Source of the DNA: Candidatus Poribacteria bacterium
Lineage (GTDB): Bacteria; Poribacteria; WGA-4E; WGA-3G
NCBI GenBank assembly: GCA_965220325.1
Contig: OZ244821.1
Coordinates: forward strand, 3,037,924 to 3,101,923
Length of the DNA: 64,000 bases
Direction: 5' to 3'
Part shown: one piece after another, positions 1 to 64,000 of the stretch
How the letters are laid out: each line of letters starts with the position of its first letter
Numbering within the stretch: position 1 is the first letter of the stretch
The notes under the pieces: model-generated
What the model saw: only the letters and a program-made list of their open reading frames with translations
Told to the model about the DNA's origin: nothing
The model's database searches: none
Translations under genes and position numbers: made by a program

Positions 1-737
1 ATCGCAAGCATGAGGGCAGTGCTTGTCCGGCGAGTCGCCGCTGAAATCAGCATGCCGATTAGGTAGAACAGCGACAGATAGACAAATGATGTAAAAACGA
101 CCCCACCGATGCGCAGAAAATCATCCGTGCTTAGAAATATAGATGCAGATGTCGTTAGCATAATTAGCGCGAGGAGAATACACATCAATAAAGGTATCAG
201 CAGGCATATCATACCACTCATGTATTTGGCAAATAGGATTTGACCGTGGCGAACAGGATGCGTCAGCACAAGCCGTAATGTGCCGCGTTCGCGTTCTCCC
301 GCAAGCGTATCGTAAGCAAAGACGAGTGCCAATAGGCTCAGAATTCCTTGAAAAATAAAAACAAGATCAATCGCAGAGAAGAGATTGAGAAACGGGTTAT
401 CCGATCCATGTTTTCCAGCATCCCAGAGTGTTGGCACGAAGAAGTGATTAACACGGATTGTGTTCCCTAATCGTTTGTCTAAACCGACATTAAAAATGCT
501 CAACGGGTTGGGTGGACGATCAATTGTTAAGTGGGCTGCTGAATAAGTTGTTTGATTCAGCATTTCTTGCTGATGCTTTTTGACTGCAGTATTGTAACTT
601 GCCAGCCGCCGCTCGTAATCTCTGATGAGCACAGCAGTCGTAGCAACAACAAGTAGCAACATAATCAAGACAGCTGCCGCAAATCGGAACGTCATGAGGT
701 TGTCGAGGAGTTCTCGACGGATAAGTATTGTTAGCAT
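1..737 (-). CDS. ABC-2 family transporter permease (C-terminal part lies outside the window)
   Basis: Own minus-strand translation from ATG at 735-737: MLTILIRRELLDNLMTFRFAAAV... It has a GERERGTL motif and several hydrophobic helices, and is a paralog of the next gene. No stop codon before the window edge, so it is absent from the ORF track. Confidence 0.55.
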   Translation of the reverse strand, partial: MLTILIRRELLDNLMTFRFAAAVLIMLLLVVATTAVLIRDYERRLASYNTAVKKHQQEMLNQTTYSAAHLTIDRPPNPLSIFNVGLDKRLGNTIRVNHFFVPTLWDAGKHGSDNPFLNLFSAIDLVFIFQGILSLLALVFAYDTLAGERERGTLRLVLTHPVRHGQILFAKYMSGMICLLIPLLMCILLALIMLTTSASIFLSTDDFLRIGGVVFTSFVYLSLFYLIGMLISAATRRTSTALMLA

Positions 738-806
738 AATATTTCCCCTATGAAAACGCCAGTGAATGGAATTCGCTCACAGTTCCGATCCCTTGACCTT
801 TCCCTT

Positions 807-2213
807 TTAAATATCAACGCTGAAGAATTTTAGGAACGCTACGGTCGTCAACACAACTGCTAAGAAACAGAGCAGCAGTAAATCTACTATAGAGTGACGG
901 ACGGTTTCTGATAAGCGCGTTTTTGTCATATCTGGCGGCGGGGAAATTTTCTTTGGTTTTGGTTGATCTTGTCGCATGAACCTCGCAAATTGATCGTCTG
1001 AAATTTCATGGAAATATTCCGCCTCAAGTTGGTTATAATAACGCGCGCCCGTTTCAAAATAGGTGTCCCTTTTTATTTTGCCGGTCTCGGTTAAATTCAT
1101 GGCGACATAAATGAGTGAAGCTGTCGGTGTGATTCGGGAAAGGGTTTCTCCGACCGATTCTTGCCGCTTTTTTTCACGTTGATAGGCTCGTTCTATTTCG
1201 CCGACTTGCTCCTGAAATTTCTGTCGATATTCGGCATCAATCGGTTCCCTGAGTGCCCTGATTTTTTCCTGATCCCTGCTGAGGTTAAGCTCCCCTAAAG
1301 TGCTCATTTTTTTTAGAATCACCTGGTCCTTTTCTGTAGTGAGGTTATTATGAATCGCTGTTTTTTCCATATAGACGCTCTGAATCGCGCGTGTCGGTGC
1401 AATAAATTTAGCCGTGAGAAACCCAACGCGTGGGGCAATCAACACCGCAAGCACCCAGACAGTGAAGGCGACGATGAGTGCCGTCTTGGAATTGTCTAAA
1501 TAGGTGGAAATTAAGGTCCCTATTGCAAAAAATACGCCGATGTAGAGCAACGAGACGACGGTCAAACTGAGCACGCGTCCGAAGATGTCAGATTCACCCA
1601 GAGGAAACCCTTGCGAAACAAGCAAGAGCAAACCTAACAGGAATGACACCAAAAACGGGACAACAAACACGATATACCCACCCATTAGCTTGCTCCACAA
1701 GAACAAATCTCGTGGGAGTGCATTTGCCAAAGTTATCCGCAGCGTTCCGGCTTCTCTTTCCCCCGCAACGGCATCAAACGTGAACAATAGTGCCAGTAGA
1801 CTGAAAACGGTGCTGACAACAAATAGGAAATCAAGATTCCCTAAAGCAGAGGAGAGCGAGCCTTCCCCAAGCGATGTTGATCCGTGTTTTACACCGTTGC
1901 GGGTCATCCCAAGGTAACTCGGAAGGGATTCCCCTAAACCTTTTGCAAACACACTTAAAGGTGTCGGTTCAAGAAAAAGTTTAGAGAATTCTGTATCTGG
2001 AGCGGGCGGATCTCGAAGCCAATGAAGCGCATCATCGATTTCTGCAGCCGAGAGTTCGATAGCTGCCTGATAATTGACCTGATTTTGGAGGTAATTGCGG
2101 TAATTGATGTGCAAGGTCAGCGGTACGAGCAGAAGACACATCACGAGGAGCGCGACGAACCGGACGCTGAGGATATGATGCATCATCTCCTTTTGGATCA
2201 ATGTCAATAACAT
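807..2213 (-). CDS. ABC-2 family transporter permease with a large extracytoplasmic coiled-coil loop
   Basis: 468 aa. N-terminal TM helix, about 250 aa charged coiled-coil loop, then 5 TM helices with a GEREAGTL motif typical of ABC-2/NosY-like permeases. Its N-terminus resembles that of the upstream paralog. Confidence 0.6.
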   Translation of the reverse strand: MLLTLIQKEMMHHILSVRFVALLVMCLLLVPLTLHINYRNYLQNQVNYQAAIELSAAEIDDALHWLRDPPAPDTEFSKLFLEPTPLSVFAKGLGESLPSYLGMTRNGVKHGSTSLGEGSLSSALGNLDFLFVVSTVFSLLALLFTFDAVAGEREAGTLRITLANALPRDLFLWSKLMGGYIVFVVPFLVSFLLGLLLLVSQGFPLGESDIFGRVLSLTVVSLLYIGVFFAIGTLISTYLDNSKTALIVAFTVWVLAVLIAPRVGFLTAKFIAPTRAIQSVYMEKTAIHNNLTTEKDQVILKKMSTLGELNLSRDQEKIRALREPIDAEYRQKFQEQVGEIERAYQREKKRQESVGETLSRITPTASLIYVAMNLTETGKIKRDTYFETGARYYNQLEAEYFHEISDDQFARFMRQDQPKPKKISPPPDMTKTRLSETVRHSIVDLLLLCFLAVVLTTVAFLKFFSVDI

Positions 2214-2260
2214 GTTAAATTCCCCTTATTTTTTATGGATAGGACTTACGCATTTCCTCT

Positions 2261-2401
2261 TAAAGTCCCCCTGATAAGGGGGATTTAGGGGGTTAAATAC
2301 ATCGAATTAAAGTCCCCCTGATAAGGGGGATTTAGGGGGTTAAATACATCGAATTAAAGTCCCCCTGATAAGGGGGATTTAGGGGGTTAAATACATCGAA
2401 A
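2261..2401. repeat. Three perfect tandem copies of a 47-bp unit TAAAGTCCCCCTGATAAGGGGGATTTAGGGGGTTAAATACATCGAAT
   Basis: Read directly from the sequence, period 47 bp. Each unit holds a C5-TGATAA-G5 hairpin plus a second G5 run. It lies between the stop of the ECF-sigma gene and the start of the ABC permease gene. Confidence 0.9.
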
Positions 2402-2408
2402 TTACGGA

Positions 2409-5213
2409 TTAACGTTCCAAACGAAGCACACCACGATGCTCAGTGCCAACGTAAAAGGCATCTCTATCAACAACGAGAGACGTTATGGCACTTGGAATTT
2501 CAGGCACAATTTGTTCCCAAGTCCTTGTTTCCTTTGCTAAGTGATAGATGCCGTCGTCATTCGCGCCATAAACAGTGTCCTCTGTTGTTGCTAACGCCTT
2601 AATGATGGTGCTTTCTCCCGCGTTATCGGTGATTGCATTCCAAACAACGCCATCTTTTGAACTGAAAACGCCTTTGTCGGTTGCGACCTGAACCGTTGCG
2701 TCAGCAAAGACAATTTGATTGAAGCGTTCAACAGACAACGACAGATGTGGTGTAATGTCGTTCCAACTATCCCCACCATCAAGCGATTGGAAGAGCTGTC
2801 CGTCCCGTTTACCGACATAGACGGTCTCTCCTGAAACCGCAATTTTAAAACGTTGTGCCATGTTTTCACGTGTGAGTTCACAAGTCTCTTCAACGCCTGT
2901 ATCCGACCATCTTACGTCACCCGGATTCCATCGGAAGAGTTTATAGTTGTACTCCATGTAATACGTTTCGCCACTGATGGCGAAGCTGCCGTATAAACCC
3001 TCCAACATCAATGCGTAAGTGAGTTGACCATCGCCTTGTTCTCGACCCAACAATTTTAGAAAGCATTCTGCACCAAATCTCGGATTCTCGCGTATTGTCT
3101 GGGTTGATAAAGACTCAGAATTAACGTCTGGATCATCTGTAGAGCGGGTAAAGGTCATTTGGCCCTCTTGTCTCGGTAGCCGATAAGAATCAAAGGGGAA
3201 TGTCACTCCCTTGAACACCGTCCACATGAGACTTCCTGAATCTCGCGGAGGTGGTGTCTTTCCCTCTTCAAAAATATAACCCTCAACAGGCTCTAAACAA
3301 TTTTTATCTGGTACGAGATGATAATAAGCCGTCTCACAATTACGTCGAATTCCTTTTGCATACAGAACACCGTCGGCTTCGGAAATCTGTACAATTAGCG
3401 GCGTGTCTTCCCTATCTTTGAGTTTCGCATTGAACTTTGGTATTTCAAGCGTATACCTTGGTCGTAGGATGTCAACAGCAGTCCACGAGCTGCCTGCGTC
3501 TGTTGATTTGACGACACCCCCCGCAACCGTCGCGTACAAAGCCTTAGCTGCTTCTGAATTTGGACGCGTCTCTTCTAAACTGATTAAGTTATCCACGTGG
3601 CACTCAAACCTTGTATTGAATCGGTGCCAGGTTTCACCGCCGTCCCTTGAGCGATGGATGCCAGTGATGCCCCCTGTATAAAAGGTGTTTTCGTCTAAAG
3701 CGACAGCAGCGTTCACACTAAAAATCATGGGTGTAATGCCGGAGGATTCTGTGGAACGCCAAGTGTCTCCACAGTCTGTTGAGCGAGCCACAACGCCTTC
3801 CTCTCCACCTATCAGTAAGACGGTTTTTCCAGAGGCGACCAGTTTAATCGGCGGCAACGTTTTCATTAGAAGATTCCGGGCATCCGTGGGCGTTACATCT
3901 GTCCAAGAGTCGCCGCCATCGGTTGATCGGAAGACCCACCACGAATCCTTACGCATATCACACAAATTGTGGTAATTTTCACTTGGCGTTCCGTCCCCTT
4001 CAAATATATTTACTTCTACGGCGACATAGATAGTGTCTTCAGATACCACCAAAGAACGCACGACCACAGTATTGTCCACCGGCAACTGTAGGTGTTCCCA
4101 CGTTCCCGCGTTAAGACGGTAGATTCCGAGAGAGGTTCCGGCAAATAGCGTATCTCCGCTCAATTGTAGTGTATAAATTCCCGATTTCTGTGTGAAGCGG
4201 CTGTCTAAACCGTCATTCATGTTTTGCCATGAATTTCCTGCGTCATCAGATCGGAAAATACCTTTATTAAGGGTAACGTAAAAAGCATCTTCGGTAATCA
4301 GCAATTCCCTCACGTGTCCGTTTGGACAAGGACCGATAGCATTCCAAGTTTTGCCGTCATCGGTTGATGCGAACAACGTATCGGATGGAATTATATAAAG
4401 CGTGCCATCGTGTTCAGCAATAGGGATATCGCCTGCGGTCCCTTGACGCAAAAAATCGGTGTTGACAAGTTGCCATTCATTTTCACGCGCAGGCAATTTG
4501 TAAATGTTCTCATAACCCATCACTGCGTAGAGTGACCCATCCGAAGTTTTCGTTAGTGTCCCGACTGGTGCCGCCACGCCGGGTTCATTCATCTGAATCC
4601 ATTTCATAACATCCTCCATGATATCATCTGATACTTGGGAACTGCCCAAAGCTTCGCGAACGACAGGGGTCTCTTTTTGCAATCGTTTCCGGGCGCGGTG
4701 GAGTCGGCTCTTGATCGTGTTCGGCGACATCTCCAGAAAATCACCGATTTCTTCGCAACTCATCTCACTGAGATAGTGAAGTGCTACGACTGTCCGTTCG
4801 CGCTCCGTTAGTTTTTGCAGGAGGTATTCAACGATCTCGCGTTGCTTATCTGTTGCCGAGTTTTCGGTCTGTTCTGTCAGATATTGGGTGTAGAACAGTG
4901 CCTCTATCTCTGCTGTATCCATCGCCTCCAAAGATTGCATCGGGATTCTTTTCTCCGCAAGCCATGCGAGGGAACAGCGGGTAGCAATCATATAAAGCCA
5001 CCCTGAAAACCGGTTTGGGTCTCTCAGCGTTCCGAGTTTTTGGTAGGCTTTAAGGAAAGCGTCCTGCGTAATTTCTTCAGCGATTTGGTAATCTCTTACC
5101 CGGCGCCATAGGAATGCGTGTATCTGCTTCTCGTATTTTCTCACGAGTGCGGTGAAGGCACTTTCATCGCCTGCTAAGATACGTTCAACCCATTTCGCGT
5201 CGTCGTTTTTCAT
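2409..5213 (-). CDS. ECF (sigma-70 family) sigma factor fused to a C-terminal BNR/Asp-box beta-propeller domain
   Basis: 934 aa. The N-terminal 190 aa carry sigma70 region 2 (DAFLKAYQKLGTLRDPNRFSGWLYMIA) and region 4 (ERERTVVALHYLSEMSCEEIGDFLEMSPNTIKSRLHRARKRL). The remainder carries at least 8 S/T-x-D-x-G-x-T/S-W Asp-box motifs (STDDGKTW, SDDAGNSW, STDGGDSW, STDCGDTW, SRDGGETW, STDAGSSW, SLDGGDSW). No TM segment is apparent. The RBS GGAGGA precedes the ATG. Confidence 0.8.
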   Translation of the reverse strand: MKNDDAKWVERILAGDESAFTALVRKYEKQIHAFLWRRVRDYQIAEEITQDAFLKAYQKLGTLRDPNRFSGWLYMIATRCSLAWLAEKRIPMQSLEAMDTAEIEALFYTQYLTEQTENSATDKQREIVEYLLQKLTERERTVVALHYLSEMSCEEIGDFLEMSPNTIKSRLHRARKRLQKETPVVREALGSSQVSDDIMEDVMKWIQMNEPGVAAPVGTLTKTSDGSLYAVMGYENIYKLPARENEWQLVNTDFLRQGTAGDIPIAEHDGTLYIIPSDTLFASTDDGKTWNAIGPCPNGHVRELLITEDAFYVTLNKGIFRSDDAGNSWQNMNDGLDSRFTQKSGIYTLQLSGDTLFAGTSLGIYRLNAGTWEHLQLPVDNTVVVRSLVVSEDTIYVAVEVNIFEGDGTPSENYHNLCDMRKDSWWVFRSTDGGDSWTDVTPTDARNLLMKTLPPIKLVASGKTVLLIGGEEGVVARSTDCGDTWRSTESSGITPMIFSVNAAVALDENTFYTGGITGIHRSRDGGETWHRFNTRFECHVDNLISLEETRPNSEAAKALYATVAGGVVKSTDAGSSWTAVDILRPRYTLEIPKFNAKLKDREDTPLIVQISEADGVLYAKGIRRNCETAYYHLVPDKNCLEPVEGYIFEEGKTPPPRDSGSLMWTVFKGVTFPFDSYRLPRQEGQMTFTRSTDDPDVNSESLSTQTIRENPRFGAECFLKLLGREQGDGQLTYALMLEGLYGSFAISGETYYMEYNYKLFRWNPGDVRWSDTGVEETCELTRENMAQRFKIAVSGETVYVGKRDGQLFQSLDGGDSWNDITPHLSLSVERFNQIVFADATVQVATDKGVFSSKDGVVWNAITDNAGESTIIKALATTEDTVYGANDDGIYHLAKETRTWEQIVPEIPSAITSLVVDRDAFYVGTEHRGVLRLER

Positions 5214-5675
5214 GCGGATCCTCCAATCAACAATATTGACTTGTGATATGTGACAGGTATTATAGGGTGGTCGGTTGCAAATTCGTAATTTTGCGTCTAA
5301 ATACTCGATATTTGCGCAATTTGCGTCCGTCCTGATTAAATTATTTGCTTTTTTTCTAAAAATATCTTATAATATCAGTCAGATACAGTCTTTAATAATT
5401 TAATTATTGAAATTAAAAATTAAATTGACCGATTGTAACCCATTGGCGTGCCCGTTTGAAAAAGCGTCGCACAGTCAGTTTTTTCAACCCCAAAACCGAA
5501 TGTCTGAGAATAAAAATGCCAAGTAGATGCCTCAATACTAATATTACCAGATTGACTTTCCCCGCGCCCCGACTTGACAGTGTGTGTGGTGAGAGTGTGC
5601 ACTGCTGCTCAGGATATTCGTTGCTTCTGTGTATTATTAACTCAGAGTTAACTGTGTCATCTGCACGGTTAACAG

Positions 5676-5687
5676 CCCCCCCCCCCC
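5676..5687. repeat. Homopolymeric C12 tract in the divergent intergenic region, about 195 bp upstream of the giant adhesin gene
   Basis: 12 consecutive C residues counted in the sequence. Confidence 0.9.
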
Positions 5688-5747
5688 GCTTAACAATTAA
5701 TAAGTATTGTATTTTACAAAATAGTACAGCCTTCAAGGATGTCCTCT

Positions 5748-5800
5748 CTTTAGTCATGCCCGCGCGCGTTTCGTCTTGCACGGAACGTTTCGTCGCGGGC
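5748..5800 (+). promoter_or_regulatory. GC-rich hairpin (GCCCGCG...CGCGGGC, with an internal CGTTTCGTC direct repeat) followed by TGTTTTTATT. It is a terminator- or attenuator-like element in the leader of the giant gene.
   Basis: The inverted repeat and T-run were read from the sequence. It lies about 80 bp upstream of the TTG start at 5881. Confidence 0.35.
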
Positions 5801-5880
5801 TGTTTTTATTGCATTCGGCTTTTCTGAATGCGTCTTATCGCTACCACTTTCTATTGAATACCGATAAAGGAGTTTAGACC

Positions 5881-8800
5881 TTGCTATTGACAAACAAAAA
5901 ATGTATCGTATCAATTTTCCTAACCACTTTTATAGTTTTTTTAACACATATATCCGGTTACGCAGATATAACCCCTGTCCAGGATCGCACACCACAGATC
6001 CGGGATGCGATTGTTGCCGCAGTGCCAGGTGTTAACAGTGCCAACGATGTCACCGCAGCACACCTCGCAGCCATTGCAACCCTGGAGGCTTCCAATAAGT
6101 CAATCAGTGCTTTGAAAGCTGGAGATTTCGATGGCCTCACCGCGCTGACAACGCTCGATCTGTCTCGCAATACCATCAGCGATATATCTCTGCTTGGGAG
6201 CTTGACTGCACTGACGGCACTCGAACTGTCTCAGAATGCCATCACTGATATATCTGTTCTTAAGAAATTGACGAAACTCAGATGGCTCTTTCTATCTCAT
6301 AATGCCATCAGCGATATATCTCCGCTTAAGAACTTGACTGCACTGAAACATCTCTGGCTCGGTGGCAATGCCATCAAAGATATATCTGCGCTTGAGAAAT
6401 TGACGAAATTGAAAAAACTCTGGTTGTCTCGCAATGCTATCAGTGATATATCTGTGCTTGAGAAATTGACACCACTGACAGCACTCTGGCTGGATGGTAA
6501 TGCTATCAGCGATGTATCTGCGCTTGAAGGTCTAATCTCGTTAGTGAGTTTAAATCTCAGTGGCAATCCGATTTCGGATTACGGTCCGCTGCGTAGACTC
6601 AAAACCGCCAATCCGGATATAACCATTGATATTGATATTGATGAGAATGATAATAGCGCGCCTGTATTCACCGCTGGCAGTAGCACGACGCGGTCTGTTG
6701 CGGAGAACACGGCTTCCGGCACAAACATCGGCAGTGCGGTATCCGCGACAGATACCGATAATGATACCTTAACCTATACGCTGGGGGGTACGGATGCGGC
6801 TTCGTTTCGTATTGTTTCGACCTCGGGACAACTCCGAACCAATGCTGCACTGGATTATGAAACGAAATCGTCCTACTCCGTGACTGTCTCCGTTTCTGAT
6901 AGTAATGGTGGCAGCGATAGCATTCCTGTCACGATCAGTGTGACGAACGTCAACGAAGCACCTAACTTCGCCAGCAGCACCGCGACGCGTTCGATAGCAG
7001 AGAACACGGCATCTGGTACAAATATCGGGACTGCTATTACTGCGACAGATGTGGATACCGGCGATACACCAACCTATACACTGGGTGGCACGGATGCGAG
7101 TTCGTTTAGCATCGTCAGCACATCCGGTCAACTCCGAACCAACGCTGCATTGAATTATGAAACGAAATCGTCCTATTCCGTGACGGTCACTGCCAGGGAT
7201 GCGGGTAACCTCTCGGATACGATCAGTGTCACAATCAGCATCACAGATGTCAACGAGGCACCCAACTTCGCAAGCAGCACAGCGACGCGTTCGATAGCAG
7301 AGAACACGGCATCGGGACAAAACATCGGAGCTGCTGTGGCAGCGACAGATGTTGATGGCGACACCCTCTCCTATACGCTCGGTGGCACGGATGCGAGTTC
7401 GTTCAGTATCGTCAGCACATCCGGTCAACTCCGAACGAGTGCGGCTTTGGACCGTGAAACAAAAGCCTCCTACTCCGTGACAGTCACTGCCTCCGATGGG
7501 AGTCTATCGGATACGACCACCGTCACGATCAGTGTGACCAACGTCAACGAAGCACCTAACTTCGCAAGCAGCACAGCAACACGGTCCATAGCAGAAAACA
7601 CCGCCTCCGGTCAAAACATCGGCACCGCTCTCACTGCGACAGACCCAGATGGCGATACACTCTCCTATACGCTGGGTGGCACGGATGCGAGTTCGTTTAG
7701 CATTGTGTCCAATTCCGGTCAACTCCGAACGAGTGCGGCTTTGGACCGTGAAACAAAAGCCTCCTATTCCGTGACAGTCACTGCCTCCGATGGGAGTCTG
7801 TCGGATACGACCACTGTCACGATCAATGTGACGAACGTCAACGAAGCACCTGTATTCACAGAAGGTAGCACAGCGACGCGTTCGATAGCGGAGAACACGA
7901 CTTCCGGCACAAACATCGGAGCTGCTGTGGCAGCGACAGATGTCGATGGTGATACCCTCTCCTATACACTCGGTGGCACGGATGCGAGTTCGTTTAGCAT
8001 CGTCAGCACGTCTGGTCAACTCCGAACCAGTGCGGCTTTGGACCGTGAAACAAAAGCCTCCTACTCTGTGACAGTCACTGCCTCCGATGGGAGTCTGTCG
8101 GATACGACCACTGTCACGATCAATGTGACGAACGTCAACGAGGCACCCACTTTCGCAACTACCACAGCAACGCGCTCGGTCGCAGAGAACACGGCAGCCA
8201 ATCAAAACATCGGCGCAGCTTTCACCGCAACGGATGTCGATAGTGGGACTACGCTCACCTATTCGATCCCTACAACCGGGGATGCCGCAGCCTTCAGCAT
8301 CGTCAGCAATACAGGGCAACTGAAAACAAAGAATACCCTGAACTATGAAGTTAAAAACGCCTATACGGTTGTTGTGACGGCTTCCGATGGAAGTTTGACC
8401 GATACGATCACCGTCACGATCAGTGTCACAAACGTCAATGAGACACCGACGTTTGCTACCGGAACAACCATCAGTAGTATTTCTGCCACCAAAGGAACGG
8501 CAATCACCTCCGTGACCTTGCCAGCAGCAACGGACCCTGACGCGAACACTACTATCACATACACGGTGACACCGACACTCCCCGCCGGGTTGACATTTAC
8601 GCCTTCAACGCGTATCCTCTCAGGCACACCTACGGCTGTGTCGGCTTCAGCGACTTATACCTATACGGCGAGTGATAGCAACCTTTCAGACACTTTGACG
8701 TTCACAATTCAAGTGAACGCGCCTGCTAACAACGCACCGACGTTCACGGATGGCACCAGCACGACGCGCTCGGTCGCAGAGAACACCGCTTCAGGGCAAA

Positions 8801-11800
8801 ACATCGGCAGTGCCGTCGGCGCAACCGATACGGATAACGACACGCTCAGCTATACCCTCGGTGGCACCGATGCCGCATCTTTCAGTATCGTCAGCACGAC
8901 AGGACAACTCCAAACCAACACTGCCCTAAATTACGAAAGCAAGTCGTCTTATTCTGTGTCAGTGTCTGTCTCTGATAACAACGGCGGCAGCGATAGTATC
9001 GCTGTCACGATCAATGTGACGAACGTCAATGAGGCACCAAGTTTCGCAAGCACCACTGCGACACGTTCGATAGCAGAGAACACCGCAGCCAACACAAATA
9101 TCGGCGCGGCTGTTGCTGCGACAGATGTCGATGGCAACACCCTCTCCTATACACTGGGTGGCACGGACGCAAGCTCATTTAGCATCGTCAGCACGTCTGG
9201 TCAACTCCGAACCAGTGCAGCCCTGGACCGTGAAACAAAAGCCTCCTATTCCGTGACGGTCACTGCCTCCGATGGCAGCCTGTCGGATACGACCACCGTC
9301 ACAATCAATGTGACGAACGTCAACGAAGCACCTAACTTCGCGAGCAGCACCGCAACACGCTCCATAGCAGAGAACACCGCCTCCGGTCAAAACATCGGCA
9401 CTGCCGTTGCGGCGACAGACCCAGATGGCAACACCCTCTCCTATACACTGGGTGGCACGGATGCGAGTTCATTTAGCATCGTCAGCACGTCTGGTCAACT
9501 CCGAACCAGTGCTGCTTTGGACCGTGAAACAAAAGCCTCCTATTCTGTGACAGTCACTGCCTCCGATGGGAGTCTATCGGATACGATCACCGTCACGATC
9601 AATGTGACGAACGTCAACGAGGCACCTAACTTCGCAAGCACCACAGCAACACGCTCTATAGCGGAGAACACGGTTTCCGGTCGAAACATCGGGACTGCCG
9701 TCGCCGCAACGGATGTTGACCATACTTCACTTACCTATACGCTGGGTGGCACGGATGCGAGTTCGTTTAGCATCGTCAGCACGTCCGGTCAACTCCGAAC
9801 CAGTGCAGCCCTGGACCGTGAAACAAAAGCCTCCTATTCTGTGACAGTCACTGCCAGGGATGCGGGTAACCTCTCAGATACGATCACCGTCACGATCAAT
9901 GTGACGAACGTCAACGAGGCACCAAGTTTCGCAAGCACCACAGCAACACGCTCCATAGCGGAGAACACGGTTTCCGGTCGAAACATCGGGACTGCCGTCG
10001 CCGCAACGGATGTTGACCATACTTCACTCACCTATACTTTGGGTGGTACGGATGCGAGTTCGTTTAGCATCGTCAGCACGTCTGGTCAACTGCGAACCAG
10101 TGCGGCTTTGGACCGTGAAACAAAAGCCTCCTACTCTGTGACAGTCACTGCCAGGGATGCGGGTAACCTCTCGGATACGATCACTGTCACGATCAATGTG
10201 ACGAACGTCAACGAGGCACCAAGTTTCGCAAGCACCACTGCGACGCGCTCTATAGCAGAGAACACGGTTTCTGGTCGAAACATCGGGACTGCCGTCGCCG
10301 CAACGGATGTTGACCATACTTCACTCACCTATAGTCTTGGTGGCACGGATGCGAGTTCATTTAGCATCGTCAGCACGTCTGGTCAACTGCGAACCAGTGC
10401 TGCTTTGGACCGTGAAACAAAAGCCTCCTACTCTGTGACAGTCACTGCCAGGGATGCGGGTAACCTCTCGGATACGATCACCGTCACAATCAATGTGACG
10501 AACGTCAACGAGGCACCGAGTTTCGCAAGCACCACAGCAACACGCTCCATAGCGGAGAACACGGTTTCCGGTCGAAACATCGGCACTGCTGTATCTGCGA
10601 CAGATGTTGATGGCAACACGCTCACCTATAGTCTCGGTGGCACGGATGCGAGTTCGTTCAGTATCGTCAGCACATCGGGTCAACTCCGAACGAGTGCAGC
10701 TTTGGACCGTGAAACAAAAGCCTCATATTCTGTGACAGTCACTGCCAGGGATGCGGGTAACCTCTCGGATACGATCACCGTCACGATCAATGTGACAAAC
10801 GTCAATGAGGCACCAAGTTTCGCAACTACCACCGCGACGCGCTCGGTCGCAGAGAACACGGCAACCAATCAAAACATCGGCACAGCTCTCACCGCAACGG
10901 ATGTCGATAGTGGCACCACGCTCACCTATTCGATAGCGACAACCGGGGATGCCGCAGCCTTCAGCATCGTCAGCAATACAGGGCAACTGAAAACAAAGAA
11001 TACCCTGAACTATGAAGTTAAAAACGCCTATACGGTCGTTGTGACGGCTTCCGATGGAAGTTTGACCGATACGATCACCGTCACAATCAGTGTGACAAAC
11101 GTCAATGAGGCACCCACTTTCGCAACTACCACCGCGACGCGCTCGGTCGCAGAGAACACGGCAACCAATCAAAACATTGGCACGGCTCTCACCGCAACGG
11201 ATGTTGATAGTGGCACCACGCTCACCTATTCGATCCCGACAACCGGGGATGCCGCAGCCTTCAGCATCGTCAGCAATACAGGGCAACTGAAAACAAAGAA
11301 TGCCTTGAACCATGAAACAAAAGCCTCCTATACGGTCATTGTGACGGCTTCCGACGGAACTTTGTCAGATACCATCACCGTCACGATCAGTGTCACAAAC
11401 GTCAACGAAGCACCGAGTTTCAGCACTTCGGGGAGGGTCACGCTCTCCGTCGCAGAGAACACGGCAGCCAACACCAACATCGGCACCCCCTTCCAGGCAA
11501 CAGACCCCGATAGTGGGGATACAGTGACCTATTCGCTGCAGCGAGCCGATAAGACCTCGTTCCGTATTGACGCAAATACGGGGCAGCTGAAAACCCACGC
11601 GGCACTTGACTATGAAACGAAAAATTCTTACAGCAATCTCGCCGTCCGCGCGGCTGATAGCGGGGGTCTCGTCAGTAGCGTCCTTGTCACTGTCAACGTT
11701 ACAAATGTCAATGATAATTCCCCCGTGTTCACGGAGGGTGCCAGCACGACGCGGTCTATCGCAGAGAACACGGATTTCGGCACAAACATCGGAACTCCGG

Positions 11801-14778
11801 TCGCTGCGACGGATGCCGATAATGATACCCTCAGCTATACACTGGGCGGCACGAATGCATCCTCATTTTACATTATTGGCACATCCGGGCAGCTGAGAAC
11901 AGGCTCCGTCGCCTTGGATTATGAAACGAAATCGTCCTATTCGGTCACGGTCAACGTTTCTGATGGCAACGGTGGGAGTGATAGTATCGCTGTCACCATC
12001 AACGTTACAGATGTTGATGAATCGCCTGCAAACAGCGCACCGACCTTCACGGATGGCACCAGTACCACACGCACTGTTGCGGAGAACACCGCTTTAGGCA
12101 CCTACGTCGGAAGTGCGGTTGCTGCGACCGTTGCGAATAACGCCACACTCACCTATACGCTGAGTGGCGCGGATGCGGCCTCGTTTAGCATTGGCAGTGC
12201 CTCCGGGCAGATCCAAACAAATGCTGCCATGGATTATGAAGTCAAGAATTCCTACACCGTCACGGTTGACGTTTCTGGTAGCAATGGCGGGAGTGACAGT
12301 ATCACCGTCACCATCAATGTTACAGATGAAGCCGAATCCCCGATAGCACCGCCGCTCAGTGACCGCACGCCACAAGTGCGCGCTGCGATTGTTGCTGCAG
12401 CACCAGGCGTTAGCAATGTTGCTGATGTGACCGTAGCACACCTCGCAGCGATTGCCTCCCTGAATTTGTCGAATAGGTCAATCCGTTCTCTAAAAACTGG
12501 GGATTTCAATGGACTCACCGGAATGGGAGCACTCGATCTGCATCTCAACTCGATCAGTGATATATCTGCCCTGAGTGGATTGACCCAACTGAGACATCTT
12601 GATCTGGGCTTCAATTCGATCAGTGATATATCTGCCCTGAGTGGCATGACCTCAATGGTCAATCTCAGTCTGCTTAACAATTCGATCAGTGATATATCTG
12701 CCCTGAGTGGCATGACTTTGATGACAAGTCTCGGTCTGTCTAACAATTCGATCAGTGATATATCTGCCCTGAGTGGCATGACCTTGATAGACACTCTCAA
12801 TCTAACGAACAATAACGTTACGGATGTATCTGCCCTGAGTGGCATGACCTCGCTATTCATCTTATCTGTCGCAGGGAATCCGATTTCGGATTATGGTCCC
12901 CTCCGGACCCTCAAGGCAGCAAATCCGAATGCCCGCCTTGATATTAGCCTTAATAACAACCCACCCGTCTTCACTGAAGGCACCAGTGCCACGCGGTCTA
13001 TTGCAGAGAATACGGCATCTGGCACAAACATAGGCACTGCGGTTGCTGCGACCGATGCGGATAACCATACCCTTAGATATAGTTTGGGTGGCACGGATGC
13101 GGCTTCGTTCAGCATTGTCAGCACATCAGGACAGCTCCGCACAAATGCTGCCCTGGATTATGAAACGAAGTCCTCTTATGCTGTAACAATCACCGTTTCT
13201 GATGGAAATAACGGGGGTGATAGTATCAGCGTCACCATCAATGTTACAGATGTAGTTGAGCATGACCCCGTGTTCACGGATGGCGACACCACGACGCGGT
13301 CTGTTGCGGAGAACTCCGGTAGAGGCACCAACGTCGGAACTCCGGTGGCTGCGACCGATGCGAATACCGGCGACACACTCACCTATACGCTCGGTGGCAC
13401 CGATGCCGCATCGTTTAGCATTGTCTCCACATCCGGGCAGCTCCGAACCAATGCTACTCTGGATTATGAAACCAAGAGCTCCTACACTGTCACGGTTGAC
13501 GTTTCTGACGGTACTGGCGGGAGTGACAGTATCACCGTCACCATCAATGTTACAGATGTCGAGGAATCCACGATAACACCTGTAAAGGATCGCACGACGC
13601 AGGTACGGGATGCGATTGTTGCTGCGGTGTCAGGCGTTAGCAATGCTGACGATGTGACCGAAGCACACCTCGCAGCGATTACAGAATTGAATCTCGGATC
13701 AAAGTCAATCACTACGCTGAAGGCTGGCGATTTCAGTGGACTCACCGGACTCGAAACGCTCTATCTGGACAGCGAGTCGCCCAGTGATACACATAAAAAT
13801 TCGATCAGTGATATATCACCCCTTGAAGGCTTGACTACCCTGACAAGGCTCAATCTGCTTTACAATTCGGTCAGCGATATATCTGCGCTGAGTGGCATGA
13901 CTTCAATGAGCCAGCTTAATCTGGATAACAATTCGGTCAGTGATATATCTGCCTTGAGTGGCATGACTTCAATGACCATTCTCAGTATGAAGAACAATAA
14001 CGTTACGGATGTATCTCCCCTGAGTGGCATGACCACGATGTTCATCTTATCTGTCGCAGGGAATCCGATTTCAGATTACGCTACCCTCCGGACACTCCAG
14101 GCACATTCGCTTTGGGTACTTGATATTAGTCTTAATAACAACCCACCGACGTTCACCGATGGTGCCACCACCACGCGCTCGGTCGCCGAGAACACGGCAG
14201 CGGGACAAAACATCGGCAGTGCAGTCTCTGCGACGGATGCGAATAACCATACGCTCACCTATAGTCTCGGTGGCACGGATGCGGATTCGTTTAGCATCGT
14301 TTCCACCTCCGGGCAGCTCCAAACCAAAGCAGCACTCGACTATGAAACGAAGAACAGCTATACGGTAACAGTGACTGCTTATGACGGCAATAACGGTGGG
14401 GACAGAATCACCGTCACGATCAATGTCACCGACGTAGCAGCTGCTGCACCGGTTGTGCTAACACCGCCAGCACCCGTGCTGCCGAACACAACCGAGTTGC
14501 TGACAAACTTCCCGAACCCGTTCAACCCGGAGACGTGGATACCGTATCAGCTCGCCAAACCGGCAGATGTGACGCTAACCATCTACGATATCCGCGGTCG
14601 TATCGTGCGGACGTTGCGATTAGGGCACCAACCTGCAGGTTTCTACCAGAATCGGAGCAAGGCAGCGCATTGGGATGGACGAAATCATCTCGGTGAAAAG
14701 GTCGCCACAGGCGTGTATTTCTACACCCTCAAAGCCGGCGATTACATGGCAACCCGCAAGCTCTTGATACGGAAATAG
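5881..14778 (+). CDS. Giant secreted surface protein (2965 aa): signal peptide, 3 leucine-rich-repeat modules, about 25 cadherin-like repeats, C-terminal T9SS-type (Por_Secre_tail-like) sorting domain
   Basis: TTG start 8 nt after AAGGAG. The N-terminus is hydrophobic. LxxLxLxxNxISDIS 22-residue LRRs occur at aa 70-230 and again near nt 12360-12960 and 13560-14130. Each LRR module opens with DRTPQIRDAIVAAxPGV. There are about 100-aa repeats ending in NVTNVNEAP with TDVDGD calcium-binding-like motifs. The C-terminus GVYFYTLKAGDYMATRKLLIRK matches the T9SS C-terminal domain pattern. Confidence 0.9.
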   Translation: MLLTNKKCIVSIFLTTFIVFLTHISGYADITPVQDRTPQIRDAIVAAVPGVNSANDVTAAHLAAIATLEASNKSISALKAGDFDGLTALTTLDLSRNTISDISLLGSLTALTALELSQNAITDISVLKKLTKLRWLFLSHNAISDISPLKNLTALKHLWLGGNAIKDISALEKLTKLKKLWLSRNAISDISVLEKLTPLTALWLDGNAISDVSALEGLISLVSLNLSGNPISDYGPLRRLKTANPDITIDIDIDENDNSAPVFTAGSSTTRSVAENTASGTNIGSAVSATDTDNDTLTYTLGGTDAASFRIVSTSGQLRTNAALDYETKSSYSVTVSVSDSNGGSDSIPVTISVTNVNEAPNFASSTATRSIAENTASGTNIGTAITATDVDTGDTPTYTLGGTDASSFSIVSTSGQLRTNAALNYETKSSYSVTVTARDAGNLSDTISVTISITDVNEAPNFASSTATRSIAENTASGQNIGAAVAATDVDGDTLSYTLGGTDASSFSIVSTSGQLRTSAALDRETKASYSVTVTASDGSLSDTTTVTISVTNVNEAPNFASSTATRSIAENTASGQNIGTALTATDPDGDTLSYTLGGTDASSFSIVSNSGQLRTSAALDRETKASYSVTVTASDGSLSDTTTVTINVTNVNEAPVFTEGSTATRSIAENTTSGTNIGAAVAATDVDGDTLSYTLGGTDASSFSIVSTSGQLRTSAALDRETKASYSVTVTASDGSLSDTTTVTINVTNVNEAPTFATTTATRSVAENTAANQNIGAAFTATDVDSGTTLTYSIPTTGDAAAFSIVSNTGQLKTKNTLNYEVKNAYTVVVTASDGSLTDTITVTISVTNVNETPTFATGTTISSISATKGTAITSVTLPAATDPDANTTITYTVTPTLPAGLTFTPSTRILSGTPTAVSASATYTYTASDSNLSDTLTFTIQVNAPANNAPTFTDGTSTTRSVAENTASGQNIGSAVGATDTDNDTLSYTLGGTDAASFSIVSTTGQLQTNTALNYESKSSYSVSVSVSDNNGGSDSIAVTINVTNVNEAPSFASTTATRSIAENTAANTNIGAAVAATDVDGNTLSYTLGGTDASSFSIVSTSGQLRTSAALDRETKASYSVTVTASDGSLSDTTTVTINVTNVNEAPNFASSTATRSIAENTASGQNIGTAVAATDPDGNTLSYTLGGTDASSFSIVSTSGQLRTSAALDRETKASYSVTVTASDGSLSDTITVTINVTNVNEAPNFASTTATRSIAENTVSGRNIGTAVAATDVDHTSLTYTLGGTDASSFSIVSTSGQLRTSAALDRETKASYSVTVTARDAGNLSDTITVTINVTNVNEAPSFASTTATRSIAENTVSGRNIGTAVAATDVDHTSLTYTLGGTDASSFSIVSTSGQLRTSAALDRETKASYSVTVTARDAGNLSDTITVTINVTNVNEAPSFASTTATRSIAENTVSGRNIGTAVAATDVDHTSLTYSLGGTDASSFSIVSTSGQLRTSAALDRETKASYSVTVTARDAGNLSDTITVTINVTNVNEAPSFASTTATRSIAENTVSGRNIGTAVSATDVDGNTLTYSLGGTDASSFSIVSTSGQLRTSAALDRETKASYSVTVTARDAGNLSDTITVTINVTNVNEAPSFATTTATRSVAENTATNQNIGTALTATDVDSGTTLTYSIATTGDAAAFSIVSNTGQLKTKNTLNYEVKNAYTVVVTASDGSLTDTITVTISVTNVNEAPTFATTTATRSVAENTATNQNIGTALTATDVDSGTTLTYSIPTTGDAAAFSIVSNTGQLKTKNALNHETKASYTVIVTASDGTLSDTITVTISVTNVNEAPSFSTSGRVTLSVAENTAANTNIGTPFQATDPDSGDTVTYSLQRADKTSFRIDANTGQLKTHAALDYETKNSYSNLAVRAADSGGLVSSVLVTVNVTNVNDNSPVFTEGASTTRSIAENTDFGTNIGTPVAATDADNDTLSYTLGGTNASSFYIIGTSGQLRTGSVALDYETKSSYSVTVNVSDGNGGSDSIAVTINVTDVDESPANSAPTFTDGTSTTRTVAENTALGTYVGSAVAATVANNATLTYTLSGADAASFSIGSASGQIQTNAAMDYEVKNSYTVTVDVSGSNGGSDSITVTINVTDEAESPIAPPLSDRTPQVRAAIVAAAPGVSNVADVTVAHLAAIASLNLSNRSIRSLKTGDFNGLTGMGALDLHLNSISDISALSGLTQLRHLDLGFNSISDISALSGMTSMVNLSLLNNSISDISALSGMTLMTSLGLSNNSISDISALSGMTLIDTLNLTNNNVTDVSALSGMTSLFILSVAGNPISDYGPLRTLKAANPNARLDISLNNNPPVFTEGTSATRSIAENTASGTNIGTAVAATDADNHTLRYSLGGTDAASFSIVSTSGQLRTNAALDYETKSSYAVTITVSDGNNGGDSISVTINVTDVVEHDPVFTDGDTTTRSVAENSGRGTNVGTPVAATDANTGDTLTYTLGGTDAASFSIVSTSGQLRTNATLDYETKSSYTVTVDVSDGTGGSDSITVTINVTDVEESTITPVKDRTTQVRDAIVAAVSGVSNADDVTEAHLAAITELNLGSKSITTLKAGDFSGLTGLETLYLDSESPSDTHKNSISDISPLEGLTTLTRLNLLYNSVSDISALSGMTSMSQLNLDNNSVSDISALSGMTSMTILSMKNNNVTDVSPLSGMTTMFILSVAGNPISDYATLRTLQAHSLWVLDISLNNNPPTFTDGATTTRSVAENTAAGQNIGSAVSATDANNHTLTYSLGGTDADSFSIVSTSGQLQTKAALDYETKNSYTVTVTAYDGNNGGDRITVTINVTDVAAAAPVVLTPPAPVLPNTTELLTNFPNPFNPETWIPYQLAKPADVTLTIYDIRGRIVRTLRLGHQPAGFYQNRSKAAHWDGRNHLGEKVATGVYFYTLKAGDYMATRKLLIRK

Positions 14779-14788
14779 TTGTCAGTTA

Positions 14789-15084
14789 TTGTAAAGCCCG
14801 AAAATAGGTTGACATTTACCAAATCTCCAGATTCCCCCCTGATAAGGGGGGTTAGGGGGGTTCTACCGATTAAGGTGTCCAATTAATTATGGATTTCACT
14901 ATAAGAGGGAAACTTATCAATTACATTTCCCTCTTATTGTAAAGCCCGAAAATAGGTTGACCTTTACCGAATCTCCAGATTCCCCCCTGATAAGGGGGGT
15001 TAGGGGGGTTCTACCGATTAAGGTGTCCAATTAATTATGGATTTCACTATAAGAGGGAAACTTATCAGTCACATTTCCCTCTTA
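14789..15084. repeat. Two tandem copies of a 156-bp unit. Each contains CCCCCCTGATAAGGGGGGTTAGGGGGG and a 10-bp-stem hairpin AAGAGGGAAA-N16-TTTCCCTCTT.
   Basis: Read from the sequence immediately 3' of the giant gene stop. The copies differ at about 4 positions. They are related to the repeat at 2261-2401 by the C5-TGATAA-G5-TTAGGGGG core. Confidence 0.85.
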
Positions 15085-15375
15085 ACCGAAATGAAGATTA
15101 ATTTATTGCAGGCGGGGTGTTTTGCTGGGGTGTTTCTTCCAGTATCCCCGCCGAATTTTTGTGCTGTCCTTTTCACAACTCCTAAAACTTAATATATATT
15201 ACCTAAAATATGTATATAATTAAAACAATTCTCTAAAATTTTCGCAGCATTTCGCTAGATTTCGCAGCATTTCGCTACCAGAACGCTATGTTTTCCGAGA
15301 AATCTCATCTAACAGAACAGGCTACATTTACAACGGTAGAAAGGACAGTTTTTCTCGGAAAGCAAAAATAGATGA

Positions 15376-15404
15376 TTGACAAAATGGCGATGGTGTGTGA
15401 TAAT
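15376..15404 (+). promoter_or_regulatory. Sigma70-type promoter with extended -10: TTGACA-17 bp-(TGt)GATAAT
   Basis: -35 TTGACA at 15376-15381, 17-nt spacer, TG at 15396-15397, GATAAT at 15399-15404. It lies about 65 nt upstream of the ATG at 15472. Confidence 0.6.
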
Positions 15405-15471
15405 GCTATTGCTGAAAAGGATTTATATGCTGTGTGTACCTGAGAATCGGACATATAACAGGGGGGAACAG

Positions 15472-17214
15472 ATGGCTAACGAACTGATGACGAACGAAGA
15501 GAATTACGCTTTTGATGTGGCGGGCTACCTACACATTCCGGGCGTTCTCAGTCAGGAAGAGGTAGCAGCACTCAACGAGGCATTAGACGCATTTGGTGAG
15601 AGTGAAACGCTGTTAGGCGGCGACAGTCCACACCGCGAATTGTTCCGCGATTTACTGGTACATCCGACATTGGTGTGGTATTTGAACCAGATCATCGGAC
15701 ACGGCTTCCGACTCGATCAGGCACCCCGATTGTTGGGACAGCGAGAAGGTGAAACCGGTCTAACACTCACTGGCGGCGATGAACCGAGAAACCCGTCCTT
15801 AGCATACCGCATACAAAAGGATAGGAGAAGCTGCCAAGGCGTGAAAGCGGTCTGGGCGTTGGACGACATCACAGAAGACGATGGTGGACTCGTCGTTGTT
15901 CAGGCGAGCCATAAGAGTAATGTCGAGACACCGAACGACTTGGCAACCGGCGTTGACGATATGGACGTAGTCGTGCATCCGGAACTCAAGGCAGGTGATC
16001 TATTCTTGGTTGCGGTACCTACGCTCCAAGGCGTTCGTCCGTGGAAAGACGAGCCGAAAAGGTTGTTGAGCTACTGGTACGCCGCGCGTGCAGCAATCCA
16101 ATCGAATCCAGTTGGACCTTACTCGGAAACCGCATCTCTGCCGGGATGGGCAGATGAAGCGACACCTGCGCAAAGGGCGGTCCTGTATGTCCCCGGTTAT
16201 AAGGGTTCAAGTCCACCACCGGTGATAGATACAGACGGCGAAGAGACATGGGTGGAAGAAGATTCGTCTGTTGTTCATCCGTCAATTTATATGCGCGACC
16301 CGAATTCAGGCATCGATGAGAAAGAGTTTTACTTTTGGGATCTAAATGGGTATCTCGTGGTGCGCGGTGTGATGGATGAGCAGTGGTTGGCAGAGGCAAA
16401 TGAAGCGGTGGATAAATTCCAAGATCGCATCGTTGTCGGCAGTGAACTGGCGGGTGGATCGGTCAGCCAAGCCGGTACAGGTCGTCCCCTCCTATCGGGG
16501 CTGTTAAGCCTACCCGACCCTTATAACGAACCCTTCCGACGCATGATTGCGCACCCTACTGTGGTGCAGCGACTCAACTGGATGGGCGGTAGCGGCTATC
16601 GCACGGGTGGCGCGACTGTATTCTGTGCGGTTGAAGGCACGTCAGGGCACTCACTCCACGACGGCAATGAACCGATGAGTCCATCACGGGGTTATGATTT
16701 CAAAAATGGACGCAGCTATGCTGAGACCGTCACGATTACCTGGCAATTGCGCGATGTCGAACCTGGGCTCGGCGGTTTCGCCTGTGTACCCGGTTCCCAC
16801 AAGACGCAGTACTCGATGCCACGCGGCATTCGGACGTGTGATGATACGATGGGGTTAGTGGTACAACCGGTTATGAAAGCCGGGGACGTGCTTTTCTTTA
16901 TGGACGGCGGTTGCACACACGGTGCCTTGGCGTGGAAGAATCCGATCCCCAGACGTGGGGTCCTGATTAAGTATCAGTCGAAAAATGTCAATTGGGGCGG
17001 CGGTGTGATTGATCCTCAGGACCGGTGGGGCGATATGGTCGAAGATATGACCGAGGAACAATTCGCTGTCATGCGTGGACCCGAACGCGACGGTCGCCAC
17101 CGGACTGTACCGAGACTGGTTGTGGAAGACGGAGAGGTGTTCGTTTCCTACGATCCTGAAGGCGATAGTTATGCCTCAAAGCATCGCCGCAAACCGGGTG
17201 AAAAACGAGGGTAA
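15472..17214 (+). CDS. Tandem-domain phytanoyl-CoA dioxygenase (PhyH) family protein (two PhyH-like halves)
   Basis: ATG at 15472 is preceded by GGGGGGAACAG. The N-terminal half starts MANELMTNEENYAFDVAGYLHIPGVLSQEEV. The second half restarts with EKEFYFWDLNGYLVVRGVMDEQW and has a conserved His (CVPGSHK). The ORF track's longer start at 15376 overlaps the promoter and was not used. Confidence 0.65.
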   Translation: MANELMTNEENYAFDVAGYLHIPGVLSQEEVAALNEALDAFGESETLLGGDSPHRELFRDLLVHPTLVWYLNQIIGHGFRLDQAPRLLGQREGETGLTLTGGDEPRNPSLAYRIQKDRRSCQGVKAVWALDDITEDDGGLVVVQASHKSNVETPNDLATGVDDMDVVVHPELKAGDLFLVAVPTLQGVRPWKDEPKRLLSYWYAARAAIQSNPVGPYSETASLPGWADEATPAQRAVLYVPGYKGSSPPPVIDTDGEETWVEEDSSVVHPSIYMRDPNSGIDEKEFYFWDLNGYLVVRGVMDEQWLAEANEAVDKFQDRIVVGSELAGGSVSQAGTGRPLLSGLLSLPDPYNEPFRRMIAHPTVVQRLNWMGGSGYRTGGATVFCAVEGTSGHSLHDGNEPMSPSRGYDFKNGRSYAETVTITWQLRDVEPGLGGFACVPGSHKTQYSMPRGIRTCDDTMGLVVQPVMKAGDVLFFMDGGCTHGALAWKNPIPRRGVLIKYQSKNVNWGGGVIDPQDRWGDMVEDMTEEQFAVMRGPERDGRHRTVPRLVVEDGEVFVSYDPEGDSYASKHRRKPGEKRG

Positions 17215-17235
17215 CGAATCGGTCCACGGTTTTGA

Positions 17236-17265
17236 TCTTCGGATGGGTTGGAAGATTGGAAAGGG
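17236..17265 (+). promoter_or_regulatory. 29-bp element TCTTCGGATGGGTTGGAAGATTGGAAAGGG containing the direct heptad repeat TTGGAAG-A-TTGGAAA. A near-identical copy lies upstream of clpP.
   Basis: Matches 55646-55674 at 28 of 29 positions. Confidence 0.5.
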
Positions 17266-17271
17266 CATCGT

Positions 17272-17633
17272 ATGAAACATAATAAAGTGCAATGGGAACG
17301 GATGTTTCCTGACGAATTAGAAGCGGCGTTGGAGGCGTGTCCGATGGTGTATCTACCTTCAACGCGTCCTCCAGCCGCCGCGTCGGGGAACAGATGGTGG
17401 CAGATATTGTGGCGCATTTCGGGGAAAAGACGAAAGAATTGCTATCGGCATACAAAACGGAGGTGACGAATCATACGCCACTGACGTTTGACGATGTAGA
17501 AGGGATTTGGGAAGCCGAGATCCGACCGAAGTTGGCTGAATTCGCTTCCTTGCAACCCCCCGAACCGGCACCGCCATCCGATTCTCGATGGTATCCGAAC
17601 TCGCAAGTCCCTAAGAAAGGGCGGATACTTTAA
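17272..17633 (+). pseudogene. Two short overlapping ORFs in different frames (17272-17466 and 17337-17633). They may be a frameshifted gene remnant or non-coding.
   Basis: No single frame gives a convincing protein. The ORFs have atypical composition, and the region is flanked by repeat elements. Confidence 0.2.
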
Positions 17634-17660
17634 CAACATTAGGATTCACGTCTTCTATCT

Positions 17661-17765
17661 TAAAGTCCCCCTGATAAGGGGGATTTAGGGGGTTTAGATA
17701 AGGGGATTTAGAGAGTTTAGATAAGGGGATTTAGGGGGTTTAGATAAGGGGATTTAGAGGGTTTA
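17661..17765. repeat. Palindromic repeat family copy: TAAAGTCCCCCTGATAAGGGGGATTTAGGGGG followed by three degenerate 22-bp units TTTAGATAAGGGGATTTAGRGRG
   Basis: Read from the sequence. The core is shared with 2261-2401. Confidence 0.85.
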
Positions 17766-17780
17766 TCGGAGTCTATCAAT

Positions 17781-19157
17781 ATGCAATTTAAACATCTTGG
17801 GCAATCAGAACTTGCAAGGAAGATAGCCATTTGGGCACTATCCATCTTGCTCCTATTTTTCGGGTTCTTCTCTAACACATGGCGCGTTGCTGAACAGAAT
17901 TGGTTTGACACGCATCAGAAAGACACCGAAAGCCATATTATGGGAAGGATGGTCAAATCTCGCCAAGACGGTATCTTCTCAGCGGGGGGTCTGAATGGTT
18001 GGGGGACAGCGAAAAGTACGGATGCGGAGTGGATACCTCCAACGGAAAGGACCCCTCAATATACAGCCTATCTCCATAATCTCTCCTTTGAAAAGTTTTC
18101 AACGTACAATTCACAACCTGGCGGTCAAGGCATGATTTTTAGTCTATTGGATAGGTTTATTCCATTTTCGCCTCAAACCAAATTAAGGTTGTTCTATGTC
18201 CTAACAGCTTTACTTTCCGCAATCGCATTGACTACGATTATAGGTTGGCTCTACGAAGAATTTGGCGGATGGGTCGCGATATTTGTCATAGTTTCGGCGG
18301 TGCTTTCTCAATGGTTGACAGTCTTCGGTAAGAACCTTTGGTGGAGTCTATGGGCGTTCTACTTGCCGATGATTGTCGTCATGTACTTCCTTAAACGCTA
18401 CAGGGAAAGATTGGACCGACAACTCATCAGGTTTGGAATTGTTATCTTCATCGCGGTTTCCATTAAGTGTTTCATCAACGGCTTCGAGTATATCACAACT
18501 ACGCTGGTCATGATGATGGTGCCGTTCGTCTATTATGTTATCCTTGATAAGTGGAGCCGCCGCCAATTAGTAAAATGGACACTTGCAACCGGACTCGGCT
18601 CAGGCGTAGCAATTTTTTTGAGTCTCATCATGTTATGTTTCCAGATCGGTGCTGCGAAGGATGGGTTCATGGACGGCGTTGAACATGTGATCTGGTCTTT
18701 CGGTAAGCGCACGTATGGAGAAGCGGCAGACTTTCCACCGGTATATGCTGCCAGCCTGAACGCGGGTACGTTAAGTGTGGTCATGACTTACATGAACGGT
18801 GTTTTCTTTGACTTCAACAACTATCTATCCGTCACAAACGAGTTCGTCTCTAAGTTCCTCTTGAAAATCCGCTACTATTATCTGATCGTTCTCTTTATCG
18901 CGATGTCTGCCCTGCTGTTATGGCGTAGTCATGCAGACCGACGACACCATTATATCGCCTTAATCTGCGCGACATGGTTCTCAATCTTAGCACCGTTATC
19001 GTGGTTCGTTATCTTCAAGGCGCACTCATACATCCATACGCACATGAGTTTTCTGCTCTGGCAGATGCCGTTTACGCTCTTCGGCTTCGCCGTGTTCGGT
19101 GTTGCCGTTATCGCATGGACGAAAAACGGAAGAAAAATCGAATTACAGCAAGGTTAG
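17781..19157 (+). CDS. Polytopic integral membrane protein (about 10 TM helices), function unknown
   Basis: 458 aa, highly hydrophobic. No recognisable catalytic motif. Possibly glycosyltransferase-39/ArnT-like by topology only. Confidence 0.45.
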   Translation: MQFKHLGQSELARKIAIWALSILLLFFGFFSNTWRVAEQNWFDTHQKDTESHIMGRMVKSRQDGIFSAGGLNGWGTAKSTDAEWIPPTERTPQYTAYLHNLSFEKFSTYNSQPGGQGMIFSLLDRFIPFSPQTKLRLFYVLTALLSAIALTTIIGWLYEEFGGWVAIFVIVSAVLSQWLTVFGKNLWWSLWAFYLPMIVVMYFLKRYRERLDRQLIRFGIVIFIAVSIKCFINGFEYITTTLVMMMVPFVYYVILDKWSRRQLVKWTLATGLGSGVAIFLSLIMLCFQIGAAKDGFMDGVEHVIWSFGKRTYGEAADFPPVYAASLNAGTLSVVMTYMNGVFFDFNNYLSVTNEFVSKFLLKIRYYYLIVLFIAMSALLLWRSHADRRHHYIALICATWFSILAPLSWFVIFKAHSYIHTHMSFLLWQMPFTLFGFAVFGVAVIAWTKNGRKIELQQG

Positions 19158-19165
19158 ATTGAACC

Positions 19166-19978
19166 TTACCTCAAAACCTTTATCTCTCCCCAAGCGATAG
19201 CGAGCTTCTTTTGTGGACTAACAGCGAGTCCCTTCGCATTGAAGTTCCGTTCGACTTCATCCTCTGTCAGGGCACGATCGTAGATACCCACCTCGTCTAT
19301 AAGTCCTTCAAAATATCTTCGGGTGGCTTCGCCGATTCGGACCGAGGCACCGATATACATGCGAGATTCTGTGGTAATATCTGTTCCTTTAGTCTCGCCG
19401 CCTTCAGCGTCCAATTTACCATCAATATAGATGCGAGTCGTATCTGATCTATCTGCCACAAAGAGGACATGATGCCATTTTCCATCGACCACTTCCTTGG
19501 CTGAAGCAAGAACGAGTTTCGGACCGGCACCGGCTTCGTTCGCAATCGTTACATTCAGTTGCGTCGTCATAATTTTCCAGAGGATCCTGGCATTGTTACC
19601 ACCATCTCCCTTGCTAATAATTGTAGACTGTGCTCCGTCTAATTCTGGGGGTTTGTCAACTTTGATCCATGCCATCATAGAAAAATCTGTGTCTTCACCA
19701 AAATCGAGACTACCGTTATTAGGGGAACCGATATCAATGGCATCAGGATTTCCATTAAATTGGAACGCTCTACCGAATTTGCCGGCGACCTGTTTAGGTG
19801 CCCCTAAAATCGTTCCGTCATTACTTCCGACAAGATCTATAACGGTATTGCCTTTAACATCTGCAGCATCAAAACTCCAGTAACTAACTAAACCGTTTCT
19901 AACAACTTGGCTTTCAAGGGGATTCGTCTGCAAAACCAAAATCGCTAAAATTAATATCAAACCCGTTTTCGCGTTCAT
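19166..19978 (-). CDS. Secreted LamG-like (concanavalin A-like lectin/glucanase, LamG_3) domain protein
   Basis: The N-terminus is a signal peptide. Motifs FDGSNDxI, WIK, GKWHHVLFVADR, IYIDGKL and EGLIDEVGIYDRALTEDEV match the LamG_3 pattern. Confidence 0.65.
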   Translation of the reverse strand: MNAKTGLILILAILVLQTNPLESQVVRNGLVSYWSFDAADVKGNTVIDLVGSNDGTILGAPKQVAGKFGRAFQFNGNPDAIDIGSPNNGSLDFGEDTDFSMMAWIKVDKPPELDGAQSTIISKGDGGNNARILWKIMTTQLNVTIANEAGAGPKLVLASAKEVVDGKWHHVLFVADRSDTTRIYIDGKLDAEGGETKGTDITTESRMYIGASVRIGEATRRYFEGLIDEVGIYDRALTEDEVERNFNAKGLAVSPQKKLAIAWGEIKVLR

Positions 19979-20187
19979 TTGACTTCTCCTCTTTTGTGTT
20001 GAGCGATGTTATAAAACCGTTTGACCGCATGAGCGGCTCAAATCCCTTCCTACAACAACCATCAATGACACGATTTCTCCAAATTATAGCATACATAAGA
20101 AAAGATTGTAAAAAGGAAATAGTCGTGATAACATAATCCAAGGATTAACCATGCACGGAACAAATAAAATAGTATCATGGAGATTAT

Positions 20188-22005
20188 ATGAACGTTAATC
20201 GATTGGATCAATGGATTGGCGGAAACGGATTGAGTGCCAACGAAATAGAGGATAACCGCTTCTTAAAAGCTGCGAGTCTCTTTGCGGGGACAGCCATAGA
20301 ATATGGGAGAGATCGATACAGTGGCAGAGATATGCCGCTCTTTGCCGATTGTCTCCATACCGACCCCTTGAAGGCACCCCGATCTATGACATCGCACCGC
20401 ACAGGTACCGAGCCGAAACCAGCGGTCTGGAGTTTCTTCCAAAATCAGCAGAACCTGATGCGGTTACTTGCCGCTTTAAGCCAGTTCACGGGGGATGGTA
20501 GGTATGTCCATGCTGCGGGAGAAGCCGCCGAATACATGTTCAACCACTACTGGTATCCGGAAAGCGGTGTTTTGCATTGGGGGGGACACGGCTATGTGGA
20601 CTTGGTTACCGGGAACAGATACGGCATGAAGGGTGTTGTCCACGAAATAGAGGACGTATATCCGTATTGGGAATTGCTGAGAGCTGTAAACCCCGACCGT
20701 GGCGAGATGCTGATGAAAGGTATCTGGGAAACGAATATCAAGGATTGGGATGCCTTACACTACAACCGACACGGTGATTTCAAGAAGCGGGTTGATCATG
20801 CCAATACCTGGAACAGGCCTTGGAATGGATACAAAGAGCCGAAAATCAGTGGCGATCTCTCGTTCATTAGTGTCGCACTGGATCTGGCTTATGCTGCTTA
20901 CAGCTTGGGTTACCAAAAGCAGGAAGAGGCACCGCGGATGTGGGCGGAACGCCTCCTAAATTTGATTATAAAGCAGCGAGACCGAGAGACCGGCATCTGG
21001 CCCAATCTGGTGCATCCGCAAAGCGGCAAACGCGGGCTGAACGTCTTCGGCAGAAAGTATCCGCAGGCGACTGAACCGAGAGTCTACGTCGGCAACCAGT
21101 TGAACCACACCATTACGCAGATGATGGGGATGCTGACAATCGTAGAAAATGCCGAAAAATATGGTCGCATCGGCGAAATCGCGCATATCAAGGAAGCGGT
21201 TGAACAACACATCATCGGTTTCCTGAATGCCGCCTACGACCGAAAAAATAACACGTTGAAAAGCATCGTTATTGACGGGACGGACCTCACAGGTTTTCGG
21301 ATACAGGGACCTTTCAGAGATGCGAAGTTATACTTTGGTGCAAAAGAAGGTGGCGCATTCCTACCGCAAAACATTACGCCGCTCTTTACGTCCGTCTGTG
21401 CCCGTGGGTATCGCGTTTCTGGTGGAAAAAGCGAGTTCAGAGACTATCTACGCATCATGTTTAAAGCCTTCGGGATCGGAGACATCGGGACCGATAAAAA
21501 CGCTCCACCGTCGTTGAATTTTGACACACCTGCCTTGGAACCTGCTTACATCTTCGCGTTGGTGGACCTATGCCGAGTAGAGCCGAAAGCAGAATTTCTG
21601 GCGATGGCGGAACGGATAGGGGACAACCTGCTGCAAGGTAGACAACACGCCGATAGTGGTCTTTTCACGCTTGAAGATGACTTTATACTCCACAGCAAGG
21701 TCATGGATAAACCCGAACTACAAGAAGGACACGAAGGGAAAAGCGTGGCTGAACTTCTGCAGGACACCCATAGAACCGCGAACCTTGATGCGATGGAGCC
21801 GCTGGCACTGCTCAGTATCTACGCCGCACAAACCGGACGATACAACATCATGCCCGAATGGACAGCAGGTGGTCTTTACCTTAAGGTAAGCAGTGTCGGT
21901 CATATTGTTGGCAAAGAGATGCAGCTATGGTTCGATAAGCCAGCACTCAAGCAATTTTACAAGGATGCTAATATCAACTGCACCTGGGAAATTGACGAAG
22001 ATTGA
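20188..22005 (+). CDS. Hypothetical 605-aa protein, possibly an (alpha/alpha)6-barrel polysaccharide lyase/hydrolase-like enzyme
   Basis: Long ORF preceded by the RBS GGAG. It is aromatic-rich (W/Y/H repeats). No motif was recognised with certainty. Confidence 0.4.
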   Translation: MNVNRLDQWIGGNGLSANEIEDNRFLKAASLFAGTAIEYGRDRYSGRDMPLFADCLHTDPLKAPRSMTSHRTGTEPKPAVWSFFQNQQNLMRLLAALSQFTGDGRYVHAAGEAAEYMFNHYWYPESGVLHWGGHGYVDLVTGNRYGMKGVVHEIEDVYPYWELLRAVNPDRGEMLMKGIWETNIKDWDALHYNRHGDFKKRVDHANTWNRPWNGYKEPKISGDLSFISVALDLAYAAYSLGYQKQEEAPRMWAERLLNLIIKQRDRETGIWPNLVHPQSGKRGLNVFGRKYPQATEPRVYVGNQLNHTITQMMGMLTIVENAEKYGRIGEIAHIKEAVEQHIIGFLNAAYDRKNNTLKSIVIDGTDLTGFRIQGPFRDAKLYFGAKEGGAFLPQNITPLFTSVCARGYRVSGGKSEFRDYLRIMFKAFGIGDIGTDKNAPPSLNFDTPALEPAYIFALVDLCRVEPKAEFLAMAERIGDNLLQGRQHADSGLFTLEDDFILHSKVMDKPELQEGHEGKSVAELLQDTHRTANLDAMEPLALLSIYAAQTGRYNIMPEWTAGGLYLKVSSVGHIVGKEMQLWFDKPALKQFYKDANINCTWEIDED

Positions 22006-22026
22006 TGGAACATCCAACAAGGCACT

Positions 22027-22078
22027 AAAAAACTTGTAGGGCAAGCACTACGCCTTAACCCTACAAGTTTTATTTTAT
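22027..22078. terminator. Bidirectional intrinsic terminator with a 13-bp perfect inverted repeat AAAACTTGTAGGG-N17-CCCTACAAGTTTT plus ATTTTAT
   Basis: It lies between convergent genes ending at 22005 (+) and 22109 (-). A/T runs occur on both sides. Confidence 0.7.
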
Positions 22079-22108
22079 CAGGTATTGCGTCTTGAACGGA
22101 ATTTATTT

Positions 22109-22519
22109 TCACTGTGAATAATCGTTCCGTTTTGCTGGGTCATCCGTGAAGTATTCGACGAACTCCCATTCAAAACCATCCGCATCAATGAAATAGATGC
22201 GTTTTCGGTGGGGGTGCGGTCCAACTTTATAACCTTCCTTATATCCAGCAGCGAGTAAGCGTTCTCTGATACCTTCAGCGTCATCAACAGCAAAACCGAG
22301 ATGGTTCACACGCCTCCCCTTACGGTCTCCTGTGAAAGGATGCTCGCGGTCTGATAAGGCGATGTAAAAATCGTCAGTCCCAAGATGACACCATTTCGTT
22401 CCGTTGGCGTTATTGCCACCACCTCTGACTCGAAAATCTGGAAAGGCAGTTGTTAGAAAATCTATCGCTTTTTCAAGGTTGTTCACGGTCATGTTGGCGT
22501 GTTCAAGATAACGGCTCAT
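22109..22519 (-). CDS. VOC (glyoxalase/bleomycin-resistance/dioxygenase) family protein
   Basis: 136 aa, MSRYLEHANMTVNNLEKAIDFLTTAFPDF...HLGFAVDDAEGIRERL...IYFIDADGFEWEFVE. This is the typical beta-alpha-beta-beta-beta VOC pattern. Confidence 0.7.
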   Translation of the reverse strand: MSRYLEHANMTVNNLEKAIDFLTTAFPDFRVRGGGNNANGTKWCHLGTDDFYIALSDREHPFTGDRKGRRVNHLGFAVDDAEGIRERLLAAGYKEGYKVGPHPHRKRIYFIDADGFEWEFVEYFTDDPAKRNDYSQ

Positions 22520-22756
22520 TTTAGATCCTCCTGAAATTTAGATTTTCTGTAGACATAGCACCCCTACAGGATGTAAAGCGGAAATTTTCCTCGAAAAATC
22601 TATGTTTAAATGTTTAAGACCTATTAGATAGCAATTTGGGTTATTTTATTAGACGAATGCTTTATGAATATAGTATAATTGGATTATAAACGGTACATTT
22701 GTATGGAAATCATGACAGTCTTTTGTGTGAAACTCTACGGCAAAGGAGCACCGAAA

Positions 22757-23560
22757 ATGACGAAAGAACTATCACTTGTGGCACACGACGATTTAGAAAG
22801 CCAAGTTGAGGCACTTGAAAGAGATGGTTATGTCTATTTCCCGAGTGTGCTTGATGCTGAGGAGGTCGCCGAATTGCGAGCCACTATGGAGCGGTTAGAG
22901 GCGATTCCAGAGTGTTTGGATCGGCACCAAGTGCCTCAAAATGGCGACGGATTTCTCAACAAAATCATCAATAATTCGTTTAATCGCGATCCCCTGTATC
23001 TCCAATTCCTTGACAAACCACCTGTTATTGAAGTCGCTGAGGCAACGCACGGTGAGGATTGCCATTGCATCGGTATGCAATCTTGGCTGACAGGACCGGG
23101 TCGTCCGGATCAGGGGTTACACACGGATTGGCTACCAATTAGTTTACCAGCAGACATTCGTTCCGATCCGAGAGTCAAAATTCCGATCTTCATCACGACT
23201 GCTCATTACTACCTCAATGATGTGTACGAGGAATTGGGGCCGACGAAGTTTGTGCCGGGTAGCCATTTCTCTGGCCGTTCTCCAAACGGTGCAACCGAGT
23301 GGAATAACCGCGGAGAAGAGAGTATCTTGTGCAATGCGGGGGACGTGGTGCTTTTCCGCAGTGAAGTCTGGCATCGGGGTTCTGCCAATACGAGTGACGA
23401 AGTCCGTTATCTTTTGCAAGTCCATTATGCGCAACGGATGATTACTCAGAAATACCCGCCCTATCTGAATAAATTTCAGTTTGATGCATCGATTCTCGCT
23501 CAAGCGAGCCCGCGACAGAGGCGGCTCCTCGGCGACCATCGACCAAGCAATTATGATTGA
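22757..23560 (+). CDS. Phytanoyl-CoA dioxygenase (PhyH) family protein
   Basis: ATG 8 nt after AAGGAG. MTKELSLVAHDDLESQVEALERDGYVYFPSVL... The HTDW...H motifs fit the 2OG-Fe(II) oxygenase facial triad. Confidence 0.7.
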   Translation: MTKELSLVAHDDLESQVEALERDGYVYFPSVLDAEEVAELRATMERLEAIPECLDRHQVPQNGDGFLNKIINNSFNRDPLYLQFLDKPPVIEVAEATHGEDCHCIGMQSWLTGPGRPDQGLHTDWLPISLPADIRSDPRVKIPIFITTAHYYLNDVYEELGPTKFVPGSHFSGRSPNGATEWNNRGEESILCNAGDVVLFRSEVWHRGSANTSDEVRYLLQVHYAQRMITQKYPPYLNKFQFDASILAQASPRQRRLLGDHRPSNYD

Positions 23561-23606
23561 AGGCACATATTCCGAATCACCTAAACCAAATATCAGGAGT
23601 TTTCTC

Positions 23607-24014
23607 ATGTTGAGCAGAAATGTAAATGGAAAAATCAGCGTGTTGATTCTATCAATGCTATTATTTTTGACCGCTTGCGGTGGTGATGATATCGATGTCG
23701 ATTATCTTGGGGATTTCTATACGCCTACTTCGCACGTGGATGTTTACTTTTCGGAGGATGATGTAACCGAAGGCTATCTGGTGATGGGACACGCGACAGC
23801 AGACGGCGGTGACACAGAGGCGTTACAAGAAACGTTAATAGAGAAGGCACGCGACAGCGGTGCTGATGGAATCATATTTGAAGGCTTCGATCGGGTAGAG
23901 ACCGGAGAACAAAGCATCGTCAGTGACATAGGTGACACAAGTATCGTTAGCACAGACACCACAAGCGTATTACAGGTTAAAGCGATTTTTATCAAGTACA
24001 ATAAGAATCTATAA
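23607..24014 (+). CDS. Small lipoprotein, function unknown
   Basis: ATG after AGGAG. Signal peptide with lipobox LTAC (MLSRNVNGKISVLILSMLLFLTACGGDD). The ORF track's earlier start overlaps the upstream gene. Confidence 0.5.
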   Translation: MLSRNVNGKISVLILSMLLFLTACGGDDIDVDYLGDFYTPTSHVDVYFSEDDVTEGYLVMGHATADGGDTEALQETLIEKARDSGADGIIFEGFDRVETGEQSIVSDIGDTSIVSTDTTSVLQVKAIFIKYNKNL

Positions 24015-25034
24015 GGCGTTTCGGACGACAGGTGGCGTGTTTTTCGTGTTATTTTCGCTGTTAGAAGGTTCGGTGAGATACGGGGCGCGCCAGTCAATGT
24101 TTGAAATATAGCGTTTCCAGAATAGGATAACACAGGGGATGCTGATGAGGAGTGTCAGCAGTCCCCACCACCAAGATTCTTGGAATGCTGTAATAGTTTT
24201 GGGTGAAGTAAGGATGTCAAAGCGCGTTTCAAGTAGCGCGAGGAGCCACGCGATGAGATTGTTGACAAAATGGATGCTAATAGGAATGAAAAGCGACTTG
24301 GTTCGGATATAGAAAACAGCCAGCACAAAACCGACACAGAACATCCCTATGATATTAATAATGTGTGGGAAGGCAAAAGCTACCGCTGACACAATAACAG
24401 CCGGAATTACACTCCATTTCACAGACCATCGTGTCAACAAAATGCCGCGTACATAGAATTCCTCAAATATCGGAGCGATTATCACAATCATGAGGAAGTT
24501 CAACAAATTTGCCAGAACATATTTATCGCCGTTTGTCCAAACCAGAGTCGGATAGAGATCAATGAGCCACGATTTGACAAGTGCGGGAAAAATAAAAGAT
24601 AACGGAAGAAATAGAAGGTAGAGGGATGCAATGGAGAGGATAAGGAGTGGGACTGCCCATAGGCTATATCGCACTAACTTATCCCACCCTGGAAACGGCC
24701 CCAACAATCTACTATAAGATAAACCTGAACGAGACAGCATTCTGAATGTAAATAAAAAAAAGAAAACGTACAGCAGGCACCCTGATAGAGCCTCTGGGAG
24801 TGGTGCGGGCTTGAGAGCCTCTGGGAGTGGTGCGGGTTTGCTTATAAACCATGCTGGTAGAAAATTTCTGAGAATGATGAGACTAACTATAGTCGCGATA
24901 TACGCCAAGATAGCGTAAACCACTAACATTCTCGCTCGAATTTTTTCAAAAGGGGATAGATTAGCCGTCATACTGATATTTACAACCTCCAATTTTCTGT
25001 TTGTGTGGTCAGTCAACAAAATCTTCACTTTCAC
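24009..25034 (-). CDS. CPBP family intramembrane metalloprotease (CAAX protease / Abi domain) with an N-terminal membrane extension
   Basis: EEFYVRGILLTRW, FAFPHI and HFVNNL motifs (EExxxR, FxxxH, HxxxN). It contains a direct 27-bp coding repeat (KPAPLPEAL x2) at about 24781-24840. Confidence 0.65.
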   Translation of the reverse strand: MKVKILLTDHTNRKLEVVNISMTANLSPFEKIRARMLVVYAILAYIATIVSLIILRNFLPAWFISKPAPLPEALKPAPLPEALSGCLLYVFFFLFTFRMLSRSGLSYSRLLGPFPGWDKLVRYSLWAVPLLILSIASLYLLFLPLSFIFPALVKSWLIDLYPTLVWTNGDKYVLANLLNFLMIVIIAPIFEEFYVRGILLTRWSVKWSVIPAVIVSAVAFAFPHIINIIGMFCVGFVLAVFYIRTKSLFIPISIHFVNNLIAWLLALLETRFDILTSPKTITAFQESWWWGLLTLLISIPCVILFWKRYISNIDWRAPYLTEPSNSENNTKNTPPVVRNAL

Positions 25035-25905
25035 TATTAGAAGAAAGTTCGGTGAGGTACGGAACGCGCCAGTCGGTCATTAGAAGATAATACCTACAGA
25101 ACAGGATAACGCACGGGATGCTAATAACGAGTGCTATCAACCCTATCCACCAAGATTCTTGAAATTCAGCAATCGTTTGGTATGAAGCAGGTGTGTCAAG
25201 GTCCATTGTAAAGTACACCGCGATCCACGCCGTTAGGTTATTTAGAATGTGCAGGAAAATCGGAACGAAAAGCGACTTCGTTCGGATGTAGAAGATAGCC
25301 ATTACACAGGCGAAACAGAACCCGCCAATCACATTCGTATGCAGAAGTCCAAAGACGATTGAGGAAGCGAGGATCGCCCGCGTCACACCCCACTTGACAG
25401 TCCATCGCGTTAGCAAAATGCCACGTACGAAAAACTCCTCCATCACAGGCGCAACCAACACAATCGTTAAATAGTTGACAGCGTTGGCAAGAATGTAATT
25501 ATCACCGTCCCTCCAAATCATTGGGGTAGAGTCCTCAAGGTGCCACAACTCGACAAATTCTGGAAAAACAAACGATAGTGGAAGGTACAAAACATAGATA
25601 GATGCAATGGCACTAATGACAAGCGGCACCACCCATAGCGCACATCGTCCAAGCGTGCGCCATGTCGGAAATGTTCCAAACAGCCGGCTATAAGACAAAC
25701 CTGCACGGGAGAATCCCCTAAAGTTAAACAGAAAGAAGAACCCGAATAAAAATAAACTGGACAGTGCTTTAGGAAGTGGAGAATCTCTACTGTATTTAAA
25801 GAAGATGAAAAAAGTAACAGCAGTGACAACAGCAGTGAGAATGCCCACCATTAACAGCGATCTACCCCGAAGATCACGACTCGTTTCAAATGGATTGTCT
25901 TGCAT
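25009..25905 (-). CDS. CPBP family intramembrane metalloprotease (paralog of the preceding gene)
   Basis: EEFFVRGILLTRW, FGLLHT and HILNNL motifs. Same architecture as 24009-25034. Confidence 0.65.
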   Translation of the reverse strand: MQDNPFETSRDLRGRSLLMVGILTAVVTAVTFFIFFKYSRDSPLPKALSSLFLFGFFFLFNFRGFSRAGLSYSRLFGTFPTWRTLGRCALWVVPLVISAIASIYVLYLPLSFVFPEFVELWHLEDSTPMIWRDGDNYILANAVNYLTIVLVAPVMEEFFVRGILLTRWTVKWGVTRAILASSIVFGLLHTNVIGGFCFACVMAIFYIRTKSLFVPIFLHILNNLTAWIAVYFTMDLDTPASYQTIAEFQESWWIGLIALVISIPCVILFCRYYLLMTDWRVPYLTELSSNSESEDFVD

Positions 25906-26107
25906 GCCGATATTTACCTTTGTGTTTTCGTAGGGTATCCAGGAAGTTTGAATATCTCAAACACAGAGGATTATACCAGGTTCTAACTAATTTGTATATC
26001 CATTTAACCGCTGTGGTTCTCTGAAAGAGGCTTCAGAGGCTTTATCGTTCCTTGAATCAAATGGCCGGATATGATACAATGCCTAAAACGCAAGGGAGGA
26101 CATTCAG

Positions 26108-26950
26108 ATGACTGAGAACCAGATTAAAATCGCGGCGTGTCAATTGCTCACCAGTGAGGATGTTTCTGCTAACACTGCGAAAGTACTACAGCAAATTGCG
26201 GCATGTGCGGAGATGGGGATCCAGATTGCGGCGTTCCCGGAAGGGTGTCTGTTCGGTTACTGTTGTCGGACAGATTATTGGGAACGCATCTCGCCACAGG
26301 TCTTCAAAGAGGCTGAGGCGAAAATTGCCGAGGCTGCACGTCGGCACGAGATGGCGGTTGTCGTCGGCTCCGCGCATCACGATGGAGAGAACTGGCACAA
26401 CGACTTAGCGATTTTCGACCAACAAGGAAGCCTCAAATATCGTTACGGTAAGACTTTTCTCGCTGGAGAGAAATGGTGTACCAACAATCGCGGTAAACTG
26501 CCGATTGTGAAATTGGCAGGCGTTGACTGCTGTTTTATTATCTGCCACGACGTACGCTATCCGGAATTGGTCAAACTGCCGGCGGCGATGGGTGCGCAAC
26601 TCTGTATCTTCTGCTCGTGTGAATCGGGGTTGCTATCGGAGTATAAACTTTCAGCGTATCGTGCGATGCCGATCTCGCGTGCAACGGAAAACGGGATTTA
26701 CCTCTTGATGGCGAATACACCCGCGAACCCTGATGACCTCCGCTCGCCGGGTTCATCACACGGAAACTCGAAGGTCGTACATCCAGATGGAAACGTCATC
26801 ACAGAAGCAGGATTTTTCGGGGACAAAATCGTTTCGGCAACAATAGACCTCTCGCGAGCGTCAGGTTCACAGGCGAAACGGACTTGCAACGAAGATACGA
26901 TCCTTCGAGAATGGTTCCAACAGGGTTGTGAGTTTGTTGTAAAAGTCTAA
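26108..26950 (+). CDS. Carbon-nitrogen hydrolase (nitrilase/amidase superfamily) protein
   Basis: RBS GGGAGGA. IAACQL...FPEG (Glu), K in YGKTFL, CFIICHDVRYPE (catalytic Cys region). Confidence 0.8.
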   Translation: MTENQIKIAACQLLTSEDVSANTAKVLQQIAACAEMGIQIAAFPEGCLFGYCCRTDYWERISPQVFKEAEAKIAEAARRHEMAVVVGSAHHDGENWHNDLAIFDQQGSLKYRYGKTFLAGEKWCTNNRGKLPIVKLAGVDCCFIICHDVRYPELVKLPAAMGAQLCIFCSCESGLLSEYKLSAYRAMPISRATENGIYLLMANTPANPDDLRSPGSSHGNSKVVHPDGNVITEAGFFGDKIVSATIDLSRASGSQAKRTCNEDTILREWFQQGCEFVVKV

Positions 26951-26970
26951 AGCAATTAGGAGTTGGATTT

Positions 26971-28224
26971 ATGCCAAGTCAAACCGTTCAAATCCGTGCC
27001 GATCGGCTCGTTGACGGAATCAGCACAACCGTTAAAACCGATCAGGCGATTCTTGTGACCAACGGACGAATTGATGCTGTCGGACATCAAGAAGATATTG
27101 CGAAGCAGACACCACCTGACGCGCAGGTTATTGACCTCGGGGATGTCTGTATCACACCGGGTCTCATTGACGGGCATACGCACCTGAGTCTCGCCGGAGA
27201 TGGACGGAGCTACGTTCAGATGTTCTCCGAGACCGATGAGATGATGGTACTGACGGGTGCGATGAATCTGCAACGGCATCTCGCCGCTGGAATTACAACA
27301 ATCCGAGAACACGGTGCAAGAAACAGAGTCGGATTTACGCTCAAGGAAGGACTTGAACGCGGTTATATTCCGGGACCTCGTACCTTAGTCAGCGGACGAC
27401 CGATTACTTGTACAGGTGGGCATTTCCACATGTGTAACGAGACCGCGGATGGTGAGGCTGAGATGCGCCGCTCGGTACGTCGATTGGTTCACGAAGGGGC
27501 AGATTACATCAAGATCATGGCATCAGGGGGTGGTACTGTCGGAACGATTCCGGGGCGTGCAAGTTACTCTGTCGCCGAGTTGCACGCCGCTGTCCACGAG
27601 GCGCACCACTTCCATCGGCTCACGGTGGCACATTGTAGGGCAAAGGAATCAATGGTACGCGCCGTTGAGGCAGGCATCGATTTGATGGAGCATGCCGAGT
27701 TTCTTGATCCGGATGGAGAACTCCGTTTTGATCCGAAAATTGCCGAGATGATGGCGGAATCCGGCATCTGGATTAGTCCAACCCTCCAAGCGTGGACGGG
27801 GTATCCACGCATCGTTGAACTCCGGGCAAAACGCGATAGTAATACGATTTCTGCTGATGAAATAACCGAATTGCAACGGCTTGAGGCACGGGCAGAGGTG
27901 CGCTTAGATGTGATGAGGCGTATGCTCGACTATGACCTTCGGGACCGGATTGTTCCCGGCACCGATTCAGGCGTTGGCAACCTTGCCTTCGGTCATCTCG
28001 ACTACGATTTGCAACTGCTTGTCCAAGTCGGATTTACACCTGCGGAGGCACTTATCTCCGCGACTCGTATCTCCGCTGAAGCGGTCGGCATGGCGAATGA
28101 CATCGGGACCATCGCCCCCGGTAAGATCGCCGATCTCGTTGCTTTCGAGACTGATCCAACGAGCGATGTAGATGCCTTTAGCCGAGTGATCGCGGTATTT
28201 CAAGCAGGACAACGGGTGAAATAA
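26971..28224 (+). CDS. Metal-dependent amidohydrolase family protein
   Basis: ITPGLIDGHTHL metal-binding HxH motif, HAEF, and D near the C-terminus. It is 20 bp downstream of the CN-hydrolase gene, so likely an operon. Confidence 0.8.
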   Translation: MPSQTVQIRADRLVDGISTTVKTDQAILVTNGRIDAVGHQEDIAKQTPPDAQVIDLGDVCITPGLIDGHTHLSLAGDGRSYVQMFSETDEMMVLTGAMNLQRHLAAGITTIREHGARNRVGFTLKEGLERGYIPGPRTLVSGRPITCTGGHFHMCNETADGEAEMRRSVRRLVHEGADYIKIMASGGGTVGTIPGRASYSVAELHAAVHEAHHFHRLTVAHCRAKESMVRAVEAGIDLMEHAEFLDPDGELRFDPKIAEMMAESGIWISPTLQAWTGYPRIVELRAKRDSNTISADEITELQRLEARAEVRLDVMRRMLDYDLRDRIVPGTDSGVGNLAFGHLDYDLQLLVQVGFTPAEALISATRISAEAVGMANDIGTIAPGKIADLVAFETDPTSDVDAFSRVIAVFQAGQRVK

Positions 28225-28240
28225 TCACGTATAACCTGAC

Positions 28241-28993
28241 TCAAAATTCGTAGATATCTGCACGCTGTTTCGCCACCTTGTGCCGGACGAGTGCCTGCAG
28301 ATCTTCTGGCATTCGCGCGAACGTCTCTGGAAAAACGGGTTGGTGTCCGCCTTCGCGCATCAGATTCCACCACGCAGGATAATAAGCGATATTCAACGCC
28401 ATACGATGTTGGTCGTTGGTTGTGTTTGCGCCTTGTCCGTGCCATGTGCCACCGTGCCATAATAGCACAGAACCCCGCTGTCCGCAGACAGACACCGGAT
28501 GACTCTCTGCAATATCGGATTGTGTAGGTCTACGCCGTGCGCGATGACTAAACGGCACAACGAGCGTCGCGCCGTTCTCAACAGTAAAGTCCGTTATCAT
28601 CCAGATTGAATTAATCATCCACGGTGTTTCGGGTAAGCGTGCGGGTAAATCATGCGTTGAATCAGAATGGATACCGCCCTGCGGCGCACGCGGTTTGACC
28701 CATTTCGTGCACGCCTCACCCAACCGTGCGCTGTCGCCGAGAAAATGGCGGACGACCTGTAGCACCTGTGGATGTGCAATACATTCCCAACACATCTCAT
28801 CGAGGTTGACCACACCGAAAAGCGTTTGATACAGTTCGGCATCTGGATCCTGAAAAGTCTGTCGATTCGCTGGGTCTTGGTGGAGTTGGAAGTATTTCTC
28901 CGCCATTGCGTCTGCTTGTGTCGCAGGGATTGCGTCCTCAATCAAGCAGTAACCGAATGTTTCGAGATGCTCTATTGCGTCTTGTTGTAGCAT
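28241..28993 (-). CDS. Phytanoyl-CoA dioxygenase (PhyH) family protein
   Basis: MLQQDAIEHLETFGYCLIEDAIP...HSDSTHD...WHGQGAN pattern. Confidence 0.7.
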   Translation of the reverse strand: MLQQDAIEHLETFGYCLIEDAIPATQADAMAEKYFQLHQDPANRQTFQDPDAELYQTLFGVVNLDEMCWECIAHPQVLQVVRHFLGDSARLGEACTKWVKPRAPQGGIHSDSTHDLPARLPETPWMINSIWMITDFTVENGATLVVPFSHRARRRPTQSDIAESHPVSVCGQRGSVLLWHGGTWHGQGANTTNDQHRMALNIAYYPAWWNLMREGGHQPVFPETFARMPEDLQALVRHKVAKQRADIYEF

Positions 28994-29007
28994 TCGCTGA
29001 ACTCCGT

Positions 29008-29712
29008 TTACGATTTATTACAGAATACCAACATAAATCTATTTTCTTCTATCTGTTCGACTTGTTCTAAAGGAAGATGTTTCTCAACAATGTACTTGGC
29101 AAAGGCGACTGTCCAAAAGTACCATGGAGCCGCGTACGTACCTTTGTCAGGAATTGTACGACTTCCTTCTATTAAACCTGTCTGGATGTCGTATCGCTCT
29201 GGAAGGGTTTCCTCTCCTGCTCTTTTGACCAATTCATCGTGTATAATGACAATAAAGATGCCATTGTCCGATAGAATCTCTTTAAGCTGAACTGTTAAGC
29301 TCTCCAGCGTCTGATACGATAAGTAGCCATTATTTTGAGGAAGCAACGCAAGATCGAAAGAATTCTGTTTGTAGGGTAGCGCAGCTATGTTCCCGATGTT
29401 GAATTGACAGCGGCTCTTTCTTCTTTGTGCTACCTCTTTTGCGTGGCGGAGTGGAATCTCTGCGAAGTCAATACCTGTTGCTATCGCACCCATGTCTTCC
29501 ATAGCAAAAGTGAACCGTCCTGCATTGCATCCTAAATCTAATGCGCGCATACCGGGTTTTATGAGTTTAGATAGGTGGTTTTCATATCTGTCAACGGCAA
29601 ATTGCGATCTTGGATCATCGGGATCGGTAGTCGGGTGAACACCCGCCGCGTTGTAATGTTTCTGAGTCGCATCAAATATGCTCATCTGTTTTCCTTCAAA
29701 TATGGCTTGCAT
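29008..29712 (-). CDS. Class I SAM-dependent methyltransferase
   Basis: ALDLGCNAGRFTFAM (motif I GxGxG-like) followed by an acidic residue in GIDFAE. Confidence 0.75.
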   Translation of the reverse strand: MQAIFEGKQMSIFDATQKHYNAAGVHPTTDPDDPRSQFAVDRYENHLSKLIKPGMRALDLGCNAGRFTFAMEDMGAIATGIDFAEIPLRHAKEVAQRRKSRCQFNIGNIAALPYKQNSFDLALLPQNNGYLSYQTLESLTVQLKEILSDNGIFIVIIHDELVKRAGEETLPERYDIQTGLIEGSRTIPDKGTYAAPWYFWTVAFAKYIVEKHLPLEQVEQIEENRFMLVFCNKS

Positions 29713-29816
29713 TGTCCAAAACTATCGTGTAAATTAACAGGATAGAATGTATCATATATTTTGCCATAATTCATCATGTTAGACAAGGTAAAATGACTAT
29801 ATAGGGGATCCAACCA

Positions 29817-30881
29817 ATGTTATCAACTGAAGATATGGGCGGCGTTGTCGTTACTCCAAGCCAATTGAGCGATATGCAAGCGGGTGATTATATTCTCCAT
29901 GCCCGTGATGGCATACTAAACAAGGTTCCAGTGGAGAAAATCCGCATGCCTTTAGATCCGCAGGCGCATTATCAAGGGTTGAACCTCGTTTTGACCCTTG
30001 ATGGGACTATCTATGCCGTGCAGCAGACGATCATCTCCAAGTCCACGGATGGTGGTAAGACTTGGGGACACCTGAATAGAAATCCGTCCGCGTTCGGTTT
30101 CAACGGATGGCTGCTGCAAGCCAATCGGCATGGACAGCTGATTAACATAAGTCAACCGGGTGAAGAACAACCGACCACTGTCTGGCTATCCGATGATGAG
30201 GGTGAAACGTGGGAACAGACGAGCGAGATAGATGTTGCACCGTTTCAGAAAACCGTTGCTGGTTCAAGCCTGACGCGTCTCAGTGATGGGACGCTCCTCC
30301 TACCCATTAAAAGGTGTGATGATCCGTTTTATGAGGGCGCCAATCCAACTTATGTCTTCGTTTCGGACGATGATGGATACACCTTCTCAACCCGCTTCTT
30401 CTTGTCAGACTACGGTAATGAGGTCAATATTGCAGAACTTTTCCCCGGACAGCTGCTTGCGGTCATTCGTTACCAACCCGGACCACCAGACCAACCTCAT
30501 ACGAACAAAACCGTCTTCCTCGCAGACTCAGTAGACAACGGTGCGACATGGACGGATCTGCGTCAACTGACAAGTGTGCATGGGCAGTGCCACGGTGCTG
30601 CGGTTGGGCTTTCTAATAATTGTGCTGTTGTGGCTTATGACCACCGTTATCCACGCGAACTCGGCAGCGGTCGTGCGATGGTCAGCGACGACAACGGCAA
30701 AACTTGGTCCGATGAAGTCTACTATCTCTGTCATGGGCACGTTGCAGGCTTCCCGCGACACGTTAGTTTAGATGGTGAAGAGATATTGACTTTTATTGGT
30801 TCCTGCTACGGTGATGTCAGTAAATGGGAGAACGCTACAGGAAACTCACACTTCTGTATCATCCGGTGGCGACCGGTTTAG
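29817..30881 (+). CDS. BNR/Asp-box repeat protein (sialidase-like beta-propeller)
   Basis: Asp-box motifs STDGGKTW, SDDEGETW, SDDDGYTF, SVDNGATW and SDDNGKTW. Confidence 0.65.
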   Translation: MLSTEDMGGVVVTPSQLSDMQAGDYILHARDGILNKVPVEKIRMPLDPQAHYQGLNLVLTLDGTIYAVQQTIISKSTDGGKTWGHLNRNPSAFGFNGWLLQANRHGQLINISQPGEEQPTTVWLSDDEGETWEQTSEIDVAPFQKTVAGSSLTRLSDGTLLLPIKRCDDPFYEGANPTYVFVSDDDGYTFSTRFFLSDYGNEVNIAELFPGQLLAVIRYQPGPPDQPHTNKTVFLADSVDNGATWTDLRQLTSVHGQCHGAAVGLSNNCAVVAYDHRYPRELGSGRAMVSDDNGKTWSDEVYYLCHGHVAGFPRHVSLDGEEILTFIGSCYGDVSKWENATGNSHFCIIRWRPV

Positions 30882-30891
30882 GACAGCAACT

Positions 30892-32016
30892 ATGAAAATT
30901 ACTGGATTTGAGACAATACCCATTCAAGGGCGTGCAATGGTTCTAAAAATGTTTACCGACGAAGGGATTATCGGCTACGGTGAACCGATGAATTACGAGC
31001 ATTGGCGCGTCGTTGCGCAAGCCGTGGACGACATGGCGGAATACCTTGTTGGTAAAGATCCACTACAGATAGAAGACCACTGGCAAGCGATGTACCGGTC
31101 AAGTTATAGTCGGAGTATGCCTGTATTGGTTGGCGCGCTGAGTGGTATTGAGATGGCGATGTGGGATGTCTTCGGCAAAGTCGTCGGGATGCCAGTATGG
31201 AAACTCTTAGGAGGTTCGGTACGAAAGCGGATCCGTGTTTATACGGGTATCGGCGGCACAACACCTGAGGCGTGTGCAGAGAGTGCGAAAAAAGCGGTTG
31301 CAGCCGGATTCCGGGCAGTGAAGATGGGTGCTTCGTCACAGCCTGTACGATTTGTGGATACGCCGAAGGCAATTGACGTAATGGTGGCGAGAGTCGCGGC
31401 AGTGCGCGAAGCTGTGGGAAATGAGGTAGATATTGCGGTTGATCTGCATCGGCGGTTAAGCCCAACAATGGCAATAATTCTTGTGAAGGAATTAGAACCC
31501 TTTCGGCTCCTGTTCGCTGAAGAACCGTGCCATCCAGAAAATAATGAACCGCTGTTAGCACTATCCAGATCAACGACAGTGCCGATCGCAACTGGTGAGC
31601 GGCACTTGACAAGATGGGGTTTCCGAGAGGTAATCGAACGTGAGATGTGCGCGATTTTGCAACCCGACATCCGGCACTGCGGCGGGATATTAGAACTGAA
31701 AAAGATCTCAGCAATGGCGGAAATTCACAATATGGCGATTGCTCCGCACAACGCCGCCGGTCCTATCGGGGTCGCAGCATCTGTTCACGTCATGGCAACC
31801 GTACCGAATTTACTGGTATGTGAGGGTGGACACCGGCGCGGAGAAGGACTGTTCTCAACACCTCTGGTACTCAAGGACGGATTTATTGAACTACCGACAG
31901 CACCGGGACTCGGTGTGGATATGGACGATTCGGCTATCGAAGCCGTGCGAGATGAGACGTTTCGGTTACGTGGGATGTTTTGGCACTCGGACGACGGGGC
32001 TTTTGCAGACTTCTAA
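30892..32016 (+). CDS. dgoD: D-galactonate dehydratase family enzyme (enolase superfamily, MR/MLE)
   Basis: MKITGFETIPIQGRAMVLKMFTDEGIIGYGEP, KELEPFRLLFAEEP and ILQPDIRHCGGILE...APHNAAGPIG all align closely with E. coli DgoD. Start chosen at the ATG after the preceding gene's stop. Confidence 0.75.
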   Translation: MKITGFETIPIQGRAMVLKMFTDEGIIGYGEPMNYEHWRVVAQAVDDMAEYLVGKDPLQIEDHWQAMYRSSYSRSMPVLVGALSGIEMAMWDVFGKVVGMPVWKLLGGSVRKRIRVYTGIGGTTPEACAESAKKAVAAGFRAVKMGASSQPVRFVDTPKAIDVMVARVAAVREAVGNEVDIAVDLHRRLSPTMAIILVKELEPFRLLFAEEPCHPENNEPLLALSRSTTVPIATGERHLTRWGFREVIEREMCAILQPDIRHCGGILELKKISAMAEIHNMAIAPHNAAGPIGVAASVHVMATVPNLLVCEGGHRRGEGLFSTPLVLKDGFIELPTAPGLGVDMDDSAIEAVRDETFRLRGMFWHSDDGAFADF

Positions 32017-32026
32017 CAGCAATTCT

Positions 32027-32317
32027 TCACATCGTCTTATCTTGATCAGTCGGGCGTGTAGAAAGATTCGTTTTTGGTGGAATATCATAAGAGATGTAGC
32101 CGCAGCGCGGGCAGCGCATCTCAAGTTCAACGAGGTTTCTGACCTCACCTGTTTTCTCAGGCTTCCGTCGCGTTTGGCACTGCGGACACCGAACTGCCCG
32201 GAATTCATCAATATCGCTTCTGCCAAAATATGCCCCAATCTTAAACAGGACAAACAACAGCGCGACGAGGAGAAGGCACACACAAGTAAAAATGAGAAAA
32301 GGCAAGAATGTTGGCAT
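32027..32317 (-). CDS. Small membrane-anchored zinc-ribbon protein
   Basis: An N-terminal TM helix, then CPQC...CPRCG. Confidence 0.4.
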   Translation of the reverse strand: MPTFLPFLIFTCVCLLLVALLFVLFKIGAYFGRSDIDEFRAVRCPQCQTRRKPEKTGEVRNLVELEMRCPRCGYISYDIPPKTNLSTRPTDQDKTM

Positions 32318-32353
32318 GTCGCTTTCCTCAAAATAGGTAGGTGGGGATTAACG

Positions 32354-32713
32354 TTAATTTTCCAGGAGTATTAGCGGTTTAACCGAATCCTGATGATAGG
32401 TCGCTTCTGTAACCGTATCCGTAAAGAAAGGTGCAAAAAACGCATCAGCGGTGTCCAGAAATTCCGGAAGATTGAGTCCCATATACTTCCCGTCAGCATT
32501 TTCGCATTCAGTGACGACCTGCCGTAATTTATCACGTCCGGCCGTAGAAAGCGTACGCAAGGGGCGCAACATCCGCATATGGTACTTGATTAAAGACGCT
32601 GATACCTGAATTAACCCTTGAAGGTAGAGGCGATAGGTATCTTCTGCTTGGTGCCATATCCCTTCCCACGCCTCGTGTGCTTCCCACCAATAAGCGAAAT
32701 TGTAAAGGTCCAC
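32354..32713 (-). CDS. DUF309 domain protein
   Basis: LYNFAYWWEAHEAWEGIW matches the DUF309 signature. Apparent GTG start. The upstream 60 in-frame codons lack a canonical start codon. Confidence 0.5.
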   Translation of the reverse strand: MDLYNFAYWWEAHEAWEGIWHQAEDTYRLYLQGLIQVSASLIKYHMRMLRPLRTLSTAGRDKLRQVVTECENADGKYMGLNLPEFLDTADAFFAPFFTDTVTEATYHQDSVKPLILLEN

Positions 32714-33015
32714 ACCGTAAAGATAGGCCTCGTTCTGGTGCCAAAGTTCGGGGGGTATCGGTTCAGCGTCGTGTTCCTCTTCCGTCCCGTAACTATGTCC
32801 TAGCGGGTCTCGAATCGGATGCGGTGTTACACCTGGTATATGCCGATACGGCGGAAACGGCTTTTGTGGACAATACCGATGCCAAGCTTCATCAAAAGGT
32901 TCAGGCTGTTTTTTAATTTTTCCTTGCGGTTAAACAACGTGCGTTTGGGGTATCACGTACGTTCCTTAGACCCGCCCTCCACTACGTTTCGGGCTAACGT
33001 TTTTGGTGTTTAGTA

Positions 33016-34395
33016 TTACGTTCTGCCGATGCCGATGTAGTGGAACCCTGCAGCGCGTGCTTCTTCTGGCGAATAGACGTTACGTCCATCAATGAGGATC
33101 GGTGTCTTCATCTGTTTCGCGAGCCTGCGGAGCTCCAACCTATGGTAGAGGTCCCATTCGGTAACGAGAACGAGTGCGTCCGCATCGTACGGAAGTTCGT
33201 ATACATCTTCAGTGAAGTGCAATCTACTGTCGTGGGTATTGTCTCTTTGGCTTAGAGCCTGACGTGCATTTGTAATAGCGATCGGATCGTGTGCTCGGAC
33301 AGCGGCACCTTCGGCGAGGAGTTCTCGGATGATGTCAAGTGCGGGTGCCTCTCGAATGTCGTCAGTGTTCGGTTTAAAGGCGAGACCAAGAATACCGACG
33401 GTTTTGCCTTCAAGTGTGGACAGCGCCTCCCGCAATTTTTCGACGATACGTTTCCGTTGTCGGAAGTTGACTGTGCGTGCAGCTTCCGTAATCGGCATCT
33501 TGTAGCCGGATTGTGCCGCGACCCCTAAGAGTGCAGCGGTGTCTTTCGGATAGCAGCTCCCGCCCCAACCGAGGCCTGCACGGAGAAATCGGTGTCCGAT
33601 CCGCGCGTCGAGTCCAATACCACGGGCGACTTCTGTTACATCTGCCGCCACTTCTTCACAGAGTCCAGCGATTTCGTTAATAAAACTAATCTTGAGAGCG
33701 AGGAAGGTGTTGGCGGCATATTTAATCATCTCGGCACTGTTCGGGTCGGTCGTCATCATCGGTGGAAGATGATAAGAAGGCGGACGTGGAAACTCGCTCG
33801 GCGGGTCAAAAGTTTGTTCGAGGATCGGTTTATAGAGACGACGCAAGGTATCAACAGCTTCTTCGCTGTTTGCACCGACGACGATCCGATCGGGGTAGAA
33901 TGCGCCTTGTAGTGCCAATCCTTCTTGTAGGAACTCTGGATTCGAGGCGACAGAGATGTTCCCTCGGATCCCGCGCGCTGAAAAGACGTTTTCTACAACC
34001 TCAGCAACACGTTGGTTGGTGCCGATAGGGACAGTGGATTTGACGACGAGCGTATAGTGTTTATTCGGTAGGCAGACCTGCGCGACTTCTCTCGCGGCTT
34101 GTTCAACGTGCCGTGTATCCGCTTCACCGTTCTTCTTTGGTGGTGTGCCGACAGCAATCAGAATCAGTTCCGCGCCCGGAACGGCTTCAGCCACATTCGG
34201 CGTGAAACGGATCGTGTGCCATACTTCTTCAAGGAGGTTTTGGATGCCGGGTTCATGGATCGGACTTTGCCCTTCGTGTAAAAGGGAGAGTTTGCTTTCG
34301 TCTTTATCCACTGCGGTAACATCATGGTGCAGATAAGAGAGGACAACCGCTGTGGTCAAACCGACGTATCCTGTTCCTATAATGGCGATCTTCAT
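33016..34395 (-). CDS. ugd: UDP-glucose/GDP-mannose dehydrogenase family enzyme (UDP-glucose 6-dehydrogenase-like)
   Basis: MKIAIIGTGYVGLTTAVVL NAD-binding fold. GGSCYPKD catalytic Cys motif. Confidence 0.85.
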   Translation of the reverse strand: MKIAIIGTGYVGLTTAVVLSYLHHDVTAVDKDESKLSLLHEGQSPIHEPGIQNLLEEVWHTIRFTPNVAEAVPGAELILIAVGTPPKKNGEADTRHVEQAAREVAQVCLPNKHYTLVVKSTVPIGTNQRVAEVVENVFSARGIRGNISVASNPEFLQEGLALQGAFYPDRIVVGANSEEAVDTLRRLYKPILEQTFDPPSEFPRPPSYHLPPMMTTDPNSAEMIKYAANTFLALKISFINEIAGLCEEVAADVTEVARGIGLDARIGHRFLRAGLGWGGSCYPKDTAALLGVAAQSGYKMPITEAARTVNFRQRKRIVEKLREALSTLEGKTVGILGLAFKPNTDDIREAPALDIIRELLAEGAAVRAHDPIAITNARQALSQRDNTHDSRLHFTEDVYELPYDADALVLVTEWDLYHRLELRRLAKQMKTPILIDGRNVYSPEEARAAGFHYIGIGRT

Positions 34396-34619
34396 TTATC
34401 GTATCTCGGTGTGAGTTCATCAATTTCAAGAACTCTTTGAAGTCGTTCGGTAGCCGGGTCGTAGCCATAGTGAAGCTGCCGCATCAATTCAAGGGCTGCC
34501 ATACGTTCTTGTGGTGTTTTAGAATGCCAATAGACTTTATCAGCTTCAGCAGCTTCTTCAAAAGAGGATAGCACAGAAAGCGTTTTTCGATCTACTTTAA
34601 AGGTATCCATTGGACGCAT
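34392..34619 (-). CDS. Small hypothetical protein (75 aa)
   Basis: ATG at 34619 after GGAG. MRPMDTFKVDRKTLSVLSSFEEAAEADKVYWHSKTPQERMAALELMRQ. The start was trimmed from the ORF track to avoid overlapping the MoxR gene. Confidence 0.35.
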   Translation of the reverse strand: MRPMDTFKVDRKTLSVLSSFEEAAEADKVYWHSKTPQERMAALELMRQLHYGYDPATERLQRVLEIDELTPRYDK

Positions 34620-34638
34620 TGCTTTTATCTCCGTCCGT

Positions 34639-35664
34639 TTATTGGACAGCTGGCGGTTCGACCTGTTCCAGCAGTTTATTGATAATATCCAGACTCGTGA
34701 TTCCATCCGCTTCGGCGTTGAAATTCGTCAAAATTCGGTGACGTAGCACCGGTGCTGCGACCGCCTTGATATCGTCATAGGCGACGTGATAACGTCCGTG
34801 AAGGATCGCACGGGCTTTCGCACCGAGGACAAGGTATTGCGATGCCCGTGGTCCCGCCCCCCACTGCACCCAATCCTTAATGAAATCGAGGGCATCTGGA
34901 GTCGGGCGTGTCTGCCTGCTCAATTCTACAGCGTAGTCCACAATCGCTTCCGCGATCGGAACTTTTCGGACGATCTGTTGGATTTGCAGTACTTCTTCGC
35001 CGGTGATAACGGCTTTTATCTCTGGTTCATAGGCGGCGGTGGTCGTCATCACGATCTCTTTTTCGGCATCTTTATCTGGATAATCAATTGTGATGTGGAA
35101 CATGAACCGATCGAGTTGCGCTTCTGGTAGTGGATAAGTGCCTTCTTGCTCAATCGGGTTCTGTGTTGCTAAGACGAAAAATGGGCGTTCTAATGCATAA
35201 GTTCTACCGCCTGCTGTAACCTTGTATTCCTGCATCGCTTGTAAAAGTGCTGCTTGTGTTTTAGGCGGTGTTCGGTTGATTTCATCGGCGAGAACGATAT
35301 TAGCAAATACCGGTCCTTTGATGAAGCGGAATGCTCGTTTCCCTGCCTCGCCTTCCTCAATAATGTCAGTGCCGATAATGTCAGATGGCATCAGGTCTGG
35401 CGTAAATTGGATACGATTGAAGGGGAGCTCAAGGATCTGGGCGAACGTGCTAATTAGCAGCGTCTTCGCTAACCCGGGCACACCGACCAACAAGCAGTGC
35501 CCCTGTGAAAAGAGCGCGATGAGAAGTTGCTCAATGACCTCGTTCTGCCCGATAATTCGCTTTTTGAGTTCTGTTAAAATGTTTTCTCGTGCCGTTTTTA
35601 AAGTTTCGGCGGCTGCCATGTCGGTCAGCGGTTGTCCGATTTGTGTTTGTGTGTCGTTTTTCAT
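34639..35664 (-). CDS. MoxR-family AAA+ ATPase
   Basis: IIGQNEVIEQLLIALFSQGHCLLVGVPGLAKTLL Walker A. DEINR Walker B. Typical MoxR length and C-terminus. Confidence 0.85.
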   Translation of the reverse strand: MKNDTQTQIGQPLTDMAAAETLKTARENILTELKKRIIGQNEVIEQLLIALFSQGHCLLVGVPGLAKTLLISTFAQILELPFNRIQFTPDLMPSDIIGTDIIEEGEAGKRAFRFIKGPVFANIVLADEINRTPPKTQAALLQAMQEYKVTAGGRTYALERPFFVLATQNPIEQEGTYPLPEAQLDRFMFHITIDYPDKDAEKEIVMTTTAAYEPEIKAVITGEEVLQIQQIVRKVPIAEAIVDYAVELSRQTRPTPDALDFIKDWVQWGAGPRASQYLVLGAKARAILHGRYHVAYDDIKAVAAPVLRHRILTNFNAEADGITSLDIINKLLEQVEPPAVQ

Positions 35665-35676
35665 ATTTTTTTTGGG

Positions 35677-36765
35677 TTAGTCATCCGAAACTTTCCACAT
35701 TTGAAGTCCATCGAAATCAAAGTTAGCATCAATGACGTGTGCCCCTGCCTCTTCAAGTTTTTGGCGGACGCGATGTTCACGTGTCGGTTCACAATAAAAC
35801 AGAAGGCACCCGCCACCGCCAGCACCGCAAACTTTGCCCCCGATTGCGCCGTGTGCCATTGCGATTTTAAAGAGAGATTCAATCTGTTCATTTGTAACAG
35901 AGGCGTGTAACTTTTTTTGATTATTCCAGTTTTCGGTGAGAAGTTCGCCAAATTCCGTTAATCGCCCTCGCATGAGTGCTGTTTTCGTTGCTTCGGCAAT
36001 GGCTTTGAGGGTTTCTAAAGCTTCGCGAACACTGGGTTGACTGCTTTTATAGGCATCCGTTACATTTTGATGTATATTACCAGAGAGACGGGACTTTCCG
36101 GTATAACAGAGGACAAGGTTCTTTTCGAGTTCATAACGGATGTGGGGGGGGAACCGCAATGCGGAAGTTTTAACATCTTCGCCTTGGAACTCCATGAAGT
36201 GGATACCACCGAGCGCGCTCGCGTAGTGGTCCTGTTTTCCGCCGAGTATCCCGAGTTCGTGGCGTTCAATAGTGCTGGCGAGATCCGCGTATTCATAAGG
36301 GAGATAGGTTACGTCCTTAAGCGCGCCGAGGGCACCGACGAGTGCTACACCCATTGATGCCGAGGTGCCTAATCCGCTACCGGGCGGTGCAGTTGACTGC
36401 GTAATAAGATCAAACCCACCGATCTGTATAGACATCCGACGTACAGCGGCTTTCACCAAATCAACATTACCGTCATATTCGAGTTGACGTATGTCATCTG
36501 CTTCAATGAAAGTATCAAAATCCGCGGAATAGATACGAATACTTTTGTCCAAAACCCGCTGCAGTTCAACGGAATCGTCCTGTGTCGTTTGGCGTTCACA
36601 GCGGAGGGTAGCATAAGCGTATCGGTTGATAGCCCCATTGACGACGAACCCTCTTGAATTTTCGGTGAAGAGGGCGACATCGCTCCACCCGCCAGCAAAA
36701 TCAATGCGGACTGGGGCTCTCGTTCGGATTAGCATGGCGAGTCTCCTGACATCAGTTTTTGGCAA
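35677..36765 (-). CDS. GHMP-family sugar kinase (HddA/fucokinase-like subgroup)
   Basis: RAPVRIDFAGGWSD N-terminal motif and PPGSGLGTSASMGVALVGAL (GHMP motif II). It contains a C8 run in coding sequence at about 36141-36148. Confidence 0.7.
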   Translation of the reverse strand: MPKTDVRRLAMLIRTRAPVRIDFAGGWSDVALFTENSRGFVVNGAINRYAYATLRCERQTTQDDSVELQRVLDKSIRIYSADFDTFIEADDIRQLEYDGNVDLVKAAVRRMSIQIGGFDLITQSTAPPGSGLGTSASMGVALVGALGALKDVTYLPYEYADLASTIERHELGILGGKQDHYASALGGIHFMEFQGEDVKTSALRFPPHIRYELEKNLVLCYTGKSRLSGNIHQNVTDAYKSSQPSVREALETLKAIAEATKTALMRGRLTEFGELLTENWNNQKKLHASVTNEQIESLFKIAMAHGAIGGKVCGAGGGGCLLFYCEPTREHRVRQKLEEAGAHVIDANFDFDGLQMWKVSDD

Positions 36766-36920
36766 GCGCGCGAAACCTGTTAAAAATGATGCGGATCAAA
36801 ATCGGAAAGTTTAGTTACAGCCGAGTCGGAATTGCGCCGTTGATTGTCGTTGATATTATTCGTGTATATTGCAAGGGCATTCGTTAGAGAACACCGGAGC
36901 CACTTCTTTTTTAAGAAGCG

Positions 36921-36976
36921 TCCGAAAAAGCCGCGGCTATCCCTCGTTAAACGGGAATAGTTTCAGCGGCTTTTCC
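36921..36976 (-). terminator. Intrinsic terminator downstream of the HU gene
   Basis: On the minus strand: GGAAAAGCCGC-loop-GCGGCTTTTTC (9-bp stem) followed by a T-run. It lies 30 nt after the HU stop. Confidence 0.5.
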
Positions 36977-37004
36977 GAGAAACTGAGCGAAAGAACCGCT
37001 AATT

Positions 37005-37286
37005 TTAGGCGGCGGCATCGCGAAGTTTCTTGCCAGCTTTGAAAACAGGAACCGTTTTCGCCGCAATTTCAAGCGGTGCCCCAGTCTGTGGGTTGCGACC
37101 TGTCCGGGCCGGGCGATGTTTGGTATCAAACGTTCCAAACCCAATGAGACCAACAGAATCACCATTGCTCAAAGCTTCGCAAATAGTCGCAGCGAATGCG
37201 TCAACAGCGGCATTCGCATCTTTTTTGCTAAGCCCCGTCTGTTCGACGATACTGTCAACGACATTATTCTTCGTTAATTTTGCCAT
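37005..37286 (-). CDS. hup: HU family DNA-binding protein
   Basis: MAKLTKNNVVDSIVEQTGLSKKDANAAVDAFAATICEALSNGDSVGLIGFGTFDTKHRPARTGRNPQTGAPLEI. This is the classic HU/IHF fold signature. Confidence 0.85.
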   Translation of the reverse strand: MAKLTKNNVVDSIVEQTGLSKKDANAAVDAFAATICEALSNGDSVGLIGFGTFDTKHRPARTGRNPQTGAPLEIAAKTVPVFKAGKKLRDAAA

Positions 37287-38201
37287 GTCAAATGTTCCTC
37301 TAATTTTTAGTCTGAACAAGAAAACGTTGTTTTTTCCAGATAATTCCAGAACCGCGGTTCCCTCGCTTCAGACGTAAAATGAATTTAACAAAAACTAACA
37401 GTCATTATATTATACTACACAGATATAGATATGTCAAGAAAAAATTTAGCTTATGCTAAAATTAGGGCGGAATTGCTCGAGGATATACCTACAACTCATA
37501 TCATTTCATTATTCGTGTAAACCCTAATATCACTTGGCATAATCTATCTTGTGATGCCACCCACACCGTAAAGGGTGGGCTTCGGTTTCGTAGCGACTGC
37601 GGTTTTCCGAAAGGGTCGGTTTACCGTCTTATTATCGCTCCACCAGCAGGCTATTATTCCGTCTCCGCCGCACTCGCGAAGTTGCGATCGGACGGTTTTA
37701 TCAGGCATTCTTGTCCTGGGCACCCCAGCCTGCAAAATGAATAAGATGATAGCGATACAAGACGCGGGGTCATTACGCCTCAGCGATTTACATGAACGCC
37801 ATCCAATAATGATGTTTTACAAGGTCTCACTTGCAACTTGCCACATACCATACGACTGGTAAGGAATGGATAGGACTCTACCAGAGGGGTAGAGGTCGTA
37901 TTCCTATCCAGCAAGTTACATATAGGATACCACATTTTTTCAACAAAGTCAAGTTTTTCGATCAGAAGTTTAGCTGTCTACATTCCGCAACCTAAAGGAT
38001 CGGATTTGACAGAAGAGTATTAATATTAATACCACAAATCATAGAATTTGTCAAGTATTTACTTTAAAAACAGTGAATTTTCCTTCCAAATGCTGGACTT
38101 TAGCAAAATATTTGCTTTAAGGGACGTGTTTGTGGTAAAATTATAGATTACAATGGTGCCAAAACCTTGTTTAAATAATATAACAAAGGAAGATATTAGA
38201 A

Positions 38202-39200
38202 ATGCGTGAGAGTTATCGTGTAGCGGTCGTCGGCGCGACAGGTGCCGTCGGAAATACAATGTTACAACTTCTGGCGGAGCGATCTTTCCCGATCACTTCC
38301 CTGAAACTTCTGGCATCACATCGTTCCGCTGGTGAAATCCTATCGTTTAAAAATGACCCCATCGTCGTTGAGGAGTTAACACACGACTCGTTTGCGGATG
38401 TGGATGTGGTGTTTTCATCCGCTGGTGCGTCTGTGAGCCGCGAATTTATCCCGACAGCTGTGGACAAAGGTGCGCTCGTCATTGATAATACCAGTGCGTT
38501 CCGTATGGACGAAGGCACACCCCTCGTGGTTCCGGAAGTCAATATGGATGCTGCGCATACCCACAACGGGCTTATCGCAAATCCAAACTGTTCTACTATC
38601 CAAATGATGGTAGCCCTCAAACCGATTTACGATGCTGCTGGCATCAAACGCATCGTCGTCTCAACCTATCAGAGCGTCTCCGGTAAGAGTGGGCGCGCCG
38701 TCTTGGAACTGGTGCAACAGACGACTGAAGCCCTTGAAGGCAAACCGATCACACTGGATAAATTCCCGCACCAGATGGCGTTCAATGTTGCATTTGACTG
38801 GCCCTTCTTAGACACCGGCGATAACGAAGAAGAAGTTAAAATGATTAACGAGACTCGGAAAATACTCAATGACGATACAATTGGTGTCTCGGCGACAACT
38901 GTCCGAGTCCCGGTCTTCTTCGCACATTCCGAGTCGATAAACGTTGAAACACATAAGAAACTGACCGTCGCTGAAGTAAAAACAATCCTCAACGCCGCGC
39001 CGGGCGTGAAACTTGTGGACAACCCGAGCAATCAGGAATATCCACTCGCTGTTGATGTCGCGGGTAAAGATGAAGTCTATGTCGGTAGAATTCGGGAAGA
39101 TACCTCTATAGAGAACGGTTTGAACCTTTGGGTGGTTGCCGATAACCTCCGAAAAGGTGCCGCCTTGAATGCTATCCAGATAGCTGAAAACCTGCTGTAA
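38202..39200 (+). CDS. asd: Aspartate-semialdehyde dehydrogenase
   Basis: VAVVGATGAVGNTML N-terminal NAD(P) motif and NPNCSTI active-site Cys. RBS AAGGAAG. Confidence 0.9.
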   Translation: MRESYRVAVVGATGAVGNTMLQLLAERSFPITSLKLLASHRSAGEILSFKNDPIVVEELTHDSFADVDVVFSSAGASVSREFIPTAVDKGALVIDNTSAFRMDEGTPLVVPEVNMDAAHTHNGLIANPNCSTIQMMVALKPIYDAAGIKRIVVSTYQSVSGKSGRAVLELVQQTTEALEGKPITLDKFPHQMAFNVAFDWPFLDTGDNEEEVKMINETRKILNDDTIGVSATTVRVPVFFAHSESINVETHKKLTVAEVKTILNAAPGVKLVDNPSNQEYPLAVDVAGKDEVYVGRIREDTSIENGLNLWVVADNLRKGAALNAIQIAENLL

Positions 39201-39215
39201 ATCCGCGAAAACATT

Positions 39216-40352
39216 ATGGAAATTACCCTTGCCACGCTACCGAATTATCTGCGTCAGCGACCTGCAATGACACGTTCGTTTGAACCGGGCGCGACGTTCC
39301 GTATAGAAGAAATTGGCGACGGTAATCTCAACACGGTCTATCGCGTTTCGGATGTGAGGCACACCGAGTGTTCGATTGTCTTAAAACACGCGCCACCCTA
39401 CATTAAGATATTGGGGCCCGACTATCCATTGTCCATTGAGCGTCTGACTTTTGAAGCTCGAGCACTTGAACTTTATGATCACTTCGCAAGCGGCACGGTG
39501 CCTGCACAATACGATTTCGATCCAAAAGCAGCAGTCATCGCTATGGAAGACCTCCGAGATGCACACGTCCTACGTGATGATCTGATTAATGGAACAGTGG
39601 ACACCGCAATCGCTGAACAGATCGGACGGTTTATGGGGATTGCGCATAGTCGGACGCATGTTAATAACGTCGGCAACACAACCGCAGCGCACTATAAACA
39701 GCAATTCGCGAACACCACTATGCAGTCGATCACTGCTGATTACGTGTTCTCTTTCCCATTTACTGAACACGAAACGAACTTCTGGACACCGGGATTAGAA
39801 CCAGAGATTCAGCGATTGAAGGCAGACACGGATTTCTTGGAGCAAACGGAGCATCTTAAGCGGATTTTCCTAACCGCACAGCAAGGCGTAACCCACGGCG
39901 ACCTACATACGGGCAGCGTTCTCGTTCAAGGCGATACCGCCAAAGTGATTGATGCTGAATTCGCTTTCTACGGTCCTGTAGGGTTCGACCTCGGATTATT
40001 TTGGGCGAATTATCTTTTAGCTTATTTTTCACACCAAGATAATCCGCGTGTACGATCCGCACTCAAAACTGCGATCTGGCAAACATGGCAGACCTACACA
40101 ACCGAATTCGAGATGACCGATACCGAACTGAAGGCACAGACGTTGGAAAATATTTTCCGTGAGGCTATCGGGTTTTCTGGGTTGGAAATACTGCGACGGC
40201 TCATCGGTGCCGCACACGTTAAGGATATAGAAAACATCCTTGATATACCGCAAAAGTTACGCGCAGAAAACGCAGCACTTCAATTCGGAACAACACTCGT
40301 CAAACAACACAACGCTTTCAGTGATGTCGCAGTGGTGATCGCGATGCTCTAA
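39216..40352 (+). CDS. mtnK: S-methyl-5-thioribose kinase-like (aminoglycoside phosphotransferase fold)
   Basis: EIGDGNLNTVYRV, HGDLHTGSV and VIDAEFAFYGPVGFDLG motifs as in MtnK. It is 15 bp after asd. Confidence 0.6.
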   Translation: MEITLATLPNYLRQRPAMTRSFEPGATFRIEEIGDGNLNTVYRVSDVRHTECSIVLKHAPPYIKILGPDYPLSIERLTFEARALELYDHFASGTVPAQYDFDPKAAVIAMEDLRDAHVLRDDLINGTVDTAIAEQIGRFMGIAHSRTHVNNVGNTTAAHYKQQFANTTMQSITADYVFSFPFTEHETNFWTPGLEPEIQRLKADTDFLEQTEHLKRIFLTAQQGVTHGDLHTGSVLVQGDTAKVIDAEFAFYGPVGFDLGLFWANYLLAYFSHQDNPRVRSALKTAIWQTWQTYTTEFEMTDTELKAQTLENIFREAIGFSGLEILRRLIGAAHVKDIENILDIPQKLRAENAALQFGTTLVKQHNAFSDVAVVIAML

Positions 40353-40387
40353 CTGATATGGATACACCCATCGCATTCTAAAATATT

Positions 40388-41263
40388 ATGAGAGACTATT
40401 ACGAAATCCTCGGCGTAGATCGAGGTGCTACTCCAGAAGAAATCAAAAAAGCCTATCGCAAACTCGCGGTCCGGTACCATCCAGACAAAAATCCTGGCGA
40501 CAAAGCGGCAGAAGAGAAATTCAAAGAGGCATCGAACGCGTATTCAGTGCTCTCTGACCCGGAAAAGCGACGCGTCTACGATACACGCGGGCACGCTGGC
40601 GTTCACGGGATGGGATTTGAAGGCTACCAGAATATGAACGACATCTTCACGCATATAAACTTGGACGATCTGCTCGGTCGCGGGTTCGGTGGCTTCGGCG
40701 GGTTCGGTAGATTCGACGACGCGTTCGGTGATGCCTTCGGACAGCGGCGCGCAACGACGCCGACTCGTGGACGCGACATCCGTATGAACCTAAGCGTTCC
40801 ATTCACAGATGCCGTATTAGGTGGAAAGAAAGAGGTAAACGTGCAAGGAAAACGGATCACGCTCACGATTCCGCCCGGGATACAGGACGGGAAAACGCTA
40901 CGTATCCGCGGACACGGAGAGACACATCGCAGCGGTGTCGCTGGGGACCTGTTGGTGACGGTCGCTGTCCAGCCGCACCCGACACTGATACGTGATGGCG
41001 CGGACCTCTTGACGGATGCAAAGATATCCATGACAACGGCAGCATTAGGTGGTTCCGTCCGGGTGAAGACGTTAACGGGTGATGTGGATTTAAAGGTGCC
41101 GGCGGGTGCGCAACCCGGGCAACAACTCCGTCTACGTGGACAGGGTGCAACAGATGCCTCCGGACGAAAAGGCGATCTGCGGGTCCGGTTGGTCGTGGAG
41201 ATTCCGAAATCGCTGTCCCGTAAACAGCGAAACCTCCTGAAAGAGCTCGACAAGACGCTATGA
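40388..41263 (+). CDS. DnaJ-class J-domain chaperone without a zinc-finger domain (CbpA-like type II)
   Basis: J domain DYYEILGV...YHPDKN. A G/F-rich linker [13 protein letters not shown]-terminal DnaJ_C beta domains. No CxxCxGxG repeats. Confidence 0.8.
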
Positions 41264-42219
41264 GAACAACATCTTCTGAATCCGATGCTCCACAATCATC
41301 AAGTGGACAATTTGATACTGTATCAAAACGCATTATTCAACAAGATCCGGAGGACTGGGTCCGGTTTGTGCTCGGCATACCCGAGGCTAAGGTTATTGAG
41401 ATTTTAGATACGGAGCAGCCGACTGTTAGAGGACATCGTGCCGACAGTTTTATACGTGTGGATATCCTCGGTCAAGAGGCTATCATGCATTTTGAGTTTC
41501 AGACGCGCGATAGTACGCTGATCCCGATGCCATACCGTGTGGTAGGCTACGCTGGTAGAGGTATTGAAACTTTTCAAATACCTGTCTATTCGCATGTTAT
41601 CTATCTGCATCCGGATGCTGGACGCAATGATCCAGGGGAATACATCCAAGACATGCCGGGGCATGAAATTACGATCAAATATAAGGTGATTAGACTCTGC
41701 AAAATTAAAGGACAAGACGTTTTGGATGCGAAATTGAAGGGGTTAATTCCTTTCGCACCGCTGATGAAGTCACCAGAGGCAATGGATTCTAATGAATGGT
41801 TGCGAGAGTGTATCCGGGTCGCTGATACTTTACCTATGGATGAACCGGATAAACCTGATTATCTTGCAAGTTTGGCGATTTTGGGTGGTTTAATATTGGA
41901 CTATCAAACCATTCGTGGAATTATATCGGAGGAAACTATGTACGAATCATCTGTTATTCAACACTTCACGGAACAAGGCATTGAACAAGGCATTGAACAA
42001 GGCATTGAACAAGGCATTGAACAAGGCGAAAGAAAGGGTGTTCTTGAATCTCTGCTGGATATATTAGAAAGTCAGTTTCAGCATAGTGAGGTGCAAACAC
42101 TAAAGCCGACACTCGAGCGTATTGAGGAATTACAGGACCTCAGGCAATTGCTGCGTGAGGCACTTCAAGTGAAAAGCCTTGATGAATTCAAAACCCTTTT
42201 GGCATCAAATGGAAGTTGA
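41260..42219 (+). CDS. Rpn-family recombination-promoting nuclease / putative transposase (PD-(D/E)XK, YhgA-like) with a C-terminal DUF4351-like region
   Basis: HFEFQTRD ... [11 protein letters not shown]-terminal pattern of the Transposase_31/Rpn family. The C-terminal (EQGI)n plus helical tail resembles DUF4351. Confidence 0.55.
41971..42027 (+). repeat. Perfect 12-bp tandem repeat (GAACAAGGCATT) x4.75 inside the Rpn-family gene, encoding (EQGI)n
   Basis: Read from the sequence. Confidence 0.9.
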
Positions 42220-42680
42220 ACCTGCGTCGGAGAAGTATGTATCCGTCCTTGTAAGGAACCCTCTCTATTCTCTACAAGCAGATGTAAAAATTCGACCTCT
42301 CTTTGTAGAATAGGCTGTTAGCCTGTTCTACCTTACGTCTTTTCTGCAAGTTCGCCACTGCTCAAAACTCGTAGAAAAATAGAAACAACCTTAAAAATAA
42401 AGACTATACGGAACAAAAACTGTCCAAACTTTAGTATTAATAAATCGTTGATTTTATTCCAGCAGGGGCGACCCCTCAAAATTTAATAGACTTTGTCTGT
42501 CCGAAGCTGCGAAGACGCGTATTGCAGATCTCATCCACTGCGAAAAGACAACCGGACTTAGCTCTGCAGAAACGGCAGAACTCAATCATTGTTTACAACT
42601 TGAACACCTGATGCGTCTCGCGAAATCTCGCGCCCGATGCTATTTGAAAAATGAATAAGACTTAAAAATAAGGAGTACAA

Positions 42681-43868
42681 ATGATCTCATTATCACAACG
42701 GAGTCAAAACGTTACACCGTCGTCCACTTTGGCGATCACCGCGAAGATTAACGCGCTGATCGCTGATGGCGTGGATGTTGTCAAATTCGGGGCAGGTGAA
42801 CCCGATTTCGACACACCTGATTATATCAAAGCAGCCGCAATCGCCGCACTTGACGCAGGCTTTACAAAATACACACCCGTCCCCGGTACCCCTGAACTCC
42901 GAGAGGCGGTCACGGAGAAATTCAAACGCGATAACGGATTAGATTATAAACTGTCCGAGGTTATCGTCTCCTGCGGTGCCAAGCATACTATCTATAACAT
43001 CTTCCAAGCGATCTGCGATCCGGGTGACGAAGTCATCCTCGCCGCACCGTATTGGGTTAGTTACCCAGAGCAGATTAAACTTGCAGGCGCAGTGCCGAGC
43101 GTCATTGAAACGACACCGGCACAGAACTTCTGCATGACCCCCGATCAGGTTGCAGCAGCGATCACTTCAAAAACGAAAGCGATCCTTGTTAACAGTCCGA
43201 GCAACCCGACCGGCACCACCTACGATGTGGACACGCTCAAGGCGATCGCTGACCTCGCCGTTAAGCATCAGGTCTACCTCATCTCCGATGAAATTTATGA
43301 GGCACTGCTCTACGAGGGTGCGTCGCACCAGAGTCCTGCCTCTTTCAACGAGGAGACGAAAGCGATTACCTTCGTTGTCAATGGTGTTTCTAAAGCTTAC
43401 TCGATGACAGGATGGCGGATCGGGTATACAGCGGGTCCCGAAGATGTGGTCTCGGCGATGTCGCGTATCCAATCGCACAGCACTTCAAACCCGACATCTA
43501 TTGCACAGAAAGCCGCTGTCGTTGCTTTGAATGAACCGCAGGATGCTGTTGAAGAGATGCGAAAAGCGTTTGAGGAACGCCGTGATGTGATCTGTCAACG
43601 CTTCGACGAGATCAATGGGGTCAGTTATGTCAAGCCACAGGGTGCGTTCTACATCTTCCCCGATTTCTCTGAACATTACGGCAGAACGATTAATGGACAA
43701 AAGATAGAGGGTTCAATGGATATTACCGACTATCTGCTCAGTTCGGCGGGTGTCGGCGTTGTGCCGGGCAACGGGTTCGGTGCGGATAACCATTTGCGTC
43801 TCTCATTTGCTACATCGTTGACAGAGATTAACCGTGGATTAGATCGGATTAAGAAAGCGTTGGCATAA
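42681..43868 (+). CDS. aspC: Class I pyridoxal-phosphate-dependent aminotransferase (aspartate aminotransferase family)
   Basis: RBS AAGGAG. SKAYSMTGWRIGY PLP-lysine motif. Typical length of 395 aa. Confidence 0.8.
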   Translation: MISLSQRSQNVTPSSTLAITAKINALIADGVDVVKFGAGEPDFDTPDYIKAAAIAALDAGFTKYTPVPGTPELREAVTEKFKRDNGLDYKLSEVIVSCGAKHTIYNIFQAICDPGDEVILAAPYWVSYPEQIKLAGAVPSVIETTPAQNFCMTPDQVAAAITSKTKAILVNSPSNPTGTTYDVDTLKAIADLAVKHQVYLISDEIYEALLYEGASHQSPASFNEETKAITFVVNGVSKAYSMTGWRIGYTAGPEDVVSAMSRIQSHSTSNPTSIAQKAAVVALNEPQDAVEEMRKAFEERRDVICQRFDEINGVSYVKPQGAFYIFPDFSEHYGRTINGQKIEGSMDITDYLLSSAGVGVVPGNGFGADNHLRLSFATSLTEINRGLDRIKKALA

Positions 43869-43885
43869 CGTTACTTTTTCTTGTA

Positions 43886-43915
43886 GGGCGGGGTTTCTGT
43901 GCCCCGCCATTGTCT
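43886..43915 (+). terminator. Putative intrinsic terminator after aspC (GGGCGGGG-loop-CCCCGCC, weak U-tract)
   Basis: GC hairpin 18 nt after the aspC stop. The tail ATTGTCTG is T-poor. Confidence 0.4.
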
Positions 43916-43978
43916 GAATGCTCGTCGCATTTGGGCGAGTACGCCGCAAATCTCGGATTTGCGCGGATTACACTGAGC

Positions 43979-45346
43979 ATGAACGTCAAAAACCGAACCA
44001 TCTTCTCAAACGACAACCTACCCGTCCTGCGCGGCATCGACACTGAATCCGTCGATCTGATCTATCTTGACCCGCCGTTCAATTCCAATCGGAACTACGC
44101 AGCACCCATCGGCAGCGAGGCAGCAGGCGCAGCCTTCAAAGATACATGGATGCTGTCCGATGTAGACAACGCATGGCACGGCGAAATAGCTGATCGTGAA
44201 CCCGCTTTGTATCAGGCGATACACGCAGCCGAGCTCACACACGGTAAGGGCATGAAGTCTTACCTTATCATGATGGCCGTGCGGTTATTAGAGATGCAGC
44301 GCGTCTTGAAAAAGACAGGGAATATCTATCTGCATTGCGACCCGACTGCAAGCCATTATCTCAAAACGCTTATGGATAGTGTGTTTGGAAAGAACAACTT
44401 TAAGAATGAGATTGTGTGGAATTCGGCAACGGGCGCTAAAAATAATGTCAAAACTCGTTTTGGTAGAGGACATGACATTATATTCTTCTACGGAATGCCC
44501 AAATCTAAATTCAATGTTCAATATGAGCCGCTGAGCGAAGAGTATCTGAAATCGCATTATACTTATACAGACGGAGATGGGCGACGTTTTCGTGCGGATA
44601 ACTTGAATGCGCCAAGCACTGATGGGCATCGCTATGAATTTCTGGGCGTTACAAGAAATTGGAGAATGACAGAAGAACAAGCACACCGATGGTTAGCCGA
44701 GGGGCGTATCGTACATCAAAGCATCACGCCAGGGTCTCGTGTCAGGATTCCGAGTTATAAACGCTACGCGGATGAATCTCTGGGTCGTCCTGCCTTGGAT
44801 AATTGGACAGATATAGGTGCCCTCAATTCTCAAGCAAAAGAATCCATCGGTTACCCCACCCAAAAACCTGTTGCTTTATTGGAGCGCATCATCAAAGCAA
44901 GCAGTAATAAAGATGACATCGTATTAGATCCGTTCTGTGGGTGTGCTACAACGTGCGTCGCAGCGGAACGGCTACAACGACAATGGATCGGTATTGACAT
45001 ATCACCCAAAGCCGTTAACCTTGTCTGTGTGAGGTTAGAAGCTGAGGTCGGAATCTTCGGAGAAGTCATCCACCTCACGGACATCCCCAAACGGAGTGAG
45101 AAACTACCCAATTACCGCACCCATAAACATACGTTATACGGTCAGCAGGAAGGCTTATGTAACGGGTGTAGAACACAATTTCCGTTTAGAAACATGACAG
45201 TTGATCACATCGTGCCACAATCGCAAGGCGGCACCGACTACGAGGATAACCTACAACTCCTTTGCGGTGCTTGCAACTCTACGAAGGAACGAGGCACACA
45301 AGCCGAGCTGATTTCACGACTAAAAGCCCAAGGCGTTTTACACTAA
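43979..45346 (+). CDS. Beta-class DNA amino-methyltransferase (DPPF motif IV before DPFCGCATT motif I) fused to a C-terminal HNH endonuclease domain
   Basis: IYLDPPFNSNRNY (N6-adenine/N4-cytosine MTase motif IV), DPFCGCATTCVAA (motif I), C-terminal CNGC...DHIVPQSQGG...NLQLLCGACN (HNH). ATG chosen after the aspC terminator. The ORF track's longer start overlaps the terminator. Confidence 0.75.
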   Translation: MNVKNRTIFSNDNLPVLRGIDTESVDLIYLDPPFNSNRNYAAPIGSEAAGAAFKDTWMLSDVDNAWHGEIADREPALYQAIHAAELTHGKGMKSYLIMMAVRLLEMQRVLKKTGNIYLHCDPTASHYLKTLMDSVFGKNNFKNEIVWNSATGAKNNVKTRFGRGHDIIFFYGMPKSKFNVQYEPLSEEYLKSHYTYTDGDGRRFRADNLNAPSTDGHRYEFLGVTRNWRMTEEQAHRWLAEGRIVHQSITPGSRVRIPSYKRYADESLGRPALDNWTDIGALNSQAKESIGYPTQKPVALLERIIKASSNKDDIVLDPFCGCATTCVAAERLQRQWIGIDISPKAVNLVCVRLEAEVGIFGEVIHLTDIPKRSEKLPNYRTHKHTLYGQQEGLCNGCRTQFPFRNMTVDHIVPQSQGGTDYEDNLQLLCGACNSTKERGTQAELISRLKAQGVLH

Positions 45347-45371
45347 TTGCCTTATAAAAGGAGACACTATC

Positions 45372-47102
45372 ATGCCAGAGCAGAATACACCGAACCTCGT
45401 TTTCGTGATCACTGACGACCAAGGCTACGGCGATTTGGGGTGTACCGGAAATCCGGTTATCAATACACCGAATCTCGACGCGCTCGCGGGACAGAGCGTG
45501 CAACTACAGAATCTGCACGTCGGTCCCACTTGTTCGCCGACACGCGCCGGAATTATGACGGGACACTATTGTAACTCTACAGGCGTGTGGCACACCATCG
45601 GTGGACGCTCACTCCTCCGTAGTGACGAGGTCACAATGGCAGATATTTTCCGGCGCAACGGTTATAAGACTGGTATGTTCGGTAAGTGGCACCTCGGCGA
45701 CAACTACCCGTTCCGTCCACACGACAGAGGCTTTGACGAAGCACTCTATCACGGCGGTGGCGGTATCAGTCAGACCCCGGATTATTGGGGCAACGACTAT
45801 TTCGATGACACCTATTTCCGAAACGGCTCTGAACAACCCTTCGATGGTTACTGCACGGATGTCTGGTTCCAAGAGGCGATGGCGTTTATTGAGCGGCAGG
45901 TTGACGGCGATCAGAACCGTCCGTTCTTCTGTTATCTCTCTACAAATGCCCCACACGGTCCGTTCCGTGTTCCTGACGCTTACAGCGAAGTCTATCGTAG
46001 GAAAGAGGTACCGAGGGACCGCTCGAATTTCTACGGTATGATTACTAATATTGACGACAATATGGCGCGATTGCGGCACCATCTTCGGGTCTTGGGAATT
46101 GAGGAAAACACAATCCTCATCTTCATGACCGATAACGGTACCGCGGCGGGATGCGATCTCGGTGAAGGACAATTCGTCAAGTCCGGATATAACGCCGGTA
46201 TGCGCGGCAAGAAAGGATCGCCTTATGAAGGTGGACACCGCGTACCGCTCTTTATGCATTGGCCCGGCGGAGGGTTCACCGAAAAGCAAGAGGTCCACGA
46301 ATTGACCGCAAATATCGATCTCCTTCCGACATTGATAGACCTCTGCGACCTTGAGATTTCCGAAAACACGACTTTTCACGGTACAAGCCTGGCTCCGCTG
46401 TTGAGAAACGAGACAGAGACCTGGGAAGAACGGGTTATTGTGACCGATTCGCAGCGCGTCGAAAACCCAATTAAGTGGAAAGATAGCGCGACGATGTCGC
46501 AACGGTGGCGACTTATTAACGGGAAAGAACTCTACGATATTCAGGCAGATCCCGGACAAGAACGCGACATCGCCAACGAACATCTAGAGGTTGTCGCAGA
46601 ACTCCGAGAGCATTACGAAACGTGGTGGAAATTGGTCTCAAGACGTTTTGATGAGGACTGTCCGATTGTCGTCGGCACGCAAAGCGAACCCGTTACCTGT
46701 ATCACAACACACGATTGGCACGGTGAGAGACACGCGTGGAATCAGGGGAGTATCCGTCGCGGTATGGAGTGTAACGGCTATTGGGCTATTGAGATACCTG
46801 AAGATGGGGCGTATAGTTTTGAATTGCGCCGCTGGCCCTACGCCGAAGATAGAGCAATAACGGACGGTATTCCGGGTGAGCCTATTGACCTCTACAACGG
46901 TGGGAAGGCGTTGGCACTCACAACAGCACAAATCCGCGTCGGAGATCAGGCAGCAACACAAGCCATTGCACCGGATGCAAAAGGCGTGACGTTTACGTTC
47001 AACCTCACTGCTGGTCAGACACGTCTTCACACGGAATTGACCGATGAAACGGGTGAATTGGCAGTTGGCGCGTATTATGTGTATGCAAAACGGGTGATCT
47101 AA
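45372..47102 (+). CDS. Sulfatase (arylsulfatase family, formylglycine-dependent)
   Basis: CSPTRAGIMTGHY (C-x-P-x-R FGly motif), GKWHLG, and the N-terminal VFVITDDQG metal-binding motif. RBS AAAGGAG. Confidence 0.85.
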   Translation: MPEQNTPNLVFVITDDQGYGDLGCTGNPVINTPNLDALAGQSVQLQNLHVGPTCSPTRAGIMTGHYCNSTGVWHTIGGRSLLRSDEVTMADIFRRNGYKTGMFGKWHLGDNYPFRPHDRGFDEALYHGGGGISQTPDYWGNDYFDDTYFRNGSEQPFDGYCTDVWFQEAMAFIERQVDGDQNRPFFCYLSTNAPHGPFRVPDAYSEVYRRKEVPRDRSNFYGMITNIDDNMARLRHHLRVLGIEENTILIFMTDNGTAAGCDLGEGQFVKSGYNAGMRGKKGSPYEGGHRVPLFMHWPGGGFTEKQEVHELTANIDLLPTLIDLCDLEISENTTFHGTSLAPLLRNETETWEERVIVTDSQRVENPIKWKDSATMSQRWRLINGKELYDIQADPGQERDIANEHLEVVAELREHYETWWKLVSRRFDEDCPIVVGTQSEPVTCITTHDWHGERHAWNQGSIRRGMECNGYWAIEIPEDGAYSFELRRWPYAEDRAITDGIPGEPIDLYNGGKALALTTAQIRVGDQAATQAIAPDAKGVTFTFNLTAGQTRLHTELTDETGELAVGAYYVYAKRVI

Positions 47103-47115
47103 TCGGTGGGATCTA

Positions 47116-47601
47116 TTAATAGGTAATGCTGGTCGCCACACGAGAGAATAGGCGTTCTAATTCACCGATTGACTCGCCGAGAATCTGTTCAACGTCTGTC
47201 TGTGTTAGCCCCAGCTGTTGAACACCGAGGCTCTCTTCAAAGTCATCTTGTGTTAACCCGAAATCCTTGTATCCCTGAATAACGATTTTTAGATACCACG
47301 ATGCGGGCGGTGCCAAATTTCCGGACGCTTCTTTCATCCGATAAAACATGACATCGTCTCGGTAATATTTGCCGTAATATTCCGGGTAGCCTTCGTATTT
47401 ATCAAGAGCGTTTTCGTGGTCTGCTGTAATTTGCCAAAGTCCGCCGTGAACCCTACATCCCTCCTCGGGGATAATATCGGCGTGGTAGTTAAAGACCAGG
47501 CGGAAACCATTGAGTTGGGATTTCCCAATACGAGTGATACCCGGACACCGTTGTTGTGTCTGGGAAACATTCATGTTGGATCCGTATGCAAAGTATTGCA
47601 T
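47116..47601 (-). CDS. Gamma-glutamyl cyclotransferase (GGCT/AIG2-like) family protein
   Basis: YFAYGSNM hallmark motif at the N-terminus. The start is placed at the internal Met immediately before it. Confidence 0.6.
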   Translation of the reverse strand: MQYFAYGSNMNVSQTQQRCPGITRIGKSQLNGFRLVFNYHADIIPEEGCRVHGGLWQITADHENALDKYEGYPEYYGKYYRDDVMFYRMKEASGNLAPPASWYLKIVIQGYKDFGLTQDDFEESLGVQQLGLTQTDVEQILGESIGELERLFSRVATSITY

Positions 47602-47656
47602 CAGTCGGCTCCATTTGTGAGGGGTCCCCATGCGGAGCATAGGGCCCCCAAGATCG

Positions 47657-48403
47657 TTACTGTGATTTCAGTTTCCCCCAGAGTAGAGGAAGTTTGTCCG
47701 ATGGTTCCACAGCAAAAGCGGTGTGGAAAATACCATCGTTCATAATCCGCTGAATTTCATCTTTGGTGAGTCCATCGTTGAAGAGACCGACCTCGTCCAT
47801 AATAACGGCAGAGAAGAAGTTGGCACCTTTATCAGTAGCGAGCCACGCCGTCTGCTCCTGATCCTGGAGTTGGAACTTCGGTACCTTTTGAGAAACTTCC
47901 GCTTTGCCATTAATGTAGATACTACAAGTTTCTCCGTCATACACATTGGCGACGTGATACCATTTGTCTGCCTTGACAGTCACACCACTGCTAACATTCC
48001 AAATATTCGTCCAACTTCGGAGGATATTTGGCCCTTCTTTGTAGGGGACGTATCGGTTGTTGCTCTGATCCCATATAGAGAAATAGTTTTGCTGACCTGC
48101 GATGTCAGTAAAGTTTAACCACAGGACGAAGCTCACTTTATCTTGGATAATTCCTTTACCAAGCGGGATGGTAACAGTTCCACCCTTTTTGATTTCGAGG
48201 GCACCATCAAACTTGCCGTTTTCCCAGTTACTTTGCGTAATTGTGCCTTTACGTCCGTTTTCGGACGCATCTTCAGCAACATCACCCTTACCTTCGTCCA
48301 ATAACCAGATACCGACAATCTTATCTGGGTCAATCTCTGCTTGGCTATAACCGACGACGAGGCCTAACGCGAGCATCGCGCAGACAAATATTCTTATACT
48401 CAT
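47657..48403 (-). CDS. Secreted LamG-like (LamG_3) domain protein
   Basis: ATG at 48403 after AGGAG. Signal peptide MSIRIFVCAMLALGLVVGYSQA. WYHVANVYDG ... IMDEVGLFNDGLTKDEI LamG_3 pattern. Confidence 0.65.
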   Translation of the reverse strand: MSIRIFVCAMLALGLVVGYSQAEIDPDKIVGIWLLDEGKGDVAEDASENGRKGTITQSNWENGKFDGALEIKKGGTVTIPLGKGIIQDKVSFVLWLNFTDIAGQQNYFSIWDQSNNRYVPYKEGPNILRSWTNIWNVSSGVTVKADKWYHVANVYDGETCSIYINGKAEVSQKVPKFQLQDQEQTAWLATDKGANFFSAVIMDEVGLFNDGLTKDEIQRIMNDGIFHTAFAVEPSDKLPLLWGKLKSQ

Positions 48404-48563
48404 AAAGTTTGTGCTCCTCTTTTGATGTTCGGAGTGTCCCGACCACAAATCGCCCATTAGCGAAAATGTGATTGATGTATTAATTGCATTAGACTTATCA
48501 GGGGCATTACAAGTTTAATCCGATTTCCGAACTACGGGTAAGTTGTGTAAGTCTTATTTAATT

Positions 48564-48592
48564 TGACAAAGGATCAAGATTAGGATATACTA
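48564..48592 (+). promoter_or_regulatory. Sigma70-type promoter for tRNA-Leu: TTGACA-17 bp-TATACT (an overlapping TATAAT follows)
   Basis: -35 TTGACA at 48564-48569 and -10 TATACT at 48587-48592. The tRNA starts at 48603. Confidence 0.55.
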
Positions 48593-48602
48593 TAATTGCT
48601 TG

Positions 48603-48687
48603 CCGGGATGCTGAAATTGGTAGACAGGCTAGGTTCAGGGTCTAGTGTGCATTATGCGCGTAAGGGTTCGAGTCCCTTTCCCGGCAT
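48603..48687 (+). tRNA. tRNA-Leu (anticodon CAG), class II with long variable arm
   Basis: Acceptor GCCGGGA/TCCCGGC, anticodon stem CTAGG/TCTAG with loop TTCAGGG, T-loop GGTTCGAGTCC. 85 nt. Confidence 0.85.
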
Positions 48688-48700
48688 TTTATATAAACCG

Positions 48701-49876
48701 TCATTCTCTTTGCAACGTCTCCGGTACCAACCATAGAAAGATCGCGACCGCGAGATAACCGATACCTCCTAATGCGAAACCTGAGTAACTTAATCCGAAC
48801 AAATCGGCAATATTTCCGACGACAACCGGGCCCGCCGAACCGCCGAAATCACCAGTAAGTCTCCACAAACCTAAGAACTCACCCGTCCCTTCTTGTGGTG
48901 CTAAATCAGCGCCCAGCGTCATCATTGTCCCCGAAGCGACACCGTTGCCGAGACGCATTAGAACCGCCGCAAGCAATAACCACGTGAATGTGCCTGTAAA
49001 CGGCATCAACGCCATGCCAGTGGCGAAGATGCATATCCCAGGAATCGTCGCATATCTTCTACCGAAACGATCCATCATAAGCCCTGCGATCGGAAACATT
49101 GACATATCTACTGCTGAGGATACCATAACGACCGAGCGAACCTGTTGCGTTGTTAATCCGACGACCTCGTCGGCATAGAGCGGAATGATGATATGACACC
49201 CACGGCGCAGCGTCTGGACGCATACTTGCCCTATCCCAGCGGTAGCGAGGATCTGCACGTGCTGACGCGAGACTTGGAGCAGGTTTCTTAGATACGGTTG
49301 TTTCTGATCGTTGGTTTGACCGGGAGGACGGGTTTCGGGAATGAAGAGGAAACAGAGAACAAAGTTAAGCGCTACGATTCCGGTATAGACAAAAAATGGC
49401 AAACGTAGGTTAACACCCAAGAAGATAGAACAGAACTGTCCGGCGAAGGTCCCCATCCGATTAACACCGCCGAACAGCGCGATCGCTCTACCACGATTTG
49501 CTATCGGGATGACATCAGTCATATAGGCGTGTCGGGCGAGCATCCACAACGCATTTCCGATCCCACCAACCAACTGCGCACCGATGAGTTGAAAAAGATT
49601 CGTCGCCATACCCATGCCGAGGGTTGACATGCCTATCATCACTAGACCGAGCAGCATCGACAGTTTACGACCAAGCCGCTCCACCAAAATACCGGCAGGG
49701 ACATTCCCCAACACACCGACAGCAAGAACAACCGTCGTTAACGTATAGGATAACTCAAACGATTTGACGTAGATCGAAAGTGTCGGTGAAACGATACCTA
49801 TCCCAGTTGACAGTAAGAACGCCGGTATATAGAGCGGTAGAATCAACGAGACACGGCTAAACTTGGGGTTATTCAA
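48701..49876 (-). CDS. MFS transporter
   Basis: 12 predicted TM helices. Motif G-x-L-x-E-R-L-G-R-K after TM2 (VERLGRK), typical of the MFS. Confidence 0.8.
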   Translation of the reverse strand: MNNPKFSRVSLILPLYIPAFLLSTGIGIVSPTLSIYVKSFELSYTLTTVVLAVGVLGNVPAGILVERLGRKLSMLLGLVMIGMSTLGMGMATNLFQLIGAQLVGGIGNALWMLARHAYMTDVIPIANRGRAIALFGGVNRMGTFAGQFCSIFLGVNLRLPFFVYTGIVALNFVLCFLFIPETRPPGQTNDQKQPYLRNLLQVSRQHVQILATAGIGQVCVQTLRRGCHIIIPLYADEVVGLTTQQVRSVVMVSSAVDMSMFPIAGLMMDRFGRRYATIPGICIFATGMALMPFTGTFTWLLLAAVLMRLGNGVASGTMMTLGADLAPQEGTGEFLGLWRLTGDFGGSAGPVVVGNIADLFGLSYSGFALGGIGYLAVAIFLWLVPETLQRE

Positions 49877-49913
49877 TTTTGGACAACTTTCAGCACAGGT
49901 TGTTTAGCACGCC

Positions 49914-50474
49914 TTATTTTGAGAAAACGGTCCACAAAGCGTCCACATAACAGTTATTGGTAACCACATCAAATAGGATAAACTGAATAGTTCCTGGAGC
50001 CGCGTTGTTTTGCATCACAAAGTCTCTCACTGTAGTCAGCGCAACGATTGCTGCTTTCTCCGTTGGGTATCCATAGATACCGGTGCTAATAGATGGAAAG
50101 GCGACACTCTGAATGTCCCCTTGACGGTAGTCTACAGTGAGTCGGAGGCTCTCCTGATAACAACTTGCAAGCAGTTCCGCCTCACCTGAGTTGCCACCTT
50201 GCCACACCGGTCCAACTGTGTGGATCACATAGTTCGCGTGAAGGTCGCCGCCGGGGGTGATAACGGCTTTACCGGTAGGGCAGCCCCCCTCGCGTCTCCG
50301 GATCTCTGCGCAGGCTTGTTCGATTTCATCACCACCGGCGCGCCGTATCGCACCGTCAACACCGCCGCCGCCGATGAGTTCGCTATTCGCTGCATTCACG
50401 ATAGCATCAACTTCCGCCTTGGTTATATCGCCTTGAATCAGTTCCAAGGTCGTCTCTTTAATCTGTTGGTTCAT
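49914..50474 (-). CDS. Macro-domain protein (O-acetyl-ADP-ribose deacetylase, YmdB-like)
   Basis: [34 protein letters not shown] ... VIHTVGPVW ... ISTGIYGYP. Canonical macro-domain motifs. Confidence 0.85.
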
Positions 50475-50492
50475 GAAATCCTCTCCTTATCT

Positions 50493-51398
50493 TTAGCGAT
50501 TCCTCCGAATGAAACCTGCTCTGTGTAGTTCCTGTAAGATAAGCGATTCTATCGGTATATCGCTCTTGAGTTGTATATAACCGACTCCTCGATCCGCACA
50601 GAAACGTTGCAGCTTCTCACAAAATGCCTGCTGTTGATTTCTATATTGTGCTAATGTTTCTGCGTTGATTGTTACGGCTTTCGTTTCACCTGTCTCGGCA
50701 TCTTCCACCAACCAATCACCGTCAGTAGATGTGTTTTCTAAGTGTATTTGCGGGTCTGTCTCTTCGGGACTTACAACATGGATCGCCGTGATAGTGAAGC
50801 CGTGTCCGGAGAGTAATTTGAGTCCGTCGGCGTAACCGCTCGGATCTAAGAAATCTGAAAGTATGACGACCCTACCGGCGTGTCGTTGGTACATCGGAAA
50901 TTGTTTGAGACATTCCGTTAAACGTGTTTGTCCGGCTCCTGTAATTGCCTCAAGAACTTTTGTCAAACGCGGGAATTGCGATTTACTTGATATGAACGGT
51001 AGGACAGGAAAGAGCCGTTCTGCGCAAGTGTAGACCGTCACACTGTCGGCATGTGCCAAGGCGATATAGCCTAATGCCGCTGCGACCTGTTTGACGCACA
51101 TCAATTTAGTCGGTGCTCCGAAGTCCATAGAGTTGCTATTGTCGATAAGCAGTGTGAGGGGTAGTGCTTCGTCTGTATGGAAAAGTTTGATGAAGAGTCT
51201 ATCTAAACGTGCGTAGATATTCCAATCGACATGTCGTAGATCATCCCCGGGTTCATAGGCTCTATAATCGGCAAATTCCATGCCTATACCGCGATTGGGG
51301 CTTCGCCGCTCGCCTCTAAATTTCGAGCGAAATGAACGGTTCGCGGGAATATAAAACGGATCAAGTTGTTTCAAAAATTCGGACGTTAGCAGCATCAT
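50493..51398 (-). CDS. DUF58 domain protein (VWA-like partner normally associated with MoxR ATPases)
   Basis: GMEFADYRAYEPGDDLRHVDWNIYARLDRLFIKLF is the DUF58 signature. The start is taken at the internal Met preceding LTSEFLKQL (the ORF track extends to 51476). Confidence 0.65.
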   Translation of the reverse strand: MMLLTSEFLKQLDPFYIPANRSFRSKFRGERRSPNRGIGMEFADYRAYEPGDDLRHVDWNIYARLDRLFIKLFHTDEALPLTLLIDNSNSMDFGAPTKLMCVKQVAAALGYIALAHADSVTVYTCAERLFPVLPFISSKSQFPRLTKVLEAITGAGQTRLTECLKQFPMYQRHAGRVVILSDFLDPSGYADGLKLLSGHGFTITAIHVVSPEETDPQIHLENTSTDGDWLVEDAETGETKAVTINAETLAQYRNQQQAFCEKLQRFCADRGVGYIQLKSDIPIESLILQELHRAGFIRRNR

Positions 51399-51571
51399 AA
51401 AGAGGTATAATGGTGGAAAACATGAATACACAGTATGGAAAACCCACACTACAATTGTGCCAACAGTATAACGCACCTTAGGAAAAAAGACAAGAATTAT
51501 TTGTTAACGCTTAGACAATCGTCTTTTTATTTTTTTATCTTATCAACGGCAAGCAATTATTTCTATTTAAT

Positions 51572-51600
51572 TTGACATACGGGAAAAAATAGTGTATAAT
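51572..51600 (+). promoter_or_regulatory. Consensus sigma70 promoter TTGACA-17 bp-TATAAT driving the tRNA cluster
   Basis: -35 at 51572-51577, -10 at 51595-51600. A leader of about 95 nt precedes tRNA-Pro. Confidence 0.6.
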
Positions 51601-51698
51601 TTAGGTGATTGGAAAAGCGTGTGAGGGCGACTTGCTGATGTCTGTTCCGTCCCTCGTTAGGGTGGTATCGCTTGTAAATGGATGCCCTTTATGCTTTT

Positions 51699-51774
<76 letters not shown>

Positions 51775-51797
51775 TCAAAATGGAACATTTAACACGA

Positions 51798-51871
<74 letters not shown>

Positions 51872-51904
51872 GTTTTCATATTGTTGATGGCAGCATTAAA
51901 ATAT

Positions 51905-51978
51905 GGTGGATGTAGCTCAGGGGTAGAGCACTTGACTGTGGATCAAGTGGTCGTGGGTTCAAATCCCATCATCCACCC
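51905..51978 (+). tRNA. tRNA-His (anticodon GTG)
   Basis: Acceptor GGTGGAT/ATCCACC. Anticodon stem CTTGA/TCAAG with loop CTGTGGA. T-loop GGTTCAAATCC. Confidence 0.85.
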
Positions 51979-51984
51979 TCATGA

Positions 51985-52057
51985 GCGTCCGTAGTTCAAT
52001 GGATAGAGCAATAGTCTTCGGAACTATAAGTTGGGGGTTCGAATCCCTCCGGACGCG
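51985..52057 (+). tRNA. tRNA-Arg (anticodon TCG)
   Basis: Acceptor GCGTCCG/CGGACGC. Anticodon stem ATAGT/ACTAT with loop CTTCGGA. T-loop GGTTCGAATCC. Confidence 0.75.
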
Positions 52058-52113
52058 AATACTTATGGATGCCGAGCGGGCACTTCAAAAGCAGTATAGC
52101 AGAATGAGCAAGT

Positions 52114-52186
52114 GCGCCGTTAGCTCAATTGGCAGAGCATCTGACTCTTAATCAGGCGGTTGAAGGTTCGATTCCTTCACGGCGCA
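52114..52186 (+). tRNA. tRNA-Lys (anticodon CTT)
   Basis: Acceptor GCGCCGT/ACGGCGC. Anticodon stem TCTGA/TCAGG with loop CTCTTAA. T-loop GGTTCGATTCC. Confidence 0.75.
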
Positions 52187-52210
52187 TCGTCGATAACGCG
52201 GACAGAATTC

Positions 52211-52296
52211 GGGCGGGTGCTGGAATTTGGTAGACAGGATAGACTTAGGATCTATTGGGGTTACGCCTCGTGAGGGTTCAAGTCCCTCCTCGCCCA
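52211..52296 (+). tRNA. tRNA-Leu (anticodon TAG), class II with long variable arm
   Basis: Acceptor GGGCGGG/CTCGCCC (one G-U pair). Anticodon stem ATAGA/TCTAT with loop CTTAGGA. T-loop GGTTCAAGTCC. 86 nt. Confidence 0.8.
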
Positions 52297-52527
52297 TAGT
52301 TGCATTTGATTAAAGGGGCACGCAGAACAACACGGTTAAACACCGCCAAATAAATGGGATTGCCAAATTTTAATCGAGAGTGAAACCACACTCGCTACAG
52401 AAGTGTGTCGGTTTGATCAATAACCGGATTGTGCTGTCAAAGCATAGTTCGTCTTTTTTTAACTTTTTGACGAGGCGACACTTCAAAGGGTATCCCGGAT
52501 TTGGATGCCCAGCGTGAGGACAAAAGT

Positions 52528-53832
52528 TTGAGAGTTCAAGTTGAAAGATTAGACACCACGCAAGTCCGTCTGGACATAGAGGTTCCCGTTGAAGACGTTA
52601 ACGCAGCGTTGAAGGAAGCTTATGAGGCACTCCGCACACAAGTTTCTATCCCCGGTTTCCGGAAAGGACGCGTGCCGGTAGCAATCCTGAAATCTCGATT
52701 CCCTGATTATATCAGCAATGAAGCCGTCCGGTACCTCATCGCTCCTGCTTACGAAGATGCTATTCAACGCGAAAACCTGAATCCACTCTCTCAACCGACG
52801 TTCACACCGTCTCTTGACGAATTGCAAGTTAAGGAAAACGAACCGCTGGCATTCTCCGCCACGGTAGATATTCGCCCCGATATAGATATCCCGCCCTACG
52901 AAGAGCTCGTAACCGATAAAAACCCTGTCAATGTACCCCGTGAAGATGTTGATGCCTATATCACGCGCCTGCAAACGCAATCTGCGACTTACGAACCGCT
53001 TGACGTTGAACGTCCAGTTCAAGAGGAGGACTGCGTCCGAATAGATTGGGAATGCCTCATTAATGGGGAACGGATTGATGCCGAATCAAGAACAGATGTC
53101 GATATAGAACTCGGTATCGGCGGCATACACGAAAAACTTGAGCAAGCAATCCTCGGCATGCAGATCGCGGAGACGAAATCCGTAGACATCGATTTTCCGC
53201 AAGAACATACAAACCCTGATCTCGCTGGCGAAACCGCTCAATATGAGATTACGCTGCACGCTATCACAGAGAAGCATCTGCCGCTCTTGGATGATGAATT
53301 TGCGAAGGACCTCGGCTATGAAAACTATTCTCAACTTTACGGTGTGATATGGAACAATATGGTTGAAGAAGAGACGAGTTTACATGTTGATAAACAGAAA
53401 GCAGAATTGCTGGCGCAACTTATTGAAAAAATTGATATTACGATCCCGGAACCGTTAGTGGATCAGTACGTCCAACAGACGCTTCAAAATGTGAAACAGC
53501 AACTTGCACGCGAACAGAGGACACCTGAGGATGCTGGTATTAATATGGAGACACTGCCTGATGAACTTCGGCGGGATGTCATCCAACAAACAAAGCAGTC
53601 CTGGATATTCAGCACAATCGCTGAAGAAGAGGGTATTTACGTATCCGACGATGAATTGGAATACGAGATCCGTCGTGTCGCTGAACAACAGAACCGAGAT
53701 GCTCAAAAGTATGCTGACATGTTGAAATCAAGTAATCGCTTGGAAGATTTTCGCGGGCAACTCCAACATGAGAAAATCTATCAGTTCCTTATTCATCGAG
53801 CGTCCGCGAAACAGTCGCTCATAATTACCTGA
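52528..53832 (+). CDS. tig: Trigger factor (ribosome-associated peptidyl-prolyl isomerase chaperone)
   Basis: N-terminus RVQVERLDTTQVRLDIEVP...SIPGFRKGRVP (ribosome-binding GFRxGxxP signature). A central FKBP-like region and a C-terminal helical arm. Probable TTG start 7 nt after GAGGA. Confidence 0.85.
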   Translation: MRVQVERLDTTQVRLDIEVPVEDVNAALKEAYEALRTQVSIPGFRKGRVPVAILKSRFPDYISNEAVRYLIAPAYEDAIQRENLNPLSQPTFTPSLDELQVKENEPLAFSATVDIRPDIDIPPYEELVTDKNPVNVPREDVDAYITRLQTQSATYEPLDVERPVQEEDCVRIDWECLINGERIDAESRTDVDIELGIGGIHEKLEQAILGMQIAETKSVDIDFPQEHTNPDLAGETAQYEITLHAITEKHLPLLDDEFAKDLGYENYSQLYGVIWNNMVEEETSLHVDKQKAELLAQLIEKIDITIPEPLVDQYVQQTLQNVKQQLAREQRTPEDAGINMETLPDELRRDVIQQTKQSWIFSTIAEEEGIYVSDDELEYEIRRVAEQQNRDAQKYADMLKSSNRLEDFRGQLQHEKIYQFLIHRASAKQSLIIT

Positions 53833-53865
53833 TCTGCTCTGTGTCAATAGATACACGTAAGTTAT

Positions 53866-54144
53866 GGGTGTGTAAATATTTTGTCAATTGTCGTCTGAAT
53901 ACAAGTCGCTTATGGTATTTCTGCGGATTTCTTCAAGTCCGCCGCAAATCTCGGATTTTCACAAATTGGGAAATACTTGGCGATCGAGCTCGTTAGGGCG
54001 CAAGCTAACAGCATACGCTACAAAAGAGCAGTTCTTATCGAAGAGAGACTCTTAGGTTGTTGGGTTCGTTAGGGCGCAAGCTAACAGCGGACGCTACAAA
54101 AGATGATATGCTACAAAATCGCGCACCAAAAACTTTACACACTC
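53866..54144. mobile_element. MITE-like internally deleted derivative of the adjacent ISKra4-family IS (IS-end-like inverted repeats, no transposase)
   Basis: Left end GGGTGTGTAAATATTTTG resembles the IS left IR GGGTGTGTAAAGTTTTTGG. Right end CCAAAAACTTTACACAC equals the IS right IR. The interior contains two copies of CGTTAGGGCGCAAGCTAACAGC. Confidence 0.4.
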
Positions 54145-54153
54145 CTGCGATAC

Positions 54154-55594
54154 AGGGTGTGTAAAGTTTTTGGCAGCGTATTTTTGAAGATATGAGTTGA
54201 AGTTTGTCAATAAAAATGGTATCCTCTCGCAAAGATGATAAAGTTGAGTATCGTAAGGAGAAGATACCATGTCTAACATTGTAGCAGAAATTCAGCAAGA
54301 AATGGAAGATATTTTTCAAGAGTTAAGTGATACCGAGGACGTTTCGGTTTCGACCGTAGAGGCGCGTGTGTCTAAGGCTGCCGATTCTTGGGCACAAAGG
54401 TTATCCGAGTCGGTTCTATCAGAGACAGCGAGTTGTAAGGAGACATCGCCTGTGAGTGTTGCGTGTCCATCTTGTCAAGGGCATAGTCATAGGTATCGGT
54501 GCCGGGCGCGCAACTTCACGACGGTTTGTGGTGTTCTGCGTATCTCAAGATGGGCGTATAAATGTCAATGTGGTTATATTCATGTGCCTTGGGAGGCTAA
54601 GCAAGGGTTGAAAGGACGGTATACACAGGCGGTTGCCAAAGCGATGATGCGTGTCGCTGCACAGTTGAACTATCGTGCGGCGGCGGCGGAGTTGAAGCAT
54701 CAAGGCATTGAAGTGAGTCATACGACGCTGCATCAGAAGGTTCAGGAGTGGTCAGCAGGCGAAGTTATCTCTGATTATGTGGCATCGGAATGCTTGGAGT
54801 CTGATGCGCGTTGGTATGTCAGTTTTGATGGGTGCCACACGAACTCACCTGTCGGTTGGCAGGAGGTGAAAGTCGGGTGCATCGGTAAAGATTATCCGCA
54901 CCAGAACGCGACCTCGGTGATGAAAATCCGTCCACCGAGTCTCCGTTATATCGCTTCTCGGAGTTGTGCGTCGGATTTCGGAGAGCAGTTGTCTGCGTTA
55001 GCGACACAGACCGGTATTTATCAAGACGAAAAAACGATAGACACCGAAGAAGTCGTTGTTATCGGTGATGGGGCAGTGTGGATATGGAACTTGGCAGATG
55101 AACACTTCCCGGGTGCCACCGAAATCGTTGACTTTATGCATGCCAAGAAACATTTACATGATGTTGCCAAACTTGCTTTCGGCGAAGATGACTCAGACCG
55201 TGTAGAGACTTGGGTGCGGACAACCGAGACCCCCCTTTACAATGGAGAGACATCGCAAGTCGTCGCACGCATACGAGAGTTGGCAACAGAAAACCCAGCG
55301 ATAGGAGATGTCCTCGAAAAAGAAGTCCGCTATTTTCAAAAAAATGCTCATCGCATGCAATATCGGACGTTCAACGAAAAAGGCTATCAGATCGGCAGTG
55401 GTGTCATTGAGAGTGCTTGTAAACACGTCGTCGCTGAACGCTGTAAACAAGCAGGCATGCGATGGAGCACACCCGGGATAAATGCCATACTCTTTTGGCG
55501 ATGTTTGCTAAAGAATGACGCAGCAGATACTTATTGGGATACACAAACTATGCCAAACGCAGCATAAATACGCTGCCAAAAACTTTACACACCC
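54154..55594 (+). mobile_element. Insertion sequence of the ISKra4 family with about 28-bp terminal inverted repeats, inserted in the tig-clpP intergenic region
   Basis: Left IR GGGTGTGTAAAGTTTTTGGCAGCGTAT at 54154-54180 is the reverse complement of the right IR ATACGCTGCCAAAAACTTTACACACCC at 55568-55594. A single transposase ORF lies between. No clear target-site duplication. Confidence 0.75.
54269..55567 (+). CDS. ISKra4-family DDE transposase
   Basis: RBS AAGGAG. N-terminal Cys cluster (CPSCQGHSHRYRC). GDGAVWIWN ... DFMHAKKHLHD ... YQIGSGVIESACKHVVAERCKQAGMRWS motifs typical of ISKra4-type transposases. Confidence 0.7.
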   Translation: MSNIVAEIQQEMEDIFQELSDTEDVSVSTVEARVSKAADSWAQRLSESVLSETASCKETSPVSVACPSCQGHSHRYRCRARNFTTVCGVLRISRWAYKCQCGYIHVPWEAKQGLKGRYTQAVAKAMMRVAAQLNYRAAAAELKHQGIEVSHTTLHQKVQEWSAGEVISDYVASECLESDARWYVSFDGCHTNSPVGWQEVKVGCIGKDYPHQNATSVMKIRPPSLRYIASRSCASDFGEQLSALATQTGIYQDEKTIDTEEVVVIGDGAVWIWNLADEHFPGATEIVDFMHAKKHLHDVAKLAFGEDDSDRVETWVRTTETPLYNGETSQVVARIRELATENPAIGDVLEKEVRYFQKNAHRMQYRTFNEKGYQIGSGVIESACKHVVAERCKQAGMRWSTPGINAILFWRCLLKNDAADTYWDTQTMPNAA

Positions 55595-55645
55595 TAAGTT
55601 ATAAGTTATAAGTTAAGCAAGTTTCAATATTAAATAGATGTTTGC

Positions 55646-55674
55646 TCTTCGGATGGATTGGAAGATTGGAAGGG
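55646..55674 (+). promoter_or_regulatory. 29-bp element TCTTCGGATGGATTGGAAGATTGGAAGGG (direct heptad repeat TTGGAAG-A-TTGGAAG) about 105 bp upstream of clpP
   Basis: Near-identical to 17236-17265. Flanked by the palindromes GGATGG/CCATCC and GGAAGG/CCTTCC. Confidence 0.5.
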
Positions 55675-55778
55675 TTCCATCCTTCGCCCCTTCCATTTTT
55701 CCTGTTTGCCATCCTTCCTCAAAAGTTGAAATTTGTTCCTTAATATTGCTTAAACTTTAATTCGGATTGGAAATAAAG

Positions 55779-56381
55779 ATGAATCTTGTACCTGTCGTCG
55801 TCGAACAAACCGGTCGAGGGGAGCGCTCTTATGATATTTATTCTCGGCTACTTGAAGACCGGATTATCATGATTGGAACATCCATTGATGATGATGTTGT
55901 CGCGAGTCTTGTAACAGCACAAATGCTTTTCTTGGAGGGCAAGGACCCCGATGCGGATATCGTTCTCTACATTAACACCCCCGGCGGTTCCGTCTCCGCA
56001 GGATTGGCAATTTACGATACAATGCAGTACATCAAAGCAGATGTCCAAACTTGGTGTTTAGGTAGAGCTTATAGCATGGGTGCGGTTCTGCTTGCCGCGG
56101 GAGCACCGGGTAAACGCTACGCACTCCCTCACGCGAAAGCTCTCATTCATCAGCCGATGGCAACCGGTATCGCAGGACAAGCCTCTGATATTAGTATTCA
56201 CGCGAAAGAAATTTTACACGAACGAGATCGACTTTATGCTATTTTAGCCGAACATACCGGTCAAAATGTTGAGAAGATCTCTGTCGATGCTGATCGAGAT
56301 TTTTATATGACTGCGGATCAGGCGCTCGAATATGGACTCGTTGACCACGTTGTCGCGCAACGTGCCACACAGAGTGAATAG
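55779..56381 (+). CDS. clpP: ATP-dependent Clp protease proteolytic subunit
   Basis: Ser in [11 protein letters not shown], His in HQPM and Asp in DRDFYM form the catalytic triad. ATG at 55779. Confidence 0.9.
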
Positions 56382-56423
56382 CCATCGGAAACCATCGGCA
56401 GTCGGGAAAGAAAGGAGAACTCT

Positions 56424-57968
56424 ATGTCACAATCCGCCCATCGTGAAGTGTCCTGCTCTTTCTGTCAACAAGACAGCACACAAGTACGGTTACGACTCCT
56501 TCAGGGTAGGGGTGCCAACATCTGCGTTGAATGTATTGTCCGCCTATCAGCATCCACAGTGGAAAACGCTTCCTGTACGTTCTGTAGGCGAGATAATACG
56601 CACGTCGAACGGCTCTTTAATGGACTTGAGGCGAACATCTGTGAGAGATGCCTTGCCGAATGTATCGACTTGTGTAGCGACCTTCTCGTGCGAAACCGCG
56701 ATGGCAGCTTTGATATCTCTATTGACGGTTTCAAAAAGGCAGACGCAGACACAGCAAACGGGCAACACGGACCCGAAGACAGACAACAAAAATCTGGGCT
56801 CACACAAGAACACGGCGGTCACAAACCATCGAAAACTGAGACTGCACGCGCAACGAACTCTGGAACAAAAGGCGGGCAGGTGACACTTGCAGAACCGCCT
56901 TCACCTGAAGAAATTAAAACCAAACTTGATGAATACGTTATCGGTCAAGAACACGCTAAAAAGACGTTATCCGTCGCTGTTTACACGCATTACAAACGTT
57001 TGCACCACGATGATACTGATGATGATGTTGAATTAGATAAGAGCAACATCTTACTTATCGGTCCGACAGGCACGGGGAAAACGCTACTCGCCCAAACCCT
57101 CGCCAAAGTTTTAGATGTGCCTTTCGCTCTTACTGATGCAACAACATTGACCGAGGCGGGATACGTCGGCGAGGATGTCGAAAATATCATCTTAAAACTT
57201 GTGCAAGCGGCAGACGGTGATATTGCTCGCGCCGAAACAGGAATCATTTATATTGATGAAATTGATAAGATTACGCGGAAATCCGAGAACCCGTCAATTA
57301 CGCGTGATGTATCCGGGGAAGGCGTTCAGCAAGCATTACTGAAGATTTTGGAAGGCACAACGGCAGGTGTCCCGCCGCGCGGCGGCCGGAAGCACCCACA
57401 CCAAGAGATGATAGAGGTGAATACAAGGAAAGTCCTGTTTATCTGCGGCGGGACCTTTATCGGCGTAGAGAAGGCAATTAAGGACAGACTCGGCAAGCAG
57501 AGCATCGGTTTCGGATCACCCATCCAACCGAAAACAGAGACGAAAATTCATGAACTCCTTGCCCGGGTAACACCTAAAGATCTCATTAAATACGGCTTCA
57601 TACCGGAGTTGATCGGACGGCTTCCAGTTGTCACGACGCTTCATGACTTAGACGCATCTGCTTTGATTCGTATACTTACGGAGCCGAAGAACGCACTCGT
57701 TAAACAATACCGGCGGCTTTTGGCTTACGAAGGTGTGCAATTCGATATAGATGATGGAGCACTTGCAGCCATCGCAGATGAAGTGATTGAACGCGAAACT
57801 GGTGCGCGCGGATTAAGAGCGGTTTTTGAAAAGATTATGCTTGATACGCTCTATCGTCTCCCTTCGCTCAATGATGTCGAAGCGTGTCATATTACTGAAG
57901 ACACTGTGCGGAACGCTGAACCGCCGCAACTTATCTACAAAAAGTCCGAAGAACTGAAAACTGCATAA
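56424..57968 (+). CDS. clpX: ATP-dependent Clp protease ATP-binding subunit ClpX, with a duplicated N-terminal C4 zinc-binding domain and a long low-complexity linker
   Basis: Two tandem CxxC...CxxC modules (CSFCQQDS...ICVECIVRL and CTFCRRDN...ICERCLAEC). Then an AAA+ module with [11 protein letters not shown] Walker [10 protein letters not shown] Walker B and the GYVG pore loop. RBS AAAGGAG. Confidence 0.9.
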
Positions 57969-57970
57969 TA

Positions 57971-58140
57971 GTTAACAGTTAACAGTTGACAGTTAACAGT
58001 TACAAGAGATTTTTGATAATCACAAGTCTCTTTCTGAAAATAGTTTTCAGTTACAAGAAGTTTTAGAGAGTCGCAAAGTCTCTTTCTGATAACTGAAAGA
58101 TTTTTTTTGGAGAAAAAAATCGTACTGAAAACTGACAACT
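57971..58140. repeat. Repeat-rich clpX-lon spacer: (CAGTTAA)-like heptamer x5, then two copies of an approximately 55-bp direct repeat containing CAAAGTCTCTTTCTGA, each forming a hairpin
   Basis: Read from the sequence. The second hairpin (TCTTTC-N8-GAAAGA) is followed by TTTTTTTT, so it is a likely clpX terminator. Confidence 0.6.
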
Positions 58141-58159
58141 ATTAAAAAGGATTAAAAAC

Positions 58160-60601
58160 ATGAATTCGACAGCAACGCAAGAATACGAACCGGTAAATTT
58201 ACCCATTATCTATTTACCTCCGGATTTCAATACGGTTTTCCCGAGGACGAAATCTCTCCTAAACGCCACTCGCAAAATGGGAATCCAGGCCGTCCATACT
58301 GCCCTTCGTTCAGATAGGCGGGTGCTTCTCCTCCATCAGAAAGTGGAGTTGGAAGAAGCGGAAGAGGTCACGCCTGAACATCTCCACACTATTGGTGCTG
58401 TCGCTAATATCATCGAATCTTATGAACCTGGAGACGGTACCATCCGTATCGCTGTTGCTGCGGAACAGCGCGCGATTGTCCTTCGCTATACGAAAACCAA
58501 GGATTTCTTGGAGGCGGATGTGAAAGTTGTTCATGAAGAGATCGGGTTAGCAAACGCTGCCGCTGCACTCGTTAAAAAGACGAAGCAGCTTTTCAGTGAG
58601 TACGCGAAGACCCGACAGAAGGAACAACGCCGCGACTCACAGTCTCAGAACCTGACGTCCGAAGAAGTCAAACGCACGATTAAAGACCAAGAAGAACCCG
58701 GACACCTTGCAGATACCATCGCTGGATCCCTCGGTCTCACAGCATCCGAACGCCAAGAAGCCATTGAAGAACTCAATCCGATTAAGCGACTACAACTTAT
58801 CATTCGGTTTTTGAAAGAGGCGTTGGAACGGAACGAACTCTGGGACGATATCCACAATCAGGTACGTGAATCTGTCCAGAAAACACACCGAGAATTCTAC
58901 CTTCAGGAACAGATGAAGGTGATACAGAAGGAGCTCGGAAGAGATGACATCGCTGAAGTTGATGAACTCCGCGAACAGGTAAAAAACGCTGGCATGTCCG
59001 AGGAAGCGGAGGAAAAGGCGCTCAAGGAATTGGATCGGCTCGCGCAGATACCGCCGCAATCCGCAGAATCTGGAGTCATTCGTACTTATGTTGATTGGAT
59101 ACTTGCCCTTCCTTGGAAAGAGAGCACTGAACACCAACTTCAACTTCCGGAAGCACAACGCATACTTGACGAAGATCATTACGGGTTGGAGAAGCCGAAA
59201 GAGAATGTGCTCGAATATCTCGCTGTCTTACAACTCGTGAAACATCTAAAAGGTCCTATTATTTGTCTCGTTGGTCCCCCGGGAGTTGGAAAAACATCGC
59301 TTGGTAAGTCAGTTGCCCGTGCAACTGGTCGGAAATTCGTGAGGATGTCGCTCGGTGGTGTTCGCGATGAAGCGGAGATCCGTGGACACAGGCGCACCTA
59401 TATCGGCGCGATCCCCGGACGCATTATCCAAGGACTGCGAGATGTGAAGTCGAAAAATCCGCTCTTTCTTCTTGATGAAATTGATAAGCTGAGTTCCGAT
59501 TTTCGAGGTGACCCGGCATCTGCACTCCTAGAAGTTTTAGATCCGGAGCAGAATTCTACGTTCCGAGATCATTACATGGATATCGCCTTCGATCTCTCCG
59601 ATGTCATGTTCATCACGACGGCTAACACCCGTGTTACGATACCCGCACCGCTTCAAGATCGGATGGAAATCATTGAATTGCCGGGCTATACCGATTTTGA
59701 GAAGCATAACATTACGACTTTTACACCGAATGGGCTCATCCCGAAGCAACTCGAACGACATGGACTCTCAGGGGATAATATCACTTTCACAGATGATGCC
59801 ATCTATGAAATGATCCATAAATATACTCGCGAAGCCGGTGTCCGAAGCCTCGAACGTACTATTACTACCGTCATGCGGAAAGTCGCCAGAGAGATTGTCA
59901 CCGAAGATACCCCAGATCTCAACGTCGAAATAACGCCAGACAACTTGAGCGACTATCTCGGGCCTGCTAAGTGGACCCGCACGAAAGCCGAGGAACACGA
60001 CGAAATTGGTGTTGCTACCGGAATGGTGTGGACGCAAATTGGTGGTGATATTGTCTCGGTTGAAGCGACGACGATGCCGGGGGAAGGCAAACTCAGTATG
60101 ACCGGTCAACTTCAGGAAGTCATGCGTGAGTCTGTGCAGACTGCTGTCGCCTATATCCGTTCGCGCTCTGAATCCTTCGGGCTATCTGACAAGCAATTCG
60201 AGCAAGAAGATATTCATATCCACATCCCTGAAGGCGCGGTTCCGAAGGACGGTCCCTCGGCAGGAATCACCGTTGCTGCAGCGATCCTTTCCGCTGTAAC
60301 AGGTAAGTCCGTCCGAAAAGACATCGCTATGACGGGTGAAATCACACTTCGTGGTAGAGTACTCCCCATCGGTGGTCTAAAAGAGAAGGCACTCGCCGCT
60401 TACCGAAACGGTATCTTTGACATCATTATCCCTGTGGACAACGAGAAAGATGAAGTGGACATTCCAACAGAGATTCGTGAAGGGATCCGTTTCCACAAAG
60501 TCAACGATATGATGGAGGTACTCGAATTGGCACTGACAGAACCTATTGTTGAACCTGAAGTCCCTATAGAAATGCCAGTCGCCTCTCAACCGCCAGTATA
60601 G
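58160..60601 (+). CDS. lon: ATP-dependent Lon protease
   Basis: Lon N-terminal domain, AAA+ module (GPPGVGKTS Walker A) and a C-terminal protease domain with DGPSAGIT (catalytic Ser) and a downstream Lys. Confidence 0.9.
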
Positions 60602-60741
60602 GATGGTTATAAGTTATAGGTGGTAGGTTAAGAAGTCCGTAAAGTGTTCTAAGGTGTTTCTCCTAGTAAAGTTATCAACTTCGCAACTTTAGCACATTTT
60701 GAAACTTTAGCGCACTTTCTTATAACTTATAACCTTAAAAT

Positions 60742-61005
60742 ATGCGATTAGATAAATTCCTACAAGTCAGCCGTCTCGTAAAACGGCGCACGATTGCGAA
60801 TACGCTCTGTAGCAAAGGCGCAGTGCGTGTCAATGGACATGTCGCAAAAGCCGGGAAAACGCTCTCTGTAGGCGATGTAATTTGTATGCCGCATCCGACA
60901 GATATAGAGGATACGCCTGACCCGGAATACGAAGTCGTTGAACTCCCCACCGGAAACGTCTCACGCGCGCGCGCTGAGACACTCTATCGTCAGTTAAAGC
61001 CGTAG
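60742..61005 (+). CDS. S4-domain RNA-binding protein (Hsp15/YlmH-like small protein)
   Basis: MRLDKFLQVSRLVKRRTIANTLCSKGAVRVNGHVAKAGKTLSVGDVI is the S4 alpha-L motif. Confidence 0.6.
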   Translation: MRLDKFLQVSRLVKRRTIANTLCSKGAVRVNGHVAKAGKTLSVGDVICMPHPTDIEDTPDPEYEVVELPTGNVSRARAETLYRQLKP

Positions 61006-61090
61006 CCGTTGTTGTAATGCCATTGAGCACCCTCAAGCTAGCTGAAGGTTTCCGGTTCCTGATAGTCTATAGCCATTAGAGAAAGTCGCA

Positions 61091-62257
61091 ATGATTCCCA
61101 CAGAACGTCCTATCCAATCCAAAACTATTGCGTTCAAGGCGCGCACGTCACATACCATAAACAGGCCGAGGATTGGGATCACGATGGGGGATGCAGCCGG
61201 TATCGGTCCCGAAATTATCGCCAAGGCACTCACACGCCAAGACGTATATTCAATGTGCGAGCCAATTGTGATCGGGAGTCCCGCTATCCTTGAAAAAGCG
61301 TGTCACCTGATACCATCCGTTAGTGAAGTTCGTACCGACCGTTCGGAACGGACAGTGCCAGGATTAAAAATTAACAGTATCAACACCGCAAAACAAGCAT
61401 TGGCATTGTATGGGACGATTGATGTGCTTGATGTCTCCTCAATATCTCCTGAAGAAATTTGCCATGGTACGATAGATGCTCGTGCCGGTGCTGCAGCTGT
61501 CAAATCCCTTGAAGTTGCAACACATCTTGCGATGCTCGGAGAACTTGACGCTATCACGACTGCGCCAATATCCAAAGCATCCATAAACCGTGCCGGATAC
61601 CCCTATCCTGGACACACCGAAATGCTTGCCGCATTCACGAATACACCTGACGTAGTGATGATGCTCTGTACGCCTGAAGCGTTGACAGCGAATGCTGGTA
61701 GCAGCGTTGGAAATAAACAAGTCGGTTTCGCTGTCTCTTTCGTTACAAACCATATCCCGCTTGCCGATGTGCCGAAGTCTCTCTCTATCGAAAAAGTGGT
61801 GAAGGTTATTCGTATCACGCGACAAGCACTAATTCGCTGTGGTATTCGTGAACCGCGACTTGCTGTTGCCGGGCTGAATCCGCATGCCGGTGAAAACGGT
61901 ATTTTCGGAGACGAGGAAGAACGTTTTATCCGTCCCGCTATTTTACGGGTCCAGACATCACATACCACAATAGACGGTCCACTCCCTGCCGATGTGCTTT
62001 TCGTGAAAGCGAAGCAAGGACACTGGCACGCCGTTATCGCGATGTATCACGATCAAGGCAATATACCGATAAAACTTCTCGGGTTCGGCGAACTGGTAAA
62101 TGTGACCTTGGGTTTGCCGATAATCCGTACTAGTGTGGACCACGGAACAGCGTTCGACATAGCCGGTAAAGGTGTTGCAAGCGAGACGAGTCTTGTAGCA
62201 GCACTCAACTGTGCCGCGCAACTTGCAATGAGCCATCAGGAAAAAGATGATTGGTAA
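61091..62257 (+). CDS. pdxA: 4-hydroxythreonine-4-phosphate dehydrogenase
   Basis: RIGITMGDAAGIGPEII N-terminal signature, HTEML and HDQGNIP metal-binding His motifs. The true start may be downstream of the first ATG (about 30-aa N-terminal extension). Confidence 0.8.
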   Translation: MIPTERPIQSKTIAFKARTSHTINRPRIGITMGDAAGIGPEIIAKALTRQDVYSMCEPIVIGSPAILEKACHLIPSVSEVRTDRSERTVPGLKINSINTAKQALALYGTIDVLDVSSISPEEICHGTIDARAGAAAVKSLEVATHLAMLGELDAITTAPISKASINRAGYPYPGHTEMLAAFTNTPDVVMMLCTPEALTANAGSSVGNKQVGFAVSFVTNHIPLADVPKSLSIEKVVKVIRITRQALIRCGIREPRLAVAGLNPHAGENGIFGDEEERFIRPAILRVQTSHTTIDGPLPADVLFVKAKQGHWHAVIAMYHDQGNIPIKLLGFGELVNVTLGLPIIRTSVDHGTAFDIAGKGVASETSLVAALNCAAQLAMSHQEKDDW

Positions 62258-62303
62258 GAGAAGATATATCAAACTTTTCTTACAGATTTTAGAATTAAAA
62301 AAC

Positions 62304-64000
62304 ATGAAAAAGACTGTTATTTTTTTCGCCACACTCTTTACGTTTGCTACCGTCCCGATGCTGGTTGCTATCGGTCAAATACATTCGGAACCACCGTTAC
62401 AAGCACTGACAATGACAGCGGACGCTTTTACCGCCCGCTTCGTCCTCCCGGAACTCAAGATAAAAACACAATCTCCGTCTACTGGTGGTAACTCCGAAGC
62501 TGGATTAACTGAGATACATTTTGCGGGTGCCGATTGGACACTCGACGTAGGCAAACCACGTCTACCGATTTATACCCAACGCATTGGAATTCCGACGACC
62601 GGAACACCGGTTGTTACAGTTATTCAAGCGCGTTCAGAAATTAGAACTGTTGAAAATGTGCGTATCACACCTGACGATGCGATTTTCCCGACACTGGATT
62701 CCATAGACTCCGCTCAAGTTTTGTCAGGGTTCTATCCTGCCCAGCTCGTAGAAGTCATCCCGGGCGGCTTCGTGCGAGATCAACGTATCGGCAGCTTACA
62801 AATCAACCCTGTCCAATACAATCCGGCAACGAAACAGTTAAAAATCTTTGCTGCTGTGACGTTTCGGGTAAATTTTCCGACCTCTCCGATAACTGGTGCT
62901 ATCGGTAATGCTGCGTCTATTCTGAATGCCCCCGCTTCTTTCCGCGAATCATCAGGCGTTTTTGAGACCTTATTTCAGGGTACATTGTGGAACTATGAAC
63001 AGGCGAAGCCGTGGCGAAAACAGCGCCGAACATCTTATGGTGCCGCAAACGAACCCTACGCCCCCGGCGCGCCGCCGTTAATAACTGCCAGCACACGCCG
63101 TTTTAAAATCCCTGTTACCCGGACAGACCTATATAAGATCACCTATAACAATATTAAAGCTTACGCTCGAATTGACCCAGAAACTATTAATCTTGACACA
63201 GTTCGATTGGAAAGCGGCGGTCAAAAGCAAGGTGTCCATATCTTTGATGAGAACGGGAACAATACACTCGATCCTGGCGATCAACTTGTCTTCTATGGAC
63301 GCGCCTTAGCGGACAACAAATTCACCGATGAAAATGTTTACTGGCTCCGATTTGGTCTGCGGGGTGAGCCTGCTGCTGGTTTTGAAACATCGCGCGTTGA
63401 GGTCCGCGACGCGGCACCGCAAGGGCGCAACCTGCCGTCACCGAAAGCCTTTTTATCGCGCATCCGGTTTGAAAAGGACAGGCACCATGATACTTTAGAG
63501 GCACACGATATTAAATCTGAGCTCGCGGATCACTATTTTGATGTCGCCTTCCGTGGTGGTGATCTCAGTACGAGCCGAAAAGATTTCTCAATTACGCTGC
63601 CGATGGCAATACCGCGGAATATGATTGACCGTCCCGCTGCGCTGCGTATCAAGTTCCAAGGTGCGTCCTACAAAGCGAATGCGGGGCACAAAGCACGTAT
63701 TATTTTCAACGGTCATCAACTCGGTAGAAACGAGGAATGGAGACGACAAGCATCACAAACGGCAGTCCGTGATATTCGGCATGACCTTGTCCACCACGAT
63801 GCTACGAATTTCATGCGTATTGAGGCACTTGATGACAATGATACGCCGCCAGGTTCTTACGATTTCTACCTCGACTGGTATGAAATTGACTACTGGCGGA
63901 CTTTCCAGGCGGAGGACAACCGCCTCGAATTTAATACCAATACCGAACCCCGTCACCAGGGTCGAGTTCAATACCGGGTCGGAAACATCGCTGACGAAGC
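62304..64000 (+). CDS. Secreted protein with a signal peptide, truncated by the window end; possibly a C25 (gingipain/PorU-like) peptidase-type protein
   Basis: Own translation from ATG at 62304: MKKTVIFFATLFTFATVPMLVAIGQ..., with no stop before the window end. The family assignment is speculative. Confidence 0.4.
   Translation, partial: MKKTVIFFATLFTFATVPMLVAIGQIHSEPPLQALTMTADAFTARFVLPELKIKTQSPSTGGNSEAGLTEIHFAGADWTLDVGKPRLPIYTQRIGIPTTGTPVVTVIQARSEIRTVENVRITPDDAIFPTLDSIDSAQVLSGFYPAQLVEVIPGGFVRDQRIGSLQINPVQYNPATKQLKIFAAVTFRVNFPTSPITGAIGNAASILNAPASFRESSGVFETLFQGTLWNYEQAKPWRKQRRTSYGAANEPYAPGAPPLITASTRRFKIPVTRTDLYKITYNNIKAYARIDPETINLDTVRLESGGQKQGVHIFDENGNNTLDPGDQLVFYGRALADNKFTDENVYWLRFGLRGEPAAGFETSRVEVRDAAPQGRNLPSPKAFLSRIRFEKDRHHDTLEAHDIKSELADHYFDVAFRGGDLSTSRKDFSITLPMAIPRNMIDRPAALRIKFQGASYKANAGHKARIIFNGHQLGRNEEWRRQASQTAVRDIRHDLVHHDATNFMRIEALDDNDTPPGSYDFYLDWYEIDYWRTFQAEDNRLEFNTNTEPRHQGRVQYRVGNIADE

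Follow-up and report, generated by a model that had tools for sequence, protein, structure and literature searches.

A 64-kb stretch of DNA (64,000 nucleotides; hereafter, the window) from Candidatus Poribacteria was analysed, and its proteins were found to match best with Poribacteria MAG proteins, at 95–97% identity. Around the repeats described below, the gene content is typical for Candidatus Poribacteria, with genes for a sigma-70/BNR fusion, an ABC-2 permease, a PhyH dioxygenase, and a cadherin/LRR protein of 2965 aa among the neighbours. Locus 1 of the repeat sits between two minus-strand genes, and loci 2 and 3 sit between plus-strand genes (Table 1). Locus 2 starts 8 nt past the stop codon (14778) of a giant plus-strand gene, and locus 3 comes after the stop codon (17633) of a creatininase pseudogene remnant. 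The first-pass annotation had placed all three loci immediately after stop codons; all three indeed lie within 0–8 nt of one, but the stop codon preceding locus 1 is that of a minus-strand gene, and the core at this locus is therefore antisense to its flanking genes.

Six exact copies of the core, CCCCCTGATAAGGGGG, were located in the window, all of them on the plus strand and against a chance expectation of 0.02, confirming the proposed repeat family at three loci. A relaxed search of the 64 kb for a C-run/loop/G-run/loop/G-run arrangement returned the same six cores and none besides. The three perfect 47-bp units reported for locus 1 were borne out by Tandem Repeats Finder. The same program gave a period of 148 bp for locus 2, where 156 bp had been stated, and, for the degenerate units that accompany the core of locus 3 as described, a length of 23 bp in place of 22 bp, in 4.0 copies. 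The hairpin at locus 2 has the reported 10-bp stem and is present in both copies, with a loop of 13 nt and not 16 nt.

Table 1. Coordinates of the repeat features in the window.
Feature	Position	Strand	Remarks
Exact-core starts	2267, 2314, 2361 (locus 1); 14835, 14983 (locus 2); 17667 (locus 3)	+	
Locus 1, left target-site duplication copy	2235..2239	+	ATGGA, one mutation away from ACGGA
Locus 1, family-a MITE copy	2240..2403	+	Left terminal repeat, core, 47-bp unit x3
Locus 1, left terminal repeat	2240-2252	+	TAGGACTTACGCA
Locus 1, tandem array (Tandem Repeats Finder)	2260-2400		3.0 copies x 47 bp, 100% identical
Core 1	2267..2292	+	CCCCC TGATAA GGGGG ATTTA GGGGG, arms 5/5/5
Core 2	2314..2339	+	Same as core 1
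Core 3	2361..2386	+	Same as core 1
Locus 1, right target-site duplication copy	2404..2408	+	ACGGA; abuts minus-strand sigma-70/BNR stop codon 2409-2411
Solo family-a MITE right half	5288..5335	+	TTTTGCGTCTAAATACTCGATATTTGCGCAATTTGCGTCCGTCCTG, without core
Locus 2, two tandem 148-bp units	14786..15084	+	Family-b element and hairpin in each; 2.0 copies x 148 bp, 97% identical (Tandem Repeats Finder)
Core 4	14834..14860	+	CCCCCC TGATAA GGGGGG TTA GGGGGG, arms 6/6/6, second loop TTA
Locus 2, hairpin, first copy	14903..14935	+	AAGAGGGAAA-N13-TTTCCCTCTT
Core 5	14982..15008	+	Same as core 4
Locus 2, hairpin, second copy	15051..15083	+	AAGAGGGAAA-N13-TTTCCCTCTT
Locus 3	17640..17765	+	Degenerate family-a left end TAGGATTCACGTC, one core, ~4 degenerate 23-bp units GATAAGGGGATTTAGRGRGTTTA
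Core 6	17667..17692	+	CCCCC TGATAA GGGGG ATTTA GGGGG
Locus 3, tandem array (Tandem Repeats Finder)	17673-17765		4.0 copies x 23 bp, 91% identical

Common to the three loci is a 26–27-nt module, C5–6/TGATAA/G5–6/3–5 nt/G5–6/TT, with (A)AGT on its 5′ side and the TT on its 3′ side. In the window, the second loop is ATTTA (5 nt) at loci 1 and 3 and TTA (3 nt) at locus 2. Among 308 distinct motifs, the first loop reads TGATAA, TGACAA, or TGAGAA; 250 have TT after the second G-run, and 223 have C, first G, and second G arms of equal length (5/5/5, 6/6/6, or 4/4/4; r about 0.7). The second G-run is therefore constrained in concert with the hairpin. The C-run is able to pair with either G-run, as was initially suggested; in the predicted fold it pairs with the proximal one, with a stability of −13 to −17 kcal/mol per unit, and the predicted stem in loci 1 and 3 reaches about 10 bp (AAGUCCCCCU/AGGGGGAUUU), one G-U pair included. 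Rfam covariance models gave no match at the three loci at the gathering score and noise only at E ≤ 10, and found no family in 18 loci from other phyla. The "Poribacteria-1" motif was considered as an identity for the repeat and discarded, with no Rfam match at the loci. A literature search found the core sequence in no paper.

The core has at least three kinds of surrounding sequence in Poribacteria. One of these, family a, is a MITE, with 33 different full-length copies among the fetched loci, in sizes of about 90, 100, and 120 bp. Its ends, (T)AGGACTTACGCA and TGCGTAAGTCCT(G), comprise 12–13-bp terminal inverted repeats (TIRs), and the 33 elements show a 5-bp target duplication, the copies of which are 85% identical when placed in the best register. 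Of the TIRs of this family, locus 1 has retained the left one alone, and locus 3 a degenerate left one, the left end of locus 3 being 87% identical to that of locus 1 over 55 nt. The locus 1 insert is flanked by ATGGA and ACGGA, a 5-bp target duplication whose register agrees with that of the 33 family-a elements. In one relative (L208, 90% ortholog), the site is empty, with a single ACGGA (...TTTTTTACGGATTAACG...); in another (L207, 93% ortholog), the same insert is present with one 47-bp unit, compared with three in the window. The right half of the locus 1 element is missing, the element terminating at ...CATCGAAATT, and may have been lost by a later internal microhomology deletion, with which the junction GAAATT/ACGGA is compatible. 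Locus 3 is absent at the orthologous site in two relatives (L211 and L209), which have 21 nt of a different sequence there, indicative of a replacement rather than a clean insertion. The solo right half without a core marks the left boundary of a 10-kb segment that L209, a close relative, lacks, and at locus 2 either the whole 10-kb segment is missing from relatives or other neighbours are present.

Small elements without an ORF have inserted at these loci in a lineage-specific manner, and the number of core copies changes after insertion. The idea of a REP/MITE-like dispersed family, raised in the first-pass annotation, is upheld by the many genomic copies and by the presence/absence polymorphism with target-site duplication. 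Given the family-a TIR and the target duplication, a transposase probably moved loci 1 and 3. Distant TIR pairs in the fetched loci were examined as possible IS elements and rejected, as they enclose ordinary genes (CBM9/DUF5916, M81 peptidase, and ABC-2); none of them yielded an IS or a transposase with family-a ends.

The core at locus 2 has a different carrier. This element, family b, is palindromic and ~120 bp long, with the core in its center and imperfectly inverted ends (TTATTGTAAAGCCC... and ...GGATTTCACTATAA); the same flanks, ending at ACTATAA, were found at two further loci (L094 and L114). The hairpin of locus 2 (about 28 bp) is local flank sequence duplicated together with each unit, and lies outside the family-b element elsewhere. 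The arrays of 47-, 148-, and 23-bp units would have arisen by slippage or unequal exchange at the structure-prone core. The sequences between cores are identical within each array, without unique spacers, in keeping with the earlier statement that the arrays are not CRISPR; type III antitoxin arrays were also rejected, on account of the identical "spacers" and the lack of a ToxN-like neighbour.

A scan of one genome per species with the 22-nt pattern CCCCCTGATAAGGGGG-N3–4-AGGGGG matched at least 117 stretches, a sample biased by the requirement for the TGATAA loop and by its being confined to those listed. Among the matches listed, about 80 are from Poribacteria and 37 from other lineages, namely Nitrospirales, Nitrospinota, Chloroflexota, several Patescibacteria, Rickettsiales, Geobacter, Gallionella, Zixibacteria, and others, although some of these cross-phylum matches could be binning errors in sponge metagenomes. 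The core is not unique to the window, with many copies in other genomes, and its initial description as lineage-specific is not supported, the exact 22-nt pattern being present in well over ten further lineages. The pattern is present in only four of 2.9 million viral contigs, and phage was rejected as a vector on this count. The Poribacterial sites among the matches listed, with arrays collapsed and gene contexts assigned by a crude longest-ORF caller, are nearly all intergenic: 33 are co-directional and sense, 20 co-directional and antisense, 14 convergent, 10 divergent, and 3 in ORFs. These counts are close to those of unbiased placement in intergenic DNA; there is therefore no preference for an orientation or for gene 3′ ends, and core placement is independent of orientation. 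Inverted core pairs also occur.

Repeats of the BoxC/PIT/TMECO type have been known since the 1990s, and to our knowledge they still lack an assigned origin, function, or mechanism of mobility. They are G/C-rich class II (C-G-G) intrastrand triplex motifs found in Escherichia coli and other bacteria (Hoyne et al., 2000; Holder et al., 2015, PMC4666352), with the TMECO consensus being CCCTCNCCC-N3–6-GGGNGAGGG-N3-GGGNGAGGG. They are exclusively intergenic, show no strand bias, occur in some cases as inverted pairs, and are tied to rearranged loci and genomic instability, with no transposase, integrase, or mobility gene found nearby (PMC4666352). The window cores resemble them in having a C-arm, a G-arm, and a second G-arm of matching length on one strand, in having loops of 6 and 3–5 nt—within the 1–6 nt of the triplex-motif definition (PMC4666352)—and, at locus 2, in the second loop TTA, as in TMECO type A. 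Cores of the window type are likewise intergenic and without strand bias, frequently form inverted pairs, and are associated with rearranged loci. With respect to arm length, for which the ITxF criterion is at least 6 nt and which is 9 nt in TMECO, locus 2 has 6 nt, whereas the 5-nt pure runs of loci 1 and 3 fall under the threshold. The window arms are also pure C5–6/G5–6 rather than the 9-nt CCCTCNCCC/GGGNGAGGG; the core sequence is unrelated to the TMECO consensus, so that the repeat is not TMECO itself and shares with it the architecture alone. Further differences are the occurrence of the window-type core in Poribacteria and many non-proteobacterial phyla, its location on MITE carriers with target duplication and in tandem arrays, and its bracketing of DUF559 genes, as described below. 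Judged by sequence layout, from which the likeness to triplex motifs is read, the window element is a short-armed variant of the BoxC/PIT/TM class, MITE-borne in Poribacteria. Purine-motif triplexes do not form in RNA (PMC4666352), and thus the role of the core would be at the DNA level if the third arm acts as a third strand.

In six loci selected by the motif (L032, L049, L057, L077, L088, and L101), an ORF of ~115 aa with a DUF559 domain (PF04480, E=2e-31) abuts the core. The usual order is core, DUF559 ORF, and inverted core, and the minigene is roughly 430 bp long. One cassette (L032) lies in frame within a DNA methylase gene, one copy (L088) is 5′-truncated, and one (L101) is an internal-deletion remnant in which both ends and 19 codons are left. 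Small nucleases of the DUF559/YcjD family are very widespread. YcjD-like proteins are predicted PD-(D/E)XK nucleases related to Vsr (PMC1189080). The nearest NCBIfam model to the present subfamily is NF007294 (E. coli YcjD), with a match under the curated cut-off.

The association was also seen when the protein, and not the motif, was used for selection. A protein database search with the DUF559 domain alone as the query, the motif being excluded, yielded 554 homologs (E ≤ 1e-10), the best 119 of which form the anchored set. The peptide PPDKGG(K)GG, which is the translated CCCCCTGATAAGGGGGGCAAGGGGGG, directly precedes the domain start YIPYN in 75 of these 119 homologs; the C-terminal end is the translated inverse motif (..KPPKSPLSGG, or ..KTP and then a stop codon within the motif) in 74, and tandem copies of the left motif are present in 21. 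At least one motif was found in 54 of 80 metagenome loci selected via the DUF559 protein alone, and the triple-run motif was 26-fold enriched within 150 nt of the ORF relative to the remainder of these 80 loci (p=6e-58). More distant DUF559 clades have other motif sequences in the same architecture, and the left and right ends co-vary (match of 0.62 within elements versus 0.39 between elements; permutation p=2e-4). Conservation of the core merely as the N-terminal peptide PPDKGGKGG was rejected: the right end is the reverse complement, orphan core copies are non-coding, and in one case (L118) the coding copy has decayed to RPDNEHQGG with the protein intact. The core is a conserved three-arm module common to the ends of DUF559 cassettes across phyla, Poribacteria included. 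A literature search found no paper tying DUF559, YcjD, or COG2852 to BoxC, PIT, or triplex motifs, and the link between DUF559 and the motif appears to be new.

A Poribacterial locus (L119) contains an intact DUF559 gene with a left array of 27 bp x3.9 and a right array of ~900 bp made of 43-bp units, on a 3.57-Mb contig shared with a 90% ortholog of the ABC-2 gene of the window. The tandem amplification at this locus is of the same kind as that in the window. The window itself has no DUF559 by tblastn, and its ORF-less copies are hence not autonomous DUF559 cassettes. Remnants of DUF559 were found at only 2 of about 80 Poribacterial motif loci among the matches listed, so it is through the identity of the core that the three window loci are linked to DUF559. 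Family-a TIRs were looked for around the Poribacterial DUF559 cassettes and were absent; with family-a TIRs and duplications pointing to a transposase, any role of DUF559 for the window copies would be indirect at best.

A related arrangement is seen in E. coli K-12. The TGA stop codon of ycjD lies in the loop of a C-rich/G-rich hairpin, and TMECO no. 9 of the published table (1,351,239-1,351,204) is located 168 nt downstream of the gene. Roughly estimated, with 18 TMECO sites over 4.6 Mb, the chance of such proximity is about 0.003.

The pairing of repeat and nuclease gene is reminiscent of the REP/REPIN-RAYT system, in which, as here, a short G/C-rich intergenic palindrome is present as single copies, as inverted pairs, and in clusters, a small nuclease gene lies between inverted repeat copies, and repeat variant and gene clade co-vary. 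Unlike REPs, the core has no GTAG/CGTC tag and has an extra conserved G-run, and the flanked gene encodes DUF559 rather than an HUH Y1 transposase. A cognate RAYT gene, which the first-pass annotation had thought worth seeking, was found neither in the window (tblastn with E. coli RayT) nor adjoining cores elsewhere, with three weak tblastn matches in the 117 listed loci, each more than 1.5 kb from the cores; the associated gene is DUF559. The DUF559 cassettes also resemble free-standing homing endonuclease genes, the Vsr-like/EDxHD ones included, in consisting of a minimal nuclease ORF in a compact cassette, and in occurring as intact (L119), truncated (L088), and internally deleted (L101) copies. 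However, their flanks are a dispersed, multicopy, inverted structured repeat, atypical of homing sites.

The three loci are probably non-autonomous, decaying small mobile elements, with a core linked to DUF559, and represent selfish repeats like BoxC of E. coli rather than terminators. The closest competing account is that they are ordinary MITEs unrelated to DUF559, in which a DDE-type transposase moves families a and b and the core is a passenger hairpin, DUF559 cassettes having inserted into or captured a common repeat. This account overlaps with the preferred one for the insertion of loci 1 and 3, and differs from it only on whether DUF559 acts on the core. Loci 1 and 3 do resemble bacterial MITEs such as Correia, ERIC, and Nezha in their 12–13-bp TIRs and 5-bp target duplication, and in being elements of 90–120 bp with no ORF and with insertion polymorphism among relatives. 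The discrete size classes of family a, the lack of its TIRs around DUF559 cassettes, and the absence of a nearby DUF559 gene from most cores also agree with it. It is nevertheless unlikely: no transposase with family-a TIRs was found among the fetched loci, and the same core recurs in many phyla and on no fewer than three unrelated carriers, with a DUF559/motif junction that is fixed across phyla, which argues for an independently conserved module rather than a chance passenger. An internal module common to unrelated carriers and DUF559 cassettes also sets these elements apart from known MITEs, as do the truncation and internal amplification of the window copies.

We consider it distinctly improbable that the repeats are intrinsic terminators or stabilisers of mRNA 3′ ends, the G/C hairpin stopping transcription or blocking exonucleases after the upstream gene. 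The proximity of all three loci to stop codons and the stability of the hairpin fit such a role, and at locus 1 the minus-strand hairpin is followed by CTTTAATT and received a weak terminator-like call. At loci 2 and 3, however, transcripts present the opposite strand, on which the hairpin is followed by ATTTAGGGGG or TTAGGGGGG, without a U-tract, and the scan made no call; across the region, 22 terminator-like calls were made versus 18.2 in shuffles, so that there is no excess. The unbiased placement of the cores argues further against a terminator, with both orientations represented (33 versus 20) and 10 sites lying between divergent genes among the matches listed. The conserved second G-run and the trailing TT play no part in a terminator, PIT/BoxC have neither terminator nor promoter activity in E. 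coli (PMC4666352), and in close relatives these gene ends are without the elements. The terminator/RNA-stability cassette of the first-pass annotation is not supported, given the lack of a plus-strand U-tract and of any 3′-end or orientation preference in the sample.

Still less probable is a role as G-quadruplex-forming regulatory DNA or RNA, in which arrays with at least four G-runs would fold and affect replication or expression. The runs are numerous enough on one strand—six G5 at locus 1, six G4–5 at locus 3, and four G6 at locus 2—but the unit elsewhere consists of two G-runs and a complementary C-run of equal length that competes by Watson-Crick pairing, single units are the commonest state, loops of 30–120 nt separate the G-run pairs at loci 1 and 2, and the arrays are recent and vary between relatives. 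The least credible alternative is that of domesticated protein-binding or nucleoid-organising sites retained for a host function, like gyrase- or IHF-binding REP/BIME, since the elements, although intergenic and with a core highly conserved among copies, are present or absent at the same positions in close relatives, vary in copy number, and have no conserved position relative to genes.

According to the mobile-element reading, the core at loci 1 and 3 is carried by a TIR-bounded MITE inserting with a 5-bp target duplication, and that at locus 2 by a second, palindromic element. In single-stranded or supercoiled DNA, the core may fold as a hairpin, leaving the second G-run free as an alternative partner or third strand; the structure-prone core would then drive local tandem amplification, and probably also promotes rearrangement. 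The DUF559 nuclease would recognise the folded core, and either its own gene would spread into core copies by homing-like repair, or the core would be maintained and mobilised in trans, as RAYT does for REPs. We infer that the elements have no host function, being selfish or neutral and without a dedicated cellular role, with possible side effects on genome stability.

More tentatively, and as a possibility rather than an expectation, DUF559/YcjD-like nucleases may be the cognate enzymes of C-G-G triplex-motif repeats (BoxC/PIT/TMECO and the C5-G5-G5 core) across phyla, E. coli included, recognising the folded motif and driving its spread, amplification, and instability. If so, the pair would parallel REP/RAYT, with a nuclease related to Vsr and predicted to be of the PD-(D/E)XK type taking the place of the HUH transposase. 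The repeats and DUF559 are tied by the fixed junction, the co-variation of ends, the 26-fold enrichment, and the position of the one DUF559 gene of E. coli beside a TMECO, and this tie makes both the origin of the repeats and the role of the nuclease testable in E. coli. For Poribacteria, which are sponge symbionts, the elements are an abundant cause of insertions and tandem amplification, and probably of kilobase-scale indels, beside genes for symbiosis-type surface proteins.

The 10-kb segment that holds locus 2, one of the three clusters of C-run/G-run core repeats in the window, together with a 2965-aa cadherin/LRR/FlgD-Ig gene, is missing in the close relative L209, where ~175 nt are found instead and where PhyH is 97% identical to that of the window. 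The left edge of the segment falls at a solo right half of the family-a MITE, the TIR-bounded carrier of the core at loci 1 and 3, and the right edge lies ~270 bp past the locus 2 array. The true start of PhyH, judged by its orthologs (580 aa), is near 15472, not at the TTG at 15376. The giant cadherin/LRR gene starts at 5881, and a C12 homopolymer ~195 nt 5′ of that point is a candidate tract for slippage or phase variation.

Upstream of locus 3, the open reading frame at 17337-17633 had been taken for a gene in the first-pass annotation; it is instead the C-terminal fragment of a creatininase gene remnant, which matches two stretches of a second relative (L211) and has lost ~530 bp internally with respect to it. 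Weak RAYT/IS200-like (Y1 transposase) similarity was detected at three Poribacteria loci, in all cases >1.5 kb from the cores.

Coordinates of features in the window and in comparison loci
Feature	Position	Remark
Solo right half of family-a MITE	window 5288-5335	
10-kb segment	window 5291-15358	
C12 homopolymer	window 5676-5687	
20-bp direct repeat, perfect, ×1.9	window 15240-15277	TTTCGCAGCATTTCGCTAGA; 5′ of PhyH gene
Creatininase remnant	window 17258-17634	L211 3368-3470 and 4004-4280
12-bp tandem repeat, perfect, ×4.8	window 41971-42027	GAACAAGGCATT
tRNA-Leu, separate	window 48601-48687	
Six-tRNA cluster	window 51698-52296	Pro, Arg, His, Arg, Lys, Leu
RAYT/IS200-like similarity	L109 7095-7370; L026 7146-7409; L082 5593-5718	
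ycjD region (ycjD = DUF559)	L200 6204-6840	E. coli K-12 1,351,204-1,351,840
Open frame	L032 1-1973	entire contig
Region with decayed motif	L118 2930-3075	

In E. coli K-12, the stop codon (TGA) of ycjD lies within the loop of CCCTCTCCC-TGAAAGAGC-GAGGGGG, a palindrome with a 14-bp stem (CCTCATTCTGACAA...TTGTCAGAATGAGG) stands just 5′ of the start, and the published triplex-motif repeat TMECO no. 9 follows 168 nt downstream. According to PMC12817139, ycjD stands at the position that the eefRABCD operon has in other E. coli lineages.

In L032, a Paludibacter MAG contig (coverage 275), a single unbroken frame takes in an N6/N4 DNA methylase, three core-motif clusters, and a complete DUF559 domain, and the cassette therefore lies in frame inside the methylase gene. 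In another DUF559 copy (L118), decay has turned the motif that adjoins the domain into AGACCTGATAACGAGCACCAAGGCGG (RPDNEHQGG), and an intact motif stands ~100 nt farther upstream; the encoded PPDKGGKGG peptide is therefore dispensable to the protein. At many DUF559 loci (L049, L077, L032), the domain begins with TAT-ATY-CCC-TAC immediately 3′ of GGGGGGTT, and the stretch from the left motif to the conserved YIPY start contains no ATG, GTG, or TTG. Such start-less copies may be translated as a fusion or by coupling, or translation may begin at an unusual ATT/ATC codon, with the G-run acting as its Shine-Dalgarno sequence.

Follow-up and report, generated by a model that had tools for sequence, protein, structure and literature searches.

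A protein of 934 residues encoded in the 64,000-nucleotide stretch of Candidatus Poribacteria DNA analysed here (hereafter the window) begins as an ECF sigma factor and continues as a BNR-type propeller domain, and its gene is transcribed away from the gene of a giant surface protein. This arrangement raises two questions. First, is the fusion genuine, and what could a propeller do for a sigma factor? Second, does the sigma factor serve the giant adhesin gene, as a preliminary description of the locus had proposed, or its own operon?

Domain organisation and reality of the fusion

The sigma-propeller gene is a single open reading frame with an ATG start codon, and its parts are the following.

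2409–5213, minus strand: coding sequence of the ECF sigma/probable double BNR propeller fusion, TM-less clade (ORF, Pfam, NCBIfam, homologues, dN/dS)
4956–5147, minus strand: sigma2 domain, residues 23–86 (Pfam PF04542, Sigma70_r2, 46.6 bits)
4680–4838, minus strand: sigma4 domain, residues 126–178, including Cys153 (Pfam PF08281, Sigma70_r4_2, 56 bits)
4509–4643, minus strand: short linker, residues 191–235 (alignment with TM-containing paralogues, paralogue hydropathy)
2412–4508, minus strand: BNR/Asp-box C-terminal domain, residues 236–934 (Asp-boxes, AF2, Foldseek)

The N-terminal part is an ECF sigma factor, as had been read from the sequence. In addition to the two Pfam matches, the protein scores 91.9 against NCBIfam TIGR02937 (sigma70-ECF; cut-off 42.9), and SigY is also among its NCBIfam matches, while no sigma3 match was returned by the Pfam/NCBIfam search. 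With sigma2 and sigma4 only, and neither sigma1 nor sigma3, it belongs to the ECF sigma factors (group 4). The best PDB sequence matches of the sigma part are ECF sigma factors as well, the solved structures nearest to its sigma2 by sequence being 8z6g_B, SigW (5wuq) and RpoE (1or7). Sigma4 is followed by an extension of about 745 residues, far longer than the 50 residues that delimit a soluble C-terminal extension. The claimed lack of a TM helix is borne out, with a maximal 19-residue Kyte-Doolittle hydropathy of 1.32 in the whole protein. The domains and the hydropathy, together with the absence of any separate anti-sigma gene seen adjoining, agree with the earlier picture: the ECF sigma factor is soluble and carries its own BNR propeller.

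A frameshift or an assembly error joining two genes had been named as the event that could have produced an apparent fusion, and no frameshift was found. Both halves are present in more than 120 clusters of full-length homologues from Candidatus Poribacteria (926–954 residues, 63–91% identity). The dN/dS values are 0.08–0.10 for the sigma part and 0.13–0.27 for the propeller part, every domain being counted except a low-confidence insert, and purifying selection acts on both halves alike. Because of these homologues and a dN/dS of 0.08–0.27, a frameshift or pseudogene is ruled out.

Loss of the TM segment within a paralogue family

The comparison set comprised 143 distinct fusion genes in 81 comparison loci and the window. 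All 77 loci found by a genome scan are from Poribacteria, and 538 of the 591 pattern matches encode relatives; the sigma-propeller gene is a member of a large paralogue family of these sponge symbionts, a family that is highly duplicated and recombining. The 143 genes split cleanly into TM-less members of 908–939 residues and members of 946–1054 residues with one TM helix. About two thirds of the sampled members (about 94 paralogues) carry this helix between sigma and propeller, about 35 residues after sigma4. In the alignment, the window clade lacks a juxtamembrane and TM segment of ~118 residues, and the junction M203/K204 (nt 4605/4604) is the site at which the TM-containing paralogues hold about 118 extra residues including the helix. 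The TM-less clade is derived from a membrane-spanning family by loss of the TM segment, and since this segment is missing, the sigma and propeller halves are both cytoplasmic. The TM-containing members would each combine a transmembrane sensor and a sigma factor in one polypeptide, with the sigma part in the cytoplasm and the propeller outside; no zinc-finger anti-sigma domain was detected in them. Cys153 in sigma4 is found in 46 of 46 TM-less members versus 17 of 93 TM-containing ones, and a cysteine in sigma2 (position 80 or 81) is also conserved in the TM-less clade.

A predicted ECF-type promoter of the sigma gene

5247–5284, minus strand: ECF-type promoter of the sigma gene (family PWM, regex, conservation)
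5219–5224, minus strand: GGAGGA, likely ribosome-binding site, 5 nt ahead of the ATG (sequence, orthologues)

The promoter has the −35 element TGCAACC (5279–5273) and the −10-like element GTCAC (5254–5250), corresponding to a family consensus, TGCAACC-N17-yGTCAC, that lies about 35–60 nt upstream of family genes. The family PWM gives 38.9 bits at this place, which is the sole positive site in 64 kb (next best −1.3), and the regex for the family promoter likewise has a single match in the window. TGCAACC...CGTCAC is found upstream of TM-containing paralogues too, and over all loci the core motif has 60 sites, of which 49 stand ahead of sigma-propeller genes and 5 ahead of sigma-only fragments. 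TTGGAGG is conserved at the position of the ribosome-binding site in orthologues.

The −10 flavour of the promoter tracks the type of the sigma domain: GCAAC-N18-20-GTCAy precedes 22 of 23 genes with the sigma-domain type of the window, and GCAAC-N15-17-GTATC precedes all 22 genes of the other type. This match could reflect physical linkage within recombination blocks rather than recognition. The spacer also holds a perfect TATAAT hexamer (5264–5259), which is present in the type-1 promoters as well and makes transcription by the housekeeping sigma factor possible. Judged from its sequence, an ECF-type promoter upstream of its own gene implies that the sigma factor is likely autoregulated; no target beyond the sigma gene's own operon was identified.

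ABC-2 permease genes and the proposed mechanism

807–2213, minus strand: ABC-2-type permease-like gene, 468 residues, 6 TM helices (PF12679, E 2.2e-29; TM map)
1–737, minus strand: second ABC-2 permease gene, first 245 codons, cut by the window edge (homology)
2260–2400, no strand assigned: hairpin-forming 47-nt intergenic repeat in 3 perfect tandem copies (TRF score 282)

The same-strand neighbours of the sigma gene are ABC-2 permeases. The first, directly downstream, has a weak NosY match and short predicted cytoplasmic loops, and orthologues of 90–96% identity come after the sigma gene in L025, the closest genome, and in L006, L009, L010 and L082. The second shares 93% identity with the permease encoded after the sigma gene of L001. 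The 47-nt repeats separate the sigma gene from the first permease gene; copies are dispersed over other Poribacteria loci, and the corresponding gap in L025 is 26 bp.

A permease gene lies within 4 kb of 34 of the 43 TM-less genes versus 6 of 94 TM-containing ones (Fisher p = 7e-18, uncorrected for shared ancestry), and directly downstream of 19/40 versus 1/87. Nine of the 43 TM-less genes have no permease within 4 kb, and the ABC-2 gene sets vary among orthologues. No ABC ATPase gene is present among the called genes of L001, L002, L082 and L083. An anti-sigma domain was not found in the Pfam lists of L001–L004 and L082–L084, of which it should be said that divergent anti-sigma factors often escape Pfam.

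On balance, and with moderate confidence, we favour an ECF sigma factor that is cytoplasmic and self-activating, carries a double BNR propeller, belongs to a derived TM-less clade, is gated in cis and is unlinked to the giant adhesin. The sigma factor would transcribe its own operon, the sigma gene and then the ABC-2 permease genes, from the promoter at 5247–5284. The fused propeller would stand in for a separate anti-sigma factor, a role of the cytoplasmic propeller that is proposed by analogy with ECF41 and ECF42, and the gating signal may come from a ligand in the cytoplasm or from a partner protein. As for the permeases, they could be the operon's main output or else its membrane input.

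It is also conceivable, although we regard it as rather unlikely, that the permease-like proteins are themselves the membrane partner or anti-sigma factor of the soluble sigma-propeller protein and replace the lost TM segment in trans, so that the sigma-propeller protein would be held or released by transport activity or by an envelope signal. The clade-specific linkage and the lack of a called ATPase gene in those four loci speak for it, as do two large non-membrane segments of the permeases, absent from NosY (276 residues); anti-sigma genes, moreover, usually lie directly downstream of the ECF gene (PMC7826278). However, if the usual ABC-2 topology applies, these large segments are probably extracytoplasmic, and little cytoplasmic surface is therefore left. 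Orthologous sigma genes precede differing permease paralogues, and a simple co-transcribed output would account for the linkage equally well.

A wider reading, to which we give still less credence, extends to the whole family: the Poribacteria would possess a large family of transmembrane sensor sigmas, each made of one polypeptide, in which an HTCS-like double propeller outside is wired straight to an ECF sigma factor inside, and the TM-less clade would have become cytoplasmic and ligand-sensing, working with orphan ABC-2 permeases. Its input might be a substrate imported by the permeases, or their transport state. If true, ECF regulation of this kind would be hitherto undescribed, and the sponge symbionts might have in it an equivalent of the glycan-sensing regulators of Bacteroides.

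Fold of the C-terminal domain

2991–3275, minus strand: low-confidence, disordered insert, residues 647–741 (AF2 model)

Seven canonical SxDxGxxW Asp-boxes lie at residues 283, 322, 430, 478, 522, 570 and 810, and one degenerate copy lies at residue 852. The motif is thus repeated at blade spacing, as in BNR/Asp-box propellers; the earlier count of at least eight is slightly generous, since it is reached only with the degenerate copy. The proposed search with BNR/Ycf48/sialidase-type Pfam models gives matches to Sortilin-Vps10, DUF6242 and PSII_BNR over residues 237–928, with scores of 53.5 for PF15902 (cut-off 33) and 36.8 for PF14870 (cut-off 27).

In the AF2 model, the propeller parts have a pLDDT of 70–90 and contain about 13–14 four-strand units. 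The model is silent on the interface between sigma and propeller because the pLDDT is below 50 over most of residues 1–218. The best Foldseek matches are GH74 enzymes and the Bacteroides HTCS sensors BT4673 and BT4663 (E 1e-18 to 1e-15), with TM-scores of just 0.2–0.31 despite E-values of about 1e-18. The C-terminal domain probably consists of two tandem beta-propellers, an assignment that, with such TM-scores, rests on the E-values, the Asp-box count and the ~13–14 units of the model.

The GH74 xyloglucanases that top the structural matches, and a match of 109 bits to the NCBIfam 'F510_1955 family glycosylhydrolase', invite the thought that the domain is a GH74-like glycoside hydrolase or a sialidase-like enzyme and that the fusion couples catalysis to transcription. 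We consider this very unlikely. The score of 109 is far under the cut-off of that family (175), the identity to GH74 is 13–14% with TM-scores not above 0.31, and the non-catalytic HTCS sensor domains match the propeller as well as GH74 does.

The divergent adhesin gene

5881–14778, plus strand: giant secreted cadherin/LRR/Big_9 gene, 2965 residues (Pfam, C-terminal sequence)
5294–15358, no strand assigned: segment of 10,066 bp missing from the closest genome (L025 compared with the window by blastn)
5669–5697, plus strand: candidate sigma-70-like promoter of the giant gene, TTAACA-17-AACAAT (promoter scan)
5758–5831, plus strand: conserved leader of the giant gene (RNA fold; conserved in L085 and L086)

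The giant gene and the sigma gene are divergent and 667 bp apart, and the preliminary description took 5214–5880 as their shared promoter region and the pair as a dedicated regulatory module. The features that it listed near the giant gene are all there: the divergent cadherin/LRR gene of 2965 residues, the C12 tract, and a strong hairpin plus U-run (5758–5808). Their assignment is what changes. The sigma promoter lies in 5247–5284, and 5335–5900 is the giant gene's own conserved cassette of ~560 bp, with poly-C tract and hairpin, which precedes giant-gene homologues elsewhere. The C12 tract (5676–5687, homopolymer scan) corresponds to C10 in L085 and to C11 in L086, its flanks being conserved, and makes up most of the spacer of the candidate promoter. 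The leader has a G+C-rich hairpin of 43 nt (5758–5800), then a run of U up to 5808, and another hairpin at 5811–5831; the 146-nt leader is predicted to fold with −43.9 kcal/mol (z −2.96). The C-terminus of the giant protein is FlgD_ig/Por_Secre_tail-like, and its best non-identical homologue has just 56–65% identity.

Envelope and surface functions are often under the control of ECF sigma factors. Together with the divergent arrangement in the window genome, and with L084, where the corresponding place is taken by other genes for secreted proteins that share the giant protein's C-terminal sorting domain, this favours a regulatory pair with one control region, in which the sigma factor drives the adhesin. 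Nevertheless, we hold this to be highly improbable and already close to refuted. A giant gene upstream in divergent orientation is seen with none of the other 42 TM-less genes of the comparison loci and in none of three further close relatives (L082–L084), so that the co-occurrence with adhesin genes in relatives, whose absence had been set beforehand as evidence against the pair, was not seen. L025 (93% amino acid identity) has 321 unrelated bp in place of 5294–15358, the segment that contains the giant gene and its upstream cassette, and the divergent neighbour of its sigma gene, as in L083, is PhyH. Conversely, no sigma-propeller gene lies within 8 kb of the nearest giant-gene homologues (L085, L086), which nonetheless keep the cassette. 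Between 5294 and 5880 the family promoter is missing; the best PWM score there is −12.1 versus 38.9 at the sigma promoter. The GGAAC-N16-CGTT-like motif suggested upstream of 5881 has no match between 5214 and 5880, also when sought as GGAAC-N15-18-CGT. The gene of the giant adhesin forms a unit of its own in a hypervariable spot, a neighbour of the sigma gene and not its partner.

Least credible of all is that the TM-less gene is a functionless remnant of a membrane-spanning paralogue, as its missing TM segment and the heavy duplication and recombination of the family might suggest, given that more than 120 clusters at 63–91% identity keep an unbroken frame, the dN/dS is 0.08–0.27 for all domains bar the insert, the promoter and the GGAGG ahead of the start codon are conserved, and Cys153 is fixed across the clade.

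Comparison with known systems

Both regulatory C-terminal extensions and sigma hybrids tethered to the membrane have precedents (PMC7826278, PMC8999054). ECF41 has a SnoaL-like extension and ECF42 TPR repeats, both soluble regulatory C-terminal domains (PMC7826278, PMC8999054, PMC3426412). The window protein resembles them in its minimal sigma2-sigma4 core, to which a soluble domain of large size is fused, and in its likely autoregulation from an ECF-type promoter; no anti-sigma gene was seen beside the sigma gene. Unlike theirs, its extension is by Pfam a BNR domain of ~700 residues, probably a double propeller, and neither SnoaL nor TPR; it descends from the extracytoplasmic sensor of TM-containing paralogues, and is linked to ABC-2 permeases.

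ECF57 of Planctomycetes has C-terminal extensions rich in WD40-like repeats and two conserved cysteines proposed to link sigma2 and sigma4 (PMC8999054). The TM-less clade likewise fuses sigma to beta-propeller-type repeats, and its Cys80/81 in sigma2 and Cys153 in sigma4 may correspond to the ECF57 pair, whereas its matches are BNR, Sortilin-Vps10 and PSII_BNR without WD40 and its phylum is another, ECF57 being compared by description only. WD40 and Asp-box/BNR repeats both form beta-propellers, and the resemblance is one of fold class only.

Membrane-tethered sigma/anti-sigma hybrids are represented by IutY of Pseudomonas putida (ECF243), whose release by regulated proteolysis is documented, and by SCO4117 (ECF52) (PMC8999054). 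The TM-containing paralogues share their plan of an N-terminal sigma factor, one TM helix and an extracytoplasmic sensor, but no zinc-finger anti-sigma domain was detected in these paralogues, and the window protein has no TM helix at all. The periplasmic sensors of the Bacteroides HTCS (BT4663, BT4673) have a tandem beta-propeller fold and are among the best structural matches of the window domain (E 6e-18 to 1e-15), and the HTCS, like the sigma-propeller family, have expanded into many paralogues. The output differs, being an ECF sigma factor instead of a histidine kinase with receiver and AraC domain, and the window propeller has BNR-type repeats and is cytoplasmic in the TM-less clade.

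In the sigY-yxlCDEFG operon of Bacillus subtilis (ECF31), which includes an ATPase partner, an ECF sigma gene is co-transcribed with ABC-2 transporter components, and the window locus similarly brings an ECF sigma gene together with ABC-2 genes. The negative regulators of SigY, YxlC and YxlD, are small separate proteins (PMC7826278). The window locus, in contrast, shows neither a separate small regulator nor an ATPase gene, and its sigma factor carries the fused propeller. ECF sigma factors with C-terminal extensions are known; the window protein differs from the known ones in its BNR extension, probably a double propeller, in the linkage to ABC-2 permeases, and in belonging to a TM-less clade of a membrane-spanning family.

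A genuine fusion of an ECF sigma factor and a BNR propeller

The gene at 2409–5213 (−) is an uninterrupted reading frame encoding 934 aa from an ATG start, with GGAGGA lying 5 nt upstream of the ATG. Pfam assigns the following regions to its product:

aa 23–86: Sigma70_r2
aa 126–178: Sigma70_r4_2
aa 237 to 928: Sortilin-Vps10, DUF6242, PSII_BNR and BNR matches

TIGR02937, the NCBIfam model of the ECF superfamily, scores 91.9 (cut-off 42.9), and none of the NCBIfam equivalog models matches the protein at its cut-off. The solved structures closest in sequence are all ECF sigma factors (8z6g_B, SigW 5wuq and RpoE 1or7); the C-terminal part has no sequence match among solved proteins. Seven canonical SxDxGxxW Asp-boxes are present, and the peak 19-residue hydropathy, 1.32, is far under the level of a transmembrane (TM) helix. 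The protein had been described as a soluble ECF sigma factor with a BNR propeller and no TM segment, and from its domains, Asp-boxes and low hydropathy this is therefore correct; of the eight or more Asp-boxes then counted, seven stand, the eighth (aa 852) being degenerate.

Among 5.8 billion proteins searched, full-length homologues (926–954 aa, 63–91% identity) form more than 120 clusters, and in every cluster Pfam recognises the sigma domains as well as the propeller. All the named clusters belong to Candidatus Poribacteria, and public records call the homologues merely 'sigma-70 family RNA polymerase sigma factor'. In comparison with seven orthologues, dN/dS is 0.08–0.10 for the sigma domain (dS is saturated, and the ratio not estimable, in the two most distant pairs), 0.13–0.27 for the two propeller parts and 0.24–0.45 for a poorly modelled insert at aa 647–741. 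With these clusters and dN/dS values, the gene is neither frameshifted nor a pseudogene, nor is it the product of an assembly join: the fusion is genuine.

An AF2 model of the full protein was built from 43 close homologues (mean pLDDT 61.8). The pLDDT is 70–90 over the propeller (aa 219–645 and 744–934) and below 50 for the sigma part and aa 647–741, too low to show whether the propeller docks on σ2 or σ4. It contains about 13–14 four-stranded units. The top Foldseek match in the PDB is to GH74 xyloglucanases (2cn3_A, E 1.6e-18), followed by the periplasmic sensor domains of the Bacteroides hybrid two-component systems BT4673 and BT4663 (E 6e-18 to 1e-15), all with TM-scores of only 0.2–0.31. 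An NCBIfam glycosylhydrolase match scores 109, well under its threshold of 175. With moderate confidence, the model suggests a tandem β-propeller of the GH74/HTCS-sensor class, a fold compatible with either an enzyme or a sensor.

A membrane-spanning paralogue family and the loss of its TM segment

With aa 200–934 as the query, 223 representatives were found at E < 1e-30 among 1.84 billion representative proteins. Many of them are 965–1045 aa long, and the match starts near residue 320 instead of residue 200. These longer relatives begin with the same ECF sigma domain (Pfam) and possess a single strong TM helix at about aa 220–240 (hydropathy 2.0–2.6), with a conserved linker, FQLPxxLTENIMxEI...KPLxPW, before it and a conserved juxtamembrane stretch, RFQxPYSLDAxSE..., after it. 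By topology, their sigma domain would be cytoplasmic and their propeller outside. A pattern scan covering each GTDB species by one genome gave at least 591 matches, and 538 of the matches listed encode relatives; the best 77 loci are all from Poribacteria (77/77), as is the only one of the distant TM-containing representatives with a named taxonomy.

The window and 81 comparison loci from other Poribacteria genomes hold 143 distinct sigma-propeller genes, which split without overlap into TM-less and TM-containing members. The 43 full-length TM-less genes encode 908–939 aa, and their propeller begins at aa 236; about 94 genes with exactly one TM helix encode 946–1054 aa, and there the propeller begins near aa 350. 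TM-containing genes frequently stand in tandem arrays of up to six. Single-strand arrays of three to six such genes are seen in L059 (316–19808), L036, L037, L060 and L061, and many of the array genes have their own copy of a TGCAACC...CGTCAC promoter.

When aligned with the TM-containing members, the TM-less proteins pass from ...DIMEDVM straight to KWIQMNEPG..., a single stretch of about 118 residues being absent. The lack of a TM helix in the window protein is real, and by this comparison it is a derived state of a normally membrane-spanning family. One gene of locus L008 (16145–19237) combines features of both classes. Its 1030-aa product contains a TM segment, but the propeller belongs to the TM-less type (56% identical) and is directly preceded by a repeat of the linker motif (FQHSDDLMEDIVKW); an ABC-2 gene lies downstream. 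Such a gene looks either chimeric or evolutionarily intermediate.

The sigma domain and the propeller are 54% and 87% identical to those of the window protein in L007, and 93% and 90% in L001. Such discordance among orthologues argues for frequent domain-level recombination between paralogues. The blocks exchanged would consist of the promoter plus the sigma domain, as promoter flavour tracks the type of sigma domain.

The two classes also differ in a cysteine. Cys153 in σ4 (nt 4755–4757) occurs in 46 of 46 TM-less members versus 17 of 93 TM-containing ones, while Cys80/81 in σ2 (nt 4971–4976) is family-wide, with C81 in 93/93 of the TM-containing members. A redox or metal link between σ2 and σ4 may have been gained upon loss of the TM segment.

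The promoter of the sigma-propeller genes

Upstream of the TM-less genes, 130 nt are strongly conserved and come in two flavours, one for each sigma-domain type. Where the sigma domain is at least 74% identical to that of the window, AATTACGAATTTGCAACC-N10-TATAAT-N3-TGTCAC is found in 22 of 23 genes, the exception having an insertion there; for the type of about 55% identity, ATGCAACC-N16-GTATCA is found in 22/22. The TM-containing paralogues have ATGCAACCGTTTT...CGCGTCAC, with the spacing from GCAAC to GTCAC equal to that of the window. The motif is an ECF-style −35/−10 pair located 35–60 nt upstream of the start codon, and an ECF-type promoter before the gene of the sigma factor itself is the usual mark of positive autoregulation.

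Scored with a position weight matrix from 46 sites, the site at 5284→5247 (−) reaches 38.9 bits, and the runner-up in the 64 kb only −1.3. The core positions of the motif recur at 60 sites across all the loci, 49 before sigma-propeller genes, 5 before sigma-only fragments and none before ABC-2 or giant genes. We propose that the sigma factor would activate its own operon from 5247–5284. The co-variation of promoter and sigma domain could also stem from the linkage of these adjacent elements, not from recognition.

ABC-2 permeases as the conserved neighbours

Two permease genes follow the sigma gene:

807–2213 (−): ABC2_membrane_2 protein (Pfam), 468 aa, on the same strand as the sigma gene
1–737 (−): 5' part (245 codons) of another ABC-2 permease gene, which runs off the window and is absent from the ORF list

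The latter part is 93% identical to a permease of L001. An ABC-2 homologue lies within 4 kb of 34 of the 43 TM-less genes versus 6 of 94 TM-containing ones (Fisher p = 7e-18, uncorrected for shared ancestry), and directly downstream of 19/40 versus 1/87. In L001, L002, L082 and L083, from which the usual layout was read, NTP_transf_3 is followed by sigma-propeller A, one to three permeases, sigma-propeller B, two permeases and a LamG-domain protein; no ABC ATPase gene is found among the called genes of these four loci. The TM-less genes have ABC-2 permeases as their conserved partners rather than the adhesin. These permeases would be either the output of the operon or its membrane input.

The permease at 807–2213, a weak match to NosY, is predicted to cross the membrane six times; it has a loop of 94 aa, and TM5 is separated from TM6 by a charged segment of 178 aa. 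This segment was considered as a cytoplasmic docking platform and rejected, because the usual ABC-2 topology puts it outside.

The intergenic gap from the sigma gene to the first ABC-2 gene contains a 47-nt unit (TTAAAGTCCCCCTGATAAGGGGGATTTAGGGGGTTAAATACATCGAA) repeated three times in tandem without mismatch (2260–2400), every copy having a CCCCC/GGGGG hairpin; the corresponding gap in L025, the closest species representative, is only 26 bp. Since copies are dispersed through the intergenic DNA of many Poribacteria loci (L006, L009, L057, L062, L071 and others), the unit behaves like a REP/MITE element.

At the C-terminus of the small secreted proteins that close sigma-propeller clusters (LamG-like ones among them), a common motif is found, TTTWG(N/D)(I/L)K, which may be a lineage-specific sorting tag. 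Examples are:

L021, 11245–12096
L031, 8267–9133
L070, 3111–3869
L067, 7002–8018

The giant adhesin gene at a hypervariable junction

The preliminary description combined the sigma-propeller gene and its divergent neighbour at 5881–14778 (+), which encodes a 2965-aa cadherin/LRR protein, into a dedicated regulatory module sharing the region 5214–5880. This plausible pairing is wrong. The comparison loci hold 42 TM-less genes besides that of the window, and not one has a giant cadherin/LRR gene divergently upstream; nor does the sigma gene in the further close relatives L082–L084. No sigma-propeller gene lies within 8 kb of the two nearest giant homologues examined (L085 and L086). An identical database entry (P0278) exists for the giant protein, with no orthologue; the next best matches are 56–65% identical. 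The giant adhesin gene is an unrelated neighbour.

L025 (93% aa and about 92% nt identity) is homologous to the window from the sigma gene to 5293, and again from 15359, inside the PhyH flank. Between these points the window has 10,066 bp and L025 321 unrelated, repeat-rich bp (9600–9920), which include repeated and inverted copies of CTAAATTGACACCTATGG and several short G+C hairpins. At the same spot PhyH adjoins the sigma gene in L083, and in L084 other genes for secreted proteins (Ldl_recept_b/FlgD_ig) take up about 9.6 kb; the sigma-gene flank carries defence-like genes in L001 and the ancestral NTP_transf_3 in L082. The junction between PhyH and the sigma gene measures 0.3–0.75 kb in two close relatives, 9.6 kb in L084 and 10 kb in the window. 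This differing content at one spot argues that the junction is hypervariable. Its breakpoint lies directly upstream of the sigma promoter, which is left intact.

The last ~100 aa of the giant protein (14479–14778; LTNFPNPFNPETWIPY...) form a FlgD_ig/Por_Secre_tail-like domain. An unrelated Ldl_recept_b protein of L084 ends in a sequence with 67% identity to this domain (8684–9016), which is therefore a shared secretion or sorting domain.

An upstream cassette of the giant genes

The C12 tract and the hairpin, previously placed in the supposed sigma-adhesin module, belong instead to the giant gene, since the cassette of about 560 bp that holds them (5335–5900) also precedes the giant cadherin/LRR homologues of L085 and L086, from different Poribacteria genomes, with 77–80% identity:

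L085, about 7510–8000: giant-gene upstream cassette
L086, about 7480–8020: giant-gene upstream cassette

The poly-C tract (5676–5687) varies in length, with C12 in the window against C10 for L085 and C11 for L086. It is flanked by conserved TTAACA and AACAAT, which make a candidate sigma-70-like promoter whose spacer measures 17 nt when the tract is C12. The cassette also holds a hairpin at 5758–5800 with a U-run to 5808, and a second hairpin at 5811–5831; the 146-nt leader of the giant gene folds at −43.9 kcal/mol (z −2.96). A consensus terminator scan missed the hairpin at 5758–5800 owing to its narrow loop and stem limits, but RNA folding shows it clearly.

Neisseria opc/porA and Bordetella fim are phase-variable surface protein genes with homopolymer-spacer promoters, and the arrangement of the cassette is alike. 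With a poly-C tract of variable length in the spacer of a candidate promoter, the cassette may confer phase-variable expression, with a putative attenuator in the leader behind it, and is thereby a candidate route to phase-variable symbiont surface proteins in Poribacteria. Of two scans of metagenome DNA with the poly-C flanks, the first gave no match and the second four chance matches without similarity outside the 20-mer. An Rfam scan of the window gave only six tRNAs, clustered at 51699–52296 (+), and nothing in 5214–5880. Two ORFs of about 122 aa overlap the cassette, at 5413–5781 (−) and 5456–5827 (+); the latter crosses the poly-C tract and its frame would shift with tract length. Both are probably not genes.

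Comparison with known sigma factors

Poribacteria are uncultured, abundant sponge symbionts, and the sigma-propeller paralogue family is probably a major share of their environmental sensing. A single phylum offers dozens of versions of the same fusion, some spanning the membrane and some free of it, each with a recognisable promoter of its own. This natural experiment allows one to ask how a sensor controls a tethered sigma factor and what alters when the tether is lost. The family-level picture, with the giant-gene cassette as a by-product, merits specialist attention. Our literature search found no description of a sigma/BNR-propeller fusion or of its TM-containing/TM-less dimorphism, and no mention of Poribacteria together with extracytoplasmic function sigma factors.

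Control of ECF sigma factors by fused C-terminal domains is a recognised but poorly understood mode of regulation, and few groups have been studied experimentally. Sigma factors of this general design are established: such domains occur in 19 ECF groups, one with WD40-like repeats (PMC7826278, PMC8999054). In ECF41 and ECF42, the extensions modulate the core sigma domains (PMC7826278, PMC8999054, PMC3426412). By analogy with these two groups, the cytoplasmic propeller of the window protein would gate the activity of its sigma domain in place of a separate anti-sigma factor. IutY, which undergoes regulated intramembrane proteolysis, offers the nearest documented mechanism for the TM-containing majority (PMC8999054). 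As a lead only, the Cys pair noted in ECF57 is echoed by Cys80/81 and Cys153 of the TM-less clade.

Follow-up and report, generated by a model that had tools for sequence, protein, structure and literature searches.

A length-polymorphic poly-C tract in the conserved leader of giant cadherin/LRR genes of Poribacteria is a candidate contingency locus

Introduction

The closest described systems are homopolymeric tracts that accompany genes for surface proteins in well-studied bacteria. In Treponema pallidum, poly-G tracts lie upstream of the paralogous genes tprE, tprG, tprJ, tprF, tprI and tprL and of tp0126; these tracts are common to the subspecies, and their length varies within and between isolates (PMC7864442). 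In Bordetella, the C-stretch of fim2, fim3 and fimX (C7 to C19) belongs to the regulatory region of a set of paralogous genes for surface structures and has the fim box and an activator site at its flanks; its length determines how far the regulator site is from the core promoter and so alters the transcript level (PMC1891110). In Neisseria meningitidis, a poly-G tract in the promoter spacer of porA and a poly-C tract over the -35 element of opc cause graded transcription of the surface proteins (summarised in PMC7864442). Moreover, a variable homopolymer in the mRNA leader of Helicobacter pylori tlpB is targeted by the small RNA RepG, resulting in gradual post-transcriptional control (PMC8295292).

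The locus described here resembles the tpr genes in having a G/C homopolymer of ~7-12 nt at a conserved position upstream of paralogous, putative surface-protein genes. However, it belongs to a different phylum and concerns giant cadherin/LRR genes, and its tract probably lies ~300 nt past the promoter, in a long leader with a terminator-like hairpin, in contrast to the T. pallidum tracts, which are located just upstream of the mapped transcription start or between the -35 and -10 elements and have a measured effect on transcription. As in the Bordetella fim genes, a poly-C tract in the regulatory region of paralogous genes is flanked by a conserved motif, although the flanking motifs here are TTAAC direct repeats and the better promoter is far upstream. 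It shares with porA and opc a G/C homopolymer near surface-protein genes; compared to the established core-promoter position in Neisseria, the spacer-type promoter match at this locus is weak and not conserved. The tract also appears, judging from the putative promoter, to be transcribed in the leader like that of tlpB, which differs in being a G repeat read by a known C/U-rich small RNA at a single locus rather than across a large family. Altogether, the element is of a known kind, found in a new phylum, and its place within the leader is unusual.

A literature search found no report that connects phase variation or homopolymer switches to Poribacteria. These bacteria are uncultured but abundant symbionts of sponges, and a role in host contact is assumed for their giant cadherin/LRR "eukaryote-like" proteins. 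Here we analyse the tract in a 64-kb stretch of Poribacteria DNA (the window), together with its counterparts in other Poribacteria loci.

Results

A poly-C tract of exceptional length upstream of a giant gene

Twelve consecutive C residues are found exactly at the position given in the preliminary description, in the context GGTTAACAG-C12-GCTTAACAATTAA (right flank also read as GCTTAACAATTAATAAG), within the 667-bp divergent intergenic region between a sigma-factor fusion gene and the giant gene (Table 1). The TTG start of a 2965-aa protein claimed there is likewise confirmed, with a ribosome-binding site AAAGGAG at positions 5868-5874, and the tract ends 193 nt before this start codon, close to the earlier figure of 195 bp. 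The window has a G+C content of 48.7%, and C12 is its sole G/C run of more than eight bases, the other C runs reaching at most six (seven cases) and the longest G runs seven and eight. C-run counts drop about 5-fold with each added base (79 runs of C4, 17 of C5 and 7 of C6), and from this fall-off roughly 4e-4 runs of at least 12 C would be expected in 64 kb. The length of the tract is far above chance expectation. Other Poribacteria DNA (L001-L079, 1.04 Mb) has only two G/C runs of at least nine bases.

Two G tracts elsewhere were also recorded. In L005, a closed Poribacteria chromosome, a G11 tract (11773-11783) lies exactly where an IS1595-family transposase ORF meets the beginning of an N6_N4 DNA methyltransferase gene, possibly a second homopolymer switch that makes the methylase phase-variable. 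In L015, a G9 tract flanked by TTAACAA repeats (4413-4560; GCTTAACAAAAAGTTAACAAAT) adjoins an 80-N gap and lies between two long overlapping ORFs (3517-4524 and 4505-6595). It has GCTTAACAA in common with the flank of the window tract, which may be a coincidence or a scaffolding artefact.

Table 1. Features of the locus in window coordinates, and the tract in each leader copy
Feature	Position	Strand	Description
Sigma-BNR fusion gene	2409-5213	-	ECF-type sigma-70 factor fused to BNR/sortilin-like propeller
Block of ~10 kb without counterpart in the closest relative	5294-15358	.	Repeat element, leader, giant gene, 3' repeats
Promoter/leader cassette	5338-5880	+	Non-coding; accompanies giant cadherin/LRR genes
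P1	5345-5373	+	Sigma70-type promoter-like, TTGCTT-17 nt-TATAAT; putative transcription start near 5380
TTAAC array	5637-5694	+	Four direct motifs (5637, 5648, 5669, 5690); poly-C between third and fourth
Candidate P2	5669-5697	+	Weak promoter-like TTAACA-17-AACAAT, tract in spacer; 9 of 12 matches
Poly-C tract, window copy	5676-5687	+	C12
Terminator-like hairpin plus U-run	5758-5812	+	Intrinsic-terminator-like, candidate attenuator; fold of -25.5 kcal/mol
Second small conserved hairpin	5811-5832	+	GCAUUCGG...CUGAAUGC; folds
Giant secreted protein gene	5881-14778	+	2965 aa; cadherin/LRR/Big_9, FlgD_ig/Por_Secre_tail-type C-terminal domain (Pfam)
Tract, L093 copy			C12
Tract, L083 copy			C11
Tract, L084 copy			C11
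Tract, L091 copy			C11
Tract, L085 copy			C10
Tract, L092 copy			C9TT
Tract, L090 copy			C5T3C3

The giant gene and the history of the locus

The giant protein contains about 21 cadherin domains in addition to LRRs and Big_9 domains (Pfam), followed by a C-terminal domain of the T9SS type, and its ORF is 100% identical to the database protein P0121, which is encoded on a 6.11-Mb contig. It belongs to a family that is large in Poribacteria, with several paralogues per genome and 45-65% identity among its members. The 3' side of the gene carries a 148-nt unit in tandem duplicate (14786-15081; 97% identity), which contains CCCCCCTGATAAGGGGGGTTAGGGGGGTT and a hairpin AAGAGGGAAA...TTTCCCTCTT. The C6/G6 motif of this unit is also found in many Poribacteria loci (L015, L033, L041, L052, L066 and L069), and the hairpin follows the stop codon of the homologous giant genes in L083, L084 and L091. 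Further downstream, about four repeats of 10-nt units with TTTCGC in them (TTTCGCAGCA, TTTCGCTAGA, the last copy partial) occupy positions 15240-15277 in the intergenic region before a PhyH gene.

In L021, the closest genome available (93% identity of the sigma protein), the counterparts of window regions 2402-5293 and 15359-17207 are parted by ~320 bp of unrelated sequence; the segment between them, in which the tract and the giant gene lie, is thus present or absent depending on the strain. At 79 loci that are orthologous via the neighbouring sigma gene, the leader is absent, and conservation is limited to the ~120 nt adjoining the sigma gene (5214-5335); the tract thus belongs to the giant gene rather than to the sigma gene. 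In other relatives, quite another set of genes is found upstream of the sigma gene.

The region that precedes the sigma-BNR gene is a hot spot of variable content. Instead of the 10-kb block of the window, L021 has ~320 bp (5599-5921) with a MITE-like inverted repeat, whereas L080 carries SMC/AAA_21 and SLFN/AlbA_2 genes, L081 an NTP_transf_3 gene, and L082 a directly adjoining PhyH gene. The ~120-nt element by the sigma-BNR start is 80-94% conserved in many Poribacteria loci, in two or three copies per locus that seem to accompany extra sigma-BNR copies, which suggests a shared, possibly autoregulated, promoter region. The fusion protein itself, of 934 aa, combines a sigma factor with a beta-propeller in an unusual sigma-factor architecture; its homologues are named Candidatus Poribacteria. 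The gene is followed by ABC-2 permease genes (807-2213, - strand), and this sigma-fusion/permease module is tandemly repeated in relatives (L080-L082).

The tract is part of a conserved leader cassette

The promoter/leader cassette shares 77-84% identity with the sequences that precede homologous giant genes at unrelated loci of other Poribacteria. Eight DNA copies including that of the window were compared, taken from the loci of the family members with the most similar N-termini, plus one reached via a spurious leader ORF. A C-rich tract is present at the same aligned site in all of them, inside the most conserved block of the leader, and seven of the eight have at least nine Cs. Its length is not invariant among relatives (C9-C13 among paralogues). 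The MAG GCA_022827185.1 contains both the L083 copy with C11 and the L090 copy with C5T3C3, and one 6.07-Mb genome contains L085 with C10, L092 with C9TT and an ORF (P0280) decoded as C12; paralogues within a genome therefore differ.

Substitutions in the leader are evenly spread over the codon positions (27/53, 29/53 and 26/52) and the frame is not conserved past the tract, which marks the leader as non-coding. A small ORF or leader peptide spanning the tract was accordingly rejected, having no codon-position bias, a frame that is lost after the tract and no Pfam match. A DNA pattern scan of genome contigs for the tract flanks gave no match, and the 20-mer CTTAACAATTAATAAGTATT had four matches in metagenome contigs (L086-L089), all unrelated and due to chance, and none in viral contigs. 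A search by nhmmer with the leader profile over 1.25 Mb detected no further copies.

The tract varies across leader lineages and between near-identical leaders

Spurious ORFs called over the leader served as handles for a wider search. A profile built from two such ORFs retrieved 37 cluster representatives at 50% identity, corresponding to at least 37 divergent leader lineages. For the tract tally, the cluster representatives were combined with ORFs of the copies already fetched, giving 37 ORFs that span the site, a sample biased toward lengths that keep the frame open. Among these, 25 encode PPP or PPPP, corresponding to about C9-C13, three encode PP, and about nine are interrupted or decayed (PFP, PSP, PPH, PL). 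About two thirds of the leader lineages hold at least nine uninterrupted Cs, and about a third have an interrupted or shortened tract. Deduced from the reading frames, the distance between the TTAAC motifs on either side of the tract takes values of 13, 15, 18, 19, 20, 21 and 28 nt, compared to 21 nt in the window.

In the clustering at 90% identity, only two clusters contain more than one distinct sequence, and the members of both differ only at the tract. P0242 and P0243, from different assemblies, differ in nothing but 3 nt at the 3' border of the tract. P0249 and P0280, also from different assemblies, share 57 identical residues up to the end of the Pro run, exactly where they begin to diverge; decoded, this amounts to C11 versus C12 with one adjacent change in addition. 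These length differences, together with the differences confined to this one site in near-identical ORFs, constitute the comparative signature of a slipped-strand contingency locus. The proneness to slippage proposed in the preliminary description agrees with the differences among copies and near-identical ORF pairs. In the orthologous strain pair L083/L084, however, both tracts are C11 and the leader is 93.5% identical, so that the tract is not randomised in every strain pair.

This pair was assembled by different technologies, Illumina with MEGAHIT for L083 and HiFi-style reads with a hifiasm-style assembler for L084. Long-read assemblies can miscount homopolymers, and part of the tract-length differences could be such errors; the interrupted and the 3-nt variants cannot. 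The tract is shown to be non-random, conserved in position, pure C in most lineages and polymorphic in length. Between L083 and L084, the flanks are 98-99% identical, compared to 91-93.5% for the leader plus gene. The giant gene of this pair is only 82-93% identical, with rearranged internal repeats, which indicates that the adhesin gene diversifies much faster than its surroundings.

A conserved promoter lies far upstream of the tract

P1 is the only promoter-like element with both hexamers and their spacing invariant in the eight copies. TTGC(T/C)T, TATAAT and the 17-nt spacing are retained in all of them while the sequence of the spacer varies, a pattern that is the signature of a functional promoter. 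The tRNA operons of the window have a perfect TTGACA-17-TATAAT promoter (51572-51600) and a near-perfect TTGACA-17-TATACT promoter (48563-48591), and thus the canonical sigma-70 consensus applies in this organism of a candidate phylum. With P1 ~300 nt upstream, the tract and the hairpin are probably transcribed as parts of a ~500-nt leader, in which the tract would be near +297 and the hairpin near +379. Of the two locations offered in the preliminary description, promoter or leader, the conserved 5' leader fits the data, whereas a place in the main promoter is improbable.

A perfect 11-bp inverted repeat (ATTAAATTATT / AATAATTTAAT; 5335-5345 and 5394-5404) brackets P1, with 48 nt between its arms. 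It was set aside as the border of an invertible promoter, the segment being AT-rich and only 48 bp long and the repeat only partly conserved; it may be due to chance.

Candidate P2 has the tract in its spacer, which measures 17 nt in the window, L093, L083 and L084, and 16, 15, 15 and 14 nt in L090, L091, L092 and L085, respectively. Its -10 hexamer is not conserved in three of the eight copies, where it reads AATACA (L090), AATATT (L091) and AACTCT (L092). A promoter scan of the region yielded four sites against 2.3 expected. In addition, a GTATTRT motif is conserved 17-18 nt downstream of the tract.

TTAAC repeats flank the tract

The four TTAAC matches on the + strand fall within 58 nt, compared to about 0.05 expected from the window-wide density, and the motifs are conserved across the leader copies. 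Across the tract, the distance between the neighbouring motifs ranges from 13 to 28 nt outside the window. In L092, three motifs carry the same T-to-C change (GTCAAC, GTCAAT and CTCAAC), a post-hoc observation in a single copy; P0252 has such a change at one site only. Parallel changes of this kind would be expected if one factor reads the repeated motif. They also break a predicted RNA hairpin (5646-5673).

A terminator-like hairpin and an unpaired tract in the leader RNA

The hairpin had been placed at 5748-5800, 120 bp from the tract; its stem GCCCGCG...CGCGGGC instead spans 5758-5802, beginning 70 nt past the tract, and is followed by TGTTTTTATT (also given as UGUUUUUAUU) at 5803-5812. It combines a GC-rich stem with a directly adjoining U-run, as leader terminators do, its place between the transcription start and the start codon depending on the putative P1. 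A simple terminator scan missed it, presumably because the stem is interrupted (compound). All eight copies keep the hairpin, with folding energies from -17.6 to -28.4 kcal/mol, and six keep the U-run, which is weakened in L092 and lost in L093.

RNAalifold predicted the tract to be single-stranded between two hairpins, with minimal support from covariation (4/74 covarying pairs, covariation term +0.12). In folds of the full leader, the predicted probability that the tract is unpaired is 0.97 in the window and takes values of 0.73-0.99 where the tract is pure. Counting 80 nt from the tract start, there are 24 C versus 9 G in the window and 20-24 C versus 9-13 G in the other copies. The poly-C end (CCCGC) was also weighed as a pairing partner for the 3' arm of the terminator, an option that was discarded for lack of conservation of CCCGC, the G after the tract being A in L083, L084, L091 and L092. 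Known RNA families were ruled out for the leader by searches of Rfam 15, which returned two chance-level snoRNA matches (E of 4-7) for the window region and no match at the gathering score for four other leader loci.

Discussion

By comparative definition, the tract is a candidate contingency locus and a credible candidate for an expression switch of a familiar type. We propose that C12 is one instance of a family-wide poly-C tract prone to slipped-strand mispairing, in a promoter/leader cassette of ~540 bp that would have been duplicated and moved together with the giant cadherin/LRR genes. Transcription would most likely start from P1 and pass the tract ~70 nt before the hairpin. Replication slippage would shift the tract length by single bases and with it the spacing and phasing between the TTAAC sites, which may change how a factor binds or how the parts of an internal, activator-dependent promoter are placed to one another. 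The amount of transcription reaching the giant gene would change as a result, and each paralogue could go up or down independently. We assign a probability of about 0.5 to this reading, that slippage alters the TTAAC spacing and hence the transcription that reaches the giant gene; the transcription start, the binding factor and any effect on expression are what we infer from the sequence. In terms of gene context, a switch is favoured by the secreted giant adhesin-like family, the presence/absence of 10 kb and orthologues that diverge faster than their flanks. On the other side, the tract does not occupy the classical position relative to P1, L083 and L084 share C11, and the closest case of a leader homopolymer, H. 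pylori tlpB, acts through a small RNA and not by DNA spacing.

Several other explanations must be weighed against TTAAC spacing. In the main rival, the tract would be a fixed RNA signal rather than a switch, namely a single-stranded, C-rich landing site (Rho/rut-like, or for an RNA-binding protein or a G-rich small RNA) that governs attenuation ahead of the 9-kb gene and works at any length of ~9-13, so that the differences are slippage noise. Poly(C) is the strongest activator of Rho, and such a signal agrees with the conserved P1 upstream of a probably transcribed tract, the predicted unpaired state of the tract and the C-rich, G-poor 80 nt that follow, the conserved terminator-like hairpin downstream, the C11 common to L083 and L084, and interrupted tracts that mostly stay pyrimidine (C9TT and C5T3C3). 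A leader homopolymer read by a small RNA also has a precedent in H. pylori tlpB/RepG (PMC8295292). However, a rut site would be expected to be longer than twelve nucleotides, it is unusual for an intrinsic terminator to be combined with a Rho site, and no G-rich partner RNA is apparent in the window, whose G runs of at least seven (20579 and 36144) fall within long ORFs. Moreover, length tolerance leaves unexplained why a fragile pure homopolymer is retained over mixed C-rich sequence, and about a third of the lineages keep the leader without the run. We regard this fixed signal as possible but rather improbable. In a related proposal, length itself would matter at the RNA level: the poly-C would be a heritable "dimmer" in a previously undescribed leader/attenuator of ~500 nt, tuning by its length the loading of Rho, another C-binding factor or a small RNA upstream of the terminator, so that the giant adhesin genes are set independently. 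This idea is speculative, and we consider it unlikely.

A classical promoter-spacer switch of the porA/tp0126 type would use TTAACA (5669-5674) and AACAAT (5692-5697) at a distance of 17 nt, with the C tract as most of the spacer, C12 as the optimal ON state and shorter tracts turning the gene OFF; alternatively, the tract would lie over the -35 element, as in opc and fim, with TATTGT at 5705-5710 as the -10 element. The 9/12 match with the tract inside a 17-nt spacer, spacers of 14-17 nt giving the mix of ON-like and OFF-like paralogues that such a family would show, and the GTATTRT conserved downstream of the tract are consistent with it. Nevertheless, AACAAT is without the T at position 1 and varies among the copies, the match is no better than many chance ones, P1 with its perfect TATAAT is invariant, and only 40-90 nt would be transcribed before the terminator-like hairpin. 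The Bordetella study gave a low probability of promoter overlap to tracts at distances above 150 nt from the start codon (PMC1891110). A promoter-spacer switch is quite improbable on these grounds. Even less credible, and in our view very unlikely, is a tract without function, which would be either a slippage product that perpetuates itself and came down passively along with the duplicated leader, or an assembly artefact of homopolymer length. In favour of this, all copies derive from one ancestral leader and could have the tract by inheritance, the tract is interrupted or shortened in about a third of the lineages, and homopolymer miscounts are possible in long-read assemblies. Yet the leaders have diverged by 15-30% in nucleotides and most still keep at least nine uninterrupted Cs, in the most conserved block of the leader. 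As for an artefact, the Illumina and HiFi-style assemblies of L083 and L084 agree on C11, and the presence of the tract in eight independent assemblies or loci rules out a local one.

If the tract modulates these genes, as in the preferred reading of TTAAC spacing set by slippage, a mutualistic environmental symbiont would share with mucosal pathogens the stochastic variation of its surface, here across a giant-gene family. If the RNA "dimmer" were true, the outcome would be a combinatorial, phase-variable surface in an uncultured sponge symbiont. The leader, with its promoter, TTAAC repeats, poly-C tract and terminator, represents a well-defined new cis-regulatory element in a phylum without genetics.

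Follow-up and report, generated by a model that had tools for sequence, protein, structure and literature searches.

A predicted giant adhesin from a sponge-symbiont Candidatus Poribacteria bacterium combines internalin-type LRR modules, a cadherin array and a conserved C-terminal tag

We analyzed a 64-kb stretch of Candidatus Poribacteria DNA (hereafter the window), in which an open reading frame at 5881..14778, stop codon included, encodes a protein of 2965 aa; this gene and all features given below lie on the + strand. Translation starts at a TTG codon, with the ribosome-binding site AAGGAG 8 nt before it (5867..5872), and a public protein of equal length, P0241, encoded on a 6.11-Mb contig, is 100% identical to the product. 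As judged from the translation, residues 1-28 (5881..5964) form a predicted Sec-type signal peptide, with a KK pair, a hydrophobic core and a GYA/D cleavage site. Behind it stand three LRR modules, 21 cadherin domains and one He_PIG domain, interspersed with each other, and finally a C-terminal β-sandwich of 92 aa. The modules succeed one another as an LRR module, 18 cadherins (six, the He_PIG domain and 12 more), a second LRR module, two cadherins, a third LRR module and one last cadherin, which is followed by an Ala/Pro-rich linker, AAAAPVVLTPPAPVLPNTTEL (14437..14499). Catalytic domains, dockerins and cohesins are all absent from the 2965-aa protein according to Pfam. This modular plan of three LRR modules and a cadherin array had been proposed in a first-pass annotation of the DNA, and Pfam, NCBIfam and repeat analysis confirm it.

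LRR module 1 (aa 30-257; 5968..6651), delimited by profile matches and AF2, consists of a helical N-cap, seven 22-residue LRRs and a GNPISDY C-cap. Modules 2 (aa 2151-2358; 12331..12954) and 3 (aa 2560-2752; 13558..14136), located by a regular expression, open with the same N-cap, DRT(P/T)Q(I/V)R(D/A)AIVAA..GV....DVT.AHLAAI, such that the common opening segment ending in AHLAAI, already noticed at first pass, is present in all three. The 22-residue LRR expression matches 7, 6 and 5 times in modules 1, 2 and 3, respectively, the final match in each being the C-cap. The AF2 model of module 1 (pLDDT 96.1) superposes on InlC2, InlH, InlA and InlB of Listeria with TM scores of 0.85-0.88 and an rmsd of 1.5-1.7 Å, the InlC2 match (TM 0.88) including the helical N-cap. 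The LRRs of this protein, described at first pass as eukaryote-like, are therefore of the 22-residue bacterial internalin type and not eukaryote-type. The helical N-cap and the repeat LxxLxxLxLxxNxIsDIsxLxx are shared with the Listeria internalins, whereas the poribacterial protein has neither the Ig-like inter-repeat domain nor an LPXTG or GW anchor, and, in a diderm bacterium, carries its LRRs as three modules set among cadherins. NCBIfam internalin_A reaches 219.8 bits over the LRR region (cut-off 1600) and internalin_H 174.4 bits (cut-off 1050), both models matching the cap and LRR region alone; with respect to a full-length class 1 internalin match (cap, LRR, Ig-like inter-repeat and wall anchor), the protein stays far below the NCBIfam family cut-offs.

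The cadherin domains occupy 6652..8445 (domains 1-6, from Pfam, repeat period and motifs), 8728..12330 (domains 7-18, including the near-identical tandem CAD10-13, from Pfam and pairwise identities), 12955..13557 (domains 19-20) and 14137..14436 (domain 21), the last two blocks being assigned by repeat period and pairwise comparison. PF00028 matches 21 stretches (E=1e-258, 837 bits) with a period of ~99 aa (98-106 aa), and the He_PIG domain, a dystroglycan-type, cadherin-like Ig fold, lies at aa 862-946 (8464..8718; 41.6 bits, cut-off 24). Among the calcium-binding motifs, xEN is found in 21/21 domains, DxD in 18/21 (it is lost in CAD18, CAD20 and CAD21) and LDxE in 16, with LNxE in 5, while (N/D)V(N/D)E(A/S)P linkers of the NVNEAP type occur in most of the 21 domains. 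The closest solved relatives of a cadherin pair are animal CELSR1, protocadherins and cadherin-23 (E=3.6e-54), and the calcium-binding motifs align with those of CELSR1; the array is predicted to bind Ca2+. The cadherin-like nature attributed to these repeats at first pass thus holds, in domain profile, nearest structures and motifs alike. Tandem PF00028 domains of ~99-100 aa with xEN, DxD, LDRE and DxNDxxP-like motifs are common to animal cadherins, the cadherin proteins of Saccharophagus degradans and the protein studied here; the poribacterial protein differs in having no transmembrane or cytoplasmic region, NVNEAP in its linkers in place of DxNDNAP, and domains that have been amplified within the gene, up to 99% identity.

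This amplification substantiates the internal duplication that the first-pass annotation had pointed out. At the protein level, CAD1 and CAD7 are 83% identical, CAD3-5 and CAD8-9 89-95%, and CAD6 and CAD14 95%, while CAD10-12 are mutually 98-99% identical and CAD13 follows at 94-96%. In the DNA, the tandem repeat has a 297-bp period and 13.4 copies. Given that CAD10-13 are merely 88-95% identical at the DNA level, the array is not an assembly collapse; the differences among CAD10-12 are mostly silent.

The protein has a wide kinship. A total of 3805 proteins are related to it at E<=1e-20, with an identity of 51-65% across 61-95% of the query for the top matches, and LRR and cadherin domains are combined in more than 100 relatives with lengths of 2000-5200 aa, several per genome. 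The grammar of P0243, P0247, P0250 and P0256 is N-cap LRR, cadherins, LRR, cadherin(s) and C-terminal domain (CTD), and 54/60 parsed giant relatives end in the CTD. Giant relatives that carry a taxon name are from Poribacteria (P0272), as are all named relatives of the CTD. Likewise, the 79 best loci in the genome scan come from Poribacteria metagenome-assembled genomes (MAGs), except for a few labeled "uncultured bacterium" and one Rhodothermaceae contig, and the flanking genes are syntenic with the Poribacteria MAG contigs L079 and L066, with a DNA identity of up to 85%. The host-associated context that had been suggested is in agreement with this assignment to a phylum of sponge symbionts, in which cadherins are enriched (PMC8163846). 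The adhesin is another member of a large protein family previously described in Poribacteria. The proteins of Kamke et al. 2014 (PMC3909097) share with it the phylum, LRR pfam12799, cadherin domains, signal peptides and a TIGR04183-like C-terminal domain, together with the puzzle of absent Por genes. They come from fragmentary single-cell genomes, however, and neither this gene and its full architecture of three LRR modules, 21 cadherins and He_PIG, nor a tail so extremely conserved and of fixed length, was reported there.

The tail, a 92-aa β-sandwich sorting domain at aa 2874-2965 (14500..14775; LTNFPNPFNPETWIPYQL...GVYFYTLKAGDYMATRKLLIRK), was delimited by profile scores, AF2 and family conservation. 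It had been described as a T9SS-type C-terminal tail, which is correct in part. The match to NCBIfam TIGR04183 is above the cut-off (28.6 bits vs 23), covers model positions 2-71 of 72 and ends within two residues of the stop, and stretches resembling IYDxxGRxV, GVYFY and KLLIRK can be seen by eye, whereas Pfam Por_Secre_tail (PF18962) scores 19 bits, below its cut-off of 27. CHU_C also stays below its cut-off (18.7 bits vs 27), and the sole Pfam model passed is FlgD_ig (PF13860), at 34.9 bits (cut-off 27). The AF2 model of the tail (pLDDT 91.4) is an Ig-like β-sandwich like that of solved CTDs. The T9SS-type character of the tail is no more than a resemblance; the best PDB matches are to FlgD, both by sequence (profile search E~1e-6, vs E=0.16 for a T9SS CTD) and by fold (Foldseek E 1.6e-4, 32% identity, above T9SS CTDs). 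The T9SS matches in Foldseek comprise the CTDs of NucA, RemA and RemZ in translocon complexes (8glk, 8gl6, 8gl8) and likewise those of PorU, PorZ, RgpB and mirolase, with a TMt of 0.62-0.72 for the set. The tail is therefore closest to the Ig domain of FlgD, and solved T9SS CTDs match it more weakly. The FlgD hook-cap protein (PDB 7eh9, 7bhq, 3osv) differs from the poribacterial one in having an N-terminal domain that is missing here, where the PF13860 match is confined to the Ig-like domain, and this domain serves in Poribacteria to tag the termini of secreted proteins, unrelated to each other and numbering in the hundreds; no flagellar gene lies near the ORF within the window. Other proteins (P0361-P0369) contain the core of the tail internally, as tandem arrays with 9-15 copies, and its fold recurs in secreted Gram-positive peptidases such as Vpr and C5a peptidase (Foldseek). 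Thus, the fold alone does not imply T9SS.

We surveyed the tag in 79 Poribacteria loci (1.34 Mb, 852 ORFs). The tail is carried by 131 ORFs, 126 of which have the motif PNPFN.ETW exactly 88 aa before the stop. It is borne by 35 unrelated cargo clusters, including proteins with WD40, LRR, cadherin, LDL-receptor B, Big_1, dockerin or cohesin domains, and 32/35 cargo representatives match FlgD_ig. The results show a conserved C-terminal tag on otherwise unrelated cargo, with the near-invariant pattern N(Y/F)PNPFNPETWIPY...WDGRN...GVYFYTL...RKxLIRK, a mean pairwise identity of 69% and 32/92 positions at least 95% conserved. Third-codon identity at the conserved residues is only 44%, which indicates selection on the protein rather than gene conversion; the tail is under unusually strong purifying selection. 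In addition, 5,775 cluster representatives match the tail at E<=1e-30, and the single-stretch matches among those listed reach the last residue; the best CTD match in the genome scan is 83% identical. Short relatives made up of the CTD only reflect which homologues are listed, namely proteins shorter than ~1.75 times the query length, or truncated gene calls starting inside domains. In Bacteroidota, CTDs are divergent among cargo, and the poribacterial tail is far more conserved among its cargo than they are among theirs. Such a high conservation, unlike that of Bacteroidota CTDs, could mean that the mature protein retains the domain, which would then serve in binding.

One possible, though doubtful, view is that the adhesin is a canonical T9SS type A substrate of a poribacterial, perhaps divergent, T9SS (SprA/Sov, PorV, PorU, GldKLMN) by which it would be exported, freed of its CTD and joined to a surface glycolipid. 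The TIGR04183 match, which runs nearly over the full model and almost to the stop and recurs at 30-39 bits in the relatives that matched among those scanned, is in favor of it, as are the translocon-bound CTDs and those of PorU, PorZ and RgpB with a like fold, the strictly C-terminal position of the tail and the name "T9SS type A sorting domain-containing protein" given by NCBI to relatives. Type A cargo such as RgpB, RemA, NucA, PorU and PorZ likewise combines an N-terminal Sec signal with a C-terminal β-sandwich of ~80-90 aa that passes TIGR04183; the poribacterial tail adds the invariant PNPFNPETWIPY motif and a FlgD-type WDGRN...GE loop. The scores for Por_Secre_tail and for the PDB profiles given above argue against such a substrate, and so does the machinery. 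We found no T9SS gene in the window, and no T9SS core component (SprA/Sov, PorV, PorU, PorZ, GldK/L/M/N) among the recurrent or tagged ORFs of the 1.34 Mb of Poribacteria loci. Poribacteria are a separate candidate phylum outside Bacteroidota, and T9SS is described as limited to Bacteroidetes in a passage of PMC11611037. Kamke et al. (2014; PMC3909097), who predicted a surface location for TIGR04183-tagged poribacterial eukaryote-like proteins, did not find the Por structural genes in six incomplete poribacterial single-cell genomes, and theirs was the only relevant report found in literature searches on Poribacteria with T9SS, Por secretion or dockerin. Given the absence of T9SS components from the window and the sampled loci, and of Por genes from those genomes, the T9SS route is unproven. 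Of the two conditions named at first pass for refuting the T9SS call, a missing TIGR04183 match does not apply to the tail, while for missing T9SS components in the genome the literature is negative.

An apparent PorU hit (NF033707) covers only the model's own CTD (999-1077 of 1095) and is not a sortase, and the tagged proteins sampled include no PorU-like sortase. We considered and rejected, as sorting enzymes of the myxosortase/MrtJ type, the two CPBP/CAAX proteases encoded at 24009-25905, since they match far below the cut-off and the tail has neither a transmembrane helix nor a Cys motif. All-against-all BLAST of the 852 ORFs of the 79 loci revealed no dedicated sorting gene beside tagged genes. 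The ten most recurrent neighbor families scanned are GFO/IDH/MocA, enolase, ABC transporter, Uma2, PhyH, WD40, DUF6785, sulfatase, periplasmic binding protein and one without Pfam assignment; none of them resembles sorting machinery, and apart from abundant metabolic families no recurrent neighbor stands out.

Alternatively, the C-terminal domain may stay on the protein as an Ig domain of FlgD type and bind a conserved component of the envelope or matrix, or itself, export occurring by another route such as T2SS or the protein being released, which we consider somewhat unlikely. FlgD_ig as the sole Pfam match of the tail above cut-off, its match to most cargo representatives, FlgD as the best PDB match, and the presence of the core in internal arrays and in Vpr and C5a peptidase are all consistent with such a domain, and strong purifying selection would fit a binding surface. 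However, a fixed C-terminal position over 35 unrelated cargo types is typical of sorting signals, the invariant N(Y/F)PNPFNPETWIPY motif and the basic last strand look like a signal for recognition or cleavage, and there is no known binding partner.

The neighborhood raises a different question, namely whether glycan foraging, and not host adhesion, is the role of the protein, with cadherins that bind carbohydrate and so keep sulfated or pectin-like polysaccharides close to the cell; we judge this to be unlikely. Near the gene, the window contains PhyH and sulfatase genes, as the first-pass annotation had stated, and pectate lyase, LamG lectin-like, BNR/sialidase-like and enolase-superfamily genes. 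Apart from PhyH, these genes speak for foraging, as does the fact that many proteins with the same tail bear dockerin or cohesin modules. A follow-up study on the cadherin domains of S. degradans reportedly found carbohydrate binding. That this polysaccharide degrader has cadherin domains (Fraiberg et al. 2010, as cited in passages of PMC7313196 and PMC8163846) points in the same direction. By contrast, the adhesin itself is devoid of catalytic domain, dockerin and cohesin, its gene forms no operon with the enzymes, being flanked by a 667-bp promoter region on one side and a ~600-bp gap on the other, and internalin-type LRRs are protein-binding modules. Finally, it is highly improbable that the giant ORF is a mis-assembled repeat array or a pseudogene, as its long tandem repeats and its origin in a metagenome-assembled genome might suggest, since the frame is uninterrupted over 8.9 kb, repeat copies differ by 5-12% in DNA while the CAD10-12 proteins are almost equal, and both grammar and tail are shared by dozens of intact relatives 2000-5200 aa in length. 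The gene product is a real 2965-residue protein of sponge-symbiont Candidatus Poribacteria, predicted to be a secreted adhesin.

We favor, with a probability of about 0.7, the view that this sponge-symbiont member of Candidatus Poribacteria displays the protein on its surface as a giant adhesin, sorted by its tail and composed of a Ca2+-stiffened stalk with LRR heads. According to this model, the N-terminal Sec signal peptide would bring the protein to the periplasm, and the C-terminal β-sandwich, FlgD-Ig-like and resembling a T9SS type A CTD, would act as the generic sorting or anchoring tag of the phylum, directing passage through the outer membrane or attachment there. The 21 cadherin domains, whose Ca2+ linker motifs are largely intact, may stiffen in the calcium of seawater into a stalk of ~100 nm, on which the three internalin-like LRR modules would be the ligand-binding heads, one at the distal N-terminal tip and two closer to the cell. 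The likely ligands would be proteins or glycans of the sponge mesohyl, of sponge cells or of neighboring bacteria. Points against this model are the absence of T9SS genes from the window and of a PorU-like sortase from the tagged proteins sampled, the lack of a conspicuous recurrent neighbor gene, the loss of DxD from CAD18, CAD20 and CAD21, and the conservation of the tail, higher than in Bacteroidota CTDs. The giant T1SS adhesins LapA, SiiE and MpIBP have very long Ca2+-stiffened stalks of Ig/cadherin-like domains bearing ligand-binding modules, and the functional logic of a stiff stalk with such modules is alike. They differ in having a C-terminal RTX/T1SS signal and no Sec signal, whereas the poribacterial protein has a predicted Sec signal and a β-sandwich CTD; we rejected a T1SS route for the latter protein on account of this Sec signal and of the absence of RTX repeats in Pfam searches of the 2965 aa.

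The gene bears on the display of the numerous eukaryote-like proteins of sponge symbionts towards their host, for which Kamke et al. 2014 noted the missing Por genes and Robbins et al. 2021 that classical secretion systems are encoded by few sponge-symbiont lineages. The gene is a complete example from a closed chromosome, in which the full grammar of a poribacterial adhesin is visible. Taken alone it adds a family member and no new principle, while the tag offers a concrete handle; with ~40 complete Poribacteria chromosomes now public, the presence of T9SS is directly answerable.

Upstream of the gene, a weak sigma-70-like site, TTAACA-N17-AACAAT (5669..5697), is a candidate phase-variable promoter, with a C12 homopolymer (5676-5687) in its spacer; the 1.34 Mb of Poribacteria loci contain only one other C or G run of at least 9. 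Between this site and the gene, ~70 nt before the start codon, lies a conserved GC-rich hairpin with a T-run (5758..5810), recognized by RNAalifold from two related loci where the element recurs (L035:1555-1720 and L070:18190-18345). The fold has 28 predicted pairs, 4 of them compensatory, and a z-score of -2.2, with no Rfam match in the upstream region; from its sequence the hairpin is terminator-like, a candidate leader attenuator or small-RNA end. On a tentative reading, which we regard as rather doubtful, the tail would mark a Poribacteria-wide export and display pathway distinct from canonical T9SS, and the adhesin would perhaps be phase-variable via the C12 tract and the leader hairpin. 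Two leads are worth following, a conserved tag lacking known machinery and a C12 tract in a promoter spacer. Secreted proteins that bear the near-invariant tag number in the thousands and are otherwise unrelated, and many of them have cohesin or dockerin modules.

The giant gene is an uninterrupted frame of 2965 codons (5881-14778, + strand) that starts with TTG and has an AAGGAG motif 8 nt upstream. A public protein from a 6,111,736-bp contig (P0241) is 100% identical to its product and equal in length, so that the start is agreed by independent gene calling. The N terminus (KK, a hydrophobic stretch, GYA|D) is a predicted Sec signal peptide, within which lies the sole Cys of a protein that is acidic (D+E 277 vs K+R 147) and abundant in Thr, Ser and Ala. 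A full-length search returned 3805 relatives at E<=1e-20, of which over 100 are 2000-5200 aa long and combine LRRs with cadherin domains, nearly all with FlgD_ig too, and such giants occur several per genome (e.g., five on one 6,075,137-bp contig). Motif parsing showed a module grammar common to the homologues P0243, P0247, P0250 and P0256, namely an N-capped LRR, cadherins, an LRR, cadherin(s) and the C-terminal tail, the latter being terminal in 54 of the 60 giant relatives parsed. Given these numerous relatives, their shared grammar and their common ending, the giant protein belongs, as judged by sequence, to a large poribacterial family.

The first-pass annotation had described a modular, internally duplicated protein with cadherin-like repeats, and on these points it was confirmed. 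Pfam finds Cadherin (PF00028) in 21 stretches (E=1e-258), along with one He_PIG domain (aa 862-946), and an [AV]EN[TS] motif recurs 21 times at a spacing of 98-106 residues. The calcium-binding motifs xEN and LDxE or LNxE are present in 21/21 domains and DxD in 18/21, with NVNEAP-type linkers in most. The domains are genuinely animal-like: the closest matches to a two-domain query were CELSR1 (E=3.6e-54), protocadherins and cadherin-23, in alignments that pair up the LDRE and DxD motifs. Numbered from the N terminus, CAD1 and CAD7 are 83% alike, CAD3-5 and CAD8-9 89-95%, and CAD6 and CAD14 95%, while Tandem Repeats Finder reports a 297-bp array of 13.4 copies. CAD10-12 share 98-99% protein identity with each other and 94-96% with CAD13, at a DNA identity among CAD10-13 of just 88-95%. 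That the copies diverge silently speaks against a collapsed assembly and in favour of selection acting at the protein level, and we rejected the possibility that the ORF is an artefact.

The protein had also been called eukaryote-like, with three LRR modules. Three modules are indeed present (aa 30-257, 2151-2358 and 2560-2752; Pfam LRR_4 and LRR_8), and all share a 35-residue opening cap, DRT(P/T)Q(I/V)R(D/A)AIVAA..GV....DVT.AHLAAI, followed by 22-residue LTxLxxLxLxxNxISDISxLxx repeats and a closing GNPISDY. However, the AlphaFold model of module 1 (pLDDT 96.1) superposes on Listeria internalins, best on InlC2 (TM 0.88 at 1.5 A), then InlH, InlA and InlB, and NCBIfam internalin models match the LRR part alone, far under their cut-offs. 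On the strength of this fold model, the LRRs are of the bacterial internalin type rather than eukaryote-type.

The protein ends in a 92-aa beta-sandwich (aa 2874-2965), which we searched for in one genome per species, with at least 591 confirmed matches. The best 79 loci, together 1.34 Mb, come from Poribacteria MAGs, save one Rhodothermaceae contig and a few loci that bear the label "uncultured bacterium"; those relatives of the tail that carry a name are without exception "Candidatus Poribacteria bacterium". The Rhodothermaceae contig (VXLY01000011.1, 5.3 kb, sponge bin) carries a typical Poribacteria tail at 65% identity; it probably stems from Poribacteria in the same sponge metagenome series and was wrongly binned. 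The 79 loci contain 131 tailed ORFs, with a PNPFN.ETW motif exactly 88 residues ahead of the stop in 126 of them. Their cargo falls into 35 unrelated clusters (FlgD_ig detected in 32 representatives), with LRR in 9, LDL-receptor B in 7, cadherin and Big_1 in 4 each, and WD40 in 3, including the largest (45 ORFs). The 127 tails compared average 69% identity, with 32 of the 92 positions conserved to 95% or more; where residues are conserved, identity at third codon positions is just 44%, indicating purifying selection on the protein rather than gene conversion. A 50%-identity library held 5,775 matching representatives at E<=1e-30, 136,284 at E<=1e-10 and 297,826 at E<=1e-3, and in the single-stretch matches listed the alignment reaches the last residue. 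With its fixed terminal position, unrelated cargo and conservation, the tail behaves as a dedicated terminal tag. Separately, P0361-P0369, P0390 and P0432 contain 8-15 tandem internal copies of an FlgD_ig-like core without the terminal motifs, so the fold serves as a repeat unit too. In 14 of the 35 cargo clusters the tail is directly preceded by a type I dockerin (Dockerin_1), and 4 clusters have cohesin, a hint that Poribacteria may build surface assemblies from cohesin-dockerin pairs; a literature search for such an assembly found no paper.

We consider it most likely that the giant protein is a surface adhesin. It would be exported by Sec to the periplasm, and a putative outer-membrane sorting or anchoring system would recognise the terminal beta-sandwich. 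The cadherin stalk would then be displayed, stiffened by calcium; as a cadherin domain measures ~4.5 nm, it would extend roughly 100 nm. Internalin-like LRR heads, one at the distal tip and two near the base, would act as adhesins in the sponge mesohyl. Alternatively, the tail may be a retained FlgD-type binding domain on a protein exported by another route: Pfam FlgD_ig matches it at 34.9 bits (cut-off 27), a profile built from 37 tails hits the Ig domains of FlgD hook caps at E~1e-6, and FlgD is the closest fold (E 1.6e-4, 32% identity) to its all-beta AlphaFold model (pLDDT 91.4). Further fold matches to this model are the CTDs of PorU, PorZ, RgpB and mirolase, and those of NucA, RemA and RemZ solved on the T9SS translocon (TMt up to 0.72). 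Export by the canonical T9SS route, implied by the T9SS-type label first given to the tail, gains from TIGR04183 (28.6 bits, cut-off 23), but Por_Secre_tail stays below its cut-off (19 vs 27 bits) and the 37-tail profile reaches the T9SS CTD 8glj_D at just E=0.16, in an alignment limited to the final 24 residues. No T9SS component was found within the 64-kb window, neighbours recurring beside tagged genes in the Poribacteria loci are no more than abundant metabolic families, and no PorU-like sortase was found among the tagged proteins sampled, where matches to the PorU model span just PorU's own CTD. Kamke et al. 2014 (PMC3909097) reported a TIGR04183-like domain on many eukaryote-like proteins of Poribacteria, and detected no Por structural genes in six incomplete single-cell genomes of the phylum. 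Sponge symbionts are enriched in cadherins and eukaryote-like repeats, with few lineages having classical secretion systems (Robbins et al. 2021, PMC8163846). The abstract of one review describes the T9SS as confined to Bacteroidetes (PMC11611037), and Poribacteria is a bacterial candidate phylum not within Bacteroidota (NCBI taxonomy). The T9SS reading is therefore a resemblance, not demonstrated membership, and the initial interpretation of the protein as a whole is partly supported. A last alternative, that the protein holds glycans, is suggested by neighbouring carbohydrate-active genes.

The giant gene is preceded by an AT-rich intergenic region of 667 bp, where a weak promoter-like site (TTAACA/AACAAT, 17-nt spacer, 5669-5697) encloses a C12 run (5676-5687). 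C/G runs of at least 9 are very rare in Poribacteria DNA: the one other in the 1.34 Mb of loci (L070:18210-18220) likewise lies ~200 nt ahead of a gene, whose product is a secreted FGE-sulfatase-like lipoprotein. The C12 tract may mediate slipped-strand phase variation. Downstream of it lies a GC hairpin with a T-run (GCCCGCGCG...CGCGGGCTGTTTTT, 5758-5810), with counterparts at L035:1555-1720 and L070:18190-18345. RNAalifold predicts 28 pairs across the three loci, 4 with compensatory changes, and the hairpin, which has no Rfam match, could be a leader attenuator or a small RNA. Expression may thus be phase-variable or attenuated, as suggested by three sequences and a weak consensus.

Apart from the giant gene, the window shows synteny with the Poribacteria contigs L079 (pectate lyase 85% identical, PhyH gene 84%) and L066 (tig-clpP-clpX and MFS region). 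Besides housekeeping genes (tig, clpX, lon), it encodes two PhyH proteins, a sulfatase, the pectate lyase, and LamG and BNR proteins; the proposed PhyH and sulfatase context is thus borne out, and fits the richness reported for the phylum (PMC3909097). The gene at 2409-5213 (-), which diverges from the giant gene, codes for a fusion of an ECF sigma factor (aa 1-190) with a ~750-aa BNR/Sortilin-like beta-propeller region, an unusual sigma-factor architecture in which a transmembrane segment between the two parts is not evident. The 612-aa product of 15376-17214 (+) has a PhyH dioxygenase domain in its C-terminal half alone (aa 321-528), with no family match for the ~300 N-terminal residues. Two tandem CPBP/CAAX (Rce1-like) intramembrane protease genes (24009-25905, -) match MrtJ and MrtS sorting-protease models weakly, far under cut-off, and a single ORF (43910-45346, +) is a fusion that carries an N6/N4 DNA methylase domain and, at its C terminus, an HNH endonuclease domain. 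Six tRNA genes cluster just upstream of tig (51699-52296, +), the last (52211-52296) being 100% identical to L066, and an ISKra4-family transposase (54269-55567, +; 233 bits, cut-off 205) is inserted between tig (52501-53832) and the clpP-clpX-lon genes.
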